The notes beneath the pieces were generated by a model. The model worked only from the letters and a program-made list of their open reading frames with translations, had not been told where the DNA came from and did no database searches. DNA of 48,130 bases, filler included, from Jimgerdemannia flammicorona (lineage: Eukaryota): the NCBI GenBank assembly GCA_003990765.1. It is 2 parts of 2 records of this genome, joined end to end, with 100 filler letters (N's around TTAATTAATTAA, not from the genome) between each part and the next. Parts side by side here need not be neighbours in the genome. Positions count along the whole stretch, not along the records: positions 1 to 24,017 come from RBNJ01001032.1; 1 more part is not named here. The stretch is one strand, 5' to 3'. The position numbers were made by a program, and so were the translations under genes. Shown here one piece after another: positions 1 to 48,130 of the stretch. How positions within the stretch are numbered: the first letter of the stretch is position 1; every line of letters begins with the position of its first letter.

Positions 1-1164
1 TTTTAACAGACTCAATGTCTTTTGGAAGGGAACCTAGACTATATAGGCCAAAACTCTCCCCCACCACCTATCAAGCACTGCCCCCCTATTAACCTAGGCT
101 AGCTATTGTCCAGCAGCTCAACCATGCTAGGCACAGCAGGGCCTATATTGGCCCACACCTCATTCTGCATACCATGCTCTCTCTACCACTAGGGAGAACT
201 CAGCCATATACCAATGATCGAAAACACATGCCTGAGACTCCAATGTATATATAAGGCCATACCTGAGCCAAATAGAATAGCCCCTGCCACTTCAAAGAGA
301 ATGACAGATAAAGAAAAAACTCTCATCAAAGTACAACATGGTGAGTAGGACCTGGTTCTCTCAATTGAGATGAGTAAAGAATTTATATATAAGGTGAGAA
401 GAGACTCCCAATACTCTACTACTCAAGCTTGTAGGTCTTGATCACATTGCCATATCAGCTCTTAGTTCCAGTTGAGTATAGCCAAGACATCTGAAATGGG
501 TAGCCTCAGACCCTCTGACCCCCCCTAATGACTAGAGCCCAATCTGCCAAATCACCAAAAGAAGTCAAAAGTGATATCTACTATCTAACTATACTGCACC
601 AATCAAAAAACCCCACTGAAGCAGCACCCGCCCCAGCCCCAATAACTGCCCCCAGCCTAGCACCCTACTGGCTCACTGTTATTGCCCTTTCTCTTATCTG
701 TAATGGCTATCTCTCCTCCCATCTTGATAACACCCAAAAAGCAGTCACTTATATCAGAACTGTACTCGCCAGAAAGCTTGCCAAAGCCAGAAGACTCCAC
801 CACAGATACTGAGGACCTATGTAATTTACACTGAACACTTGATGCCCAAGGTCAGCCAACTTCCTATATAGCCTAAGACATATTAAGACAGCACCTTGTT
901 GGTGACAGTAAAAGAAAGAAGGCATCATACCAAAATAGATATACTCTAGATATAGCCAAAGATACCAGAAACCATGAAAAAGTAGAGAAGACACTGATCT
1001 GATACCAATAAAGGGGTAACTCATCACCATTGCCTCTCTCCTACTGCTCTACAACAGGTATAACAAACTAACCCAAGATAGAGGGGGTAATAATTGTGGA
1101 AAGTAGACCTAGAAGGTTGTCTACCAAACTATTATGACCAGTAAGATAGTGGAGAAAGGGGCTG
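1..1164 (-). mobile_element. SINE-like non-autonomous retroelement, copy 1 (poly-A end cut by the window edge)
   Basis: Colinear with copies at 3557-4743, 17927-19121 and 27982-29137 (shared ...ttggaagggaacctagactatataggccaaaa... and terminal ...gtaagatagtggagaaaggggctg). It ends at the same point as the other copies and abuts the last codons of the Fanzor2 relic. Confidence 0.85.
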
Positions 1165-2598
1165 AGAACCAAGGCTCCATCAAGCAATACCTACAAGAAG
1201 ATCCCATGGGCTCTATTCTCATTCCTATCCATCACTATGCTATATCTTCAGCAATTGTATACCTCAGACCCTCCTATCATCTATATGTTTCCACACCAGC
1301 TACAGGTCTTTGATGTATAGGCTTCATTTTGGACAATAACATGGATACACAGCTTCTCTGCCTTGGAGATCAGATATTAATGAAAATAAAAGTACCTCCA
1401 TTGGAGCATCTGATAAACTATGCAAGATCTAATCTTCCTTGTCTTGTAGTTAACCATCTGAGATACCTCAAATAGAGATATGACAATGACATCAAACTCA
1501 CATATGAAGAATGCAACTATCTTCTTATAAATCTCAGATTGAAGACATAAGAGTCCTCATTATATATAGGCTGCTACTATATTGAGTTGCTGAGCTTTTT
1601 TCTGCTTATGCTTCAAGTTGAATGATGCTAATTTATCTTTCTTAGAAATGAGGTTGTTCATATGTTAGTAGAGGCAAATGATATGTCCAATATCATACTG
1701 TCCAATTTTGTCTACACCTTTGTAGGAGAGTACCAAGTAAATAGTATACAAATACTTAGATCAATAGCAAAGCATGAATATCAACTTGGGTTTTGTAGAC
1801 CTACTTTTATATCTCATAAATTCAGGAAAATGTCTAATCACCAGTCTTCTATGAATATGTTAGCTTGCAATTACTTGTAATTTTGTATAGTAATGGCTAT
1901 TTATTGTTCTTGTACTTCTTCTCAAAATGAAAAGACCAGAGTATATATTGGTCTTCATGTGTTGAAATGAGAGACTTGTGATGTTTAGAGTATAATAATA
2001 TATTATAAATATATAAATATAAAATATAAAAGCAATCTCAGGGATTCTTTGCAAAATTCTAAGTATAGATAATGATAGTCTGATCTGATTCCTTATGAGT
2101 TCAAAAGGATAGATGATGTGCTGGAGTTTCTGATATATACTGCATGTTGTACTTAATGTTCTCATCTCTTATTACTAATATCTTGTCAATAGCTTCATCA
2201 GGAATATTGGCAGGTACTTGTCTGAAACAACCTCAAAGTAGTATCTCGATATGAACAACTATCCTACAGAACTTATGCTTACTCCAGACTGCTGTCTTCT
2301 GAAGTTTGGTATTCTCCTAGTCATCTCCATCTTTCCCAGATCTCACATCATTATAGAGCTAGTATTTTTCCTATATAGGCTATACCTTGACCCATATTTA
2401 TTATGCTGGTCTGATCTGATAATTCTTGCTATAATATTAGTGATGACAATTTCAGTTAATAATAATATTAAAGGCAAATCTTGCCAAACCCAGCCATTAC
2501 TTGAGAAGCTTCTTCTGAGGGTGATTTGGATAAATCTTGACCTTTAATATATAATTGAAAATATCTTTTGAGCACTGTTACTTATTGTATACTATCAT
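1165..2598 (-). pseudogene. Fanzor2/TnpB RNA-guided nuclease, degenerate (many stops, small frameshifts)
   Basis: Manual minus-strand translation gives ILKVKIYPNHPQKKLLK*WLGLARFAFN (TnpB N-terminal motif, about 2467-2552), QVPANIPDEAI and LSF*THKESDQTI. RuvC-I relic AIDLSICILFTWYSP (cf. AIDPGxRT) lies at about 1725-1768. Further on come RuvC-II FDVIVISLFEVSQMV, zinc finger NEAYTSKTCSWCG...VYNC*RY, and RuvC-III MDRNENRAHGIFL (cf. DRDxNGARxI). Start is approximate. Confidence 0.9.
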
Positions 2599-3244
2599 TG
2601 CCTTTGGTTTTGTTATGTATTTTTTGCACCTTATAGCACTCTTGTTAATAATAAGCAGCTTGTCTTCTCTGTATGTAACAGATGAAGATAGTATTGATAA
2701 CAAAGATATCCTCAGTGAGCTCCTGCTCATCAGAGGTCAACTCATTGAAGAGAACCATGAGTTTTGTAGAATAGAAGAAGAATATATGTTGGATGAGATT
2801 GAAGGAAAAACAACAGAATCAGTCTTAGTGGATAACTACAATCTTTAAGACAATTTCTCTACTTATGTATTCTAATAGAGTCTTAAGCCCTGGGCACTTG
2901 AAGTTAACACTAGAGCTGATATTACTGAGAAGCTCATAATTCAGGAATCAGGAGTGGAGGAGTTCCTTCTATCACTCAAGGTTGTCTTTTTGTTTGGTAC
3001 TTGATATATATATATAGAGATACTCTTTCAGAGAGAGAAAGGAGGAGGAGATAGAGGCAGAGACAGAGGCAGAGGTATTGCCAACATCATCAGAGATTAA
3101 TTCAGGAAAAAGGGAAGAAATGTCATAGAGGTGAATATCAGAGGGGGATATCTTGGCAGTAATCTTTTCTTGTTTGAGCCAGTGGCATAAGGTGTCTGAT
3201 GATACCCTAAGCTTCTTGGTTGCCTGATATGCAGACAGATGCAT
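2582..3244 (-). pseudogene. tnpA: IS607-family TnpA serine recombinase, degenerate (221 codons in one frame with internal stops)
   Basis: MHLSAYQATKKLRVSSDTLCHWLKQEKITAKISPSDIHLYD matches the MerR-like HTH. It is followed by YIYISSTKQKDNLE**, SNISSSVNFKCPGLKTLL (cf. DIGSGLNFKRxGL), IVVIH*D*FCCFSF (cf. VVxHxDRLxRFGF) and EQELTEDIFVINTIFICYIQRR. The stops are explained by CGA>TGA and CAG>TAG type transitions. Confidence 0.9.
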
Positions 3245-3556
3245 ATGAAGAGAAAAGGAATAAGAATGTCTATTTGCACAATGGTATACATACAATGTTT
3301 ACTTATATGTACTCACCTAGCCCTCTTAGTCAGATCTTCATTAAATGCAAAGAAAGGTAGACTTTGTTTCTTGTGACTTGTTAAGTATTATTAAGTAGAA
3401 TTATCATCAAGTATTCCTAAGTAACCAATTTCAATAGTTGGCACTAGTCATATGAACCTCCAAATTGGGAACATTTAAGCAACCTAAAAAACTTTCTTCA
3501 ATAAAATAAAAACTTATAAAAGTCAAAATTTGCCCATATGTTACATATGAATTACT

Positions 3557-4743
3557 TTTTTTTTTTTTATTTAACGGACTCTATGTCCCACGGATTTTTA
3601 TTGGAAGGGAACCTAGACTATATAGGCCAAAACCCTCCCCCACCACCCATCAAGCACTGCCCCCCCCATTAACCTAGGCTAGCTATTGTCCAGCAGCTCG
3701 ACCATGCCAGGTGTAGCAGGGCAAAGTAGCCCATACCTCATTCTACACACCATACTCTCCCTACCACTAGGGGAAACTCAGCCATATGCCAACAACCGAA
3801 AGTGCATGCCTGAGAACCCAATATATGTACAAGGTCATGCCCAAGCTGAATAGAATAGCCTCTGCCACCCCAAAAAGGATGACAGGCAAAGAAAAAACCC
3901 TCATCAAAGTACAATACGGTGAGTAGGGCCTGGTTCTCCCAGTTGAGGTGAGTAGAGGACTTATACGTGAGGTGGGAGAAGACCCCCAATACCCCACTAC
4001 TCAAGCCTGTGGGCCTTGATCATATTGCCATATCAGCTTCCAGTTCCAGTTGAGTGCAGTCAAGATGCCTGAAATGGGTAGCCTTGGGCCCCCCGACCCC
4101 CTCTGACGACCGGGGCCTAACCCCACGAATCGCCAAAAGAAGCCAAGAGTGACACCTACCACCTAACCACACCGCACCAATCAAAAGGCCCCACTGAAGT
4201 AGTACCCGCCCCAGCCCCGACAACCACCCCTAGCCTGGCACCCTACTGGTTCACTGTAATCACCCTTCCTCCTATCTGTGATGGCCATCTCTCCTCCCAT
4301 CCTGACATCACCCAAAAAACAGTCACCTATGCCAGAACCATGTTTGCCAAGAAGCTTGCCAAAGCCAGAGGGCCCCACCACAGACACCGAGGACCTACAG
4401 GTAATCTATACTGAGTACTTGATGCCCAAGATCGACTGACTCCCTATGTAGTCCAAGATACACCAAGACAACTCCTTGTTGGCGATGGCAAAAGGAAGAA
4501 GGTGCCGCACCAAAATGGGTATACCCCAGATGTAGCTGAAGGCACCAGAATCCATGAAAAAGTAGAAGAAGTACCAATCTGACACCGATAAAGGGGCAAC
4601 TCATCACTATTGCCCTCCTCTCACTATGCTCCTACAGGCATAGCAAACCAACCCAAGGTAGAGGGAGTAATATTAAGGAAAAGGGGACTTGGAAGGTTGC
4701 CTACCAAACCTTGTGACCAGTAAGGTAGCGGAGAAAGGAGCTG
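3557..4743 (-). mobile_element. SINE-like non-autonomous retroelement, copy 2
   Basis: Poly-T at the left end (poly-A on the minus strand, preceded by AATAAA). Exact 15-bp TSD tacatatgaattact at 3542-3556 and 4744-4758. Confidence 0.9.
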
Positions 4744-5949
4744 TACATATGAATTACTGCCTTTGTTATAGAGTTGGGTTTTCATATGGTCGATTTGGTA
4801 TCGTCACCATCCCTGTGATGCACTTTATGCTTAAAGTGATGCTTGTCTGATAACCTACTTCTCCAGTCTTGGAATCTGTGGGTCTGTCTGCTTTTATTAT
4901 CATAAACTACGTAAAGGTCACCACATAAATATTATGGAAGGGCCTCCAGGATGTGTGTAGAACTGTTTGGCTTGTGTAGAGTTCTAAGGACCAACCAGTC
5001 AGTCCAACACATCTGAATCAACCCCAGCAACATGCTGGTAATTCACAACTTGGTTCAAAAGTGGTAACTGCAATCTGAGTTGGTGATTGAAAATGGTATG
5101 CAATAAGGACTAGGTTGTCTAATATGAGATTTCGAATAGGCAAATGTCACAAATTATTAAGTCATTTTAATTATCCTGGTAAACAATAATGAAACAAGAG
5201 ATATTATTCTTGAAAATTATGTTCAAAATAGTCCCAGAAGCGACCATACTTCATAGTGGCAGCTGCAATACCAATCTCTTTGTATTTTAAATATTGAATC
5301 TGCTAAAACCACATTCTCTCATAAATATTCGCAAGCACCGATCTGTGTTGAGGAACCATAATAATATTAAGAAAATACTAATACAAATAAGGTCTACGAC
5401 CAAATAGAATCTTGTCATGATGGATGAGACTGCTACGATGGAGATTTTCCAAAACGTCTGTTGGGATTTTTACTAGAGGTGGGGGATTGTTTATTGAGTA
5501 AATAATGATGACGTCACCATTGATCAGACAAGCCACTTGTGCATATTTCAACAATGTCGATAGTCTGGATCCAATACGCTTGGTGAACTGTCGACAGCGA
5601 TCATTGGCGTGATATTTCCGGCTTGAACGCTTTCACCACAAGAGTTGTGCAATTCTTTTTTTGGACTGCTGGTTGCACCTGCTCCGACGAACTCCATCTT
5701 TGAAAGTTCGTCGAATTATTCTATTGTCATATTGGGTGCTAATTATATGACCGTACTATTCTGACTACTCTTCCTTTCTACCATTTCGATAATTCCGTCC
5801 GCTCTCTACGCCTGTGCCATATTATTGGCCTCATTTTACGATTCCAGCATAACTATACTGATTCTGACAATACAATAGAGTCTAATGTCTGGTAGCGTGT
5901 CGCGCTTAGCTCCACGTGCAGTGGCTGATAATTAATTGTTCCAAACGTA

Positions 5950-7240
5950 TTCAGCCTCCCCCGCGTCGCATGACCTGCCTCCCGCGCCACACAATCTACC
6001 CGTCTACAATGCCACCCGCCGCTTGAAAGAACGCTCATTAATGAAAGTGTACCGTATCAGCTGGGAATCGGTAATATTAGTTAAAGGGGCTTGGCACACC
6101 TTGACTCCCAGCCCCGGCGTGCTCTACAACTGGAACTCCACAGACCCCTCCACCTCCCATGACTGTGTTTCTGACCACAACACCAACGACTTCCCTCCCC
6201 AGCGACCTCTTCGACCCCTCCTCCTTCCACACACCTCTCCCTCGCCGATGCAACCACGGGTGGTGCCATGTTCACAAACCTAGACCACCTCATTGAAGAA
6301 ACAGACGAGACTCTTGCCATAACCCTGCCCCGCCAGAAATAACTGCTCTACTGCAGTCTTCCGTCCAACTCGTGCGTCATGCTCCAATAGCCACAACCAG
6401 CACAACTGTTCTAGTCCCGCATCAAGACAGGTTCTTGCCTGCATCCCGCGACACCTTTCTTTCCCCTCCTGCATTCGATATAGGCGTTTGACCTCAGGCG
6501 CCCCGGCGAACTCACATCGTCGCAAGTACCTGTTCGACGATGGTGCGCTGGACTCCGGAAAGGGAGGGAAGAGAGAGGAAGTGTTGCGCTGGCGACATGG
6601 GTGTCCAGTTTTTGAGGCCTGGAAGAATGTTTTATGGGAACCAGAACCTTATGAGCAAGCCGAGCCGGCAAGGGAGAGAGGGGTAAAAGGGATGGAGGGA
6701 GAAAGGGAGGGCAAGGAGGAAGGACGAGGAATGGAAAGTTAAGGTTGTATGTATTGCGTGACATATATTGGTTTGTTGTGTGTCGGGTGAGATGGCAGAA
6801 CATGACCTCTATTATATTCTTATTCATTCCCTTATGCCATTCAATCACTCATGCGCAAGACAATTCACAAGGTTAACTATCGCAATTGCACCGTCATCAG
6901 GCTGATAGAGGCATTCAACGTCACTGCCACCGACAACACTGTCATCACGTCCTTTTACGAGTTGAGGCTTTGGACGTGTCGTGGTATGTGTGGTTAGATG
7001 GACTGTGGTGATTTCGCTTGGTGCGGGACTCAGTATTATTATTTCCCTCTTCTTCTCGATGACTGTTTTTACTTCTTCCTGAAACTTCTGTCTTATCTAT
7101 ATCATCCTTCTTTCCTGCTATGCCGCAGATTGTCAACTCCAACCACATCCTGTGGTCCAACAACTGGGAGGCAGATAGGGAGACACACGAAGTACTGGAA
7201 GCTATTAGACCTGTTTGCGGAGATGGATGATCGACGAATG
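5950..7240 (+). other. Possible spliced gene or pseudogene remnant, product unknown
   Basis: CpG-retaining, GC-richer segment with exon-like pieces bounded by AG/GT, e.g. about 6901-6983 (LIEAFNVTATDNTVITSFYELRLWTCR, then GTATGT) and about 7129-7230. I could not assemble a complete model or recognise a family. Confidence 0.25.
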
Positions 7241-7354
7241 TGTTGGAGTAGGATGGGTTCCATGGTGAAATGCTGAGGTGATTTTCTTACATTTGTGAAA
7301 TATTGTTTTCTCATTTGAAATTTTGTTATTTCTTTTAGGTGTTAAGTGTGGTGC

Positions 7355-7410
<56 letters not shown>

Positions 7411-7741
7411 GGAGGACGGTATCTCTCTCCTCCGCTTATTAGTCGAGGTAGAATCGGGCAAGTTCGTGTCCGTTTATGTTTGTCTTATAGCGGAGGCAAG
7501 GGCGTCATCGAGTTGTTGGGAAAGAGTGGGTAGGGTTCGCCAGATCGGATGTCATTTAGGAGAATGAGTAAAGTTTGTGGTTCACGAGGAAATTTTTGTG
7601 ACTCGCTAGCACTATGGCAACCAGCACACATGTGTGATGTGTGATTTAGAAATTCGAACACGTTACCTTTGTTTAACAAATATTCATCACATAATGCATG
7701 TACTACAACATATTCACAAACGACTATGTTCTCTGGAAAGT

Positions 7742-10700
7742 TCAACGACTCCCGCATCCAACGAACACAAAGGGCGCCCATAATTCAGGCTCCGAACGGC
7801 ATTCTTCCATTACCGTCAACATTGCACGCTGCAAAGCGGTCGCATAATCCATCTCACGGTCAAAAAGCACGACCTTCCAATATTCCACCATGATCTTCTT
7901 AGACCAGAGGTCACTCACATTCCAAAGTGATACGACAACCCGAGGTACTCCAGCGTCGCGAAACGCCTTAGTGAACCCATTTACTCCCTCCATCGTGTTC
8001 CATCCTTTGCCAGTACCACAGGCGCTGAGAACGACCTGCTTGACATTGCTGAGGGGTAGGTTGCATATTTCCTTGGCCCATAATAGATCTTGAAATGGTT
8101 TGAATTCTTGGACGCTATGTTTTTCGGGGCTCAACACAAGAGCTCCCCTGAGCGTGTTACCCTCACCAATGGGTTCGAACACGTCCAGGCTGTCGACGGT
8201 GCCATGGCATGCAAAATGTACGTAATCCGCGGAGATAATGGATTCCACCACCATGGTTTTTGTTGCGGTCGCTCTTGTGAGCAGGACATTCGACGAGGTG
8301 ACCGATGCCTGCTGATCGGAAGACTTGGATGAAGCCAAGGAGAAGAGGCCGTGCACCATCATGGCTTCGATCTCAGCGTGGTGGAGATTGTCGTATCGGA
8401 GAGGGAATTTGAATTCGTGGTATGGCGGGATGATAGGGTTACCCACAACCAAGGAACGGAGAATCGTTTGTGCTGGCGGTTGTGACATCGCCTGACGTAT
8501 CGTCTGATGCAGGGACTTTAGAGACGTAGAAATGGAAACGGCATATCTCTCCAACAAGTATTGATTCTTGGGCTTATCGAACAAGGCCGCGAAGGGGACT
8601 GTAGCGAGATTTCCCGAGGGGACGATAATTAGTCGTTTCGATAGCCGTCCTCCTTCCGATTGCAGGTATCCCTCAATAGGCCGGATGAGAACGTTGTACA
8701 GTTGACTCAGAGAGTTAAGGCAATCTTCCTTGTTATCATCGGCGGAACCGGAATTTCCTCTCAGGAGCGAATTTCCGAAGGAAAATATAACGCTCTGTAG
8801 CGTTTTTTTGAGTGTTTTCTGGACCTTAATAAATCGAAATTGAATTGGCTCGCCAGGTGATGGAGGGATAATCCAACAATGAAGCGGACTGTCGTGGTCA
8901 TCATACGTTCGGCTTCCTCCGCCCCAATAGACGACAATATAGGCCCCTTCGGATTGCGCGTCTTCTCGGTATTGTTGGATATGCGCGGCGTAGGAATTGA
9001 GAACGTCATCGGATTCACTATCTTTACCCAATGCCTCGAGATGCCGATATTTTTCGGAGAGAACCAGCGCCTCCTCTATTTGCTTTCGGTGAACCAAAAT
9101 ATCGACATGCAGTGATCCTATCACCGGGTTGGGGTACCAGCAACCAGACTCAAACAAAGATTTATCGAACTGTGCGTAGAGTCTCTTCTCGATAAACAAT
9201 CCTTTTTGCAAGACAGTGTCCACGAACGGTTGCGAGTAAAGCTTGCACCGGAGGATGGAGACAAGTGCCCTCCCGTATAAAATTCGTAACTCATCGTAAT
9301 CATTGGTGTCGGTTGACTCGGTGGCGACCGATAATATGTCAAGCCTCTCAGCCATCAACGACTTCCGCTTTGCCTCGGGTAACGCCGGCAATGCTTGTGA
9401 GATCATTTGAAAAAGAGCGACCTTGTTAATGCTGGATTGAATGTCTGTAATAAGATCACCCCTGTTTCCGAAGTTCACCGCGATTTCTTTTGCTTTGTCG
9501 TATTCCCCAATTGCAAAACCCACTGTCTCAAGTGTCTTCCGCAGATCCTGCCTTTGGAATTCCTGGTGAACGAGCTTGCTGTATATATTCCCCAGAGCTC
9601 TCCGCGTTCGAAATACTATTATAAAATGCAAAGGGTCGTCCAGCTCCAAACAGCACTCCAATACCTGACTATACCATCTGACTGCCTCGTCCCATCGTCC
9701 CAAACGAAGGCTTGCCTTCCCAAGGTTCATCAACGCCACCGGTCTGTGGCTGAGTCTCTCCGCTTCTGGCAACAACGAAACCGGGATTTTTTCGAGAGCA
9801 ATATAATGTTCATAAGACTCCCGAACATGCTCCAAGTTGTATTCGCATTCCGCCATACTTTTGAACAGATTGAACAAACAGATTTGCCGTGCTCTATCGT
9901 GGGTCGCTTCAGTTCCATTATTGCCTGCGGGTTCATCAAGCATAGTTTCCATTTGTTCATTGTCTTGGTTGAACCATTCCAAGACTTGGCGGAAGGTCTC
10001 CAAAGCTTTCTCAAAATTGCCAAGGACGTGTTGTGATTCTCCAACGTTAAAGTAAAGTTCCCCTGCCCGCCCAGGTAGACCACAACCCACCATAAGGGCT
10101 TTGCCAAACTCCATAATCTTCGTCTCAATTGCGAAGTAAATGTGTAGGATATTGAGGGGACGATCCTTCATATCGATGAATGCAGTCTCCACTGTGGTGA
10201 TAAATCGATGAAGGTTGACAATTAATGTATCCTGCAAAGCTTCGCCCTCAAATAACTGCGATAATTCAACTGAACGGAGAAGCCTCTGGAGAGTATCAGC
10301 GAAATCCTGCATCGCGCTGCGCAGAGCAATTATGCACACGCTCTCCGCAGCCAAACGAGTTTGGAGTGAAATGTCAGCGTTTCCATCAAAGGAGGCGAGT
10401 GTGGTGTCAACGTCGTCCAGCCGAGATTTCAATTGCTCCAAGGCAGTGGCGCAGTTTACCGCAACCGAGTCCATTGTTGTTGCTTTCCTCGCTTCTTTCA
10501 CTTGATTGTAAATGCTCGTGTGCAAGTCGCGGGATTTCGTTTCTTCCGCTGTTGGTGGGAAATTCCAATAGAGCCATGCGCGATGCGGCATTTGTTCAGA
10601 TTGGGCGTCGTCTTGAAAGCTTTGTTTCACTGTTAAGGTTCGAGTATTTGTTATGGTCATGATTGAAGTGAAAGTATTAAACCTGACATAATCAACTAAT

Positions 10701-11330
10701 GCCACGTACCTTTTTCCACAGCCGCTCTGAATGTCTCCAACGAGCATTGGTTCATTATTGCTGCCAATTCGGTGGATTGTTGCGAAATAAATTCCGTCGG
10801 CCACCACGTCGATCTTAGTTGCGGAAACTGCTGTTTCAGCACTTCGCTATACGCTTCGCTATCCACAAATCCTGCGGCATGTCCACCGTCACTGGTCGAC
10901 GAAATTATGGGGTTTTGATCGTTTTGGATGCATTCTCGAAGCTTTCCCCAGTAGACTCTCATCTGGTGCCTACAGAGCAATTCGCCAGCCCATTGCACGA
11001 TCCAGTCGAGGATATCAACACCTTCGAGTTTTTGTTCAGCTGCGCGTTGTAGAGGAAAATCATCGCCGCAAGGCTTGCCTATTTCCCAAGGTGCGTTCCA
11101 ATATAATGTGTAATCTTCGAGGGCTTTCTCAATACCAAAAAGAAAAAGCGGACATAGTCATCGTGAGTGACTGAGTAACAGAGTGCATTCGCATCAGCTT
11201 GCACAGAACGCGTACCTGTCGGTTCAAACCCTAAGTGTCTAACAACTAAATTCTTGAGTTCAAGTGGTTCGAACGCGAAGGACGTTGGTTGAGGTTCCTC
11301 ACCATGTTCTTGATCTTGAAGCACGGACAT
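7742..11330 (-). CDS. TPR-CHAT (caspase-like clan CD cysteine protease), about 1135-1138 aa, 3 exons: 11330-11216, 11123(or 11114)-10710, 10629-7742
   Basis: CHAT motifs LIIVPSGNLATVPFAAL, YVHFACHG (catalytic His), VVLSACGTG (catalytic Cys), GVPRVVVSLWNVSD and WAPFVFVG. TPR-like repeats include GELYFNVGESQHVLGNFEKALETF and ALMNLGKASLRLGRWDEAVRWY. Two phase-1 GT-AG introns (GTACGC..AAG; GTACGT..TAACAG) join ORFs 11079-11369, 10696-10998 and 7742-10807 in frame. Confidence 0.92.
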
Positions 11331-11806
11331 TGCATTCACAATTCGATTTAAACCATGGACCCAGATCAATTTGGTTTTTAAGGCGATTACCCCATTGTCG
11401 TGCTATACCTGACCATTAATCATGTGCTCTTTTTGCTCCGCAGACATAAAGCATAAGCATGTTCACATGATAGGTATATAATTAGGGCGCACATTATTAG
11501 TATATAGGTTGACTAATATTTGCCCCACGGAGCGCAAACAAAGGGAGGTCTCACACGGCCTTAAAAAAACAAGCTTGGCCAATGAGTGTTGAGTGTAGTG
11601 TAGATAGTACTGGGTGTTTCCGAAAATCATTGTCGTCCGAAATCATGATCATTCGTCACAATTAACAACCGGTTTATGCTTAGCATTATCACTGCCAAAT
11701 TTGGAAAGATCAGATCACCAAAAGTAGGGTTTGTGTAATCAGAGTAGGTGATGGCAAGGAATGTAAAATCTGCGCGTTTATTCATCTTTCCTACTCACAA
11801 GCAATC
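11331..11806. promoter_or_regulatory. Putative bidirectional promoter between TPR-CHAT and the 300-aa gene
   Basis: 476-bp non-coding interval between two divergent start codons, with TATA-like tatataa/tatata near 11475-11505. Function is inferred from geometry only. Confidence 0.45.
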
Positions 11807-12709
11807 ATGAAAGTATATTTGAAGGAGTCTGAGCACACGCTCTCTCCAGATGAAAGCATTGCATTGGTGACACTGAAGTCCGTTCTGCATGCCAGCCCGT
11901 CATCAGAAGCCTTGGTGCAATCCTGCAATACGGAGGACGAAGCCGATGTCGTCGTTTTTTGCCAAGGCGAGCTCGCCGGAACACCGCCTCTGAAGCGCAA
12001 TGCCCAATTCGTCCTGACCTATGGTTTGCAGCAAGGCAAGATCAGTTTTCCTTGCGAAGACATGAATTTGCAAGGTGCGATTCGAGCCATCGATAGCCTT
12101 TGGCGTTTGGCCCGGCTTCAAGACCTTCGAAACCTACGTGCAACCCTGGGCAGCAGCCCCAACCTTGGTGTCGATTTGTTGATCCAGGAAAACGTAAATA
12201 GCGTATGGAAGGCCACCAAACAACACATAAAAGATGGACAAGAAATCCAATGCCGTTTCAAATGTTCAACGAATCTACCACAAAACGTCGAAGCCACTGT
12301 CCTTCTCATCAAGGAAGACCAGCAAATCGTTCAGGTACTGGGAAACGGCGGTTTAACAATGCATCCGAACACTGTAATCACCAACAAACTGAAGGTCGAG
12401 CTGTCTCAAGATTTTCCGAAATACTTTCAAAAGGCCCATCCCGAAGACAAGATCCCAAAACCGAAATGGACTTTTCTTTTGCTTGTCTGCGAGGGGCATG
12501 GTACGGTTGGTAAATGGCTGCAAGACGCATATCGATCACACAGATACGGCACCATTCCCAATTTGCATAAACAGCGAACAGTGTGGTTGATAAATAAAGG
12601 TGTACCAGTCACTTCAGGCGAGACATTGGCGAACGAAACTCCGCCGGATTCATTTGTACGTTGGTTGTCCATAAAGGAAGTAACCTTGACGGTCAAACAG
12701 CGACAATGA
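11807..12709 (+). CDS. 300-aa intronless protein; tentatively caspase C-terminal/DUF4384-like beta-sandwich without catalytic domain
   Basis: Clean ATG-to-stop ORF (atcATG context). AIDSLWRLARLQDLRN followed by IKDGQEIQCRFKCSTNLPQNVEATVLLIKEDQQIVQVLG and WTFLLLVC recalls the helix plus DUF4384-type strands found C-terminal to C14 domains in bacterial and fungal caspase-like proteins. No HG/C dyad context is evident. The CDS call is strong; the product call is weak. Confidence 0.7.
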   Translation: MKVYLKESEHTLSPDESIALVTLKSVLHASPSSEALVQSCNTEDEADVVVFCQGELAGTPPLKRNAQFVLTYGLQQGKISFPCEDMNLQGAIRAIDSLWRLARLQDLRNLRATLGSSPNLGVDLLIQENVNSVWKATKQHIKDGQEIQCRFKCSTNLPQNVEATVLLIKEDQQIVQVLGNGGLTMHPNTVITNKLKVELSQDFPKYFQKAHPEDKIPKPKWTFLLLVCEGHGTVGKWLQDAYRSHRYGTIPNLHKQRTVWLINKGVPVTSGETLANETPPDSFVRWLSIKEVTLTVKQRQ

Positions 12710-13455
12710 GCTGTTTTGGATACATATTATTTCAAATTCTATTATTGTATGCACGACTAGTATCGGTTGTAACCTGATGTACTGAAAAGTATCTTTGAGA
12801 CATGCTGTACACTGCGCTCTCCATCGGAAAAATAAAAATTTAAGGGCATGCAACTCACGAAAAAGCTTCGTTGTGGTGAGTTGGAATGCAATCGTTATTA
12901 TTTTTTATTTCGTCCGGGATAGCTATGGCAACTCAACGCAATAGGGACGTTATCAATTAATCCAGTTAGTTTCCCACAAGCTTTGATCTTGTGGAAAAAA
13001 AATTTAATACAAAGCTTTGATAAGATATTAGCGGCCCATTTCGATTGTTGAACGTGATACAATTGTTCCCTAGATTCCCGTCTCTGGATGCAAATTGCAT
13101 AATAGTGACAATAATCCTTCCTATGTGCACCTATAACAAGTTTACCTACCAAACAAAAGTCGCGGCGTGTACCTCAACCACAGGTCAGGTCCATAAATGA
13201 ATCATGACCCTGGCTATTCCCATGCAGCATTGTTTGTTTGATGGTGGAAGCCGCAGTAAAGAGCTTCTCCATTCAAAGAATCTGCATGACTCGGGAATTC
13301 TTATCTCTCGGTGTGCGACACCTCCATCATTCAATGCCAGCCTTGCTTGAACCCCCACTTGTCCCCCTTCCATTTCCGACCCCTGCAATGAATGTTTCCA
13401 CAATCCTGTTAAGAGGTCCGTCTGGTTCACTGCCATATTAAACTCCCCAACCACT

Positions 13456-14164
13456 ATTGACGGCATGACTTCAAAACAAAATCAAGCCAGTGTAGATTTG
13501 GGATCCAAATATTTTCGTCCAAAATCTGGTGATTGAAACCAGGTCATCTTTGATAGCGACACATCTGTTGCAGGGTTGTTGATCTATTGACTGGATGATC
13601 TGTAACATCTACGTAACAACAATATGACGTAAGTAACACTCGAGTCAATTGAAACGTTGTTGTTCAGTAATATATGCCAACTTTAATAACGGGACAACAA
13701 TCGTGCGAAACAAGCGTTTATTTGTCCGTATGACTGTTGCTCACATAGCCCCGTCCCAAATGACTGGTTGCGGCTTCGCTTTCCAGGCTTCCCACGATGC
13801 CTTTTCTCAGTAAAATCCTTAGCAAAAGCATCCATATAGATCCAAAAATTTCTTTCCCCTGTGAAACCATCACAATGACTAATCCCATTGACGGCATGAC
13901 TTAAGATTGAAATCTTTGATAGTGACACGTGTTGCAAAGCTGTTGGTCTATTGACTGGATGATCTGTAACCTCTACGTAACCAATAATATGACGTAAGTA
14001 ACACTTGAGACAATTGAAGTTTTGTTCAGTAATGTGTGCCAACTTTAATAACAGGACAACAATTGTGCGAAACAAACATGGGGCAAGATCCAGTAAGGAA
14101 ACATGTGGCGTTTATGTGTCCGTATGACTGTTGCTTGCATAGCCCCGTCCCGAAAGACCAGTTG
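13456..14164 (+). repeat. Imperfect direct duplication of about 280-315 bp (13456-13770 and 13887-14164) upstream of the gasdermin-like gene
   Basis: Shared blocks attgacggcatgactt, tctattgactggatgatctgtaac, tatgacgtaagtaacact, tgccaactttaataac, gtccgtatgactgttgct and catagccccgtccc. Confidence 0.9.
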
Positions 14165-14284
14165 ACTTAGATAACGTTTTAGAACTTCAACTCGCCGTCA
14201 CCCTTCAGTTCAATCAGCCTGACATAAATACAATACTGGTTCACCAACTGGATTTCATCCGCTTTTAATATCGAATGCATCATC

Positions 14285-15388
14285 ATGAACCTGACCAAAT
14301 ACCTCGTCTCAAGCGTCAACGAATTTCATCCGCTCCTGTTCAATGCCAATTTTATTGAGGTCAACAGTCAGTCTAGTCAGTTTCTCAAGGTCGGCGACTT
14401 TGGGCACATCGACTTCCGCACCGGTATATTTCGGTACCATGGCAACATCATCGACAGAGATGGGGGAGGTCGTCATGGTTTTCCAGCCTACGAATTCCGC
14501 GAACAGCGCTCCGTCAGCAATGACATGAATATTGACCTCAAGGAAGGGATTGATTTCCAATTGGACGCTACTGCATCATCAGAACTTCCGACTGTGTCCG
14601 CCAATGTCGGGTACACTATCGAGAAAAACAAAGCCTTCCACTTACATACCAATGGCGGGGTTCGTGAGGAGTCGATCGGGAGCGAGGACCATTGGCTGAA
14701 GCTCGCAGACTACATGGAGAAATTTGGCGAGTACTTTCGCTGCCACCCAGAGTTCACCCTCGGTGTGTACGCGCAGCATTACCCAGTAGTTACAAAGGTG
14801 CTACGATTCAAATCATTCCGGGTTGTGGCGGCGATCCAAAATTCGTCCAAGTTGGCCGCAACCTTCAACCTGTCCCCACCAACAATTATCAATGTCAACG
14901 CACAGACCAGCAGCCATTTTAATAAGTCAGGCTTCCGTATCATGGTCCTTCAGAAGGAGGCCAGCGAGGATTTCTTGTATCCTGTGCTCTATGAGCTTCG
15001 ACGGCTTCCGATTAAGGGTATGGGACAGCAAAAACCCGGAGAAGCTATGGAAACCGTCACGCTGAAGACAAAGACATACTTACGACTAGTGAAAGTCTTG
15101 GGCTTGAACGTGAGGAGGGCAGACCAGAGAGGAACATGGCAACCTGATGCTGTCAACATTAATGGTATTGCCATGATGCCACCTGAGACAACAGTCAGAC
15201 CAAACACGATATATCCTGAAGGTTATTTCTCTGACGATGCTGATGCAAATGATGAAAATGAAAGTCATAACGAAAATGATGACAACGAAACAGATGAGGA
15301 TGAGGATGAAGAAGAGGACAGTGGCGATGCAACTGATGATGAAGAGCCTTTGAACGAACATTTGAACGCTGCATTCTTCCATGACTAA
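14285..15388 (+). CDS. Gasdermin-like pore-forming protein, 367 aa, intronless
   Basis: N-terminal LKVGDFGHIDFRTGIFRYHGNI. First alternating-polarity hairpin region about aa 75-125, then a helical segment, YPVVTKVLRFKSFRV (cf. gasdermin yvvT-vl-ak strand), a second hairpin about aa 180-225, and closing YPVLYELRRL (cf. vfayrl-kl). This roughly 240-aa core is followed by a linker and a D/E-rich tail. It lies next to a CHAT protease, as is typical for microbial gasdermins. Confidence 0.75.
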   Translation: MNLTKYLVSSVNEFHPLLFNANFIEVNSQSSQFLKVGDFGHIDFRTGIFRYHGNIIDRDGGGRHGFPAYEFREQRSVSNDMNIDLKEGIDFQLDATASSELPTVSANVGYTIEKNKAFHLHTNGGVREESIGSEDHWLKLADYMEKFGEYFRCHPEFTLGVYAQHYPVVTKVLRFKSFRVVAAIQNSSKLAATFNLSPPTIINVNAQTSSHFNKSGFRIMVLQKEASEDFLYPVLYELRRLPIKGMGQQKPGEAMETVTLKTKTYLRLVKVLGLNVRRADQRGTWQPDAVNINGIAMMPPETTVRPNTIYPEGYFSDDADANDENESHNENDDNETDEDEDEEEDSGDATDDEEPLNEHLNAAFFHD

Positions 15389-15869
15389 TTAGTATATTTA
15401 GCACTTTTGCTTAGCAAGAGCTAAGAGATAGCAGCTTAAGTACCTTTTCCAGCCATCGTGATTGACAATTATGATGTATATATACATGTTTCAGTAACTT
15501 TATCATTGAAACAGAAGTATACATATTATGATAAATGATCGAGATCGTCATGTACATATAGAAGTCTATGCAAGTGTGCAAAGTTCATCTATCAATTCAG
15601 ATAGAGGCTCCTATAATATATGAAATGATATTTATCTTACGGCCTATTCAGATTAGAACCTTATTGGACCTCATATTGAGACGGCCACTTTTAGGAGAAA
15701 CTAACTTTTTAAAAGTGGTCACGTGCAGTTCATGTCATATTCTCTTGATGGTCACTCACACTCGTGACGATCATATGAGGCGCAGTTTTCTAAGTGTAAT
15801 TGGCCGAAGATAAAATACGGAAACCCAAAGAAATATATGATGACCCTGTCCTCGAACAATGCCTAGTTG

Positions 15870-18800
15870 GGTATGACGGGAACCCGAATGGGCTCCTCAC
15901 CCTCTGCATAAGGAGCACCCACTCTTATCCCCTCAACTTGCTAGCTCACTATAGACACTTAGTGAAATCTACCAGACCTATTCTCCTCCAGTTCACTAGT
16001 AATGTCAACACTTTTCAGGCAATCTGACTCTACTGCCCTGCCTATATTCAGATCCTGGCCATCTTCAATAACCTCTTGACCACTTATGTTGGGAAGTCTA
16101 AGTAATATTCTAAATACCACAACTTAAGCAGTCAATATATATTCAACACTATTACCTATTTAGCCAGGAAGATATATTGACCACTCCACTCCAGAAGAAT
16201 ATTTCTCTACTCAACCAGCCACTGCTTCTACTATCTCTGAAGCAACAGAGAGTCATATACCAAGAAATAGATTCCTAGATAGCAAACTACCTCTCCTACT
16301 AGAATAACTATTTCAATTATATCTCCACCTACTATTCCTCTACTTAATATCAGAGTCTTATATTTATTCCAATTCAGCTTAGCATCAGAGTATCTCTCAT
16401 ACCATTCCACTACTCTCTATAGTACTACTATGTCTTTTACAGAGCTCAGTCTAATCACTATATTATCAGCAAAGGCTCTTACTTTCTAATTTACTTCCAA
16501 AATATTCAACCCCCCATCTTGTATCTAATCCTATATAATAAAAGCTCCAGGGAGAGAGTATAAAAAATTAATAACAGCAGATCCCCTTATATCACTCTTC
16601 TGCTCAGAGAGAATATAATTCTCCTATACTTATTTACCAAAATAGTTATTTAGCTCTCATCCAACAGACCGATCAAAGATTGCTAAAATCCAGAGAGAAC
16701 TCCCATATACTTTAATACTCTCTCCAGCTATACTCACTAGATCTTATTATATTCTTTTTCTAATCCAGAAATACAAACTGACCATTTACTTCTATAGTAT
16801 ATTCATATACTTATATTATCTCAACTTACTTCTGATGAATTCTCTCTACTTAATCTCCAGTACTTACTGAGTCACTTCTTGTAACCTAACTACTAGTATC
16901 TTTGTAACTAGCTTGTAATCTATATCCAGAAGTATAATTGGCCTCCAGTTCTTTCACTTCTCTTTTTTTCTCTTATTCTTATATAATAAAGCAATAAGAC
17001 TCAGATATTGCCTCCTAATCTATATTCCTGAGTTAATAATCTTATCACACATCTATGTCATCTTCTTTAAAACTAACTCAACATCTGCTATCCTCTTCCA
17101 GAAATCTCACAGTAGACTATCCTCTCTCAGAGCTATTCTGAGAATCATTATTATCAATACCCTATATATCTTCTCTTCTCAGACAGATACTTCAAGATCA
17201 CCTAAGCTCTCTGCTAGGTCCAGATACCAATTCTCCAAATGTTGTTCAATATCCAGCATATCCTTTCTATCTTTCTCTTTATTCTATAGTTGTCCTCACT
17301 ATGAACTCAATTGACTCAAGATCACCAGAGTTCTAACTACTATCTCTCCTATCTTATCTAGTACTCTTTCCCACCAATATCTCACCCTCTTTATCTGAAA
17401 GAGTCTCAATAAGAACTTTTAGATCTCTTTTTCTCTTTTATATCATATCACTATAGCTGAGCTATCATATTCTTTACCCATAAATCTTTCTCCTGCCTCA
17501 GTATCTCCTTCAGCTCCTCTACTTCATATCAGATCTACTGTACTCTCCAATCTTTCTCTTTCCTATCATTCAATAGATCAGCTCATGTTAATAATAACTT
17601 CTCTAATCTCTGAGAAGCTCACCTTAACCTATTCTTCTTCTGAGCATCTCTCACCCTCTCTACCTTCCTCTAGAACTATTGAGCAACTAATTTCAGATAT
17701 TACTATTGATCTTCAATCTCCAGCCTCTTTGCCCTCTAACTAAGAATCCTGGAGCTAATGTCTACTATCTATGTATTCTATAAAGAAGACTCTCTCAGTA
17801 AGGAGATTTAGGTACTAATGTCTAGATCCTTCTCCACTACTCCTGAATCTTCCACAATCTATCAGACTCTAATGATCTAACCATGGGTACCAAACTATCT
17901 TCAAAGATTTCCAAACATTCTCTCCTCTTTTTTTTTTTTTTTATTTTACAGACTCAGAGTTCTACAGATTTTTATTGAAAGAGAACCTAGACTATATAGG
18001 CCAAAATCCTCCCCCACCACCCATCAAGCACTGCTCCCCCATTAACCTAGACTAACTATTATCCAGCAGCTTGACTATACTAGATACAGCAGGGTCTATA
18101 TTGGCCCATATCTCATTCTGTATACTATGTTCTCCCTACTACCAGGGAGAACCCAGCCATATACCAATGACCAAAAGTATATACCCAAGACCCCAATATA
18201 TATATAAGGCTATATCTGAGTCAAATAGAATAGCCTCTGTCACCCTAAAGAGAATGACAGACAAAGAAAAAACTCTCATCAAAGTATATTATGGTGGATA
18301 GAGTCTAGTTCTCCCAGATGAGATAAGTAGAGAACTTATATATGAGGTGGGAGGAGACCTCCAATACTTCACTACTCAAGTCTATAGGCCTTGATCAGAT
18401 TGCTATATCAGCTCTCAGTTCCAGTTGAGTGTAGTCAAGATGTCTGAAATAGATAGCCTTGAGCCCCCCAACTCTCCCCAATGACTGAGACCCAATCTGC
18501 TAAATTATCAAAAGAAGCTGAGAGTGATACCTACTACCTAACTACTCCACACCAATCAAAAGGCCCCACTGAAGCAGTATCTGCCCCAGCCCTAATGACC
18601 ACCCCCAGCCTGATACCTTACTGATTTACTGTAATTGCCCTTCTACCTATCTATCTACAACAACCATCTCCCCTCCTATCCTGACAATATCTAAAAAACA
18701 GTCATCTATGCCAGAACCATGCTCACCAGAAAGCTCACCAAAGCCAGAGAGCCTCACTACAGACACTGAGGACCTGCAGGTAACTTACACTGAGTACTTA

Positions 18801-20690
18801 ATGTCTAAAATCAGCTGACTCCTTATGTAACCCATAATGTACCAAGACAATATCTTATTAGCTATAGCAAATAGAAGAAGGCACTATACTAAAATAAGTA
18901 TACTCTAGATGTAGCTGAAGGTACTAGAATCTACAAAAAAGTAGAGAAGACACCAATCTAATACTGATAAATAGGCAACTCAATATTATTGCCCTCCTCT
19001 CACTATACTCCTATAGACACAGCAAACCAACCTGAGGTAGAGGGAGTAATAATAGGGGAAAGAGAACTTGGGAGATCACTTACCAAACCTTGTGACTGGT
19101 AAGGTAGCAGTGAAAAGAGTACAAACATTCTCTCCTTAGTACTCTACAGTCAGGATCCAGTCAATTCTAGAATCCAATCCTGCTACCCAGTAGATATAAA
19201 CCCTGTGATCTCCATCTAAGTTATCCTGTATTCACTAGAGAACCCAGCTTTTTAACCTCTTCTCAGTCTTCTATTCTCCTACTCTTATTAGCCATCTCCT
19301 TCCCTCCATCAGTCCTATCTAACTATCTATCATATATTATGTTAAAGTCTTCACTCAAGTAGTTAATTTCAGTCTCTACTATAGTACCTATATCTTATAG
19401 ACCTCTTATCCACTCCACCTGCTTCCTCCTTTCTGCTGAACAATAATAGGACCCAATAGTTAAAGAGCTTTAGTCTGGTCTCCTCTATACTCTCTATATT
19501 ACTCTACTCCCCTAGTGTCTAATATCTCCAATATCTCTCTTGTTCTTCTAAATCAATATGTCTATCTGACCCTACCAAACTGCTATCTCTCTCCATTCCT
19601 TTGTCCAATTTAGCATATTCAAGTTCTCATCACATCTAATATTCTATAGTAAAAACAGATTAGCATCTAACCTCTTTAATCAGTAGAAAATATTCTACTA
19701 TCTCACTGCACCTCATAATCTATTGATATTTAAAAAAAAAAAATTAGTTATACTATTCATATTGAATAATATTTTTTGAAGACCAGTCACCTACTTTATA
19801 ATTCCATGCTTATTATATCACTAACAATATTCAGATTTCTCTCTACCTTAAGCTCATCTACCTCTCTCTACTGAGTATCTAGTACTTTCAAGATCTTCTA
19901 ATAGTTCTCACTATCTATAGACTCTATATTAGACTAGTACTTCTTATATACTATCTGTCACTTCTTCAATCTCTTCTTAGATTTCCACAGATAAGTCATA
20001 TAGTCATTTATAATGACCAGAAGTACTGCCTCCCTGTTATCATCTACCTTATATTTCTCTGCCCCTAATAAGTCCACCAATAGCTTATTTCAAAACTTCT
20101 ATACTACCTCTTCTTCTTACAGGATCTCACTTTAATGTCTTTTACTAATTACCTAAAAATCTACCTCATCTAACTCATCTGCAGCAATATTCATCAATGC
20201 CTTCTATAACTACCTTTTCTCTCCTATAGTCTCATTAATATCTAGAACTATCTCCTGCTCTCCAACCCCCTGATCTCTCTCAGCATTTGTTCTTACTGAC
20301 TTATCTCAGTTCTCCTCTATCACATCCTACAGCTTATCAGTTCTCCCCCCTCCTGTGAGCACCCCATACTATACTTGGGCCTCCTTTATCATCACCTCAT
20401 TCTCTATCACCACACTCTGTCTAGAGTCTCCACTCTTTTCCAGAGTTACTATGAGAGTCTCTCTCTTCTTTTCTGCTCAAGTACTCACCCTTGATCTACC
20501 TCTTTCAGTAGTATTTTTCTTCTCTACTCTCTCTTCCAGATTCACCAATAAGTCTTTCTGATACTGCCTCTCTTATGCTCTCTCTCAGGCAGCCTAATCT
20601 AGTTATACTTACTTGCTATTTATAATCTTTATCACTGTCTTAGCCTTGAACTTCTTCTAGAATAGCTGTCTCTTCTCCACTACTTCAGCC
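15870..20690 (-). mobile_element. L1/Tx1-type LINE relic (APE endonuclease + RT), heavily mutated, apparently truncated at both ends
   Basis: Minus-strand relic motifs: NWRPIILLDIDYKLVTKIL (about 16895-16950), FSLSRRVI*GDLLLLIFYTLSLELLL (cf. RGVRQGDPLSP...EPL, about 16540-16612), and KVRAFADN (YADD-like, about 16462-16486). Endonuclease relics: SEDFN (about 19341-19356), SRIDWIL (about 19151-19171) and PWLDH (SDH-like, about 17873-17887). Boundaries are approximate. Confidence 0.85.
17927..19121 (-). mobile_element. SINE-like retroelement, copy 3, inserted in the LINE endonuclease domain
   Basis: Poly-T left end. Exact 15-bp TSD caaacattctctcct at 17912-17926 and 19122-19136. It separates the SRID and SDH-like motifs of the LINE. 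Confidence 0.9.
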
Positions 20691-23600
20691 TAGTACTCTG
20701 AATGGATATAATTTATATATCTAAATGAGATTTAATTCAGATTCATTATATGATAGATTCAAATTAACTTAAATTAGTTCTATGATCTGATCTGAATTGA
20801 TCTGGATTGATCCAGATCACTCAAAATCTTTGATAATATTACCCTTTCTTTATCTAATATTCCTTTTAGTTTCTCCTGCAATATTATAAACAAATAAATA
20901 GCAGCTCTTAATTATATATTGGTCTACTCATTTTTTTATCTAATGATTATCAAAAGAGAGAATATTTGAGATAGAAAAGTACTCTCTACTAATAATATTA
21001 AATTCTTTCTCATATGGATAGTACACAAGCTACTCATTGAGAGCTAAAGTAGTAATAGTAATAGCAATAGCAATATTAATAAGGATGAGAGAGAATTCTG
21101 ACAATAATTCACAGTGATCCTTCAGACTTCAGAATTTATAGATCTCACAGCTATATATATAGTAGCCTTTTTAGAGCAGCCAATAGTAGATATAGGTTGC
21201 CTTTTTGCTACTATATTTAAATTTCCACAGTATGGATTAAGTTCATTTCATGCTTTTTCTCTTTTTCTTAGAGTCTATAGCTCTATAACAAGATCTGCCA
21301 ACTTTATTTATAATATCTAGTTAAGATAAAAAAAGGCTGGAGAATGTTGTAAGGTATATTTTTGATGGCTGAGCTGTTGAGTCAATATATTATATAGTAG
21401 AGATCTCAAAAGGATTAGAAGTAAGTCTTTATGAGTAATCTTATATAACTTATCTATATGTAACTTATTTGCATACAACTCATTCTTATACTCTTTTTCT
21501 GAATACTCATCTATATTTTATTTAACTCTATTTTTATGTATTCTTCTCTAAAAATACCTATATAATACTCACATATAATCTGTCTACATATTTAACTTAG
21601 CTCACTATTTAGATTAAGGCTTAGTTCTACTACAGAGGAGAATTCAAAGTTCTCCAAGTTTAGCCATGTCAAGTATCTGATCAAATAGAGAAGTTTAAGG
21701 GTAAGTTATTCAGCATAAGTAATACTAGTATTACTATTAAGACTTAGAGATCTACATTTAAATTAAAGTCAATCATTCTTAATTAAGAAGCCCATTGGTC
21801 TGCTGGAGTACTTAATGATAAAGAGAACTATATTATTATTAATAAATATAGTAAAGTTGTTGTGATGGTAGTAAGGAATCTCTATAGTGATAAGCTTTAT
21901 TACTATATTAATAAAATTTACAAGGATTATATCAAATACTAGATAGTAGAAAAGAGGGGGTATAAAAAGTAAAGAGGGGGAGTTTGGATGGAAATTAGAT
22001 ATACTGCAACATTGGCAAAGGATGGATACTCTGGAGTTTTTTTCTAAAATCTTCTACATTCATCTCCTTATTTTTGAGATTTTCTTTACTAATCATTATT
22101 GTTAAATTTTCAGAGATATATAGAATTCTATACTCTTATTAGAACTTTAGAAGTACTATTGAAGAATAAACTGTATGTAAGCATAACATAGTTTGTATAG
22201 TAATAGTGGCTATGATCTGGGGTTCTTTGAGCAGATTACTAGACTGAACAATAGGCCAGCTTAGTGATGCAGCTATATATATATTCTTGATACAATTTAG
22301 TATGCTATATGAGGTGAGGAGCTTGGCTTTTTTTTTTTTTTATATGGTTTAAGAGTTTCTATCTCCTGTATGTGAAAAGGAAGGATTTGATCAAATACTA
22401 TCTATTTTGATAGATTTTCAAGCCAGAGCTCTCAGGGCTGGATGAAGAATAGGTATTCTCTAACACTGTCTGGTAATATGAGGTCCTGGGCCAAGGGTTC
22501 ACCCAACTACATATATACTTATATCACATTGAAGTATATCAGATGCAATATTTCTCTATCTATATATAGACAATAATATTACTCTAGTAATGTTTTATAT
22601 TTCAGAAAAAAAGGGCCTAACTTAAGAGAACAATAGTAGTATCTGATACAACCTCACTTATAATTTCAGGGTTCTGTTTATAGTCAACATAGCTGTTCTA
22701 TTCTAACTATATGACCTTTATAGTACTATTATCTTTAAAGAGAGCTCAGATACTACAGTTATTATACTTATAATAAATAATAGGCTCATCAAGGCCTAAG
22801 ACTAACAGATGAAGTAGTTTTATAAAGGTTAGGCTAGGTGATCTTTTGTAAAAGTTAGGCAGTCTTTTGTGAGGATTAGGTAGTCTTTTATAAAAGTTAG
22901 GTTGTCTTTTATGAGAGTTAGACAGCCAGACACCTCTTTTGTTTTGTTGTACTAATTTTTAGCTTTTAGCTTTTTGCTGGGCTCTATTGGTCTCTTGGTT
23001 TTACTTTATAGTACTGCTAGTACAGTACCACAGTATAGGACTAGAGTATCTGCAGAGCCTAAATCTACACTGGAGTCTGATCTGCACTAGAGTCTATCTG
23101 CTTAAAGTTGCTTCTCATAGTAGATCATTGGATTACAAATTCTGCATACTCTCTCTAACCCATATCTCTATATCAACTTACAGCTTAGGGCTACCCTATA
23201 CTACTAGCAGAGGGCTGCAAATTTTGTATACTCTCTCTACTAACTCCACTGACTCCCACTCTATATTTGTTTTACAGTACTAGTTTTAGCTTTTGTCAGG
23301 CTTTTCTAACTCCTTAGCCCTACTTTGTGGTGATTAGTATAGTACTATAGTATAGAGCCAGAGTGCTTGTAGGGCTTAAATCTACATTAAAGTCTGATCT
23401 GTACTAGAGTCTGATTGCTTGAAAATACTTCTTACAGTGGATCATTGAGCTGCAAATTCTGTATACTTTCTCTGACCTAGACTTCTGTACCAACTTATAG
23501 CTTAGAGTCACTTCTTGCTACTAGTAAAGGGTCACAAATTTTATATACTCTCTCTACCAACTCTGCTGACTCCTACCAATCTCACTAACCCCACTAACTC

Positions 23601-23948
23601 CACTGACTCCCACCAACTCTACTGATTCTACCAATCCCACTAACTCCCACTAACTCTGCTAACCCCTACCCCACTTAGACTAGCATAGAGCTGCAAACAC
23701 TGGTATATACTCTCTGCTAACTACCTTATACTCTAAGCTGAACTTTTTTTTCTTTAAATAATTCACAAAAAATAATTTATTTCTGAATATTTTATTTAAT
23801 GCTGCAAAAATTATCCAATTTTAGTAGCCTATACTCTACCAAGACTTTAGGCATATATAGACTTAGATTGCCTCAGTATTTAGTATATATCTCTTAGAGG
23901 AAATGAGATCTACTCTACTAGAGAACATCCACTCAAACTGGAGCACTG
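20691..23948. mobile_element. Degenerate AT-rich repeat block, possibly a hAT-like DNA transposon relic
   Basis: Begins tagtactctg and ends tggagcactg, resembling the tagtgctc/gagcacta termini of the MITEs in this window. Nearly CpG-free, with subterminal-style short repeats. No matching TSD and no convincing transposase motif found. Confidence 0.3.
22820..23680 (+). repeat. Tandem repeat cluster: about 22-bp units (22820-22925), about 310-bp duplication (about 22960-23275 / 23280-23580), ccactaact-type units (23555-23680)
   Basis: About five tctttt(a/g)t(a/g)aaagttagg-like units. The block taaatctaca..agtctgatctg.actagagtct occurs twice. ccactaactc/ccaccaactc is repeated. Confidence 0.75.
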
Positions 23949-24017
23949 GTGGCAGAAATGATCAGATAGTCTCTAGCCATACTACATAGACTAAAGAAGA
24001 CTGTTTTTTTTTTTTTT

Positions 24018-24117
24018 NNNNNNNNNNNNNNNNNNNNNNNNNNNNNNNNNNNNNNNNNNNNTTAATTAATTAANNNNNNNNNNNNNNNNNNNNNNNNNNN
24101 NNNNNNNNNNNNNNNNN
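24018..24117. other. Assembly spacer: 44 N + TTAATTAATTAA + 44 N
   Basis: 100-nt symmetric gap containing a six-frame-stop linker; an artificial contig join. Confidence 0.97.
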
Positions 24118-24181
24118 CTCTCCCTCCATCCCCCTCCCCCCCATTACATTCCTTTTCCTTCTTTCCAATATACATATAACC

Positions 24182-26530
24182 ATGTTCAAAAACATCAACA
24201 AGAATGAAGCTGACCCGCTTCGCAGGGCCCGTCCTGTCTCCTCTGAATACGACGAGGAAGTCGCATACGAACGTACTCCCCACCATCACCAGAGGTACCC
24301 CATCTCCCATCTCGTTGTTCTTGCCAGACCGTAGCTTTCCTCTTCCCCTTAAACCGACGCCTTCCTCATCCCCTCCGCATCTAGCAGGAACCCTGCCTCT
24401 CTGCCCACTAGAGAGTATGGCTCGTCTGCTAGTCTCTTGGTAATATCTCACCGCCGTTTTCAATCAAATCAAACCACTCCGTCCATTTTCCTCACTTTTC
24501 CGCTCACCGAACCAACCAACCAAACCATCGCTCACCTCAACACCATCTCCAGATCTCCGACGAACAACGCCGCCGCTACCTTGAGAAGCACTTCTTCCAG
24601 GCCAGTACCTCTCCGTCTACCTCACCCGTCGACCTCAACCCACCACCCCGCGACGATTTCAGGCGCTCTCGCTCGCCTGTGGATCGGAGCGTGTCCCCAA
24701 CCTACTCAAACCCGGCGCACTCTCCCGTCGACCGGAGCGTCTCCCAGTCGTATGACAAGTACGACACTTACGCCCGTGATTCACTCATCGACCCGCAGGC
24801 TAGCGACGAGCAGTACTTCTACGCTGACGATTATTCAGGTACTTTGGGAATCGAGCGCAGGAACGAGAACGAGGATACACGCATTCGCGCGGTATGGTTT
24901 GTGTGCTTGTTTATTATTATTATTTTTATTCATCATCTTCATGTTAAATCCTGCAGAACCACCTGTGAAAGCGGCTCCGTACCAAGGTCGTCATCTTATT
25001 GCCAAGACCCAGCCGCAGCAGGAGCCCTCGCCCGTCTCGCCTGTCACCCCGAGTCGTAGCTACCTCCATGACGACGACGGTATTATGGATTCAGAGATGC
25101 GAGGCTCGCGTGCGGCGACGCCGATGCCCACAGGTGATCAACAGTACCAGCAGCAGCAGCAGCAGTACCAGCAGCAGCAGCAGTACCAGCAGCAGCAGTA
25201 TCGACAGCAGCAGCAGCAGCACCAGTACCAACAGCACCAGTACACGGACTCGGCGCCTACACGGTACCAGCAACCGCCTCAACCAGCCGCGGTGCGTTAC
25301 GAACAGCCCAGTCAGCAGCACATGTCCATGACAGCCGAGGTCATCTATGGCACCTCGCCAACCCACTCACAAGAGTTGCCTCAGAGGTCCTCCTCCCGCA
25401 ACCAGCACTCTTCCCCCCACCACGCCCACCACGCGTCCTCCTCCATCTCTTCCTGGAACCAGCCCGATCGTCACCCCTCGCAACGCCAGCAGCCCCCGCC
25501 TTCCCTCGGCCCCACCCCGCCCAACTCCTCCTCCTCTCGCCATGCGCCCCTGACCCCACTCGTCATCCCCCCGACCCCCGTCCGTTCGACCTCGTCCCCC
25601 ATCGTAAACCCGAGCGACCTCCCGCGTGGATTCAATCCGTCCCCTTACTCGCCCCCTTCGTCTAATCCACAATCTCCGGCTACCACTAGCCCGCTCGCCC
25701 CACCACCAGTACCGACAGGCAATTCCCACTCGACCCCGATGCGCGAGAAGCCATCAGCGTCGTCGAGCAAGTCGAAAAAGGAGGACTTCACGCCTACAAG
25801 CGAGGCCGAGGCCAACGTGGCCAAGGCTATCAAGTACCACGAGGCCGGGAAGCTCGAGGAAGCCACCAAGTACTTCAGACTTGCTGCGGAGCAGGATTCG
25901 CCGTTGGGCATGTTCCTGTATGGGATCTCGCTGAGGCACGGTTGGGTAAGTGTCCTTTGTGACTGCAAAAAAATGCGTTTGACACACTATCGATCCTTAC
26001 GCATTGCTGACCTCCATCACCTCGTCGTTCTTCTCGACACATAGGGCTGCGCGCCAAACCCCCACCTCGCCTTCCAGTATCTCCAAAAGTCGGCCGAGTT
26101 TGCCGTCGTCGATCTCAACAACCTCAAGACGGTCAACACGTCCGCGAGCAAGGGTGAACTCGTTATGGCCATCTACGAGCTCGGCGTTTCCTTCCGCCAC
26201 GGCTGGGGTGTGCCAAAGAACAAACAGACCGCCGCGTACTACTTTGAGATTGCGGCGAATCTGGTGAGATTTTGTGGCCTGTTGTTTTCGTTGTCTGCTT
26301 TGATTCGACGTTATGAGTTTGATTCTAACCATCTACCGCGTCATTCGCGAATCTCCAAACTACAGGGCGATCCCGATGCCCAGAACGACCTGGCCCACTG
26401 CTTCTATCACGGTCACGGCGTCAAGAAAGACATGTTTAAAGCCGCTAAATACTATCGCCTTGCGGCGGCACAGGGCCATGGGATCATGGGCAACTCTTGG
26501 ATCTTCAAGGAGAAATACAACGTCGCCTAA
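24182..26530 (+). CDS. Sel1-like repeat protein of the Dsf2/Nif1-like fungal family; exons 24182-24294, 24388-24439, 24553-24838, 24957-25945, 26045-26263, 26366-26530
   Basis: Phase-consistent GT-AG model. Low-complexity S/P/Q-rich N-terminus (polyQ about 25140-25245). C-terminal SLRs MFLYGISLRHGWGC, AIYELGVSFRHGWGVPKN and AQNDLAHCFYHGHGVKKD, with family-type ending GNSWIFKEKY. The first two exons are less certain. Confidence 0.85.
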
Positions 26531-26531
26531 A

Positions 26532-26617
26532 CGGCGTGGCGTAACGTGGCGTGGCGTAACGTGGCGTGGCGTAACGTGGCGTGGCGTGGCGTGGCGTGGT
26601 GTGGTGTGGCGTGGCAC
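26532..26617 (+). repeat. GGCGT/AACGT pentamer microsatellite in 3' UTR
   Basis: (ggcgtggcgtaacgt)x3, then a ggcgt/ggtgt run directly after the stop codon. Confidence 0.9.
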
Positions 26618-27149
26618 GTACGGTGACGAACAGCGGGCTATGAACCTGTTGGCAAAGTCGCGCGGAATCGCGTGCACGCTCTGCACTCATTAAGAGAGCA
26701 TGGCGTGGTGGTCCCGCTTGGAGATGAAACTGTTGTGCGTCGTGTGTGGAACGTTGGACAGATTTGTTGAACGGATGGTCCAAATTGGTTTCCCGGGCAC
26801 CTGGGCAGCACCACGCGAAAAGAGGGTCTCACACACACGACACGAATGCCTGGGGCATATGTGACTAGTCTATATTTGGTTGAACGATGAATTGATGATG
26901 CACGTGCGGATACTCTTACCTGTTGCTTCTCGCGGACTTCTTAGCTGTTTTTACTTTACATTCCTTTATCCATTTCCCTTTCCCTGTCGGGTTGTTTGTC
27001 ATTACGATCACTTCCCCTTTAATCCACACACCCTCTCGGCATTTCGCCTTCCATGGCCATGGAAAAGAACACCTACACGTGGGATAAGAGAGATGATTGG
27101 AGATCCCGAATCCATCGAGTACAGCGAACCCAATTTGCAGGCGTTGTCC

Positions 27150-27192
<43 letters not shown>

Positions 27193-27903
27193 GCGTGCTC
27201 CGACGACGAATCTTCAACCTCAAAAGCTTTTTTCGCACGACGTGACAGGATGGCCCCGTGAACCGTGAAAGTCTCTCACCCGTACCGACTGAACCTGGGA
27301 ATGTTGAACTGCTTTCGGATTTTTCTTGCCTTGTTTGTTTTGCGAAATGTAAATATTTCCCAACTCGACGATAATGCATATTCTCTGCGGTAGGACTCAA
27401 ATAGATATTACTAGCCCCCGCTGTCTTAAATCAACTGGTGTTTCCATCCATCCGAGCGCATTGGTTGATATATATAAATCGGCTTCAACCGTCGCTCATC
27501 GCTCGTTGCTCATCGCGAGCCCGTTCGCCACTCACACCTAGCGAGCTAGAGGTGGATATAGCGAAGGCATCTTTAATGAACACTCCCCAGAGCATTTATG
27601 CTCAAGATAAAAGGGTGCGGGATATTGCGCGACGCCAAGCAAACAAAACGAGAATAAATCCAGCCTCCTCCAGATATGACAATCCCCCCCCCCCCCTCCC
27701 ATGCATCTCGCCAGACTGCAGTAGGAAGCAGGAATGCGGATAGTATTTTATTTTATTTTATTTTATTTATACATTGGTAGCTTTGGATTTTTTCCTGGCG
27801 TAGACGTCGACACCAACAAATCAACGCAAATGTGGCCAGAAATGGAAGATGATTGAAGTAGTGTTTTCGTAAGCGACTTGTACACTGTATTTATGGCTGA
27901 AGG

Positions 27904-29332
27904 TAGTGCTCGGAATGAATCGAGGTCCAATTCAATTCAAGTTTTGATTTGAACCTTAATTTTCAAATTCAATAATTCTATTTTTTTTGTTTTACGGACT
28001 CATGTCCTGCGGATTTTTATTGGAAGGGAACCTAGACTATATAGGCCAAAACCCTCCCCCACCACCCACCAATAACCTAGGCTAGTTATTGTCCAGCAGC
28101 TTGACCATGCCAGGCATAGCAGGGCCGAAAAGGCCTGCACCTCATTTTGTGCACCATGCTCTCTCTACTACCAGGGGAAACCCAACCATACGCCAATGAC
28201 TGAAAGCACACCCAACATATGTACAAGGCCACACCCGAGCCAAATAGAATAGCCCCTGCCACCCCAAAGAGAATGATAGGTAAAGAAAAAACCCTTGTCA
28301 AAGCACAATATGGTGGGTAGGGCCTAGTTCTCCCAGTCGAGATGAGTAAAGGAGTTATACGTGAGGTGGGAGGAAACCCCCAATACCCCACTACTCAAGC
28401 CTGCGGGCCTCGATCATGTTGCCATATCAGTTCCCAGTTCTAGTTGAGTGTAGCCAAGATGCCTAAAATGGGTAGCCTCGGGCCTCCCGACCCCCCCTGA
28501 TGACTGGGGCCCAACCTCGCTGACTGCCAAAAGAAGCCGATAGTGACACCTACCACCTAACCATGCTGCACCAATCAAAAGGCCCCACCAAAGCAGCACC
28601 TGCCCCAGCCCTGACGACTGCCCCCAGTCTGGTATCCTACTGGTTCACCATTATTATCCTTTCTCCTATCTGTGATGGCCATCTCCCCTTCCATCCCAAC
28701 AACACTCGAAAAACAGTCACATATGCCAGAACCATGCTCATCGGGAAGCTCGCCAAAGCCAGAGGGCCCCACCATAGGTACTGAGGACCTGCAAGTAACC
28801 TACACTGAGCACTTGATGCCCAAGGTTGGCCGACTCTCTACATAGCCTGAGATACACCAAGACAACACCTTGTTGGTGATGGCAAAAGGAAGAAGGCACT
28901 GCACCAAAACGGGTATACCCCAGACATAGCCGAAGACACCAGAATCTGCGAAAAAGTGGAGGAAGCACCAATCCAACACCAATAAAGGGGCAACTCATTA
29001 CCATTGCCCTCCTCCCACTATGCCCTTACAGATACAGCAAACCAACCCGAGATAGAGGGGGTAATATTAGGGGAAAGGAGACTCGGAAGATCGCCTACCA
29101 AACCTTGTAGCTGGTAAGATAGCAGAGAAAGGAGCTGATTCAATAATTCTATGAAAACATCCAAATTTGATAAAATTTAGCTTATTAGATTTTTTTTTAT
29201 CTAGCATAATAAGTATTGTTAAATTTGGTTGAGTTATTACATTTCAAAGTTCAACTCTTAATTTGGACCTCAATTTGATTTGAATCAAATTGAATCAATC
29301 CCAATTTGATTCAATTTATTTGGGGAGCACTA
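27904..29332. mobile_element. hAT-type MITE interrupted by SINE-like copy 4
   Basis: Termini tagtgctc...gagcacta. 8-bp TSD gctgaagg (27896-27903) / gctgaaga (29333-29340), 7 of 8 matching. Internal sequence is similar to the MITE at 39256-39615. Confidence 0.8.
27982..29137 (-). mobile_element. SINE-like retroelement, copy 4
   Basis: Poly-T left end. Exact 15-bp TSD attcaataattctat at 27967-27981 and 29138-29152. Confidence 0.9.
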
Positions 29333-31058
29333 GCTGAAGATATGTGTAAACAATAAATTATATAAACTGTAGCTATTAACATTATTATCTATAAAGAGTA
29401 GATATATATTTTGACTAAAACTATATAAATTACATTATAACTATTTCAATTTTATTTTATTTTATTTTTTTGTAAAATTTTCTACTTTTGTAATAAATTT
29501 ATAAATAAAGTTAATTTTTTTTTATATTTATCAAGAATAAGTAAGAGCTTTTGACTAAAATATAAACTATATATTTTTTTATCTGTAATAAGATTTAAAA
29601 GATTTTAAAATAAGATAATAAACTATATTATATATTGATAATTTTAATTTTAATTCCTTATAATAAAGACTAAATATCTCTAATTTAAAATTAATAATAG
29701 TAAATAGTTTTAGATTTTTTTTTTTTTAAAAAAAATATATATATATCTTTACTAAATAAATAGATTCTTAAGTTTATATTTTAACAAAGTAAACTAACTA
29801 TTTATATCTCTCTCTCATACTTTTAATAAAGTCTAATATTAGAGCTAAAAGTCAACTGATATTGTGATGTAGCTATATGAGGCACAATTTTTCAATATAA
29901 GATAATTATATGCGACTTTTATGGTTCTGGTGATTCGGATCATCACACGGCTGTCACATGACTTTGTCGACTTTGTAGATTTCCTCAAGCACCTTTTTCT
30001 TGGTATCCGACCAACGGGCCAATACAAAGAAAAGGATGCTTGAGGAGAGGAGGCCTATGTGGTAAATGCTCTGCAGAGGCATATGTCCATTTTCAAATAT
30101 TCTCTAAGCACCTATCTGATTCTGTATCAAATGACTGATGATATATATATATAGGACTCGTGCCGGGAAGCACGCATCACAACATTCATCCAAATGGGTG
30201 AATAATGTATCCTCTAGGGTATCAAGATGTCTATTTCCATCACCGTCTGAAATCCGACAATACCGAAGCATATAGTGGTGGCGAGGAACCAGGTATCTGA
30301 CGGTTGAACGCCAGTCGTCCCGATCTCGCGTCTGTCGACATCCCAGCGGACCAACATGCTCTTCTACTAGCTCCACGCAGAATTCGATAAACGCTCTATG
30401 TCGGACGGTCATGGCGCACATCGCCCTGGTGAATTTTCGGGACGGGTTTCGGGAGCTAGTCCCCAACTTCCGGCATGAGAGAGCACATGCAATTTGCAAT
30501 ATGCAGTATGTCAACTATCTTATCAATTACCTTTCCCTTGCAGTTGATCAAGTGATTTTATCTAAACCTCTCCGTCACCCTCTCCATTCCGATTGGTAGG
30601 GTGTAAAGAATGATTTATTCTCTCCTAGATCATTTTCGAGAGCCATCCGAAAATCACACAATGACACCCTGTGGATTACGCAACAAGGATGAAAGGTGTG
30701 GGGAGATCGTCGGTCGATAAAACGGCAAGACAATAGACCGAAGGATGCCCGTCACAGGAAAATAAAATATTATTCGCACCAACTTTCATTCCGACACATC
30801 CCCAAGCACAAGGAACGAATTAATTTGGTGTACAAAGCAAAATGGGAACGTGCAGGAACAAGATTATTACAATTATATCTAGTAGAAAACCAGCGGCATG
30901 CCACGCGGTTTAATGCAGTTGTTCTTTCCTGGTCCGCCACAAAATGGTTTAGCAGGAAAAAGCATAGATGCAAAAAGAAGGTTCAACAATAACTGAAGAT
31001 GGAAGTTTCAAAGGTCCATCGGCCAAACGACCTCCCTCTTTTCCAACACGAGACGCAC

Positions 31059-32735
31059 TCAATCATCGCTCTCAGGCTCCTCAAAGATCTTTTCGGCAAC
31101 GACGTACTTGTCTTCGTACTTGACCAATCTCTTTACGCATGCGACGGTCGACGGCAGGGTCAGGAATAACCAAGCCGCGACCGGTAACCATACATAATCA
31201 AATGCGTTCTTCCAGGTACGCGAGTCGGCCTTGAGGAGGAGCTTGCGGTCAACGGTGCGGTGCAGGTTCTCGTAGACGGCAAGCATGCCGAACAAAGGCA
31301 TAGGCAGCAGGACGGTGATAATTTTGACGAGGTTCCAAAGGGTGGCGTAAAATTCAGAGTTGAGGATCGGATTTTCGGAGGGGGTAACGTACGACAGGAG
31401 TGGATGTGGTGGAAACAAGAGAAACTGCATCACGGGCACGGCAGCGAACATGAGCCAGCCAGAGGTGCAAGGAATCATGTGCGCCTCAAGGACGTGGAAG
31501 CAGACCACGATCTTGTCAAACACGTTGGCGAAGGAGCTGTAAAGGCTCTGCTTGTTGGAATTGAGGAAGCCAGATTTCGTGTCGAGGCTGCTCTGGTGTT
31601 TCGCGGTGAAAGTGCCCTTGAGGGTGTAGGTGACATCGGCGACGCCGTTCATGTGGCGGGTGGCCTGCACGTATCGTGCATAAAGGTTTGACACGTATCC
31701 AGTCGTCTGCACGTTGGTGAGATTGATGGGAACGAAAATGGGGACCGAGCGCGCCAAACCGTTCGTCTTAAAGAAGCATTTGAGCCACATATGCATATCC
31801 TCGCCGACAGAATCGGCATCCACGTCCCAGTACCCCACTCGCTCGGCCAAGACCATACTCAGGCTGTAAGTGGAGCATGGGAAGGCAAGGCCTCGGCTGT
31901 TGCTCAAGTTCTGCATTACCATGATCGACCATGTGGTATCCGTGACACGCACAGCCGCAGGAACGTCCATCGCATTGCGGGAGAAGAAGATCGGGGGAGA
32001 GCACAGAGTGGTATAAGGATCCTCGGCCTGGCTCAGAGCTTTCTCGACCTTTAACACACAGAGAAAAGAATATGAAAGGCAAATAAATAAATAAAAATAA
32101 AAATAACCTCCACACCCGCCCCTACCCCAAAACCGGATTTATGCCACCAACAGTTTCAATACCATTTTTCCCAAGCAGAAACTCCACAAATACCAGTTCC
32201 TCTCTCCCCCCACCCACCAAAAAAATCAATGTACTATCCTCACCTCCTTTATATACAATTCAGGGATAGCCGAATCTGAATCCGTAACAGTGAAGACGAC
32301 CCTGCGCTTCTCCACATTGCGATGGATCATGTCCTGGGCAGCGGCCTTTGCGGCGTATGCAACATTGCTGCCCTTGCCGCGGGCTTCGCCAGGGATACCG
32401 GACGGGTGAACGGTGACGATGAAGTGGAGAAATTGCTTGGCGAAGTAGTCTTGCAGGCTTTGGGCTTTGAACTCGTGATTCGACTCAGAGGCCTCCATGG
32501 CCAGGATGATGACGTAATTGGTTTGCGCGTTCCTGAAAAAATGGGCATAGAATGAGTACGCAAGTTCTGTGGTGCCATAGATATCCCCGATAGAATACCC
32601 TTGCTATTCAGTCGTCTTCCGAGTAACCAAGAATCACAGATTCCCCTCCATCCATTTGACCTTTCTTGATTGCGTATGCTGTCCAGAAACTCATCCGAAA
32701 AAAAAAACTTCCTCGCACCGAATATATCACTTCCT

Positions 32736-32775
<40 letters not shown>

Positions 32776-33239
32776 AGAGCGGTTGCGGTCTTGTTGGCTC
32801 ACCTGTGGCTCGCCAATCTCTTAATCGTATCCCTCAACAGCGCCTCGGGCTCAGCGTAGTTCGGAATTATGAAGGCGTGGATCCAGTGCGGGTCCTCATA
32901 AAGCTTCAGGCTGGCCTCCACGTCGTCAAATTCTGATAGGGTAGTGTAGCTGGTACGGGTCGGGGTGGGCGAGTTGGTGGCACTATTCGTGTTGGTGTCT
33001 GCGGAGACAGTACGCTGTTGAGTGGCGTGCCATCGCCTGGCGTTGTTCATCACCTTGCGGGCCGTGATGCAGAATTTAAAAAAGTGGTTGATGGATAGAT
33101 AGAGGTAGGTCGTGAAATAGAAGAAAAGGAAGATCAGGTAGGTACGCGGGATGAGGAGGGGCCCCAGGGGCATCAAAAGGATGGCGCCAATGGCGGCGGT
33201 GGGGGCGATAAGGTCAAAGGGGTGGTGAAGGACATTCAT
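31059..33239 (-). CDS. Membrane-bound family 2 glycosyltransferase-like protein; exons 33239-32803, 32532-32244, 32048-31059
   Basis: In-frame GT-AG model. Motifs HAFIIPNYAE, GKGSNV, TVTDSD (DxD), VGEDMHM (ED catalytic base) and QATRH (QxxRW-like), with N- and C-terminal hydrophobic helices. An additional upstream exon cannot be excluded. Confidence 0.85.
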
Positions 33240-34085
33240 CGCGACTAACGTTGCAAAGAGGGGATAATCGTTTGTTTTTGGGGATGCCAAGAGAACGTCG
33301 TCAGACGAGAGGGTATATCTACAACTGTATTAATTACGGGGGATACGACCTTAATAAAGGCTGTACCTTTTTCTATGTAATAGTGAAAGGAAAAAGTAAA
33401 GAGAAAAGAGAAAAGGGAGAGAAAATGATGGAACAAAAAAAAAGAAGGTACGCCAAGAACAAAAAAAAAAAAGGTACGCCAAGAAAGTTTGACGGCTCGG
33501 TGGTGTGGCGGAGATTGCAGTCTGTGTCACGAACGAGATTCAATTGACGGTTGCTTGTCAATAATGAAGAAGAGGTTCGCTAAGAAGCTACGGGTAGGGT
33601 GGGGTGTGGTGGAGTGCGGTTCCAGGTGTTCTCGTGGGCAGGTCAGAACTGGTTTCGCGTGTGGCGCGTCAAGTGACGAGCCGTAAAGCTCTTTTTCCTT
33701 TTGCGTATTGGCGGACGTCATTCTGAGAAAACTCGGACGCGCAAAAATGCAATTATCTGATAGCCATCAAACGCCACGAAAGCGCTGCCATACATGCTAC
33801 CATATAATTATACCAATTTATACCACACAGATGCGGGACCATGCTGTCTCAATTGATGCACAATCATTCACTATCCTACAGTTTACAGTTTTGGAAGGGC
33901 AATTAGGTATAATTGTATATCCATGTAAACAGATAGACACCACCGCCTTATATCTCATATCCACACACCACCTCATCTTGGCCGTTGTGGCTCGTGCAGC
34001 CTGAACATGTGACATTGACATACAAAGTCACAGGGGCGCAGGATGCATTCTATCCAACTGCCGCCTAAGGAACTCACTCCCCATC

Positions 34086-37000
34086 ATGGCTCTATCCAGC
34101 CCACAAGATTACCAAACTGACTTGCTCCAAAAGTTTGAGCAGAGGGATAGGAGGGAACATGTTTTTACCATGTTCATAGATGCGCGTAAGTACCGTCCTA
34201 GCGCCACACTATGAAGGGTGTCAGAGATGCCAAACACCAAAGGAAGAATGAAACGATAGACTCTTGTGAGAGACCAAAGCGAAAGCATCATTTCTCGCGG
34301 TTGTTCCATCCCTCCTCCCAAAGAATCTTCTTTACCCTTTTGTTGATGACCTCTCATCTCTTGCAGACAACAGAATAGTCCAACAGAATATTGCCCTGAC
34401 ACAGCAAAATGAAATCCTCGAAAACACCGCAAGGGCCATGAAGGAGGATAATGAGAAGTTGAACACGGAGATTTCGCTGGCGAGAGAGCAAGGGTGAGTG
34501 TGGGGGGCTGAATTCAGCTTGTTTGGCAACCACGGAACGTCCCGTCCCGTAACGTATCATTGTCACCATTGTCACCTCAATTTGTAGGACCCCTTTGAAT
34601 CAGCAAAGGACTGCTGAGTTGGAGTCACAGATTCAGAATCTCAAGGAAGAACTCAGCGACCTCTACAGGACTCAGAGCCAGAATGCGCAGAGGCTTGTGG
34701 ATATGAACGAGGAGCTAAGGAAGAGGGAAGAACGCGAGAAGAGGCATCTAGAGGAGTAAGTGGTCATCATTTCTTGGCGTGTACATGGACGCTAGATATC
34801 AGATGATGTAGAAGCGCGATGGGTGTTTATGATTCCTTGACCTACTTAACTCCTCTTCCCCTTCGACAGGATACAATCGCTAACTGAAAATAGCAAAGTT
34901 CTCACGGACCAAAACGAGGCGCAGGCAGTTCTGCTGCAGACAAAGTCCAACACAATTCAGGTATGGATTGCTGGTTTACTCTACTCCCTCAATTTTTTTT
35001 TTTTTTTTTTTTTTGCATTGAGAGTGTTGGCACACCATTGATCTTTCGACCCGTCGGTTCTAAACAGCTTCTACACGATGAGCTGGCCACTGTCCAGTTG
35101 GAGCTGTTGAAGACGGAGGAGCGCATGAAGGAATTGGAGAAAGAGAATGGCCAGTTGCTCCAGCGATGGCTCAAGAAAATGAACGAAGAAGTCGAGAAGG
35201 TGAACCAGGCTAACACCATTTACGAAAGGTTGGTATTAATAAAGAAATATCTTCTTGAAGAAGGCCGGAAGTGGGGATTAGAACGGGCTAGCTTGCAATA
35301 TCCAAGTGATTGTGGCCTTTCGGAAAATAACAAGTGTTCATAACCGGACTTCTTTTCGAATTTGAAATTAGCGCAATGGAACAGGCTAGAACTACCGAGC
35401 AGATGGTATTCCGCGGGGCTGGCGCGAACCCTGTCGATGCCGCTCGTCGTCAGAATTCGAAAGCGGACATCTATTCCCCTCTAGTGGTTTTGCCTACGAC
35501 AGCACCCAAGAGACTGGTACGTGGATTCAGTCTCTCTTGTCTCTTCTTTACGCCAAGTTATTCCGTAATCCATGCATCAATCTCTTATATATATAACCCA
35601 TATAGACAGCGCACGACTCCGAGATCCACACCATACAGGTTTCGACGTCCGGCAACCTTTTTGCCACCGGCTCAAGCGACAAGAAGGTCAAGGTGTTTGA
35701 TGCACGAACGGGTACGCTATTATCAACAGCTACAGTATACGTGCATTTTTCCGCTCACTGTAACCCAGTAGGATTCTCGTTCTTTGTGTTGAATACATTT
35801 TTCTACACGTCTTTTTGCATACATGGACGCGTCATTTCTATATATTCTAGGTAACCCTACCCAAACGTTGACCGGGTCCCTTCTATCCATCATGTGTGTC
35901 GCATTCAACGCCAAGGATGACATGGTGCTGGGGGCATCGAATGACAATGCTACGAGGCTTTGGGATTTGGCGACTGGTAGACTCAGGGTACGATATCTAA
36001 TTCCTGCCGTGTGTGTAATTGGAGGATCGAGATGGCCGGGGCTGTTGATTAAGACAGTATGGATGATATCCCATCATCCGTTTTTCTGACACAATTTGTT
36101 TATAGCACACATTAACCGGTCACATAGGGAAGGTATACACAGCAAGATTTAATGGCGATTCTACCAAAGTGGTATGTGAGAAATTTTTCTTTAGTTGACA
36201 AAACCATTTCACCCAATGTAGCTTACATCTTGATGGAATATTTATTAAGATATCGGGAAGTCACGATAGAACAATCAAAGTATGGGATCTGCAGAAAGGA
36301 TATTGTGAGTGTTTTGAAGCACTTTGTAATCTATTACATTTCAATACAAGGCGTGCACTAACTCTTGAAAGCTCTCTTTGAACCTTTCTTGCTTTGCACA
36401 AAGGCACACGAACCATGTTCAGCTTCTCAAGCTGTAACGACTTATGTCTTGTTGACGAAGCTGGGTAAGCAATCGCTCAGGGCAGTGCCCTGCAGCAAAC
36501 AACGCTGATCACCGACATACCGTTGACGCTGACCTTCGTTCCCGCCTTCATCTGGTTTCGCACCAGCTCGACCATTGCGAGCGGCCATCTCGATAACAAT
36601 CTCCGGTTGTGGGACGTGCGAACAGGGAATGCGATTAAGGAGCTGACGGGAATTCACTTGGGTCAGATTACGTCGCTGTCTGTTTCGCCTGGTAAGTAGG
36701 ACAGAATAAAGAATAATAACGTTCATGTTATGCTGGAAGGTATTCGTGGTATCCACGTTATGATAAAATAGTTCACTCGTATGCGACTTACCTCTCGACT
36801 TTTTGGCTACCGATCACAGATGGATCAAAAATCCTGACCAACTCGCGAGACAACACTTTAAAGTTGATTGATCTACGTATGTACGAAGTCGTCAGTACAT
36901 TCCAGTAAGTATTTCCTTTCTATCTTCCTTGCCGCATTTCTTCTAATTTGAAATCTCGTGTCCTTTGCGTACCAGTTGTATTTTAACCATGGTCGACTGT

Positions 37001-37554
37001 CATTTGTCCTACTCATTCACAGAGCAGATGGATACAAAAACGGCTCCAATTGGTCGAGAGCTTGCTTTAGGTACTAATGGTTCTTCAATCGGATGTACGT
37101 TTTATTGAATGTTAAATATTAACGCCTTTTTTATCCAATTGTTCACTAGTCCGGATGGTCAATACGTGAGCGCAGGTTCCGCGGGTAAGTTATACGGATA
37201 GGAATTTAACGAAATAGAGAATATGTTGAGTGGTATATTTATTCTTACTGTTCATGGCGGTTTGGGTGTTGATTACACAGACGGCACCCTGTTCTTCTGG
37301 AATACCACGACAAGTCTAGTTGAGAAATCGGTGAAGGAACACATGTAAGTGGAGTTTCGTTACATCTCGGAACGTTAGGTCAGGAAATAGGATTGGGGAG
37401 CATAACGAAATCCTGACGACTTGTCAAAATTGTTATCGATTTCTACAGGAATGCTATCTGCGGCGTTTCATGGAGCCCCAATGGTTCACAGATCTTCAGT
37501 GCGGATAAAGATCGAGTAGTTTGTATGTGGGGCAGTAGCTCTGGCTCCACATAG
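34086..37554 (+). CDS. ATG16: Autophagy protein ATG16 with C-terminal WD40 propeller (ATG16L1-like), many short exons
   Basis: N-terminal DLLQKFEQRDRREHVF (ATG5-binding helix-like). Coiled coil with LHDELATVQLE...LEKENGQLLQRWLKKMNEEVEKVN (ATG16 motif). WD40 repeats ATGSSDKKVKVFD, GASNDNATRLWD, LTGHIGKVYTARF, SGHLDNNLRLWD, LTNSRDNTLKLIDLR and NWSRACFSPDG. Confidence 0.9.
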
Positions 37555-38359
37555 ACGTAGTTCTCGTTGCGGATGGTAGACACGGTAGGCCCGTATTAGA
37601 GCCATGTAGAGCTAATTGCCCGAGTAATGAAATTATATGATGCAACTGTAAACTGAACAGAGGTTGCCTTCATCTAAATAAATATACAAGAACATTCCAT
37701 GTAATTGGTGTTGGAATGTGGGTGTATTAATTATATTGTAGTGATCAGTAATATAGGATAAAAGCAACTAAAAATGTTATAAGAATAATAATAATAGTAA
37801 ATTATATTGAGATAACACTTTAGATTACTTTTATCTTTTATTTTAGATTATCTATTTTAAAATATATATTAGTATATTAATTATTATAATATAGCAGATA
37901 TACTGATAAAAGTGTGGCAGATTTCTTTATCTTGAATACTTGATCTTCTTTGACTTCTTAGAGTTCTCAGATATAGAGATGAGTGAGTTTGAAGTGTATC
38001 TACCTGCAGACTGACTAGTTTCTTGTCTTTTTGCTTAAACTATTTTGATTTAAGATTTGTTTACTCTAGATATTAGAGATATTTATACAAATTTGCTAAC
38101 TATATGAAGACTTCTTTTTCTATAAGTCATTTTATACAGTTGAGAGATCCATATATCTGTATAATCTATATAATTATAAGTTTCATATAACTGTGCAAAT
38201 TATATGTGGTGTACTGCAACAAAATCAGATAAAGTGAACTTTTGACATTACTTGCTTTTGCTCACCCCTTCCCACAACCTTTCAATTATTCAATACCCAT
38301 CATACACATACAAGTAAGCTGAAATATAACCCACAATTCTTTCTTTATTATTATCTCTT

Positions 38360-38390
<31 letters not shown>

Positions 38391-39255
38391 TAAAAAAAGT
38401 ATTATGACTAAAAAAGAATGTTTTAATTATAAAAATATCAAAGAAGGTTTGACCATTAATTGATGAGATGAAGAAGGTAGAGAACATATTAAATTCTGTT
38501 ATTGAGACTGTTCACAAAATTTAATGCAAAAAGAACTAGATGAAAAAACTACTAACTGAGAATGCAACAAAAAGAACCTTTTTAAGGAAGCTTTAGTTAA
38601 GGCTAAAAACAAAGAGAATTTTGATTGATCTTTTCAGTATAGAACTCTTAATCAAAAAGGTAGTGGTAGATGAGATAGAGTAACTACTTGGTGCCCATAA
38701 TGCAAAATAATTCTAGATTGAGATGTTACTGCTTATGAAAATAGTTGAGGACATAAATGCTCTCAATACTATAATTGTCACCAATAAATCAAATCTGGAG
38801 AACAAAATAAATATTTTACCTGAAAAGATAATAACACTGCTAGTTATATTTGTCCTAAAAATGCTGAAGAAAGTAAACTAGTTTGTTATATGTGATAATG
38901 CAATGGTATACAAAAAAGGTATGAGCAAAAGTTGAGTTTCTGATCTTAGTAGAAGCATTTTCTCTAGTATAGTGTTAAGATCAAATATTAAAGCTCATTC
39001 AGCAATTTCTACCAAAAGACATGCTAATAATTTATGAGAAATAACTAGAGAGGAATGATCAGATATCTTATCAGTTGCTAAGGATACAATTAACAAAATT
39101 AGTAAAGTCTATAACCCACTTAAGTACTGACTTAGTTTTGCAGTAGAAAGTTTGGAAGGTCAGAACTTACCTCATTTTTATATGTGAGTAGTCCTTAAGT
39201 ACAAAAAAAAATATGGAGTTATGGGATCCAAAGGAGCTTATGAATCAGCTATATC

Positions 39256-39615
39256 TAGTACTCCCAAACGAGTCGAATCAATTCGAATCAAATCGAATTG
39301 AGGGTTAAATGAGTTGAATCGAATTGAGGATCTGATTCAAACCCTAATTTTCAAAATGTAATAACTCAGCGTAAACTCATCCAAATCTAATGTACTTTAG
39401 CTTGTTAGAATCACATTAATACGGTGAATCTAACAAGCTAAAATACATTAAATTTGGATGAGTTTTCGTCGAGTTATTACATTTTGAAAATTAAGGTTTG
39501 AATCAAACTTGGACCTTTGATTCAATTTGAATCGAATCGAATTGGACCCTTGATTCAATCGAATCGAATCGAGTTTGGGCCAAATTTGATTCGATTCGAT
39601 TCGTTGGGAGCACTA
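39256..39615. mobile_element. hAT-type MITE, 360 bp, fold-back structure
   Basis: TIRs tagtactcccaa / ttgggagcacta. Exact 8-bp TSD gctatatc at 39248-39255 and 39616-39623. Subterminal tcgaa/gaatc pentamers. Long internal inverted repeat (gattcaaaccctaattttcaaaatgtaataactc ... gagttattacattttgaaaattaaggtttgaatc). Confidence 0.9.
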
Positions 39616-41150
39616 GCTATATCTGAACAAATAAAACTAACTAAAAATATCCTGCAACCAAACTCAGATAATATTATCATAGAAAAGAGTAAAGTAATTA
39701 CTAAACTACATTATGAAGTAAGTTTTGGATATATAATGTGACATTGGTTATGTATAATGAACTTCAACTGTACAGCTCAATGTGTGCCACTTGGTGAAGC
39801 ACATGATGGATGTGAGTGCATTTGCGATGGTTACAGATCGATGGTCACGTGATTGGGTCATTCAAAACATACAATAATAGTGGGACTTCGATTGTTCAAT
39901 GATGGTTCAATTGTTTAGTGGATAAGGGTGGTGAATAACTCAGTGGCAAACTTGAATTTATGTAGTAACAGTCTTGACTTTAAACGGTTTGTGGTGCAGT
40001 AGGTCAGGAAAATGGAGGTTGATGGCTCACTCATCTATCTTGACTTGTTAACTTGAGGGCGGGTTTACTGGGGTCCTTGGCAGTTGTTCTTGCTAGCTGG
40101 CAGGTCTTGTACTGGTATCCTTGAGTTCCTTGGCTTTTTGGGGTCTTGAATCTCGAATGGCGGCAAATGGTAGTCTCGAATGGCAGCAGTTCTTGAATCC
40201 TTGGCTGGGTCTCGAGTCTCAAATGGTGGTCGAATGGCGGCGGTCGGGTAACGCTTTCTTTCCGTGGCAAGAGAAAATTCTTTAACTCAAACCTTGAGCG
40301 ATCATTGCTCTAGTTATCTTATTCTCAGAATTTATCCAGTCTCTTAGAGGCAGTGTGTTTTCTCTGTAAAACTGTCTGACTGAGGTTTATTCACTCTAAG
40401 AATATGGGTTATTTATACAAGTTTGCTAGCTATGGGGGAGGAGGCACGACTAAGGCTAAGGTATACTACGTTGTAGCAAACTTCACTATGTTATTGGCTT
40501 ACACGATGCGAGGTGCAGGCTATTGTTTACTATGGATTGGGTTATAGGGGATAGTAATGCTGGATTCGGATGAGCTGACAAAATGCTGAAAATGGTGGTA
40601 CTGGGTAGCAACGCTGGATTTGGATGAGCTGACATGATATGATAATTGTTGCCAGCGGAGGAAGAAGGCCCAGCGGGAGCCAAGGGAGCGAACCCAGAGC
40701 CAGTGTCAAAGCGAATGGAAGACATGTGGAAAGGCATGTATAAGGGGGACGAACAAAGAACGTAACTGAAAATGCATCAGCTGTTTATTGCCACGTAAAA
40801 ACGTGGTCCTTATATACAAAATATGACATCCCAAAAGGGAGGATGCGCCACAACTCGGGGCGAACTGAATTAGGAACCACATGACCGCCGGAGATAGGCG
40901 GAGATAAAGGGGGAGCCAATCCCAGTTGCAGGATAAAAATCACAAACAAACACAAACAAAACAAATCCAAATCGAGATTAAAAAACATCTGCAGACTCCG
41001 GAGAGGTGAGCGTGAGTGAGGGGTGAGGCCGAAATGGAGCAAGCCGCAGTGAGCCCGAGCGAAGTGAGGGGCCGAAGGCAGCAGAGGGGAGCGGAGTAAG
41101 GCCGAGACCCCGGAGCGAGCGCGAGACCCCAGAGGGGGCAAGGATGTTTT

Positions 41151-43079
41151 TTAATCCTCTCCGGCAGAACCGGAGGCACCAGAAGGTGACGAAAATGCAA
41201 AACGAGAGCGATGGATTGAAGAAGAAACAGAAGGAAGACGCGAACGAGCAATTAGAGGGCGTCGGGAAAGAGAAGAAAGTCCATGGCATGAAAGAGAAGA
41301 GTGCAGGACGGTATCAGGGCGTTGAGCAACCCAGCGAGCACGATCAAATGGTACGACGAGAATTGGGGGTGGGAAAGAAGAGGGGGTACAGAGAGGGTAA
41401 GGGGGGAGAGAGGGAAGGGAGGGGGGATAAAGAGGAGAGAGAAGAGTAGAGCGAACAACAGACCATTCAACAGAAGCAAGCAGATCACGAACGATAGAAA
41501 TAGGGTAGGCACGACGATGGACCACGAAGTTGCCAAGAACCTGAACAGCAGACACCCAATCAGAACGACGGGAGCAGCAAAGTGCAAGACGATGAGCCTC
41601 ACCCCGAACATATTCAAGAAGAGTGCGACGAGGATGGTTGGACAAGAAGTCAGGGAACTGTTGGGAACGGGAAAAATGAGAATAAACAACAGTTCGGAAA
41701 GGAGAAAGAGAAATGGAAAGGTCCAAAAAGGGGATACTAGTCGTACCACACACCCAGGTAATAGAATGGTGGGAAGGGTAGATGCCCAGGAACACACTAG
41801 GGATATTAACACCAGCAACAGCGAAGACAATAAAGTCATCAATGTATCGGCGAAAGAAGATATCCCCAGCCCGGAATGCAATGGAAAGAGGTGAAGTAAT
41901 ATCACGTAACGCATGCAATTCGTGGGCCAGGCCAACGAGGTTGGCAAGGGTGGGGGCACAATTCGTACCCATGGCAATACCAGAAGTCTGGTGAAAGGAG
42001 CCAAGGGCCGACTCAAAATAATTGGAGCCGTAGACGAGGAGCGTAAGCTCAACAATGGAAGCCAGCGAAACCGGGGAATCCAAAGAAAAAACCAAGGAAC
42101 CCAAGAAGTGAAGGCAATTATCGATCTCATCAAAACGAATAGCAGTATAGAAGGAAGAGAAGTCACCAGAGGCCAAATGGGAAAAACTATAAACAGGCAC
42201 AATGGTGGAGCAGAGAAGGGCGAGCTCCTGAGTATCACAAAGAATAGTATACTCAGGCCCAAGATGGTGTTGTAAGAGAGCCATCCAGGAGAGAAAGAAG
42301 CGGGATAACCACTTCGAAATCTCGGTAGTAGGAGAACTGTAAGTAGCCATAATAGGACGCCAAGCCAAAATAGGCTTGTGAACTTTAGAAAGAGCATAGA
42401 AAACCAGAAGAGAAATATCCGGAGAGGACAAAGAGTCCTGGAAGAAGTTAAAAATGGGGTTCGTGAATGGGGAATCCGAAAGCGATCTAGCATGAGCCAG
42501 AGAAACCCGGAGAAGAGTGAGAACCTCATCCAATCCAAGAGCACTAGGCTCGTAAGCCGTGGCTCGAAGGAGGGCAGAAAGGCCATCAAGGTAGAGCAAC
42601 TTAGGAATAAGTGCAAAACTCTGATTCTTATCAGTGACTGTGAGCAAGTGCATAGGCAATTGCTTGACCGATTTAAGTGCGGTATGCACGGCATGGTCCG
42701 AAACCAAGCAAGAGCGAGCTCGTCCAGGAACAGACAGTGAGCAAGCCATGTCGAGGAATACGCAGTGTGAAGAGACATTGGGAGGGGGGACCCAATCGCT
42801 GGGAACAAAATAGCGAGAGGGCATCTCACCACGATCTTGAAAGAAAATGGCAAGGTCAAGAGCATGACGAAAACGTGTTAGACGAGCCAGATCAGTGAAG
42901 GAGAATTGTGAGGGAGTCGCAGGAAAAACAAAGCGAGGACCCAAGGATAAGGCAAAGACTTGAAGGGGAGAAAGGGGGCAGTCAGCCAAAGAAAAAGGAG
43001 GAGACAAAAGTGTTCCAAGAGAAGAGTAAACCCGAAAATTCAGAACAAGCAACTGGGAAAGGCAAAGGGGGGACAACAT
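41151..43079 (-). CDS. Penelope-like reverse transcriptase, 642 aa, open frame
   Basis: LSLGPRF, TDKN, FYALSKVHK...WRPI, SGDFSSFYTAI, NYF...FHQTSGIAMGTNCAPTLANL, RYIDD, IPFLDL, SNHP...GEAHRL...YP. No GIY-YIG motif at either end. Some conserved residues are mutated (ALSK versus ALPK in the second copy), so it may be inactive. Confidence 0.88.
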   Translation of the reverse strand: MLSPLCLSQLLVLNFRVYSSLGTLLSPPFSLADCPLSPLQVFALSLGPRFVFPATPSQFSFTDLARLTRFRHALDLAIFFQDRGEMPSRYFVPSDWVPPPNVSSHCVFLDMACSLSVPGRARSCLVSDHAVHTALKSVKQLPMHLLTVTDKNQSFALIPKLLYLDGLSALLRATAYEPSALGLDEVLTLLRVSLAHARSLSDSPFTNPIFNFFQDSLSSPDISLLVFYALSKVHKPILAWRPIMATYSSPTTEISKWLSRFFLSWMALLQHHLGPEYTILCDTQELALLCSTIVPVYSFSHLASGDFSSFYTAIRFDEIDNCLHFLGSLVFSLDSPVSLASIVELTLLVYGSNYFESALGSFHQTSGIAMGTNCAPTLANLVGLAHELHALRDITSPLSIAFRAGDIFFRRYIDDFIVFAVAGVNIPSVFLGIYPSHHSITWVCGTTSIPFLDLSISLSPFRTVVYSHFSRSQQFPDFLSNHPRRTLLEYVRGEAHRLALCCSRRSDWVSAVQVLGNFVVHRRAYPISIVRDLLASVEWSVVRSTLLSPLYPPSLPSLPPYPLCTPSSFPPPILVVPFDRARWVAQRPDTVLHSSLSCHGLSSLSRRPLIARSRLPSVSSSIHRSRFAFSSPSGASGSAGED

Positions 43080-43165
43080 GAGGAACTACTCAGGGTGCAC
43101 CAGAAGCGACGACGGAATCCGAGAAGGGATGGGAACACTGGGGGAGAACTATGCCAGGGGGAAGT

Positions 43166-44383
43166 TTAAGAGCGGGAGGTCTTCCCCTTCCCTCTGACTT
43201 TTTTTGAAGGTGGCGAACCCGACGAATGGGAGCACACCCCGTCAGAGTGCCAGACCTTGCGGCCACAGGCTTTCGTGCAGCCCTTACATTCAGGGGCACA
43301 GGGAGAGGAGGTGGAGGAGGAACCGGCAGAGGAGGCCGAAGGCGAGCGAGCAGCCGAAGGGGCAGCAGCACGAGGAACACCACCATGAGGACAGACGGAC
43401 TTGGCCGGGTGCCAGTAGGTACGGTGGAGGCGACCGGAGCAGACAGCACAGGGCCAGGCTCCGACGGGGTGAGAACCAAGTTGGCGGCCACGCTTGGGGG
43501 CAGGGGGAATGGAGGAGGAAGCCTTGGTGGGGGAGGGGGACCAGAAAGAGGCCGACGAAGCCTAGTTGGGCTTGGCGGGGGCCTTGGCGGGGGTCTTGGA
43601 GGAGGCCTTGGCGGCAGCAGCGGCGAAGGAACGAACCTCAGCATAAGCAGCAGCACGAGCTTCGGCGCAGATGGCCTCGGAGACCGAAACCTCGGGGGAG
43701 GTGGGGAGAGGAGCGGTGGCGGCGGCGCGAGCAGTGGCGGCAGCACGAGATGACTCCTGCTTGTGAAGGCGAGCAATGAAAGAGGTGCCGGCGAGGAGGA
43801 AGCGACGTACAGCATCGATGTTGGTGGCGACAGAAGGAACGTCTTGGATGGTGAAGCCGCAGAAGGGGGCAGCATCCGAAAGGCGAGAGGAGGCGAAGGC
43901 CACGAAAGCGACACAGGCACGTTGGAAGGAGGTGGAAGCAGTGGCGGCGGAAGCAGCGGCAGCATCAGTGGCAGCAAGCTTGGTGGCGGCAGTGGTGGCA
44001 TGGACCTCTTCGGAGAGGGCTTGGCGGCAGGCCTCAGGGAGAACGGAGTAGCGGATGGTGGGCGGAGCGACAACGTCAACGTCATGGCGGAGATGAGCCT
44101 CCTTGGCGGAGAGGGCAAGAACCGACCGGAACTGAGAGAGGAGCGGACAACCAGAAGGATGAAGGTCCAGGGGGAGGGAAAGGATGGTAGACGAGACGTA
44201 GGTCTTGAAGGAGACAGTGGCGGGGGTGAAGGCAGGGGGAGGGGGAGGAGGAAGTACCTCATCCATGAGCTCATCGACGAGGACGGAGGCCCCGAGGGCA
44301 GGCGGTACAGCAGCGGAGGAAGAAGGCCCAGCGGGAGCCAAGGGAGCGAACCCAGAGCCAGTGTCAAAGTAAATGGAAGATAT
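43166..44383 (-). pseudogene. PLE ORF1 (405 aa consensus; Ala-rich helical region plus Cys/His motifs), inactivated
   Basis: The start is ATG>ATA at 44383-44381 and there is a CAG>TAG stop at 43564-43562, judged against the plus-strand copy and the left pLTR. Confidence 0.75.
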
Positions 44384-45064
44384 GTGGAAAGGCGTGTATA
44401 AGGGGGACGAACAAAGAATGTAACCGAAAATGCATCAGCCATTTATTGCCATGTAAAAACGCGGTCCTTATATACAAAATACGATATCCCAAAAGGGAGG
44501 ATGCGCCACAACTCGGGGCGAACCGAATTAGGAACCACATGACTGCCGGAGATAGGTGGAGATAAAGGGGGAGCCAATCCCAGTTGCAGGATAAAAATCA
44601 CAAACAAACACAAACAAAACAAATCCAAATCGAGATTAAAAAACATCCGCAGACCCTGGAGGGGTGAGCGTGAGCGAGGGGTGAGGCCGAAACAGAGCGA
44701 GCCGCAGCGAGCCTGAGCGAAGCGAGGGGCCGAAGGCAGCGGAGGGGAGCGGAGTAAGGCCAAGACCCCGGAGCGAGCGCGAGACCCCGGAGGGGGCAAG
44801 GATGTTTTTTAATCTCGATTTGGATTTGTTTTGTTTGTGTTTGTTTGTAATTTTTATCCTGCAACTGGGATTGGCTCCCCCTTTATCTCCACCTATCTCC
44901 GGTGGTCATGTGGTTCCTAATTCGGTTCGCTCCGAGTTGTGGCGCGTCCTCCCTTTTGGGATGTTATATTTTGTATATAAGGACCGCGTTTTTATGTGGC
45001 AATAAACAGCTGATGCATTTTCGGTTACGTTCTTTGTTCATCCCCCTTATACATGCCTTTCCAC

Positions 45065-46282
45065 ATGTCTTCCATTCGCTTTGACACTGGCTCTGGGTTC
45101 GCTCCCTTGGCTCCTGCTGGGCCTTCTTCCTCTGCTGCTGTACCGCCTGCCCTCGGGGCCTCCATCCTCGTTGACGAGCTCATGGATGAGGTACTTCCTC
45201 CTCCCCCTCCCCCTGCCTTCACCCCTGCTACTATCTCCTTCGAGACCTATGTCTTGTCTGCCATCCTTTCCCTCCCCCTGGACCTTCGTCCTTCTGGTCG
45301 TCCGCTCCTCTCTCAGTTCCGGTTGGTTCTTGCCCTCTCCGCTAAGGAGGCTCGTCTCCGCCGTGACGTTGACGTTGTCGCTCCGCCCGCCGTCCGCTAC
45401 TCCGTTCTCCCTGAGGCCCGCCGCCAAGCCCTCTCCGAAGAGGTCCGTGCTGCCACTGCCGCCACCAAGCTTGCTGCCGCTGATGCTGCTGCTGCTTCCA
45501 CCGCCACTGCTTCCGCCTCTTTCCAATGTGCCTGTGCCGCTTTCGTGGCCTTCGCCTCCTCTTGCCTTTCGGATGCTGCCCCCTTCTGCGGCTTCGCCAT
45601 CCAAGACATTCCTTCTGTCGCCGCCGACATCGACGCTGTACGTCGCTTCCTCCTCGCCGGCACCTCTTTCGTTGCTCGCCTTCATGAGTAGGAGTCATCT
45701 CGTGCTGCCGCCGCTGCTCGTGCCACTGCCACCACTCCTCTCCCCACCTCCCCCGAGGTTTTGGTCTCCGAGGCCATCCGCGCCGAAGCTCGTGCTGCTG
45801 CTCGTGCTGAGGTTTGTTCCTTCACCACTGCTGCCACCAAGGCCCCCTCCAAGACCCCCCCCAAGGCCCCCGCCAAGCCCAACCAGGCTTTGTCGGCCTC
45901 TTCCCGGTCCCCCTCCCCCGCCAAGGCTTCCTCCTCTGTTCCCCCTGCCCCCAAGCATGGCTGCCAACTTGGTTCTCACCCCATCGGGGCCTGGCCCTGT
46001 GCTGTCTGCTCTGGTCACCTCCACCATGCCTACTGGCACCCGGCCAAGTCTGTCTGTCCTCATGGTGGTATTCCTCATGCTGCTGCCCCTTCGGCTGCTC
46101 ACTCACCTTTGGCCTCCTCTGCCGGTTCCTCCTCCGCCTCCTCTCCCCGTGCCCCTGAATGTAAGGGCTGCACGAAAGCCTGTGGCCGCAAGGTCTGGCA
46201 CTCTGACGGGGTGTGCTCCCGTTCATCGGGTTCGCCACCTTCAAAAAAAGTCAGAAGGAAGGGGAAGACCTCCCGCTCTTAA
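45065..46282 (+). pseudogene. PLE ORF1, second copy, one premature stop
   Basis: MSSIRFDTGSGFAPLAP... with TAG at 45689-45691 (CAG in the other copy). The frame continues through CAVC..H..H..C and CKGCTKACGRKVWHSDGVC to TAA at 46280-46282. Confidence 0.78.
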
Positions 46283-46368
46283 ACTTCCCCCTGGCATGGT
46301 TCTCCCCCAGTGTCCCCATCCCTTCTTGGATTCCATCGTCGCTTCTGGTGCACCCTGAGTAGTTCCTC

Positions 46369-48130
46369 ATGTTGTCCCCCCTTCGCCTTTCCCAGTTGCT
46401 TGTCCCGAATTTTCGGGTTTACTCTTCTCTTGGAACACTTTTGTCTCCTCCTTTTTCTTCGGCTGACTGCCCCCTTTCTCCCCTTCAAGTCTTTGCCTTA
46501 TCCTTGGGTCCTCGCTTTGTTTTTCCTGCAACTCTCTCACAATTCTCCTTCACTGATCCGGCTTGTCTAACACGTTTTCGTCGTACTCTTGACCTTGCCA
46601 TTTTCTTTCAAGATCGTGGTGAGATGCCCTCTCGCTATTTTGTTCCCAGCAATTGGGTCCCCCCTCCCAATGTCTCTTTATACTGCATATTCCTCGACAT
46701 GGCTTGCTCACTGTCCGTTCCTGGATGAGCTCGCTCTTGCTTGGTTTCGGACCGTGCCATGTGTACCGCACTTAAATCGGTCAAGCAATTGCCTATGCAC
46801 TTGCTCACAGTCACTGATAAGAATCAGAGTTTTGCACTTATTCCTAAGTTGCTCTACCTTGATGGCCTTTCTGCCCTCCTTCGAGCTATGGCTTACGAGC
46901 CTAGTGCTCTTAGATTAGATGAGGTTCTCACTCTTCTCCGGGTTTCTCTGGCTCATGCTAGATCACTTTCAGATTCTCCGTTCACGAACCCCATTTTTAA
47001 CTTCTTCTAGGACTCTTTGTCCTCCCCAGATATTTCTCTTCCGGTTTTCTATGCTCTTCCTAAAGTTCACAAGCCTATTTTGGCTTGGCGTCCTATTACG
47101 GCTGCTTACAGTTCTCCTACCATCGAGATTTCGAAGTAGTTATCCCGCTTCTTTCTCTCCTGGATGGCTCTCTTACAACACCGTCTTGGGCCTGAGTATA
47201 CTATTCTTCATGATACTCAGGAGCTTGCCCTTCTCTGCTCCACCATTGTGCCTGTTCATAGTTTTTCCCATTTGGCCTCTGGTGACTTCTCTTCCTTCTA
47301 TACTGCTATTCGTTTTGATGAGATCGATAATTGCCTTCGCTTCTTGGGTTCCTTGGTTTTTCCTTTGGATTCCCTGGTTTCGCTGGCTTCCATTGTTGAG
47401 CTTATGCTCCTCATCTGTGGCTCCAATTATTTTGAGTCGGCCCTTGGTTCCTTTCACCAGACTTCTGGTATTGCCATGGGTACGAATTGTGCCCCCACCC
47501 TTGCCAACCTCGTTGGCCTGGCCCACGAATTGCGTGTGTTACGTGATATTACTTCACCTCTTTCCATTGCATTCCGGGCTGGGGATATCTTCTTTCACCG
47601 ATACATTGATGACTTTATTGTCTTCGCTGTTGCTAGTGTTGATATCCCTAGTGTGTTCCTGGGTGTCTACCCTCCCCACCATTCTATTACCTGGGTGTGT
47701 GGTACGACTAGTATCCCCTTTTTGGACCTTTCCATTTCTCTTTCTCCTTTCCGAACTGTTGTTTATTCTCGTTTTCCCCATTCCCAACAGTTCTCTGACT
47801 TCTTGTCCAACCATCCTCATCGCACTCTTCTTGAATGTGTTCGGGGTGAGGCTCGTCGTCTTGCACTTTGCTGCTCCCGTCGTTCTGATTGGGTGTCTGC
47901 TGTTCGGGTTCTTGGCAACTTTGTGGTCCATCATCGTGCCTACCCTATTTCTATCATTCGTGATCTGCTTGCTTCTGTTGAATGGTCTGTTGTTCGCTCT
48001 ACCCTTCTCTCTCCTCTTTATCCCCCCTCCCTTCCCTCTCTCCCCCCTTACCCTCTCCGTACCCCCTCTTCTTTCCCACCCCCGATTCTCGTCGTACCAT
48101 TTGATCGTGCTCGCTGGGTTGCTCAACGCC
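46369..48130 (+). pseudogene. PLE reverse transcriptase, second copy, premature stops
   Basis: Same frame as the 642-aa RT, with TGA 46726-46728, TAG 47008-47010 and TAG 47137-47139. Retains ALPKVHK and YIDD. Confidence 0.85.

Follow-up and report, generated by a model that had tools for sequence, protein, structure and literature searches.

A decayed IS607-type tnpA-Fanzor2 fragment interrupts a repeat in the genome of Jimgerdemannia flammicorona

Results

An insert with two decayed genes splits a host repeat

The window, by which we mean the whole 48,130-nt stretch of Jimgerdemannia flammicorona DNA that was analyzed, contains an insert of 2,377 bp on the minus strand (1165-3541) that interrupts one of two copies of a host repeat. 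This insert is a decayed transposon of a known type, encoding a serine-recombinase transposase and a Fanzor2 RNA-guided nuclease, and an ordinary fossil in a eukaryotic genome. Its features and those of its surroundings are the following.

1..1164, minus strand, host repeat copy A, unclassified, no Pfam domain
1165..1181, minus strand, right-end RNA remnant: GATGGA (5' strand of the closing helix) and CCTTGGTTCT (5' arm of hairpin H1)
1165..3090, minus strand, Fanzor2 pseudogene, 640 codons, 34 in-frame stops, three frame segments
1221-1229, minus strand, RuvC-III, DRN from DRD
1242-1253, minus strand, second pair of the zinc finger, C*RY, Cys>Tyr
1293-1304, minus strand, first pair of the zinc finger, CSWC, intact
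1323-1325, minus strand, alternative RuvC-II Glu (E in ..EAYTSKTC..), kept
1720..1775, minus strand, frame-breaking deletions, net 7 nt near 1771 and 1 nt near 1722
1760-1762, minus strand, RuvC-I D (D-L-S at 1762-1754, from DPG)
2468..3090, minus strand, two-frame stretch: tnpA catalytic domain and Fanzor N-terminal extension (PYW...SWFS...basic cluster)
2468..3244, minus strand, tnpA pseudogene, 258 codons, 7 premature stops
3010-2999, minus strand, Ser motif remnant YISS in the serine-recombinase domain of tnpA
3244-3161, minus strand, MerR-type HTH of tnpA
3245..3438, minus strand, left end and 5' leader; contains four direct repeats, all decayed
3440..3541, minus strand, 5'-side extra of ~102 nt, without detectable counterpart in related elements
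3580..4757, minus strand, host repeat copy B, with an uninterrupted ("empty") site at 4743|4744

The original prediction had described a fossil element at 1165-3320 that was hidden from the ORF track. Hidden it is, since the stop-to-stop ORFs of the region measure 108 aa at most, but the extent proved too short at its upper limit. The borders could be defined because the paralogous copy B has an uninterrupted site: copy A (1-1164 and 3542-3555), which is 5'-truncated and abuts the A-run that ends copy B (minus orientation), is collinear with copy B (3580-4743|4744-4757). The repeat is A-tailed, 210 transitions and 25 transversions separate its two copies, and six X-masked frames of 3569-7400 contained no Pfam family. 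At neither junction (TGTA|ACAT and TTCT|CAGC; empty site TGTA|CAGC) was a base of the repeat lost or duplicated, and a repeat search together with the empty-site comparison revealed no target-site duplication (TSD) and no terminal inverted repeats (TIR) at the borders, the state known from IS607. Ends of Helitron-type or TIR/TSD transposons were ruled out at these borders, none being present. Within the window, no second copy of the element was found.

The genes are an IS607 tnpA and a Fanzor2

Proteins read through the stops on the minus strand match relatives of both predicted genes. With X placed at stops, TnpA residues 1-221 gave seven matches among 112 candidates, the best of them at an E value of 2.2e-71 with 60% identity over 221 residues (100% coverage). 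The X-masked TnpA frame of the window has no direct Pfam match, and its domains were assigned via homologues: Pfam Resolvase (PF00239) occurs in seven of the seven matches and MerR (PF00376) in six, Resolvase reaching 69.4 bits in P0004. Through these homologues, tnpA shows the N-terminal MerR-type HTH plus serine-recombinase domain of IS607, and a tnpB-type gene on the same strand overlaps it and continues beyond it (tnpA 3244-2468; Fanzor 3090-1165), another hallmark of these elements.

The Fanzor2 reading starts at a conserved Met (3090), enters its core from about 2577 and passes through three frame segments (3090 to ~1775, 1771 to 1724 and 1724 to 1165), with the two frameshift deletions flanking the RuvC-I motif, before it reaches the very end of the insert, where the last two codons and the stop are missing. 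The predicted length of about 478 codons thus suits the core (about 470) and not the full reading of 640. In Pfam, the X-masked frames match HTH_OrfB_IS605 (25.7 bits, cut-off 21) and Cas12f1-like_TNB (43 bits, cut-off 26.3), and the C-terminal 178 codons retrieved 2,755 matches at E≤1e-3 from 1.84 billion representatives (best E 1.1e-57). All of the anticipated RuvC motifs and the zinc finger were located, in part in decayed form, the two changes in RuvC-I (P>L and G>S) both being transitions. Across 51 relatives, no variation occurs at D436, G438, E582 (the alternative Glu), R615 or D616 and next to none at P437 and the four zinc-finger Cys, which gives the family the RuvC-I DPG, alternative Glu, C4 zinc finger and RuvC-III RD motif of Fanzor2. 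The canonical RuvC-II position, which by the phmmer alignment and the TnpB motif would correspond to the first P of IPPF (G in the mimivirus Fanzor2, PDB 9b0l), would then not be a Glu.

Intact relatives reveal a long Fanzor whose start overlaps tnpA

Searches prompted by the element brought up 63 loci of its lineage in soil metagenomes, among them intact Fanzor ORFs of 624-636 aa (L004 and L006); across intact relatives of the family the range is 624-648 aa. For the 636-aa protein of L004, the best match among solved sequences is 9b0l (3.8e-25; the next 1.6e-10), and Foldseek likewise returned 9b0l (1.2e-22, TM 0.66), with Cas12f at 5.5e-15 and the Fanzor1 SpuFz at 3.3e-06 (TM 0.31), so that by both sequence and fold this relative is nearer to the solved Fanzor2 than to Fanzor1, TnpB or Cas12f. 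One locus (L005) has a GT..AG intron that is absent from L024, and more distant copies lie on four viral contigs of giant-virus size. No Pfam family was found in the flanking ORFs of L008 and L010 or in two ORFs of the window; positions 8863-9309 of L010 may resemble the C-terminus of a Ty1/copia Pol.

The family Fanzor is about 640 aa long and overprinted on tnpA for its first ~180 codons. In the window both frames of this stretch are decayed, and in intact relatives they can be read; residues 46-413 of P0012 align by tblastn to 2994-1855 in a single frame (E 2.8e-25), and the ORF maps of L004 and L006, dN/dS and simulation also bear on the two-frame reading. We tentatively propose a eukaryote-adapted IS607 lineage with selected dual coding of Fanzor2 and tnpA, leaky scanning and pieces moved by the host, a joint reading whose chance of being right in all its parts we put a little below even. 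Under this proposal, ~180 Fanzor2 codons would be encoded in a second frame over the tnpA catalytic domain, holding a conserved PYW helix, an SWF strand and a basic, NLS-like cluster, and selection would act on both frames. One capped transcript could then yield two proteins by leaky scanning, in which ribosomes would pass a weak tnpA AUG and 157 nt without AUG to reach a strong Fanzor AUG, and the host might move pieces of the element without the transposase.

The insert lacks most of the right-end RNA and appears displaced from the family left end

The ends of the family are defined by the relatives. Five left ends begin with ACCGT (ACCGTT in four, ACCGTC in L010), and 26 related loci extend 81 nt beyond the insert to a conserved right end, ...AATCCATCCG, which finishes in ATCC(G/A) (...AATCCATCC(G/A)) and is followed by unrelated flanks. 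In the window, ACCGTT pairs in the alignments with ACTATT (3438-3433), which is precisely where similarity to L009 sets in (score 49 versus 30.7±5.1 for shuffles, z about 3.6); the alignment to L006 is weaker (z about 1.6), and the leader of L010, the only near relative with a left end, aligns from 3394. From these modest alignments, the family left end seems to be located ~102 nt within the insert, and near it four decayed direct repeats (TACTTAG, TACTTGA, TACTTAA and TACTTAA), corresponding to TGCTTA repeats of the relatives, are candidate TnpA binding sites. The extra ~102 nt are probably former flanking DNA of the donor site; compared with the host repeat, the rest of the window and the loci, they gave best scores of 44-48, as expected for the search space. 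A circular permutation, in which they would represent the missing right-end tail, was rejected by transition-tolerant alignment (scores 20-26 versus shuffle means of 24-26).

At the other end, the BLAST alignments of 16 loci all stop at the last base of the insert, and similarity to the relatives breaks off between the arm and the loop of H1, leaving 17 nt of a structured right-end region of about 98 nt. Along with the tail, this copy has lost the right-end repeats (TAGCAATGCTTAG region) and most of the candidate omega-RNA scaffold. A search for an omega-RNA at the conserved 3' end, as had been proposed, was rewarded in the relatives but not in the window copy. Specifically, 13 of 20 pairs show compensatory changes and 95.4% of cells are paired, a result equaled by 0 of 500 shuffles; these counts were made on an alignment fitted to the RNA model, with hairpins first defined from single-sequence folds, and RNAalifold on the raw MAFFT alignment recovered the closing helix alone. 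The covariation supports the structure of this right-end RNA, a candidate guide RNA of the relatives. With a covariance model of it, 33 matches were obtained from the loci, but the window yielded none at E≤1. Since the end that would encode the guide RNA is lost, the copy cannot be fully rebuilt, in contrast to the expectation that the element would be fully reconstructable.

The junctions depart from the family as well. A GG-type target dinucleotide had been suggested, and it is compatible with the ends of the relatives, because ACCG and ATCCG contain CC, that is, GG on the other strand. However, this identical-dinucleotide feature is absent from the window copy, where neither of the junctions nor the empty site contains ACCG, CC or GG. 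It is therefore very unlikely that a complete IS607 TnpA-Fanzor2 element arrived here by canonical transposition and decayed later, in a form from which the whole, omega-RNA included, could be rebuilt: besides the motif-free junctions and site, the tail common to the 26 loci is missing, the RNA model is silent and the terminating stop of the Fanzor frame is not within the insert. Such a history would account for the presence of both genes, each of which can be aligned along its entire length, and for a seamless insertion with neither TSD nor TIR, which is what IS607 would leave.

Seamless, duplication-free insertion is also what a serine recombinase would yield, so that an aberrant TnpA event, or a subfamily with other ends, is conceivable. 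In one variant, recombination between a pseudo-site within H1 and another ~100 nt upstream of the left end would have produced a shifted circle that integrated into a non-canonical site; in another, a canonical copy would later have lost its right-end tail when TnpA deleted the stretch from an internal pseudo-site to the true right-end core. No dinucleotide common to both junctions and the empty site fits without an extra base, the empty site has no ACCG, and the circle of the first variant would need right-end binding repeats that are missing; the later deletion, for its part, leaves the 5'-side extra unexplained. Although we therefore regard an event of this kind as unlikely, the intact host repeat, with nothing lost or duplicated, is a signature of conservative site-specific recombination, the insert is near the inferred full length of the element (about 2,355 bp), and a recombinase acting on the true core would more easily explain a deletion that ends exactly at the border between element and host. 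Given borders that are off the family ends and a site without ACCG, the copy was probably not placed by its own transposase.

The insert has decayed together with the surrounding repeats

Compared with its near relatives, the window differs at 331 of the 1,315 columns where these relatives agree (C>T 127, G>A 113, T>C 15, A>G 16, transversions 60). C>T and G>A together make up 240 of the 331 (73%), in line with the expected damage of mostly these two changes plus small frameshifts, of which there are two. CpG sites were altered in 71 of 108 cases, other contexts in 17-39%, and the same comparison showed no C>T/G>A excess in three control relatives. The spectrum holds for near relatives as the reference; against a consensus in which the AT-rich L002 group prevailed, the result was misleading. 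The CpG observed/expected ratio falls to 0.01 in the insert and to 0.06 and 0.26 in the repeat copies on either side, compared with 1.03-1.06 in three gene-like ORFs; overall, repeats range from 0.00 to 0.47 versus about 1.0 in genes. CpG-biased C-to-T change is typical for repeats silenced by methylation or in a RIP-like manner, and silencing of this kind may have caused the mutations. Classical ascomycete RIP does not fit ((CpA+TpG)/(ApC+GpT) 1.48, TpA/ApT 0.88). Of the proposal that the element was mobile and silenced in this nucleus, the second half agrees with the transition decay, which extends to the flanking host repeat, and the first half is not supported by a copy that has neither canonical ends at its borders nor ACCG.

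The same CpG depletion in insert and flanks makes it barely credible that the junctions are chimeric joins between repeats of the draft assembly. The region is repeat-rich, and the window does contain N runs (24018-24061 and 24074-24117), but these are 20 kb away, and the junctions share at most 6 nt (CATATG) with neighboring sequence, far less than assembler overlaps. A viral or bacterial origin of the contig had been named as a way in which the prediction could fail; instead, the low coding density of the window and the repeat-specific CpG loss support residence of the element in non-viral, non-bacterial DNA. Scans of the window for rRNA, tRNA and Rfam families returned no match. The window also holds a gene for a CHAT-TPR protein, whose Atlas clusters are mixed bacterial and cnidarian.

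Discussion

Taken together, we consider it likely that the insert is a dead, eukaryote-resident fragment of an IS607-type element that was carried in by a host process and then decayed in place. In an intact element, the MerR-HTH TnpA would excise and integrate at an ACCG-type site without duplications, and Fanzor2, guided by the right-end RNA, would cut the vacated sites, as the TnpB/Fanzor literature leads us to expect. The window copy, which kept both genes, would span from ~102 nt before the left end to 81 nt short of the right end, a fragment brought in most likely by break repair, ectopic copying or a similar host process. After its arrival it would have decayed alongside the surrounding repeats by CpG-biased C-to-T change.

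The closest known counterpart is ISvMimi of Acanthamoeba polyphaga mimivirus, whose Fanzor2 is ApmFNuc (ApmFz2, 9b0l; PMC10530073). It has the same gene pair in the same order as the window family, and both have a conserved structured region at the right end; 9b0l and L004 share the DPG, the alternative Glu, the zinc finger and the RD motif at about 20% identity over the fold alignment. Unlike the mimivirus element, the family lies on eukaryotic contigs, has a spliceosomal intron in one copy and encodes a Fanzor of 624-648 instead of 520 aa, and the window copy is dead and shortened. The hope of a new compact nuclease is not borne out, as the intact relatives are longer than the mimivirus chain. 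The prototype IS607 of Helicobacter pylori (Kersulyte 2000) has a serine recombinase with an N-terminal HTH, short direct repeats at both ends and no TIR or TSD, with exchange over a 2-bp identical sequence, GG (Chen et al. 2018, PMC6188088). It shares the GG/CC type with the relatives of the window copy (ACCG.../...ATCCG), whereas the window junctions are without such a dinucleotide, and, unlike the window family, it is bacterial and has a TnpB with the canonical glutamate. With the pro-Fanzor/Fanzor2 clade of Yoon et al. 2023 (PMC10711439), the family shares the DPG, the alternative Glu, the link to an IS607 TnpA and a multi-stem right-end RNA; an overlap between tnpA and the N-terminal part of Fanzor is not reported in the main text of that paper.

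Fanzor2 in fungi and eukaryotic IS607-like sequences are already published. Saito et al. 2023 state that "Fz2 is found broadly in fungi" (PMC10432273), and eukaryotic IS607-like sequences have been described as often single-copy or decayed (Bao & Jurka 2013, PMC3627910; Gilbert & Cordaux 2013, PMC3673617). Table 1 of Bao & Jurka lists fungal Fanzor2 for four yeasts, with a single family in each, and the examples that they name as linked to TnpA come from Acanthamoeba and viruses (PMC3627910); in contrast to those fungal entries, the window copy still has tnpA attached.

The window copy is thus one more dead, tnpA-linked Fanzor2 fragment in an already catalogued eukaryotic family, and neither a nuclease nor a guide RNA can be obtained from it. 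It is of use as a pointer to 63 loci, which include intact Fanzor ORFs, defined ends (ACCGTT...AATCCATCCG) and a covariation-supported RNA, and these natural intact relatives are the sensible material for activity tests. The family offers a clean eukaryotic case for the origin of the Fanzor2 N-terminal extension and for the nuclear expression of overlapping genes of bacterial origin.

A decayed tnpA and Fanzor2 pair

Although no stop-to-stop ORF within window positions 1165–3541 exceeds 108 aa, three minus-strand frames of this insert read as recognisable proteins broken by stops. Upstream lies a gene for TnpA, a serine recombinase with a MerR-type helix-turn-helix (HTH), and the TnpB/Fanzor reading follows downstream of it, spread over three frames.

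3244 to 2468, minus strand: IS607-type tnpA pseudogene, beginning at its ATG, in one frame of 258 codons with 7 premature stops

With X placed at the stops, TnpA residues 1–221 had 7 protein matches among 112 candidates, the best at full coverage with 60% identity (E 2.2e-71); all seven carry a Resolvase domain and six of them MerR, while the masked frame itself gave no direct Pfam match. Mismatches in the alignment are mostly of the C>T/G>A type, turning Arg into Cys, His or a stop and Gly into Ser or Asp. The masked Fanzor frames exceeded the Pfam cut-offs for HTH_OrfB_IS605 (25.7 bits, cut-off 21) and Cas12f1-like_TNB (43 bits, cut-off 26.3), and the C-terminal 178 codons collected 2,755 matches at E≤1e-3 from 1.84 billion representatives (673 at ≤1e-10, 6 at ≤1e-30, best 1.1e-57); judged by these E values, chance is excluded as the source of the Fanzor similarity. 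Both restored proteins thus match the TnpA and TnpB/Fanzor relatives to which the original prediction had assigned them. The Fanzor frame does not reach a terminal stop within the insert; its nearest relatives terminate 5 nt beyond the point where the insert breaks off. The window holds this single copy and no further ones.

The sequence and predicted fold of relatives place the family. Across 51 aligned relatives, D436, G438, E582, R615 and D616 are invariant, and P437 and four zinc-finger Cys nearly so; D436-P437-G438 together with E582 corresponds to the DPG and alternative Glu that Yoon et al. (PMC10711439) give as the defining signature of the Fanzor clade. For the intact 636-aa ORF of L004, one of the related loci, the best solved relative by sequence is the mimivirus Fanzor2 9b0l (3.8e-25; next 1.6e-10). 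An AlphaFold model of L004 built from the 51-row alignment (mean pLDDT 74.6, pTM 0.73) also has 9b0l as its top fold match (Foldseek 1.2e-22, TM 0.66 on the target), followed by Cas12f and TnpB, with the Fanzor1 SpuFz far lower (3.3e-06, TM 0.31). Look-alikes in the Atlas were mostly Nucleocytoviricota clusters.

CpG-directed decay in a host genome

The damage was scored against L001, L004 and L010, the window's three closest relatives at the DNA level. Two or more of them share a base at 1,315 alignment columns, and the window departs from it at 331 of these (C>T 127, G>A 113, T>C 15, A>G 16, transversions 60), whereas each relative compared in the same way with the other rows showed 86–135 differences without an excess of C>T/G>A. 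A consensus in which an AT-rich subgroup predominated gave a misleading spectrum, which is not used here. CpG sites are the most affected (71 of 108 mutated), against 28/72 for CpA, 19/63 for TpG and 17–29% in other contexts. The observed/expected CpG ratio is 0.01 in the insert, 0.00–0.47 in repeats and 1.03–1.06 in three gene-like ORFs, so that the C-to-T decay is CpG-directed and restricted to repeats. This fits methylation-driven or basidiomycete-type RIP-like decay; classical RIP was rejected because the CpA-type RIP index does not fit. The Fanzor frame is also broken by two deletions, one of net 7 nt near 1771 and the other of 1 nt near 1722, which bears out the small frameshifts proposed earlier. 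CpG-poor repeat blocks occupy positions 1–4757 and the further AT-rich stretches 21001–23000, 29001–30000 and 38001–39500.

The possibility that the contig is viral or bacterial was not borne out: with few long ORFs and CpG loss specific to repeats, the window DNA is neither in character. It includes an intact 1,034-aa CHAT-TPR ORF (7742–10846, minus strand) carrying TPR repeats and, at the C-terminus, a CHAT domain (E 2.6e-55). Two blocks have a strongly strand-asymmetric composition. At positions 16001–21000, four of the five kilobases have a GC skew of −0.40 to −0.48 and the remaining one −0.28. Over 41001–48130 GC skew reaches +0.31 and AT skew +0.50, with a switch of sign near 45 kb, and long overlapping ORFs occur there, one with a sub-threshold RVT_1 match.

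Ends of the insert and its probable route of insertion

The insert interrupts one of two adjoining copies of a host repeat. Copy A (1–1164) aligns with copy B (3580–4743), and 3542–3555 with 4744–4757; as the alignment is collinear, copy B represents the uninterrupted insertion site, which fixes the insert at 1165–3541 (2,377 bp). Measured against copy B, nothing of the host is duplicated or lost at the borders, and inverted repeats are absent. The copies are 79.8% identical (210 transitions, 25 transversions), and the mutation load is 148 in interrupted copy A versus 62 in copy B. No frame of the repeat contains a Pfam domain, and it is unclassified. Long runs of T, which read as A on the minus strand, flank the repeat unit at 3556–3568 and about 7358–7409; copy A ends 14 nt past the insertion site, adjoining the A run of copy B, and resembles a 5'-truncated retroposed copy.

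When an alignment of the nearest Fanzor proteins was used to scan metagenome contigs, 295 stretches matched and 63 were confirmed as loci, and viral contigs yielded 100 stretches and 4 confirmed loci; TnpA is encoded next to the Fanzor gene in 34 of the 67. The four viral contigs (L064–L067), giant-virus-sized at up to 172 kb, carry more distant TnpA and Fanzor pairs, with 28–50% identity to the query, and soil eukaryotic contigs are far closer to the window's element. In a BLAST comparison with 16 loci, every alignment stops at the insert's last base, while the loci remain similar to one another for 81 nt more before unrelated flanks begin, with the motif ...AATCCATCC(G/A) at the point of divergence in 26 loci. 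The last 81 nt of the right end typical of the family are thus missing from the window copy.

At the left end, similarity begins at ACCGT in five independent relatives (ACCGTT in L006, L009, L045 and L046; ACCGTC in L010), always preceded by unrelated sequence. Set beside ATCCG on the right, this points to ACCG as the target and to either CC (GG on the opposite strand) or CG as the dinucleotide exchanged; CC/GG would agree with the GG rule of the IS607 prototype (PMC6188088). The best counterpart in the window is ACTATT at 3438–3433, where CG>TA amounts to two transitions; behind it stand four decayed versions of the TGCTTA repeat seen in the relatives. When L009 is aligned with tolerance for transitions, the alignment begins exactly at ACTATT (score 49 vs 30.7±5.1 for shuffles, maximum 50.5 of 300); that to L006 is weaker (40 vs 31.1±5.6), and similarity to L010 starts at 3394. 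The 102 nt at 3541–3440 match neither right-end tails nor the other sequences compared and are read, with moderate confidence, as former flanking DNA.

The two junctions read TGTA|ACAT and TTCT|CAGC; the empty site reads TGTA|CAGC. ACCG is absent from all three, and no dinucleotide common to them can be placed without adding a base. Since the insert begins beyond the left end, breaks off within the right end and lies at a site that is not a target, this copy was probably not put in place by its own transposase. We favour a reading in which host repair or ectopic copying would have captured a DNA fragment; given the seamlessness of the insertion, an aberrant recombinase event is a less likely rival. 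The 5' junction (3535–3549) reads CATATGT-T-ACATATG, with two CATATG 3 nt apart, one in the insert and one in the host repeat, which may be coincidental or a relic of the joining.

A structured RNA at the right end

Folded singly, 17 distinct right ends adopt one plan, in which a closing helix GAUGGA/UCCAUC surrounds two hairpins whose sequences vary between relatives. In a 14-sequence alignment under a structure that we drew, 98.5% of cells are paired, and both sides have changed in 6 of 20 pairs; the observed value was reached by none of 500 shuffles for four of five measures and by 2 for the fifth, and slid controls were 30–49% paired. The closing helix, being invariant, is uninformative by itself. 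A covariance model from this alignment found 33 matches in the loci, with 13 of 20 pairs compensatory and 95.4% of cells paired in an alignment that is model-fitted and so leans towards the model. Against the window the covariance model had no match at E≤1, nor did Rfam have any; only a remnant is left.

1181 to 1165, minus strand: 5' strand of the closing helix and 5' arm of the first hairpin of the right-end RNA

By analogy with the TnpB/Fanzor literature (PMC10711439, PMC10530073 and PMC10432273), we infer that this RNA would be the guide RNA.

Fanzor overprinted on tnpA

In intact relatives the Fanzor ORF uses a different frame from tnpA, begins about 157 nt past the ATG of that gene and shares about 600 nt with it.

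L004, 222–2138: overlapping Fanzor ORF of 639 codons (tnpA at 2–838)
L006, 760–2640: overlapping Fanzor ORF of 627 codons
Window, 3090–2468: overlap of Fanzor and tnpA
L006, 612–769, and L009, 863–1020: interval from tnpA start to Fanzor start, also present in L010 and L014

At least 100 residues precede the HTH in 32 of 51 relatives, with a PxW motif aligned in 25 and a WF motif in 27; in the L004 model both motifs are confident islands (pLDDT up to 93) amid a disordered extension. Across 15 pairs of six loci, apparent dN/dS was 0.20–0.71 in the tnpA frame, 0.36–0.90 in the Fanzor frame and 0.94–2.56 in the third, while simulation under tnpA-only constraint gave 1.38 in the Fanzor frame (5–95%: 0.96–1.97) and a mean of 3.1 new stops per lineage. 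This rough test, confined to the present eukaryotic family, points to selection acting on both overlapping frames. In two better-preserved copies (L006 and L009) no ATG intervenes from one start to the other; the context of the tnpA ATG is weak, with a pyrimidine at −3, and the Fanzor ATG 157 nt downstream has A at −3, which suggests that Fanzor may be made by leaky scanning of one transcript. Our literature search, covering main texts, found no published description of this overlap; the one that PMC10432273 describes is of the RNA with the ORF end. Long ORFs in L016 (323–2278) and L024 (779–2440) open with the TnpA HTH and then follow the Fanzor frame; they represent either decaying copies with a frameshift or natural fusions of HTH and Fanzor.

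A family probably resident in eukaryotic nuclei

Fanzor2 is reported to be "found broadly in fungi" (PMC10432273), IS607-like sequences have been known in yeasts and other eukaryotes since 2009–2013 (PMC3673617, PMC3627910), and a census of 22,497 assemblies counted 3,655 Fanzors and tied Fanzor2 to IS607 among other transposons (PMC10530073). The window copy is thus of a known kind, one more and broken. Loci L045–L047 appear multiply interrupted in the manner of L005, where an AT-rich insertion (about 1019–1108) that begins GTATGA and ends TTTTAG divides the Fanzor codons ...TAR|DNI... and has no counterpart at about 1823 in L024. Its sequence marks it as an intron of the spliceosomal type, acquired by a transposon gene whose origin is bacterial. 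Because the insertion is bounded by GT...AG and L024 is continuous at that point with the protein reading on, the element family probably resides in eukaryotic nuclei.

Follow-up and report, generated by a model that had tools for sequence, protein, structure and literature searches.

The window analyzed here, a stretch of 48,130 nucleotides from the soil fungus Jimgerdemannia flammicorona (filler included), contains a confirmed, intact gene for a TPR-CHAT protein, a predicted peptidase of clan CD, with a head-to-head neighbor (ORF2) that is a plausible DUF4384 partner; the gasdermin identity proposed for a third gene (ORF3) is unproven. Our tentative reading, quite possible if short of probable, is that the core of the locus consists of the fungal TPR-CHAT protease gene and the DUF4384-like gene, which would act as a functional unit and echo a cyanobacterial gene neighborhood. 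The TPR part would bind a trigger or a partner, the CHAT His/Cys dyad would cut a target, and the ORF2 protein may be the bound partner or the substrate, with Csx30, the substrate of Csx29, as a precedent; any binding, cleavage, or cell-death output is our inference. By our own grading the solid results are modest: ORF2 and ORF3 are absent from the protein collections searched, ORF3 appears to be transcribed, and public databases already list the protease gene.

Reading frames and flanking repeats

Three intact frames, of 1021, 300, and 367 aa, lie where the preliminary description had placed them, the first within the protease gene (7742..11330, minus strand), the others being ORF2 (11807..12709) and ORF3 (14285..15388), both on the plus strand. 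Measured from stop to stop, the three frames (1034, 386, and 341 codons) are longer than anything that 300 block shuffles of positions 4701–17930 produced, the longest frame per shuffle having a maximum of 233 and a median of 141. In-frame codon usage correlates with that of the CHAT gene at r = 0.58 for ORF2 and 0.71 for ORF3, compared with 0.00–0.24 for shifted frames, and a GC3 of 0.52–0.55 is common to all three genes. The extent given earlier for the protease gene needs correction, as the gene continues past the ORF and has two introns in the public model.

The linkage of the protease gene, ORF2, and ORF3 is one of proximity only. A spacer of 476 bp (11331..11806) separates ORF2 from the start codon of the divergent protease gene and is possibly a shared promoter region, judging by the coordinates. 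Between ORF2 and ORF3 lie 1.6 kb of duplicated spacer, with a tandem duplication at 13561..14164 on the plus strand (units about 13561–13770 and 13925–14164, 87–93% alike). A dispersed repeat of ~1.1 kb is present on both sides of the locus, at 3556..4700 (plus strand; repeat families D1–D4, D7, D8) and, in direct orientation relative to this left copy, at 17930..19079 (plus strand); with two other copies in the window, these show 67–90% identity. Pfam matches to a transposase, RT, or integrase are seen in 0 of 45 frames from the flanks and spacers. The proposed bounding by decayed transposons is confirmed in part, by the repeat copies.

According to one alternative reading there is no system at all: the protease gene, an ORF2 that is possibly a silent leftover, and an unrelated, lineage-specific ORF3 would be co-located by chance in a repeat-rich, gene-poor stretch. 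We hold this to be unlikely, with a chance that is nevertheless substantial. The duplicated spacer setting ORF2 and ORF3 apart agrees with it; the intactness of all three frames and their matching codon usage do not, and PMC12881547 describes fungal cell-death pathways as often being two- or three-gene clusters.

The TPR-CHAT protease gene

The exons of the protease gene (11330–11214, 11079–10711, and 10630–7745, plus the stop codon) were placed by tblastn of the public protein P0001 ('CHAT domain-containing protein [Jimgerdemannia flammicorona]'), to which the protease ORF is identical at 962/962 residues. The caspase-like product matches CHAT (Pfam PF12770) at aa 699–1017 with E 2.5e-55 and a score of 188.4 bits, where the curated cut-off is 24, the match spanning profile positions 3–288 of 289; TPR families are matched as well, and the N-terminal 345 aa of P0001 match no Pfam family. 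His868 ('ACHG') and Cys930 ('LSAC') are invariant columns in an alignment of 12 sequences, and would, as is usual in the CHAT family, form the catalytic dyad. The proposal of a TPR-CHAT protein with an intact His/Cys dyad is thus borne out.

Following the self-hit, the best of 303 matches are to TPR-CHAT proteins of Nostoc and further cyanobacteria, with 25–35% identity. Going by the names of records, cyanobacteria account for 75 of the 77 best prokaryote loci, in a search of a collection without eukaryotes whose patterns derived from a mostly cyanobacterial alignment. "Of cyanobacterial type" accordingly denotes the nearest relatives found, by similarity and not by phylogeny, and this counts against the reading of protease and ORF2 as a unit; in its favor are the CHAT and TPR matches, the invariant dyad, and the cyanobacterial best relatives themselves.

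ORF2 and the DUF4384 neighborhood

TPR-CHAT and DUF4384 genes are associated in cyanobacteria. A DUF4384-bearing frame lies near TPR-CHAT in 11/77 prokaryote loci (fetched flanks up to 10 kb), compared with only 27/151 cyanobacterial genomes having any DUF4384 match at E<=1e-6, and this comparison is among the reasons for preferring a functional pair. The frames in the 11 loci are about 730–780 aa long, one being cut off at the locus end; among the first 40 loci, the neighbors in L009, L010, L012, L032, and L035 are Peptidase_C14 proteins, four of the five with Pfam DUF4384 at E<=1e-5. Cyanobacteria also hold stand-alone DUF4384 proteins of 240–342 aa.

The resemblance of ORF2 to DUF4384 is weak, though above chance. 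With a DUF4384 (PF14326) HMM that we constructed from 30 cyanobacterial domains, ORF2 scores 7.2 bits over aa 136–180, a value reached by 3/3000 shuffles; reversed ORF2 scores -0.6, and ORF2 is the top of 93 window frames, with the next-best at 1.4. The neighbor of ORF2 in the Atlas, a language-model comparison, is a bacterial cluster (score 0.94, 210/256 features common), 24% of whose members have DUF4384. Hhalign against stand-alone DUF4384 proteins recovers the register of our HMM with a probability of only 3.4%, and against caspase-DUF4384 proteins the probability is only 0.1%. ORF2 has no Pfam match, including DUF4384, at E<=1, and none in PADLOC, NCBIfam, or PDB; no relatives are seen among 3576 locus frames, in the word search, in metagenome contigs, or in 401 cyanobacterial genomes, where the best in-frame match is a WD40 protein. 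The AF2 model has pLDDT 37.0, its best part being the strands at aa 146–229 (about 49). Unlike most cyanobacterial DUF4384 neighbors, ORF2 carries no caspase domain.

Hence the label DUF4384-like, given earlier to the middle gene, is kept for a candidate core at about aa 136–230, with the HMM and Atlas scores on its side and the hhalign and Pfam results against it; the DUF4384 fold is what we infer from these similarities. The pairing with the protease is favored by the same signals (Atlas, HMM, and hhalign register), by the existence of stand-alone DUF4384 proteins, and by the divergent orientation at 476 bp; it is weakened by the missing Pfam DUF4384 match, relatives, contigs, and caspase domain, by the low hhalign probabilities, and by the low pLDDT. 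If the genes were together by chance, the DUF4384 likeness of ORF2 combined with the 11/77 cyanobacterial loci would be an odd coincidence; on the other hand, neither ORF2 nor ORF3 has relatives in any collection searched, which leaves their co-occurrence unsupported.

ORF3: transcription and the gasdermin proposal

There is apparent transcription of ORF3. In run X1, a single contig of 1418 nt, unspliced, covers 14166..15583 (plus strand) with 0 differences and a depth of 12.2, extending 119 nt before and 195 nt after ORF3; in run X2, three pieces lie over ORF3, with a contig start at 14150 (14166 in X1). The tandem duplication described above stops where the ORF3 contigs start. Six differences separate the window from run X2 in ORF3, three of which alter the residue (T193A, P299L, S327N), which gives no clear sign of constraint. 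This agrees with a chance co-location, as do the placement of ORF3 on its own contig, unjoined to the other genes, the few contigs of low depth over the protease gene in runs X1 and X2, and the coverage of ORF2 by no contig of either run.

The preliminary description took ORF3 for a gasdermin-like protein with gasdermin-like strand motifs, and neither part of this was upheld. There are 0 matches among 1,835,955,588 protein representatives, 0 of 1139 candidates scored in the word search, no Pfam match at E<=1 (the library includes Gasdermin PF04598, with Bact_GSDM PF26164 outside it), no match in NCBIfam or in PADLOC, which we take to hold bGSDM models, and no PDB chain at E<=10. Period-2 amphipathicity is not above chance, 212/500 shuffles reaching the observed count. 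A gasdermin fold had been expected; AF2, run on the single sequence without relatives for an alignment, gave only pLDDT 32.9 and pTM 0.20, in a low-confidence model. It is rich in strands as far as about aa 222; helices come next, and an acidic tail, probably disordered, begins near aa 310.

A weak lead comes from the Atlas. The top clusters for ORF3 are fungal and without family (0.94–0.95), one of them auto-named MACPF; the nearest Pfam-bearing cluster is Bact_GSDM at 0.88 (11% of members), and the ten best family-bearing matches all belong to the Bact_GSDM family or clan, a result also reached by a third of shuffled proteins. The recognition value of 1640, below the 2300 mark, and the 159 features common with the gasdermin cluster are both graded weak by the tool.

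These data bear on a pyroptosis-like trio, in which TPRs would sense a trigger, CHAT would remove the ORF3 tail, ORF3, having the fold of a gasdermin or an analogous pore-former, would permeabilize the membrane, and ORF2 would modulate the protease. The apparent transcription of ORF3, the Atlas lead, and the strand-rich model with helices and tail are in line with it, and so is the position of ORF3: 2.9 kb separate its start from the start codon of the protease gene, less than the 10 kb by which PMC8851545 delimits fungal gasdermin/protease clusters; such proximity is necessary for the cluster type and does not define the gasdermin family. There is also a fungal precedent: in Podospora, the TPR-CHAT protein Q2L-6 was experimentally shown to process the neighboring gasdermin Q1-6 (PMC8851545). 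We nonetheless judge the trio distinctly unlikely, given the lack of any match in the family models, PDB chains, and protein representatives searched, the weakness of the Atlas figures, and strand amphipathicity no higher than in shuffles. In addition, no gasdermin occurs among 131 scanned neighbors of the closest cyanobacterial relatives, the 27 neighbors without a Pfam family match no PADLOC gasdermin model, and the single Mucoromycota row of the PMC8851545 supplement table (file 3), Bifiguratus, has 0 gasdermins. As to a het-Q1/het-Q2-like cluster, the protease half is present and no neighbor is recognizable as a gasdermin, so we do not class the locus as one. The gasdermin label, unproven for ORF3, should not be propagated unless a structure or an assay backs it; ORF3 is a lineage-restricted orphan that could be a downstream target.

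A broader scenario, which we rate as very unlikely, would have an Endogonales fungus acquiring a cyanobacterial-type TPR-CHAT/DUF4384 module and wiring it to ORF3 as a lineage-specific, strand-rich executioner, which would be a gasdermin of extreme divergence or else have a new pore-forming fold. If true, Mucoromycota would have a cell-death system of three components that a protease triggers; for this phylum the fungal survey table of PMC8851545 lists no gasdermin.

Comparison with known systems

The novelty background of the preliminary description was out of date and overstated, as TPR-CHAT/gasdermin clusters are already characterized in fungi, where a CHAT protease gene is found no more than 10 kb away from 353 (19%) of the 1,884 gasdermin genes (PMC8851545). 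The present locus resembles these clusters in that its protease, at least ~1000 aa long, has TPRs at the N-terminus and CHAT at the C-terminus, with a small gene less than 10 kb away; it differs in that the small neighbor, ORF3, has no gasdermin match or relatives, in the extra DUF4384-like gene, in the Mucoromycota host, and in the nearest protease relatives found, which are cyanobacterial and not fungal. If the genes cooperate, protease-gated cell-death or immune modules would reach from Dikarya to early-diverging mycorrhizal fungi and would be connected with the TPR-CHAT/DUF4384 neighborhood of cyanobacteria.

With bacterial gasdermin–protease pairs (bGSDM; bioRxiv 10.1101/2021.06.07.447441) the proposed trio shares the concept of a neighboring caspase-like/CHAT protease freeing a pore-former, although ORF3 has no bGSDM match in PADLOC. 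In Craspase (type III-E CRISPR), the TPR-CHAT protein Csx29 cuts Csx30, and some Csx30 proteins have a DUF4384-type C-terminal domain (bioRxiv 10.1101/2022.08.17.504292); the likeness, a TPR-CHAT protease with a DUF4384-type substrate in one Csx30 group, is by analogy only, and no Cas7-11, CRISPR array, Csx31, or RpoE was noticed among window ORFs of at least 150 aa.

The cyanobacterial loci combining TPR-CHAT with an orthocaspase (Peptidase_C14)-DUF4384 protein (for example L010, L012, L032, L035) have the closest relatives found for the protease, at 26–35% identity, with a DUF4384-type gene adjoining. Their neighbor, of about 730–760 aa, includes a caspase domain in which both His and Cys are kept, whereas ORF2 has 300 aa, no caspase domain, and marginal similarity. 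Should the fungal genes cooperate, the cyanobacterial TPR-CHAT/DUF4384 pairing would gain a first eukaryotic counterpart to test.

Coding frames and the protease gene

All three long open frames of the preliminary description were found: the protease frame at 7742–10807 on the minus strand (1021 aa), ORF2 at 11807–12709 on the plus strand (300 aa), and ORF3 at 14285–15388 on the plus strand (367 aa). From stop to stop they measure 1034, 386, and 341 codons, respectively, against at most 233 codons (median 141) for the longest frames in 300 composition-preserving block shuffles of 4701–17930. The codon usage of ORF2 and ORF3 correlates with that of the protease gene in frame (r 0.58 and 0.71, respectively; 0.00–0.24 in shifted frames), and a GC content of about 0.48 and GC3 of 0.52–0.55 are common to all three. 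Because the lengths exceed those of the shuffles, and codon usage, GC, and GC3 agree, the three frames are coding or recently coding sequence from one genome. ORF2 and ORF3 appear to lack public annotation, since they are missing from the protein collections searched, even as self-matches.

The protease gene has a public three-exon protein, P0001 (1123 aa), named 'CHAT domain-containing protein [Jimgerdemannia flammicorona]', identical to the 1021-aa frame at 962 of 962 residues. Mapped back onto the window, it occupies 11330–11214, 11079–10711, and 10630–7745 on the minus strand; hence, the gene reaches 11330, with two short introns. The species belongs to the order Endogonales of Mucoromycota, so that the earlier guess of a Mucoromycota-like lineage was correct. 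Pfam places CHAT at aa 699–1017 of the 1021-aa frame (E 2.5e-55) and several TPR families at about aa 250–411, with no family match over residues 1–345 of P0001. Both His868 and Cys930 are kept in all sequences when the protease is aligned with its eleven best relatives.

After the self-match, the best of 303 significant matches are TPR-CHAT proteins of Nostoc and other cyanobacteria (25–35% identity), with no named fungal protein among the 120 matches listed. Across prokaryotes, with each species represented by a single genome, 545 of 609 candidate stretches were confirmed. Of the 77 best loci, 75 are cyanobacterial, judged by record title, a share obtained with search patterns from a mostly cyanobacterial alignment and in a collection without eukaryotes; the cyanobacterial affinity of the protease is that of similarity searches, not of a tree.

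Cyanobacterial neighborhoods of TPR-CHAT genes

Neighbors were scanned in the first 40 of the 77 loci (131 of 139 frames, the eight longest being left out), while loci 41–77 were checked only with our own DUF4384 HMM, built from domains at 30 places in cyanobacterial genomes. In five of the first 40 loci (L009, L010, L012, L032, and L035), a neighboring gene encodes a Peptidase_C14 protein of about 730–760 aa; four of these five proteins have a Pfam match to DUF4384, and all five, which are orthocaspases, keep His and Cys. With our HMM, a DUF4384-bearing frame is seen in the fetched flanks of 11 of the 77 loci, i.e., these five and L002, L036, L046, L052, L068, and L075. Any match to DUF4384 is present in only 27 of 151 cyanobacterial genomes, and by a rough estimate the number of such loci beside TPR-CHAT genes expected by chance is far below one. 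The pairing of TPR-CHAT with orthocaspase-DUF4384 in cyanobacteria, of which we know no description, could be a two-protease cascade.

Other genes are also seen at these loci: CHASE2-CHAT in L001, L006, and L031; DUF928 in L005, L006, L013, and L031; DUF1822 in L001; and a TPS-domain gene in L005. They may form a recurrent set around some cyanobacterial TPR-CHAT genes.

ORF2 and its probable DUF4384-like domain

ORF2 is recognized well by the atlas, a protein-language-model cluster map (recognition 2696). Its nearest cluster (score 0.94, 210 of 256 features in common) is bacterial, mainly cyanobacterial, and 24% of the members carry DUF4384. Residues 136–180 align with positions 10–50 of our DUF4384 HMM at 7.2 bits, a score equaled or passed by 3 of 3000 ORF2 shuffles, while reversed ORF2 gives −0.6 bits. 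This HMM ranks ORF2 first (6.9 bits; runner-up 1.4) out of the 93 window frames that reach 100 aa. The same stretch is aligned by hhalign with 13 stand-alone cyanobacterial DUF4384 proteins (240–342 aa), at a probability of only 3.4%; five caspase-DUF4384 proteins gave nothing (0.1%). An AF2 model made without an alignment has a pLDDT of 37.0, its least bad part being strands at aa 146–229. Taken together, ORF2 probably contains a diverged DUF4384-like domain.

Nothing meaningful was found for ORF2 in Pfam, PADLOC, NCBIfam, or PDB sequences; the NCBIfam match to Sau3AI (E 0.042) is attributed to chance. No relatives were found by word search, in five and then 401 cyanobacterial genomes (16 with E<=0.1 per genome, the chance level), or in metagenome contigs, where none of 35 pattern matches could be confirmed. 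The best in-frame match across the 401 genomes is a WD40 protein.

As the most likely reading, which we hold tentatively, the protease and the DUF4384-like gene placed head-to-head with it would be a functional pair that echoes the cyanobacterial neighborhood, with ORF3 as an expressed orphan. Plain coincidence, i.e., neighbors that share no common system, is rather doubtful as an explanation; the DUF4384 frames beside 11 cyanobacterial TPR-CHAT loci and the lack of ORF2 relatives in 401 cyanobacterial genomes bear on it from opposite sides.

Transcription and the identity of ORF3

Two small public runs, X1 and X2, each contain parts of the region. We infer that they are RNA, since both have GT..AG joints and patchy cover; neither is recorded as RNA. 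The joints, in both runs, are 6746/6860 (skipping 113 nt) and 6982/7128 (skipping 145 nt), with GT..AG ends. ORF3 is covered in X1 by a single unspliced 1418-nt contig, matching 14166–15583 over its whole length with no difference, that is, ORF3 flanked by 119 nt on its 5' side and 195 nt on its 3' side, the contigs not being proof of transcript ends. In X2, three pieces over ORF3 show six listed differences, three synonymous and three not (T193A, P299L, and S327N), a number too small to show constraint. The protease gene is covered by a few short pieces at low depth, and ORF2 by no contig of either run; such gaps in cover are no sign of silence for either gene. A tandem duplication with a unit of about 210–240 nt (13561–13770 and 13925–14164, 87–93% alike) ends about where the ORF3 contigs start, and may be a duplicated promoter region.

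At 6500–7345, which includes the GT..AG introns 6747–6859 and 6983–7127, contig depth is 54–133, compared with 12 over ORF3. This segment may be a transcribed multi-copy element, since its joined exons have no long open frame and many contigs continue into unlike sequence.

The preliminary description had proposed that ORF3 is gasdermin-like; all sequence tests for gasdermin or any other family were negative. ORF3 has no Pfam match at E<=1 (the library includes Gasdermin, PF04598, and lacks Bact_GSDM, PF26164), no match in PADLOC or NCBIfam, and no PDB chain at E<=10. A word search gave zero scored candidates, and HMMER gave no matches among 1,835,955,588 representatives; no relatives were found in 3576 frames around cyanobacterial CHAT genes, elsewhere in the window, or in metagenome contigs, where none of 61 pattern matches could be confirmed. 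The strand motifs claimed for it fared no better: alternating strand amphipathicity, by a crude test, does not exceed that of shuffles. AF2 on the single ORF3 sequence gave a model too poor to use (pLDDT 32.9), and a complex prediction for the CHAT domain (aa 690–1021) with ORF3 (aa 1–310), in which the controls did not fold, is uninformative (score 0.00).

The atlas, whose results are leads only, recognizes ORF3 weakly (1640) and places it nearest to fungal clusters without any family (0.94–0.95); the nearest family-bearing cluster is Bact_GSDM (0.88, 159 features in common). No gasdermins were seen among the 131 neighbor frames of the first 40 cyanobacterial loci, and none of the 27 neighbors without a Pfam family matches a PADLOC gasdermin model. 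The originally proposed three-part gasdermin model, for which the proximity of the genes and this weak language-model lead speak, is improbable, and the pair of protease and DUF4384-like gene with ORF3 as an orphan is tentatively preferred.

Flanking repeats and other features of the window

Four direct copies of a ~1.1-kb dispersed repeat with no recognizable protein domain lie at 15–1120, ~3556–4700, ~17930–19079, and 27975–29094 (67–90% identity); the second and third, in direct orientation, enclose the three genes. Decayed transposons had been proposed as borders; repeats do flank the genes, but no transposon protein family matches any of the 45 frames taken from the flanks and spacers, so that an origin of the repeats from decayed transposons is only plausible. 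The copy near 18 kb lies inside a region of strongly negative GC skew (16–21 kb). Elsewhere in the window, 24437–26044 is a frame of 535 aa without a Pfam family, in DNA of 62% GC; 31059–32057 is a Glyco_trans_2_3 frame (E 2.1e-13); and 41151–43079 contains a weak remnant of a reverse transcriptase (RVT_1, E 0.00099). Near 45 kb, strong skews in purines and GC change sign, suggesting that the window ends in inverted elements rich in repeats.

Comparison with known systems

In the available text of the literature that pairs gasdermin with Mucoromycota or Rhizophagus, including PMC10197012 and PMC10584675, no gasdermin of Mucoromycota is reported; supplement file 3 of PMC8851545, checked for six genera of Mucoromycota, has one row only, Bifiguratus, with 0 gasdermins. 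According to the same study, a protease gene lies no more than 10 kb from 80% of the 1,884 fungal gasdermin genes, a CHAT protease for 19%, and in Podospora gasdermin Q1-6 is processed by the neighboring TPR-CHAT protein Q2L-6 (PMC8851545). Fungal gasdermin/protease loci are described, in the available passages, as two- or three-gene clusters (PMC10197012, PMC12881547). In one group, Csx30, which the TPR-CHAT protease Csx29 has as its substrate, ends in a DUF4384 domain (bioRxiv 10.1101/2022.08.17.504292).

Follow-up and report, generated by a model that had tools for sequence, protein, structure and literature searches.

Between a TPR-CHAT protease gene and a beta-rich open reading frame of the fungus Jimgerdemannia flammicorona lies a third gene, whose 300-residue product is predicted to bind the protease. 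We tentatively read this product, with a confidence that falls a little short of an even chance, as a docked, non-catalytic and lineage-specific partner of the divergently transcribed protease, the prediction coming from structural models of the two proteins in complex. On this basis, the third gene, hereafter the target, may encode an undescribed regulator or decoy of a TPR-CHAT protease. All positions refer to the window, by which we mean the whole stretch of DNA that was analysed (48,130 nucleotides from assembly GCA_003990765.1, in which parts of two records are joined by 100 filler letters). The features that define the locus are the following:

7742..11330, minus strand: TPR-CHAT protease gene, recognized by Pfam, with upstream splice sites inferred from sequence
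About 10706-11078 and 11216-11330, minus strand: putative upstream exons of the protease, with short introns between them
8018..8206, minus strand: stretch with the catalytic dyad motifs; the His of FACHG is H868 of the exon ORF and the Cys of SACGTG is C930
11331..11806, no strand: divergent intergenic region, 476 bp from start codon to start codon, with a predicted protease ATG at 11330
11807..12709, plus strand: target ORF, 300 aa plus stop, running from ATG to TGA with no interruption
14285..15388, plus strand: downstream ORF, 367 aa, beta-rich and with an acidic tail, assumed to be the gasdermin of the first-pass annotation

The large exon of the protease (7742-10807, minus strand) comprises 1021 codons and matches TPR families together with the CHAT family PF12770 (E 2.5e-55). 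Its FACHG and SACGTG motifs, which we take to be the catalytic His/Cys dyad of CHAT, are both intact. Upstream of this exon, one putative short intron occupies 11215..11079 (donor GTACGC, acceptor AG), and a second one has a GTACGT donor near 10700; the upstream exons match no Pfam family, and under this predicted gene model the first ATG of the protease frame is located at 11330. The CHAT domain spans residues 699-1017 here and residues 701-1005 in P. anserina Q2L-6, as given in the accessible part of PMC8851545. This Q2L-6-like architecture and the shortness of the introns are in keeping with a fungal origin of the locus. When the domain was searched against a collection of genome contigs no relatives were found, and it had no match among the PDB sequences at E<=0.01.

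The first-pass annotation had described the target as an uninterrupted ORF of 300 aa that shares a 476-bp divergent region with the protease, and both descriptions hold: the ORF is present at 11807..12709 on the plus strand, with the shuffle and codon signatures given below in its favour, and the length of the shared region is reproduced exactly given the putative ATG at 11330. Of the two motifs that it quoted, one is located at about residues 98-109 of the translated target and the other at about residues 142-176. It had also reported no obvious catalytic dyad, in agreement with our searches, in which the target matched neither PF00656 nor PF12770 and contained no caspase-type dyad motif; judged from its sequence, the target is not a protease.

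The target is a sequence orphan in all collections searched. It matches no Pfam family at E<=10, either as the whole protein or as two sub-fragments, in searches where the HMMER filters discard most matches above about E 0.1, so that a very weak Pfam match could slip through. No PADLOC family was found, the best NCBIfam match (E 0.042) is at chance level, and nothing among the PDB sequences fell below E 0.84. A word-indexed search of 5.8 billion clusters returned 1379 candidates, none of which passed, and an exhaustive phmmer search over 1.84 billion representative proteins gave no credible homologue. Its lone match (E 3.4e-05), to a 2506-aa bacterial repeat protein, covers a stretch of 20 residues by way of a repeated short motif and was judged spurious. 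Genome contigs, metagenome contigs, viral contigs and plasmids (the last by tblastn) contained no match either. Because no homologue of the target was found, conservation of the gene, or of its pairing with the protease, cannot be shown.

Evidence for a partnership comes from a complex prediction of the kind that the first-pass annotation had proposed for the target and the TPR-CHAT protease. It was run by ESMFold2 with the whole target and the C-terminal 692 residues encoded by the protease exon, a piece that contains part of the TPR region and the CHAT domain, with no alignments for either chain. Three runs gave ipSAE values of 0.61, 0.61 and 0.60, while the controls gave 0.21 and 0.00 with the partner replaced and 0.00 with the protease replaced, which places the target and protease 0.40 above the best of the three controls. 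The mark against which ipSAE was read, which the target and protease pass, is attained by 51 of 78 complexes of solved structure, compared with 2 of 108 mismatched pairs; for eukaryotes, the corresponding counts are 39 of 65 solved pairs that lack a similar complex in older structures, compared with 2 of 126 unrelated pairs. Of blindly drawn pairs of neighbouring genes, 7 of 44 attain the mark as well. The contacts of the three runs agree to at least 45%, and the pLDDT of the target lies between 62 and 63. The models thus support, as an expression of model confidence and not of measurement, a predicted binding of the target to the C-terminal 692 residues of the protease. The elements in modelled contact are:

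11846..11893, plus strand: codons of helix A of the target, residues 14-29, predicted to be amphipathic; modelled contacts with CHAT at P14, I18, V21, T22, S25, V26 and A29
12068..12103, plus strand: codons of residues 88-99, with which the long helix B of the target starts; modelled contacts at L88, Q89, A91, I92, I95, D96 and W99
8336..8371, minus strand: CHAT helix contacted in the model, residues 813-824 of the exon ORF (484-495 of the piece)
7802..7909, minus strand: two C-terminal CHAT helices contacted in the model, residues 967-982 and 998-1002 of the exon ORF (638-653 and 669-673 of the piece)

A further modelled contact of the protease is L513 of the piece, residue 842 of the exon ORF. 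The modelled CHAT face is composed of one helix that precedes the catalytic His and two C-terminal helices, and the contact residues on both chains follow the i, i+3, i+4 and i+7 faces of helices. The catalytic His (residue 539 of the piece) and Cys (residue 601) are absent from the confident contacts, a list in which residues that go unnamed are simply uncertain, and the beta-rich half of the target lies outside the confident modelled interface. Since the modelled contacts are away from the dyad and are made through amphipathic helices, an exosite-type regulator or pseudosubstrate is favoured over a plug of the active site.

The strongest competing explanation is that the target is an unrelated young orphan gene, which has the protease gene and the downstream ORF as its neighbours by chance, and that the modelled complex is a false positive. 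Neighbouring eukaryotic genes usually have no functional link, and the target has no homologue in the collections searched. The unrelated eukaryotic pairs and the blindly drawn neighbours that also reach the ipSAE mark point in the same direction, as does the use of a cut-down protease: the chain begins at residue 330 of the exon ORF, and a face normally covered by the N-terminal part may therefore be exposed in the model. On the other hand, the score and its distance from the best of the three controls were obtained in all three runs with a coherent helix-on-helix interface, and clusters of fungal CHAT genes with the genes of their clients have been described. In the available text of PMC8851545, fungal TPR-CHAT proteases are encoded in clusters with gasdermin genes and cleave the gasdermins, and 353 of 1,884 fungal gasdermins are located near CHAT genes. 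The language-model features described next, which separately indicate a domain family associated with caspase-like proteases, also argue against a chance neighbour. We regard this explanation as somewhat unlikely.

The part of the target that the modelled interface leaves out was examined for its likeness to DUF4384, the family that the first-pass annotation had named. Its position is:

12209..12541, plus strand: beta-rich region of the target, about residues 135-245, with AF2 strands of pLDDT under 50 and with language-model features nearest to DUF4384 clusters

The single-sequence AF2 model of the target has a mean pLDDT of 37, with no residue reaching 70, and its low-confidence secondary structure consists of a long helix at residues 88-115, then about six strands and then a helix. 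With language-model features, the nearest Atlas cluster to the whole target scored 0.94 and had 210 of 256 features in common; DUF4384 is annotated on 24% of the members of this cluster, and the same set of families recurred in 13 of 30 matches. For residues 120-300, compared with named clusters only and with a calibration that was not made for parts of proteins, the top cluster scored 0.95 (215 of 256 features); 13% of its members are annotated with DUF4384, and 21 of 30 matches had the same set of families. In the Atlas, a family present on under half of the members of a cluster counts as a lead only.

Comparisons based on sequence profiles gave no similarity. The target has no match to PF14326 at E<=10, so that the curated cut-off of this family (27 bits) is not reached. 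An HMM restricted to DUF4384, built from 114 orthocaspase sequences and searched with the filters off, gave the target -0.8 bits, a value equalled or bettered by 668 of 2000 shuffles, this profile being a narrow one (cyanobacterial, with an effective number of 0.92). When the target was aligned, locally and globally, to a PSSM of 330 positions from 114 orthocaspase C-termini, z lay between -1.1 and +0.7, each setting being compared with 200 full and 200 windowed shuffles. A search with an HMM of 123 orthocaspase C-termini listed 352 of 501 sequences, every one of these a shuffle, and did not report the target. The hhalign comparison of the target with the orthocaspase C-termini gave E 0.43, and BLASTP against three orthocaspases gave nothing below E 1.6. 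A collinear alignment of five blocks, made by eye between the target and an orthocaspase fragment of 298 aa, looked convincing and failed the shuffle test.

The reference set behind these profiles was obtained from a PF14326 search of five cyanobacterial plasmids, which gave three matches in two of the five records, all inside ORFs of the caspase family. It was enlarged by 120 orthocaspases through a homologue search restricted to the region and by 19 further proteins through a profile search aimed at short forms, most of the 19 being fragments from this orthocaspase family. Since every member is a cyanobacterial orthocaspase, the profiles are narrow. All three PF14326 matches in the plasmids are in caspase-family genes that directly adjoin a CHAT gene of the same orientation, two across gaps of 91 and 117 nt and one with an overlap of 4 nt, in a sample that is biased because the records were picked through their CHAT matches.

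The likeness to DUF4384 claimed earlier is therefore retained in its language-model part and lost in every profile test, and with this one kind of evidence we give roughly even chances to the target being DUF4384-like. An associated claim was not borne out. Similarity to the region C-terminal to C14 domains found no support in the PSSM or in hhalign, and the profile comparison that had been suggested, to DUF4384 and to caspase-family C-termini, returned none by HMM, PSSM or hhalign. Like the cyanobacterial orthocaspases, which combine PF00656 and PF14326, the target would have a beta-rich part near DUF4384 by its language-model features; unlike them, it lacks a protease domain, and neither sequence nor profile comparisons detected any similarity between the two.

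A different origin for the beta-rich half would be the downstream gene. According to this explanation, the target is a diverged partial paralogue of the gasdermin-like gene, a non-lytic decoy that carries the same docking element and is not related to DUF4384. Pfam, PADLOC, NCBIfam and the PDB sequences yielded no match for the downstream ORF, which has no relatives among the metagenome contigs and is modelled by AF2 with a pLDDT of 31.8. Its placement beside a TPR-CHAT gene agrees with the known fungal clusters; it has no profile support as a gasdermin, and the framing of the locus as a cell-death cluster therefore depends on the protease by itself. Contigs from two sequencing runs, whose type was guessed to be RNA, fall on parts of the CHAT exon and on 14150-15500, leaving the target uncovered; they span the latter interval free of gaps, and six positions of this interval are different between the window and one of the runs.

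Two local similarities suggest a relation between the target and this ORF. BLASTP aligned residues 141-213 of the target with residues 85-156 of the downstream protein (21 of 74 identical, E 0.004 in a single comparison), and in two sets of 2000 shuffles 10 and 13, respectively, attained the Smith-Waterman score of 51, counts uncorrected for roughly half a dozen pairwise comparisons. In addition, helix A (residues 10-32) has its best match over 12 residues at downstream positions 251-262, a match that 91 and 136 of 5000 shuffles equalled in a comparison that is post hoc and uncorrected. It lies beyond the point where a fungal pore-forming domain of typical length would end, and the available part of PMC13475620 describes HET-Q1 as a protein of 278 aa with a C-terminal inhibitory peptide of 38 to 43 residues, which we counted in favour of this explanation. 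However, the extended alignment reached a z of only 1.56, with 80 of 1000 shuffles equally good, hhalign favours another register (E 0.17), the two genes have no similarity at the DNA level, and the downstream ORF is itself only a putative gasdermin. The two similarities are thus a weak hint, at the level of sequence, of a decoy relation, and a paralogous origin of the target seems decidedly unlikely to us.

The preferred reading, a docked partner, requires that the target be a gene, and its coding character was assessed with several measures. In 300 local shuffles of the region 11000-14284 (about 3.3 kb), the maximum stop-free length was 185 codons, compared with the 300 codons of the target. 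Its GC content at codon positions 1, 2 and 3 (0.55, 0.373 and 0.52) is nearly equal to that of the CHAT exon (0.535, 0.379 and 0.533) and of the downstream ORF (0.548, 0.349 and 0.548). When codon log-likelihoods were trained on these two neighbours, the annotated frame was the best one, with +0.163 bit per codon, and the other five frames ranged from -0.273 to +0.034, one antisense frame having +0.034 and four being negative. The language-model recognition value of the target is 2696, and a value of 2300 is reached by 91 of 100 proteins of known families versus 9 of 100 shuffled ones. No direct or inverted repeats were found flanking the target, and hence there is no sign of a mobile element or transposon beside it. 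The Rfam search of the window gave no family, and the scan for promoters and terminators, a bacterial tool applied to a eukaryotic host, remained at chance level.

The target is very probably a real coding sequence and, from its composition and length, is best read as a genuine lineage-specific protein-coding gene known from a single genome. That it is instead non-functional, as a chance or decaying ORF or the remnant of something else, would agree with the missing homologues and family matches and with the low AF2 confidence, but its length beyond the shuffles, its neighbour-like codon-position GC and codon usage in the annotated frame, its recognition value above 2300, the ESMFold2 chain pLDDT and the lack of flanking repeats all speak against it and make it very improbable.

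Compared with the fungal systems described so far, the locus has a familiar and an unfamiliar side. As in the clusters of HET-Q2-like and HET-Q1-like genes (P. anserina Q2L-6/Q1-6), a beta-rich ORF of about 300-370 aa lies within 10 kb of the protease gene, here on the other side. In contrast to HET-Q2/HET-Q1 clusters, a third gene, the target, lies between the two and shares the upstream region of the protease, and, unlike HET-Q1, the downstream ORF matches no gasdermin profile. In the accessible part of PMC8851545, the HET-Q clusters are described as gene pairs or as one gasdermin with two proteases, and the fungal protease-gasdermin systems as made up of two genes, the protease being presumably silenced by its own repeat domain.

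Two bacterial systems offer a parallel for a small protein beside a caspase-like protease. In the part of bioRxiv 10.1101/2022.08.17.504292 available to us, the TPR-CHAT protease Csx29 of type III-E CRISPR has Csx30 as its substrate. The N-terminal domain of Csx30 is helical, its C-terminal domain is a beta-barrel that is cleaved at a hairpin, and one group of these C-terminal domains is DUF4384. Like Csx30, the target is non-catalytic, adjoins a TPR-CHAT gene (across 476 bp, in divergent orientation) and is predicted to have a helical N-terminal part and a beta-rich C-terminal part. The likeness is one of description and gene placement, and, unlike the locus of the target, the Csx29-Csx30 system is bacterial and RNA-guided. 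The conserved N-terminal domain of Csx30 binds Csx31 and RpoE, as far as the accessible text describes it, and nothing similar was seen at the target.

The second parallel is PCi, which the first-pass annotation had cited as a DUF4384 protein. This identification does not agree with the preprint on that system, and the link to DUF4384 met in the literature is that of some Csx30 C-terminal domains: the available text of bioRxiv 10.1101/2023.06.23.546230 names PCi for its predicted likeness to the CI-2 inhibitors of serine proteases, and the word "DUF" appears in that text of the SAVED-CHAT preprint 0 times. According to the same text, PCi belongs to a type III-B cascade, inhibits PCaspase and is cut by PCaspase, not by SAVED-CHAT, and no homologues of it were found in other prokaryotes. 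Like PCi, the target is a small orphan in a cluster with a caspase-like protease; unlike a canonical active-site inhibitor, its modelled interface includes no listed catalytic residue.

If the model is correct, the two N-terminal amphipathic helices of the target (residues 14-29 and 88-99) would pack on the helical face of CHAT, leaving free the beta-rich C-terminal half (about residues 135-245), which is possibly DUF4384-like. Docked in this way, the target would act as a regulator or a pseudosubstrate. Under a first option, it would restrain the protease or compete with the downstream gasdermin-like protein for one docking face; under a second, it would be another client of the protease, cut in the linker or in the beta domain as Csx30 is by Csx29. 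Both the binding in cells and the direction of its effect, whether as a brake, an adaptor or a substrate, are what we infer from the model. The more complete proposal, in which a trans-encoded partner docks on a non-catalytic face of CHAT with a DUF4384-like or gasdermin-derived beta domain, and acts as a decoy or brake opposite a pore-forming client, we consider unlikely.

Among the publications on DUF4384, fungal gasdermins and CHAT, as far as their accessible text extends, we found no trans-acting partner of a fungal CHAT protease, and none of the DUF4384 papers found concerned fungi, as judged by titles or the beginnings of abstracts. A third gene inside a fungal TPR-CHAT cluster whose product is predicted to bind the protease is, within the accessible parts of the literature searched, not described. 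If the target really docks on CHAT, it would provide a handle on how such proteases stay silent or reach their clients. Such docking would also indicate that fast-evolving regulators, unseen by homology searches, can reside in these clusters. Under the more complete proposal of a decoy or brake, the locus would represent a three-component fungal protease-gasdermin module, a functional counterpart of the bacterial Csx29-Csx30 or PCaspase-PCi systems.

The 300-aa target ORF and the 367-aa ORF downstream of it, both on the + strand, were compared with each other, and the regions involved, together with a repeat in the spacer between the two genes, are as follows (window positions).

11846-11881 (+): P-x-E-x(4)-V-T-L-K-[ST] copy in the target
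12227-12445 (+): target segment weakly similar to the downstream ORF by BLASTP
13456-14164: tandem duplication, shortly upstream of the 367-aa ORF
14537-14752 (+): the corresponding segment of the downstream ORF
15035-15070 (+): P-x-E-x(4)-V-T-L-K-[ST] copy in the downstream ORF

The local protein similarity, between target residues 141-213 and downstream-ORF residues 85-156, is weak (BLASTP E 0.004 for a single comparison; 10-13 of 2000 shuffles score as high), and neither an extended alignment of the two proteins nor hhalign confirmed it. The common motif occupies residues 14-25 of the target, within the helix predicted to contact CHAT in the modelled complex, and 251-262 in the downstream ORF; in a post hoc test, the match was equalled by 91 and 136 of 5000 shuffles. 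The duplication in the spacer consists of two copies of ~365-395 bp, which are 82-94% identical by blocks.

In the TPR-CHAT gene, the upstream exons proposed from the sequence (10699-11330, - strand) would code for ~160 residues, which match no Pfam family and would constitute an N-terminal domain of the protease.

Elsewhere in the window, positions 16001-20000 have a low GC content (0.345-0.381) and a strongly negative GC skew (-0.45 and -0.34), differing in skew from the gene-bearing parts. Two long ORFs, at 41151-44442 (-) and 45006-46355 (+), lie in a GC-rich, skewed region, and one of them weakly matches the reverse-transcriptase family RVT_1 (E 0.00099, under the curated cut-off); this region is probably a retroelement. 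Three gene fragments were also recognized.

26045-26527: Sel1 repeats (E 6.1e-23)
31059-32138: family-2 glycosyltransferase (E 1.1e-13)
34894-36086: ATG16-like coiled coil, then WD40 repeat (E 8.1e-12 and 6.9e-05)

In two cyanobacterial plasmids, the immediate downstream neighbour of a CHAT or TPR-CHAT gene, in the same orientation, is a caspase-family gene whose product carries DUF4384 (PF14326) at its C terminus.

AP018204.1, 519-5287: CHAT and caspase-family/DUF4384 pair
NC_010631.1, 84422-89213: CHAT and caspase-family/DUF4384 pair
NC_010631.1, 132368-137989: CHAT and caspase-family/DUF4384 pair

All three PF14326 matches occur in this arrangement, in a sample biased by the selection of the records through their CHAT hits, and the two genes overlap by 4 nt in one pair and are separated by 91 and 117 nt in the others. 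The arrangement looks like a recurrent two-protease pair.
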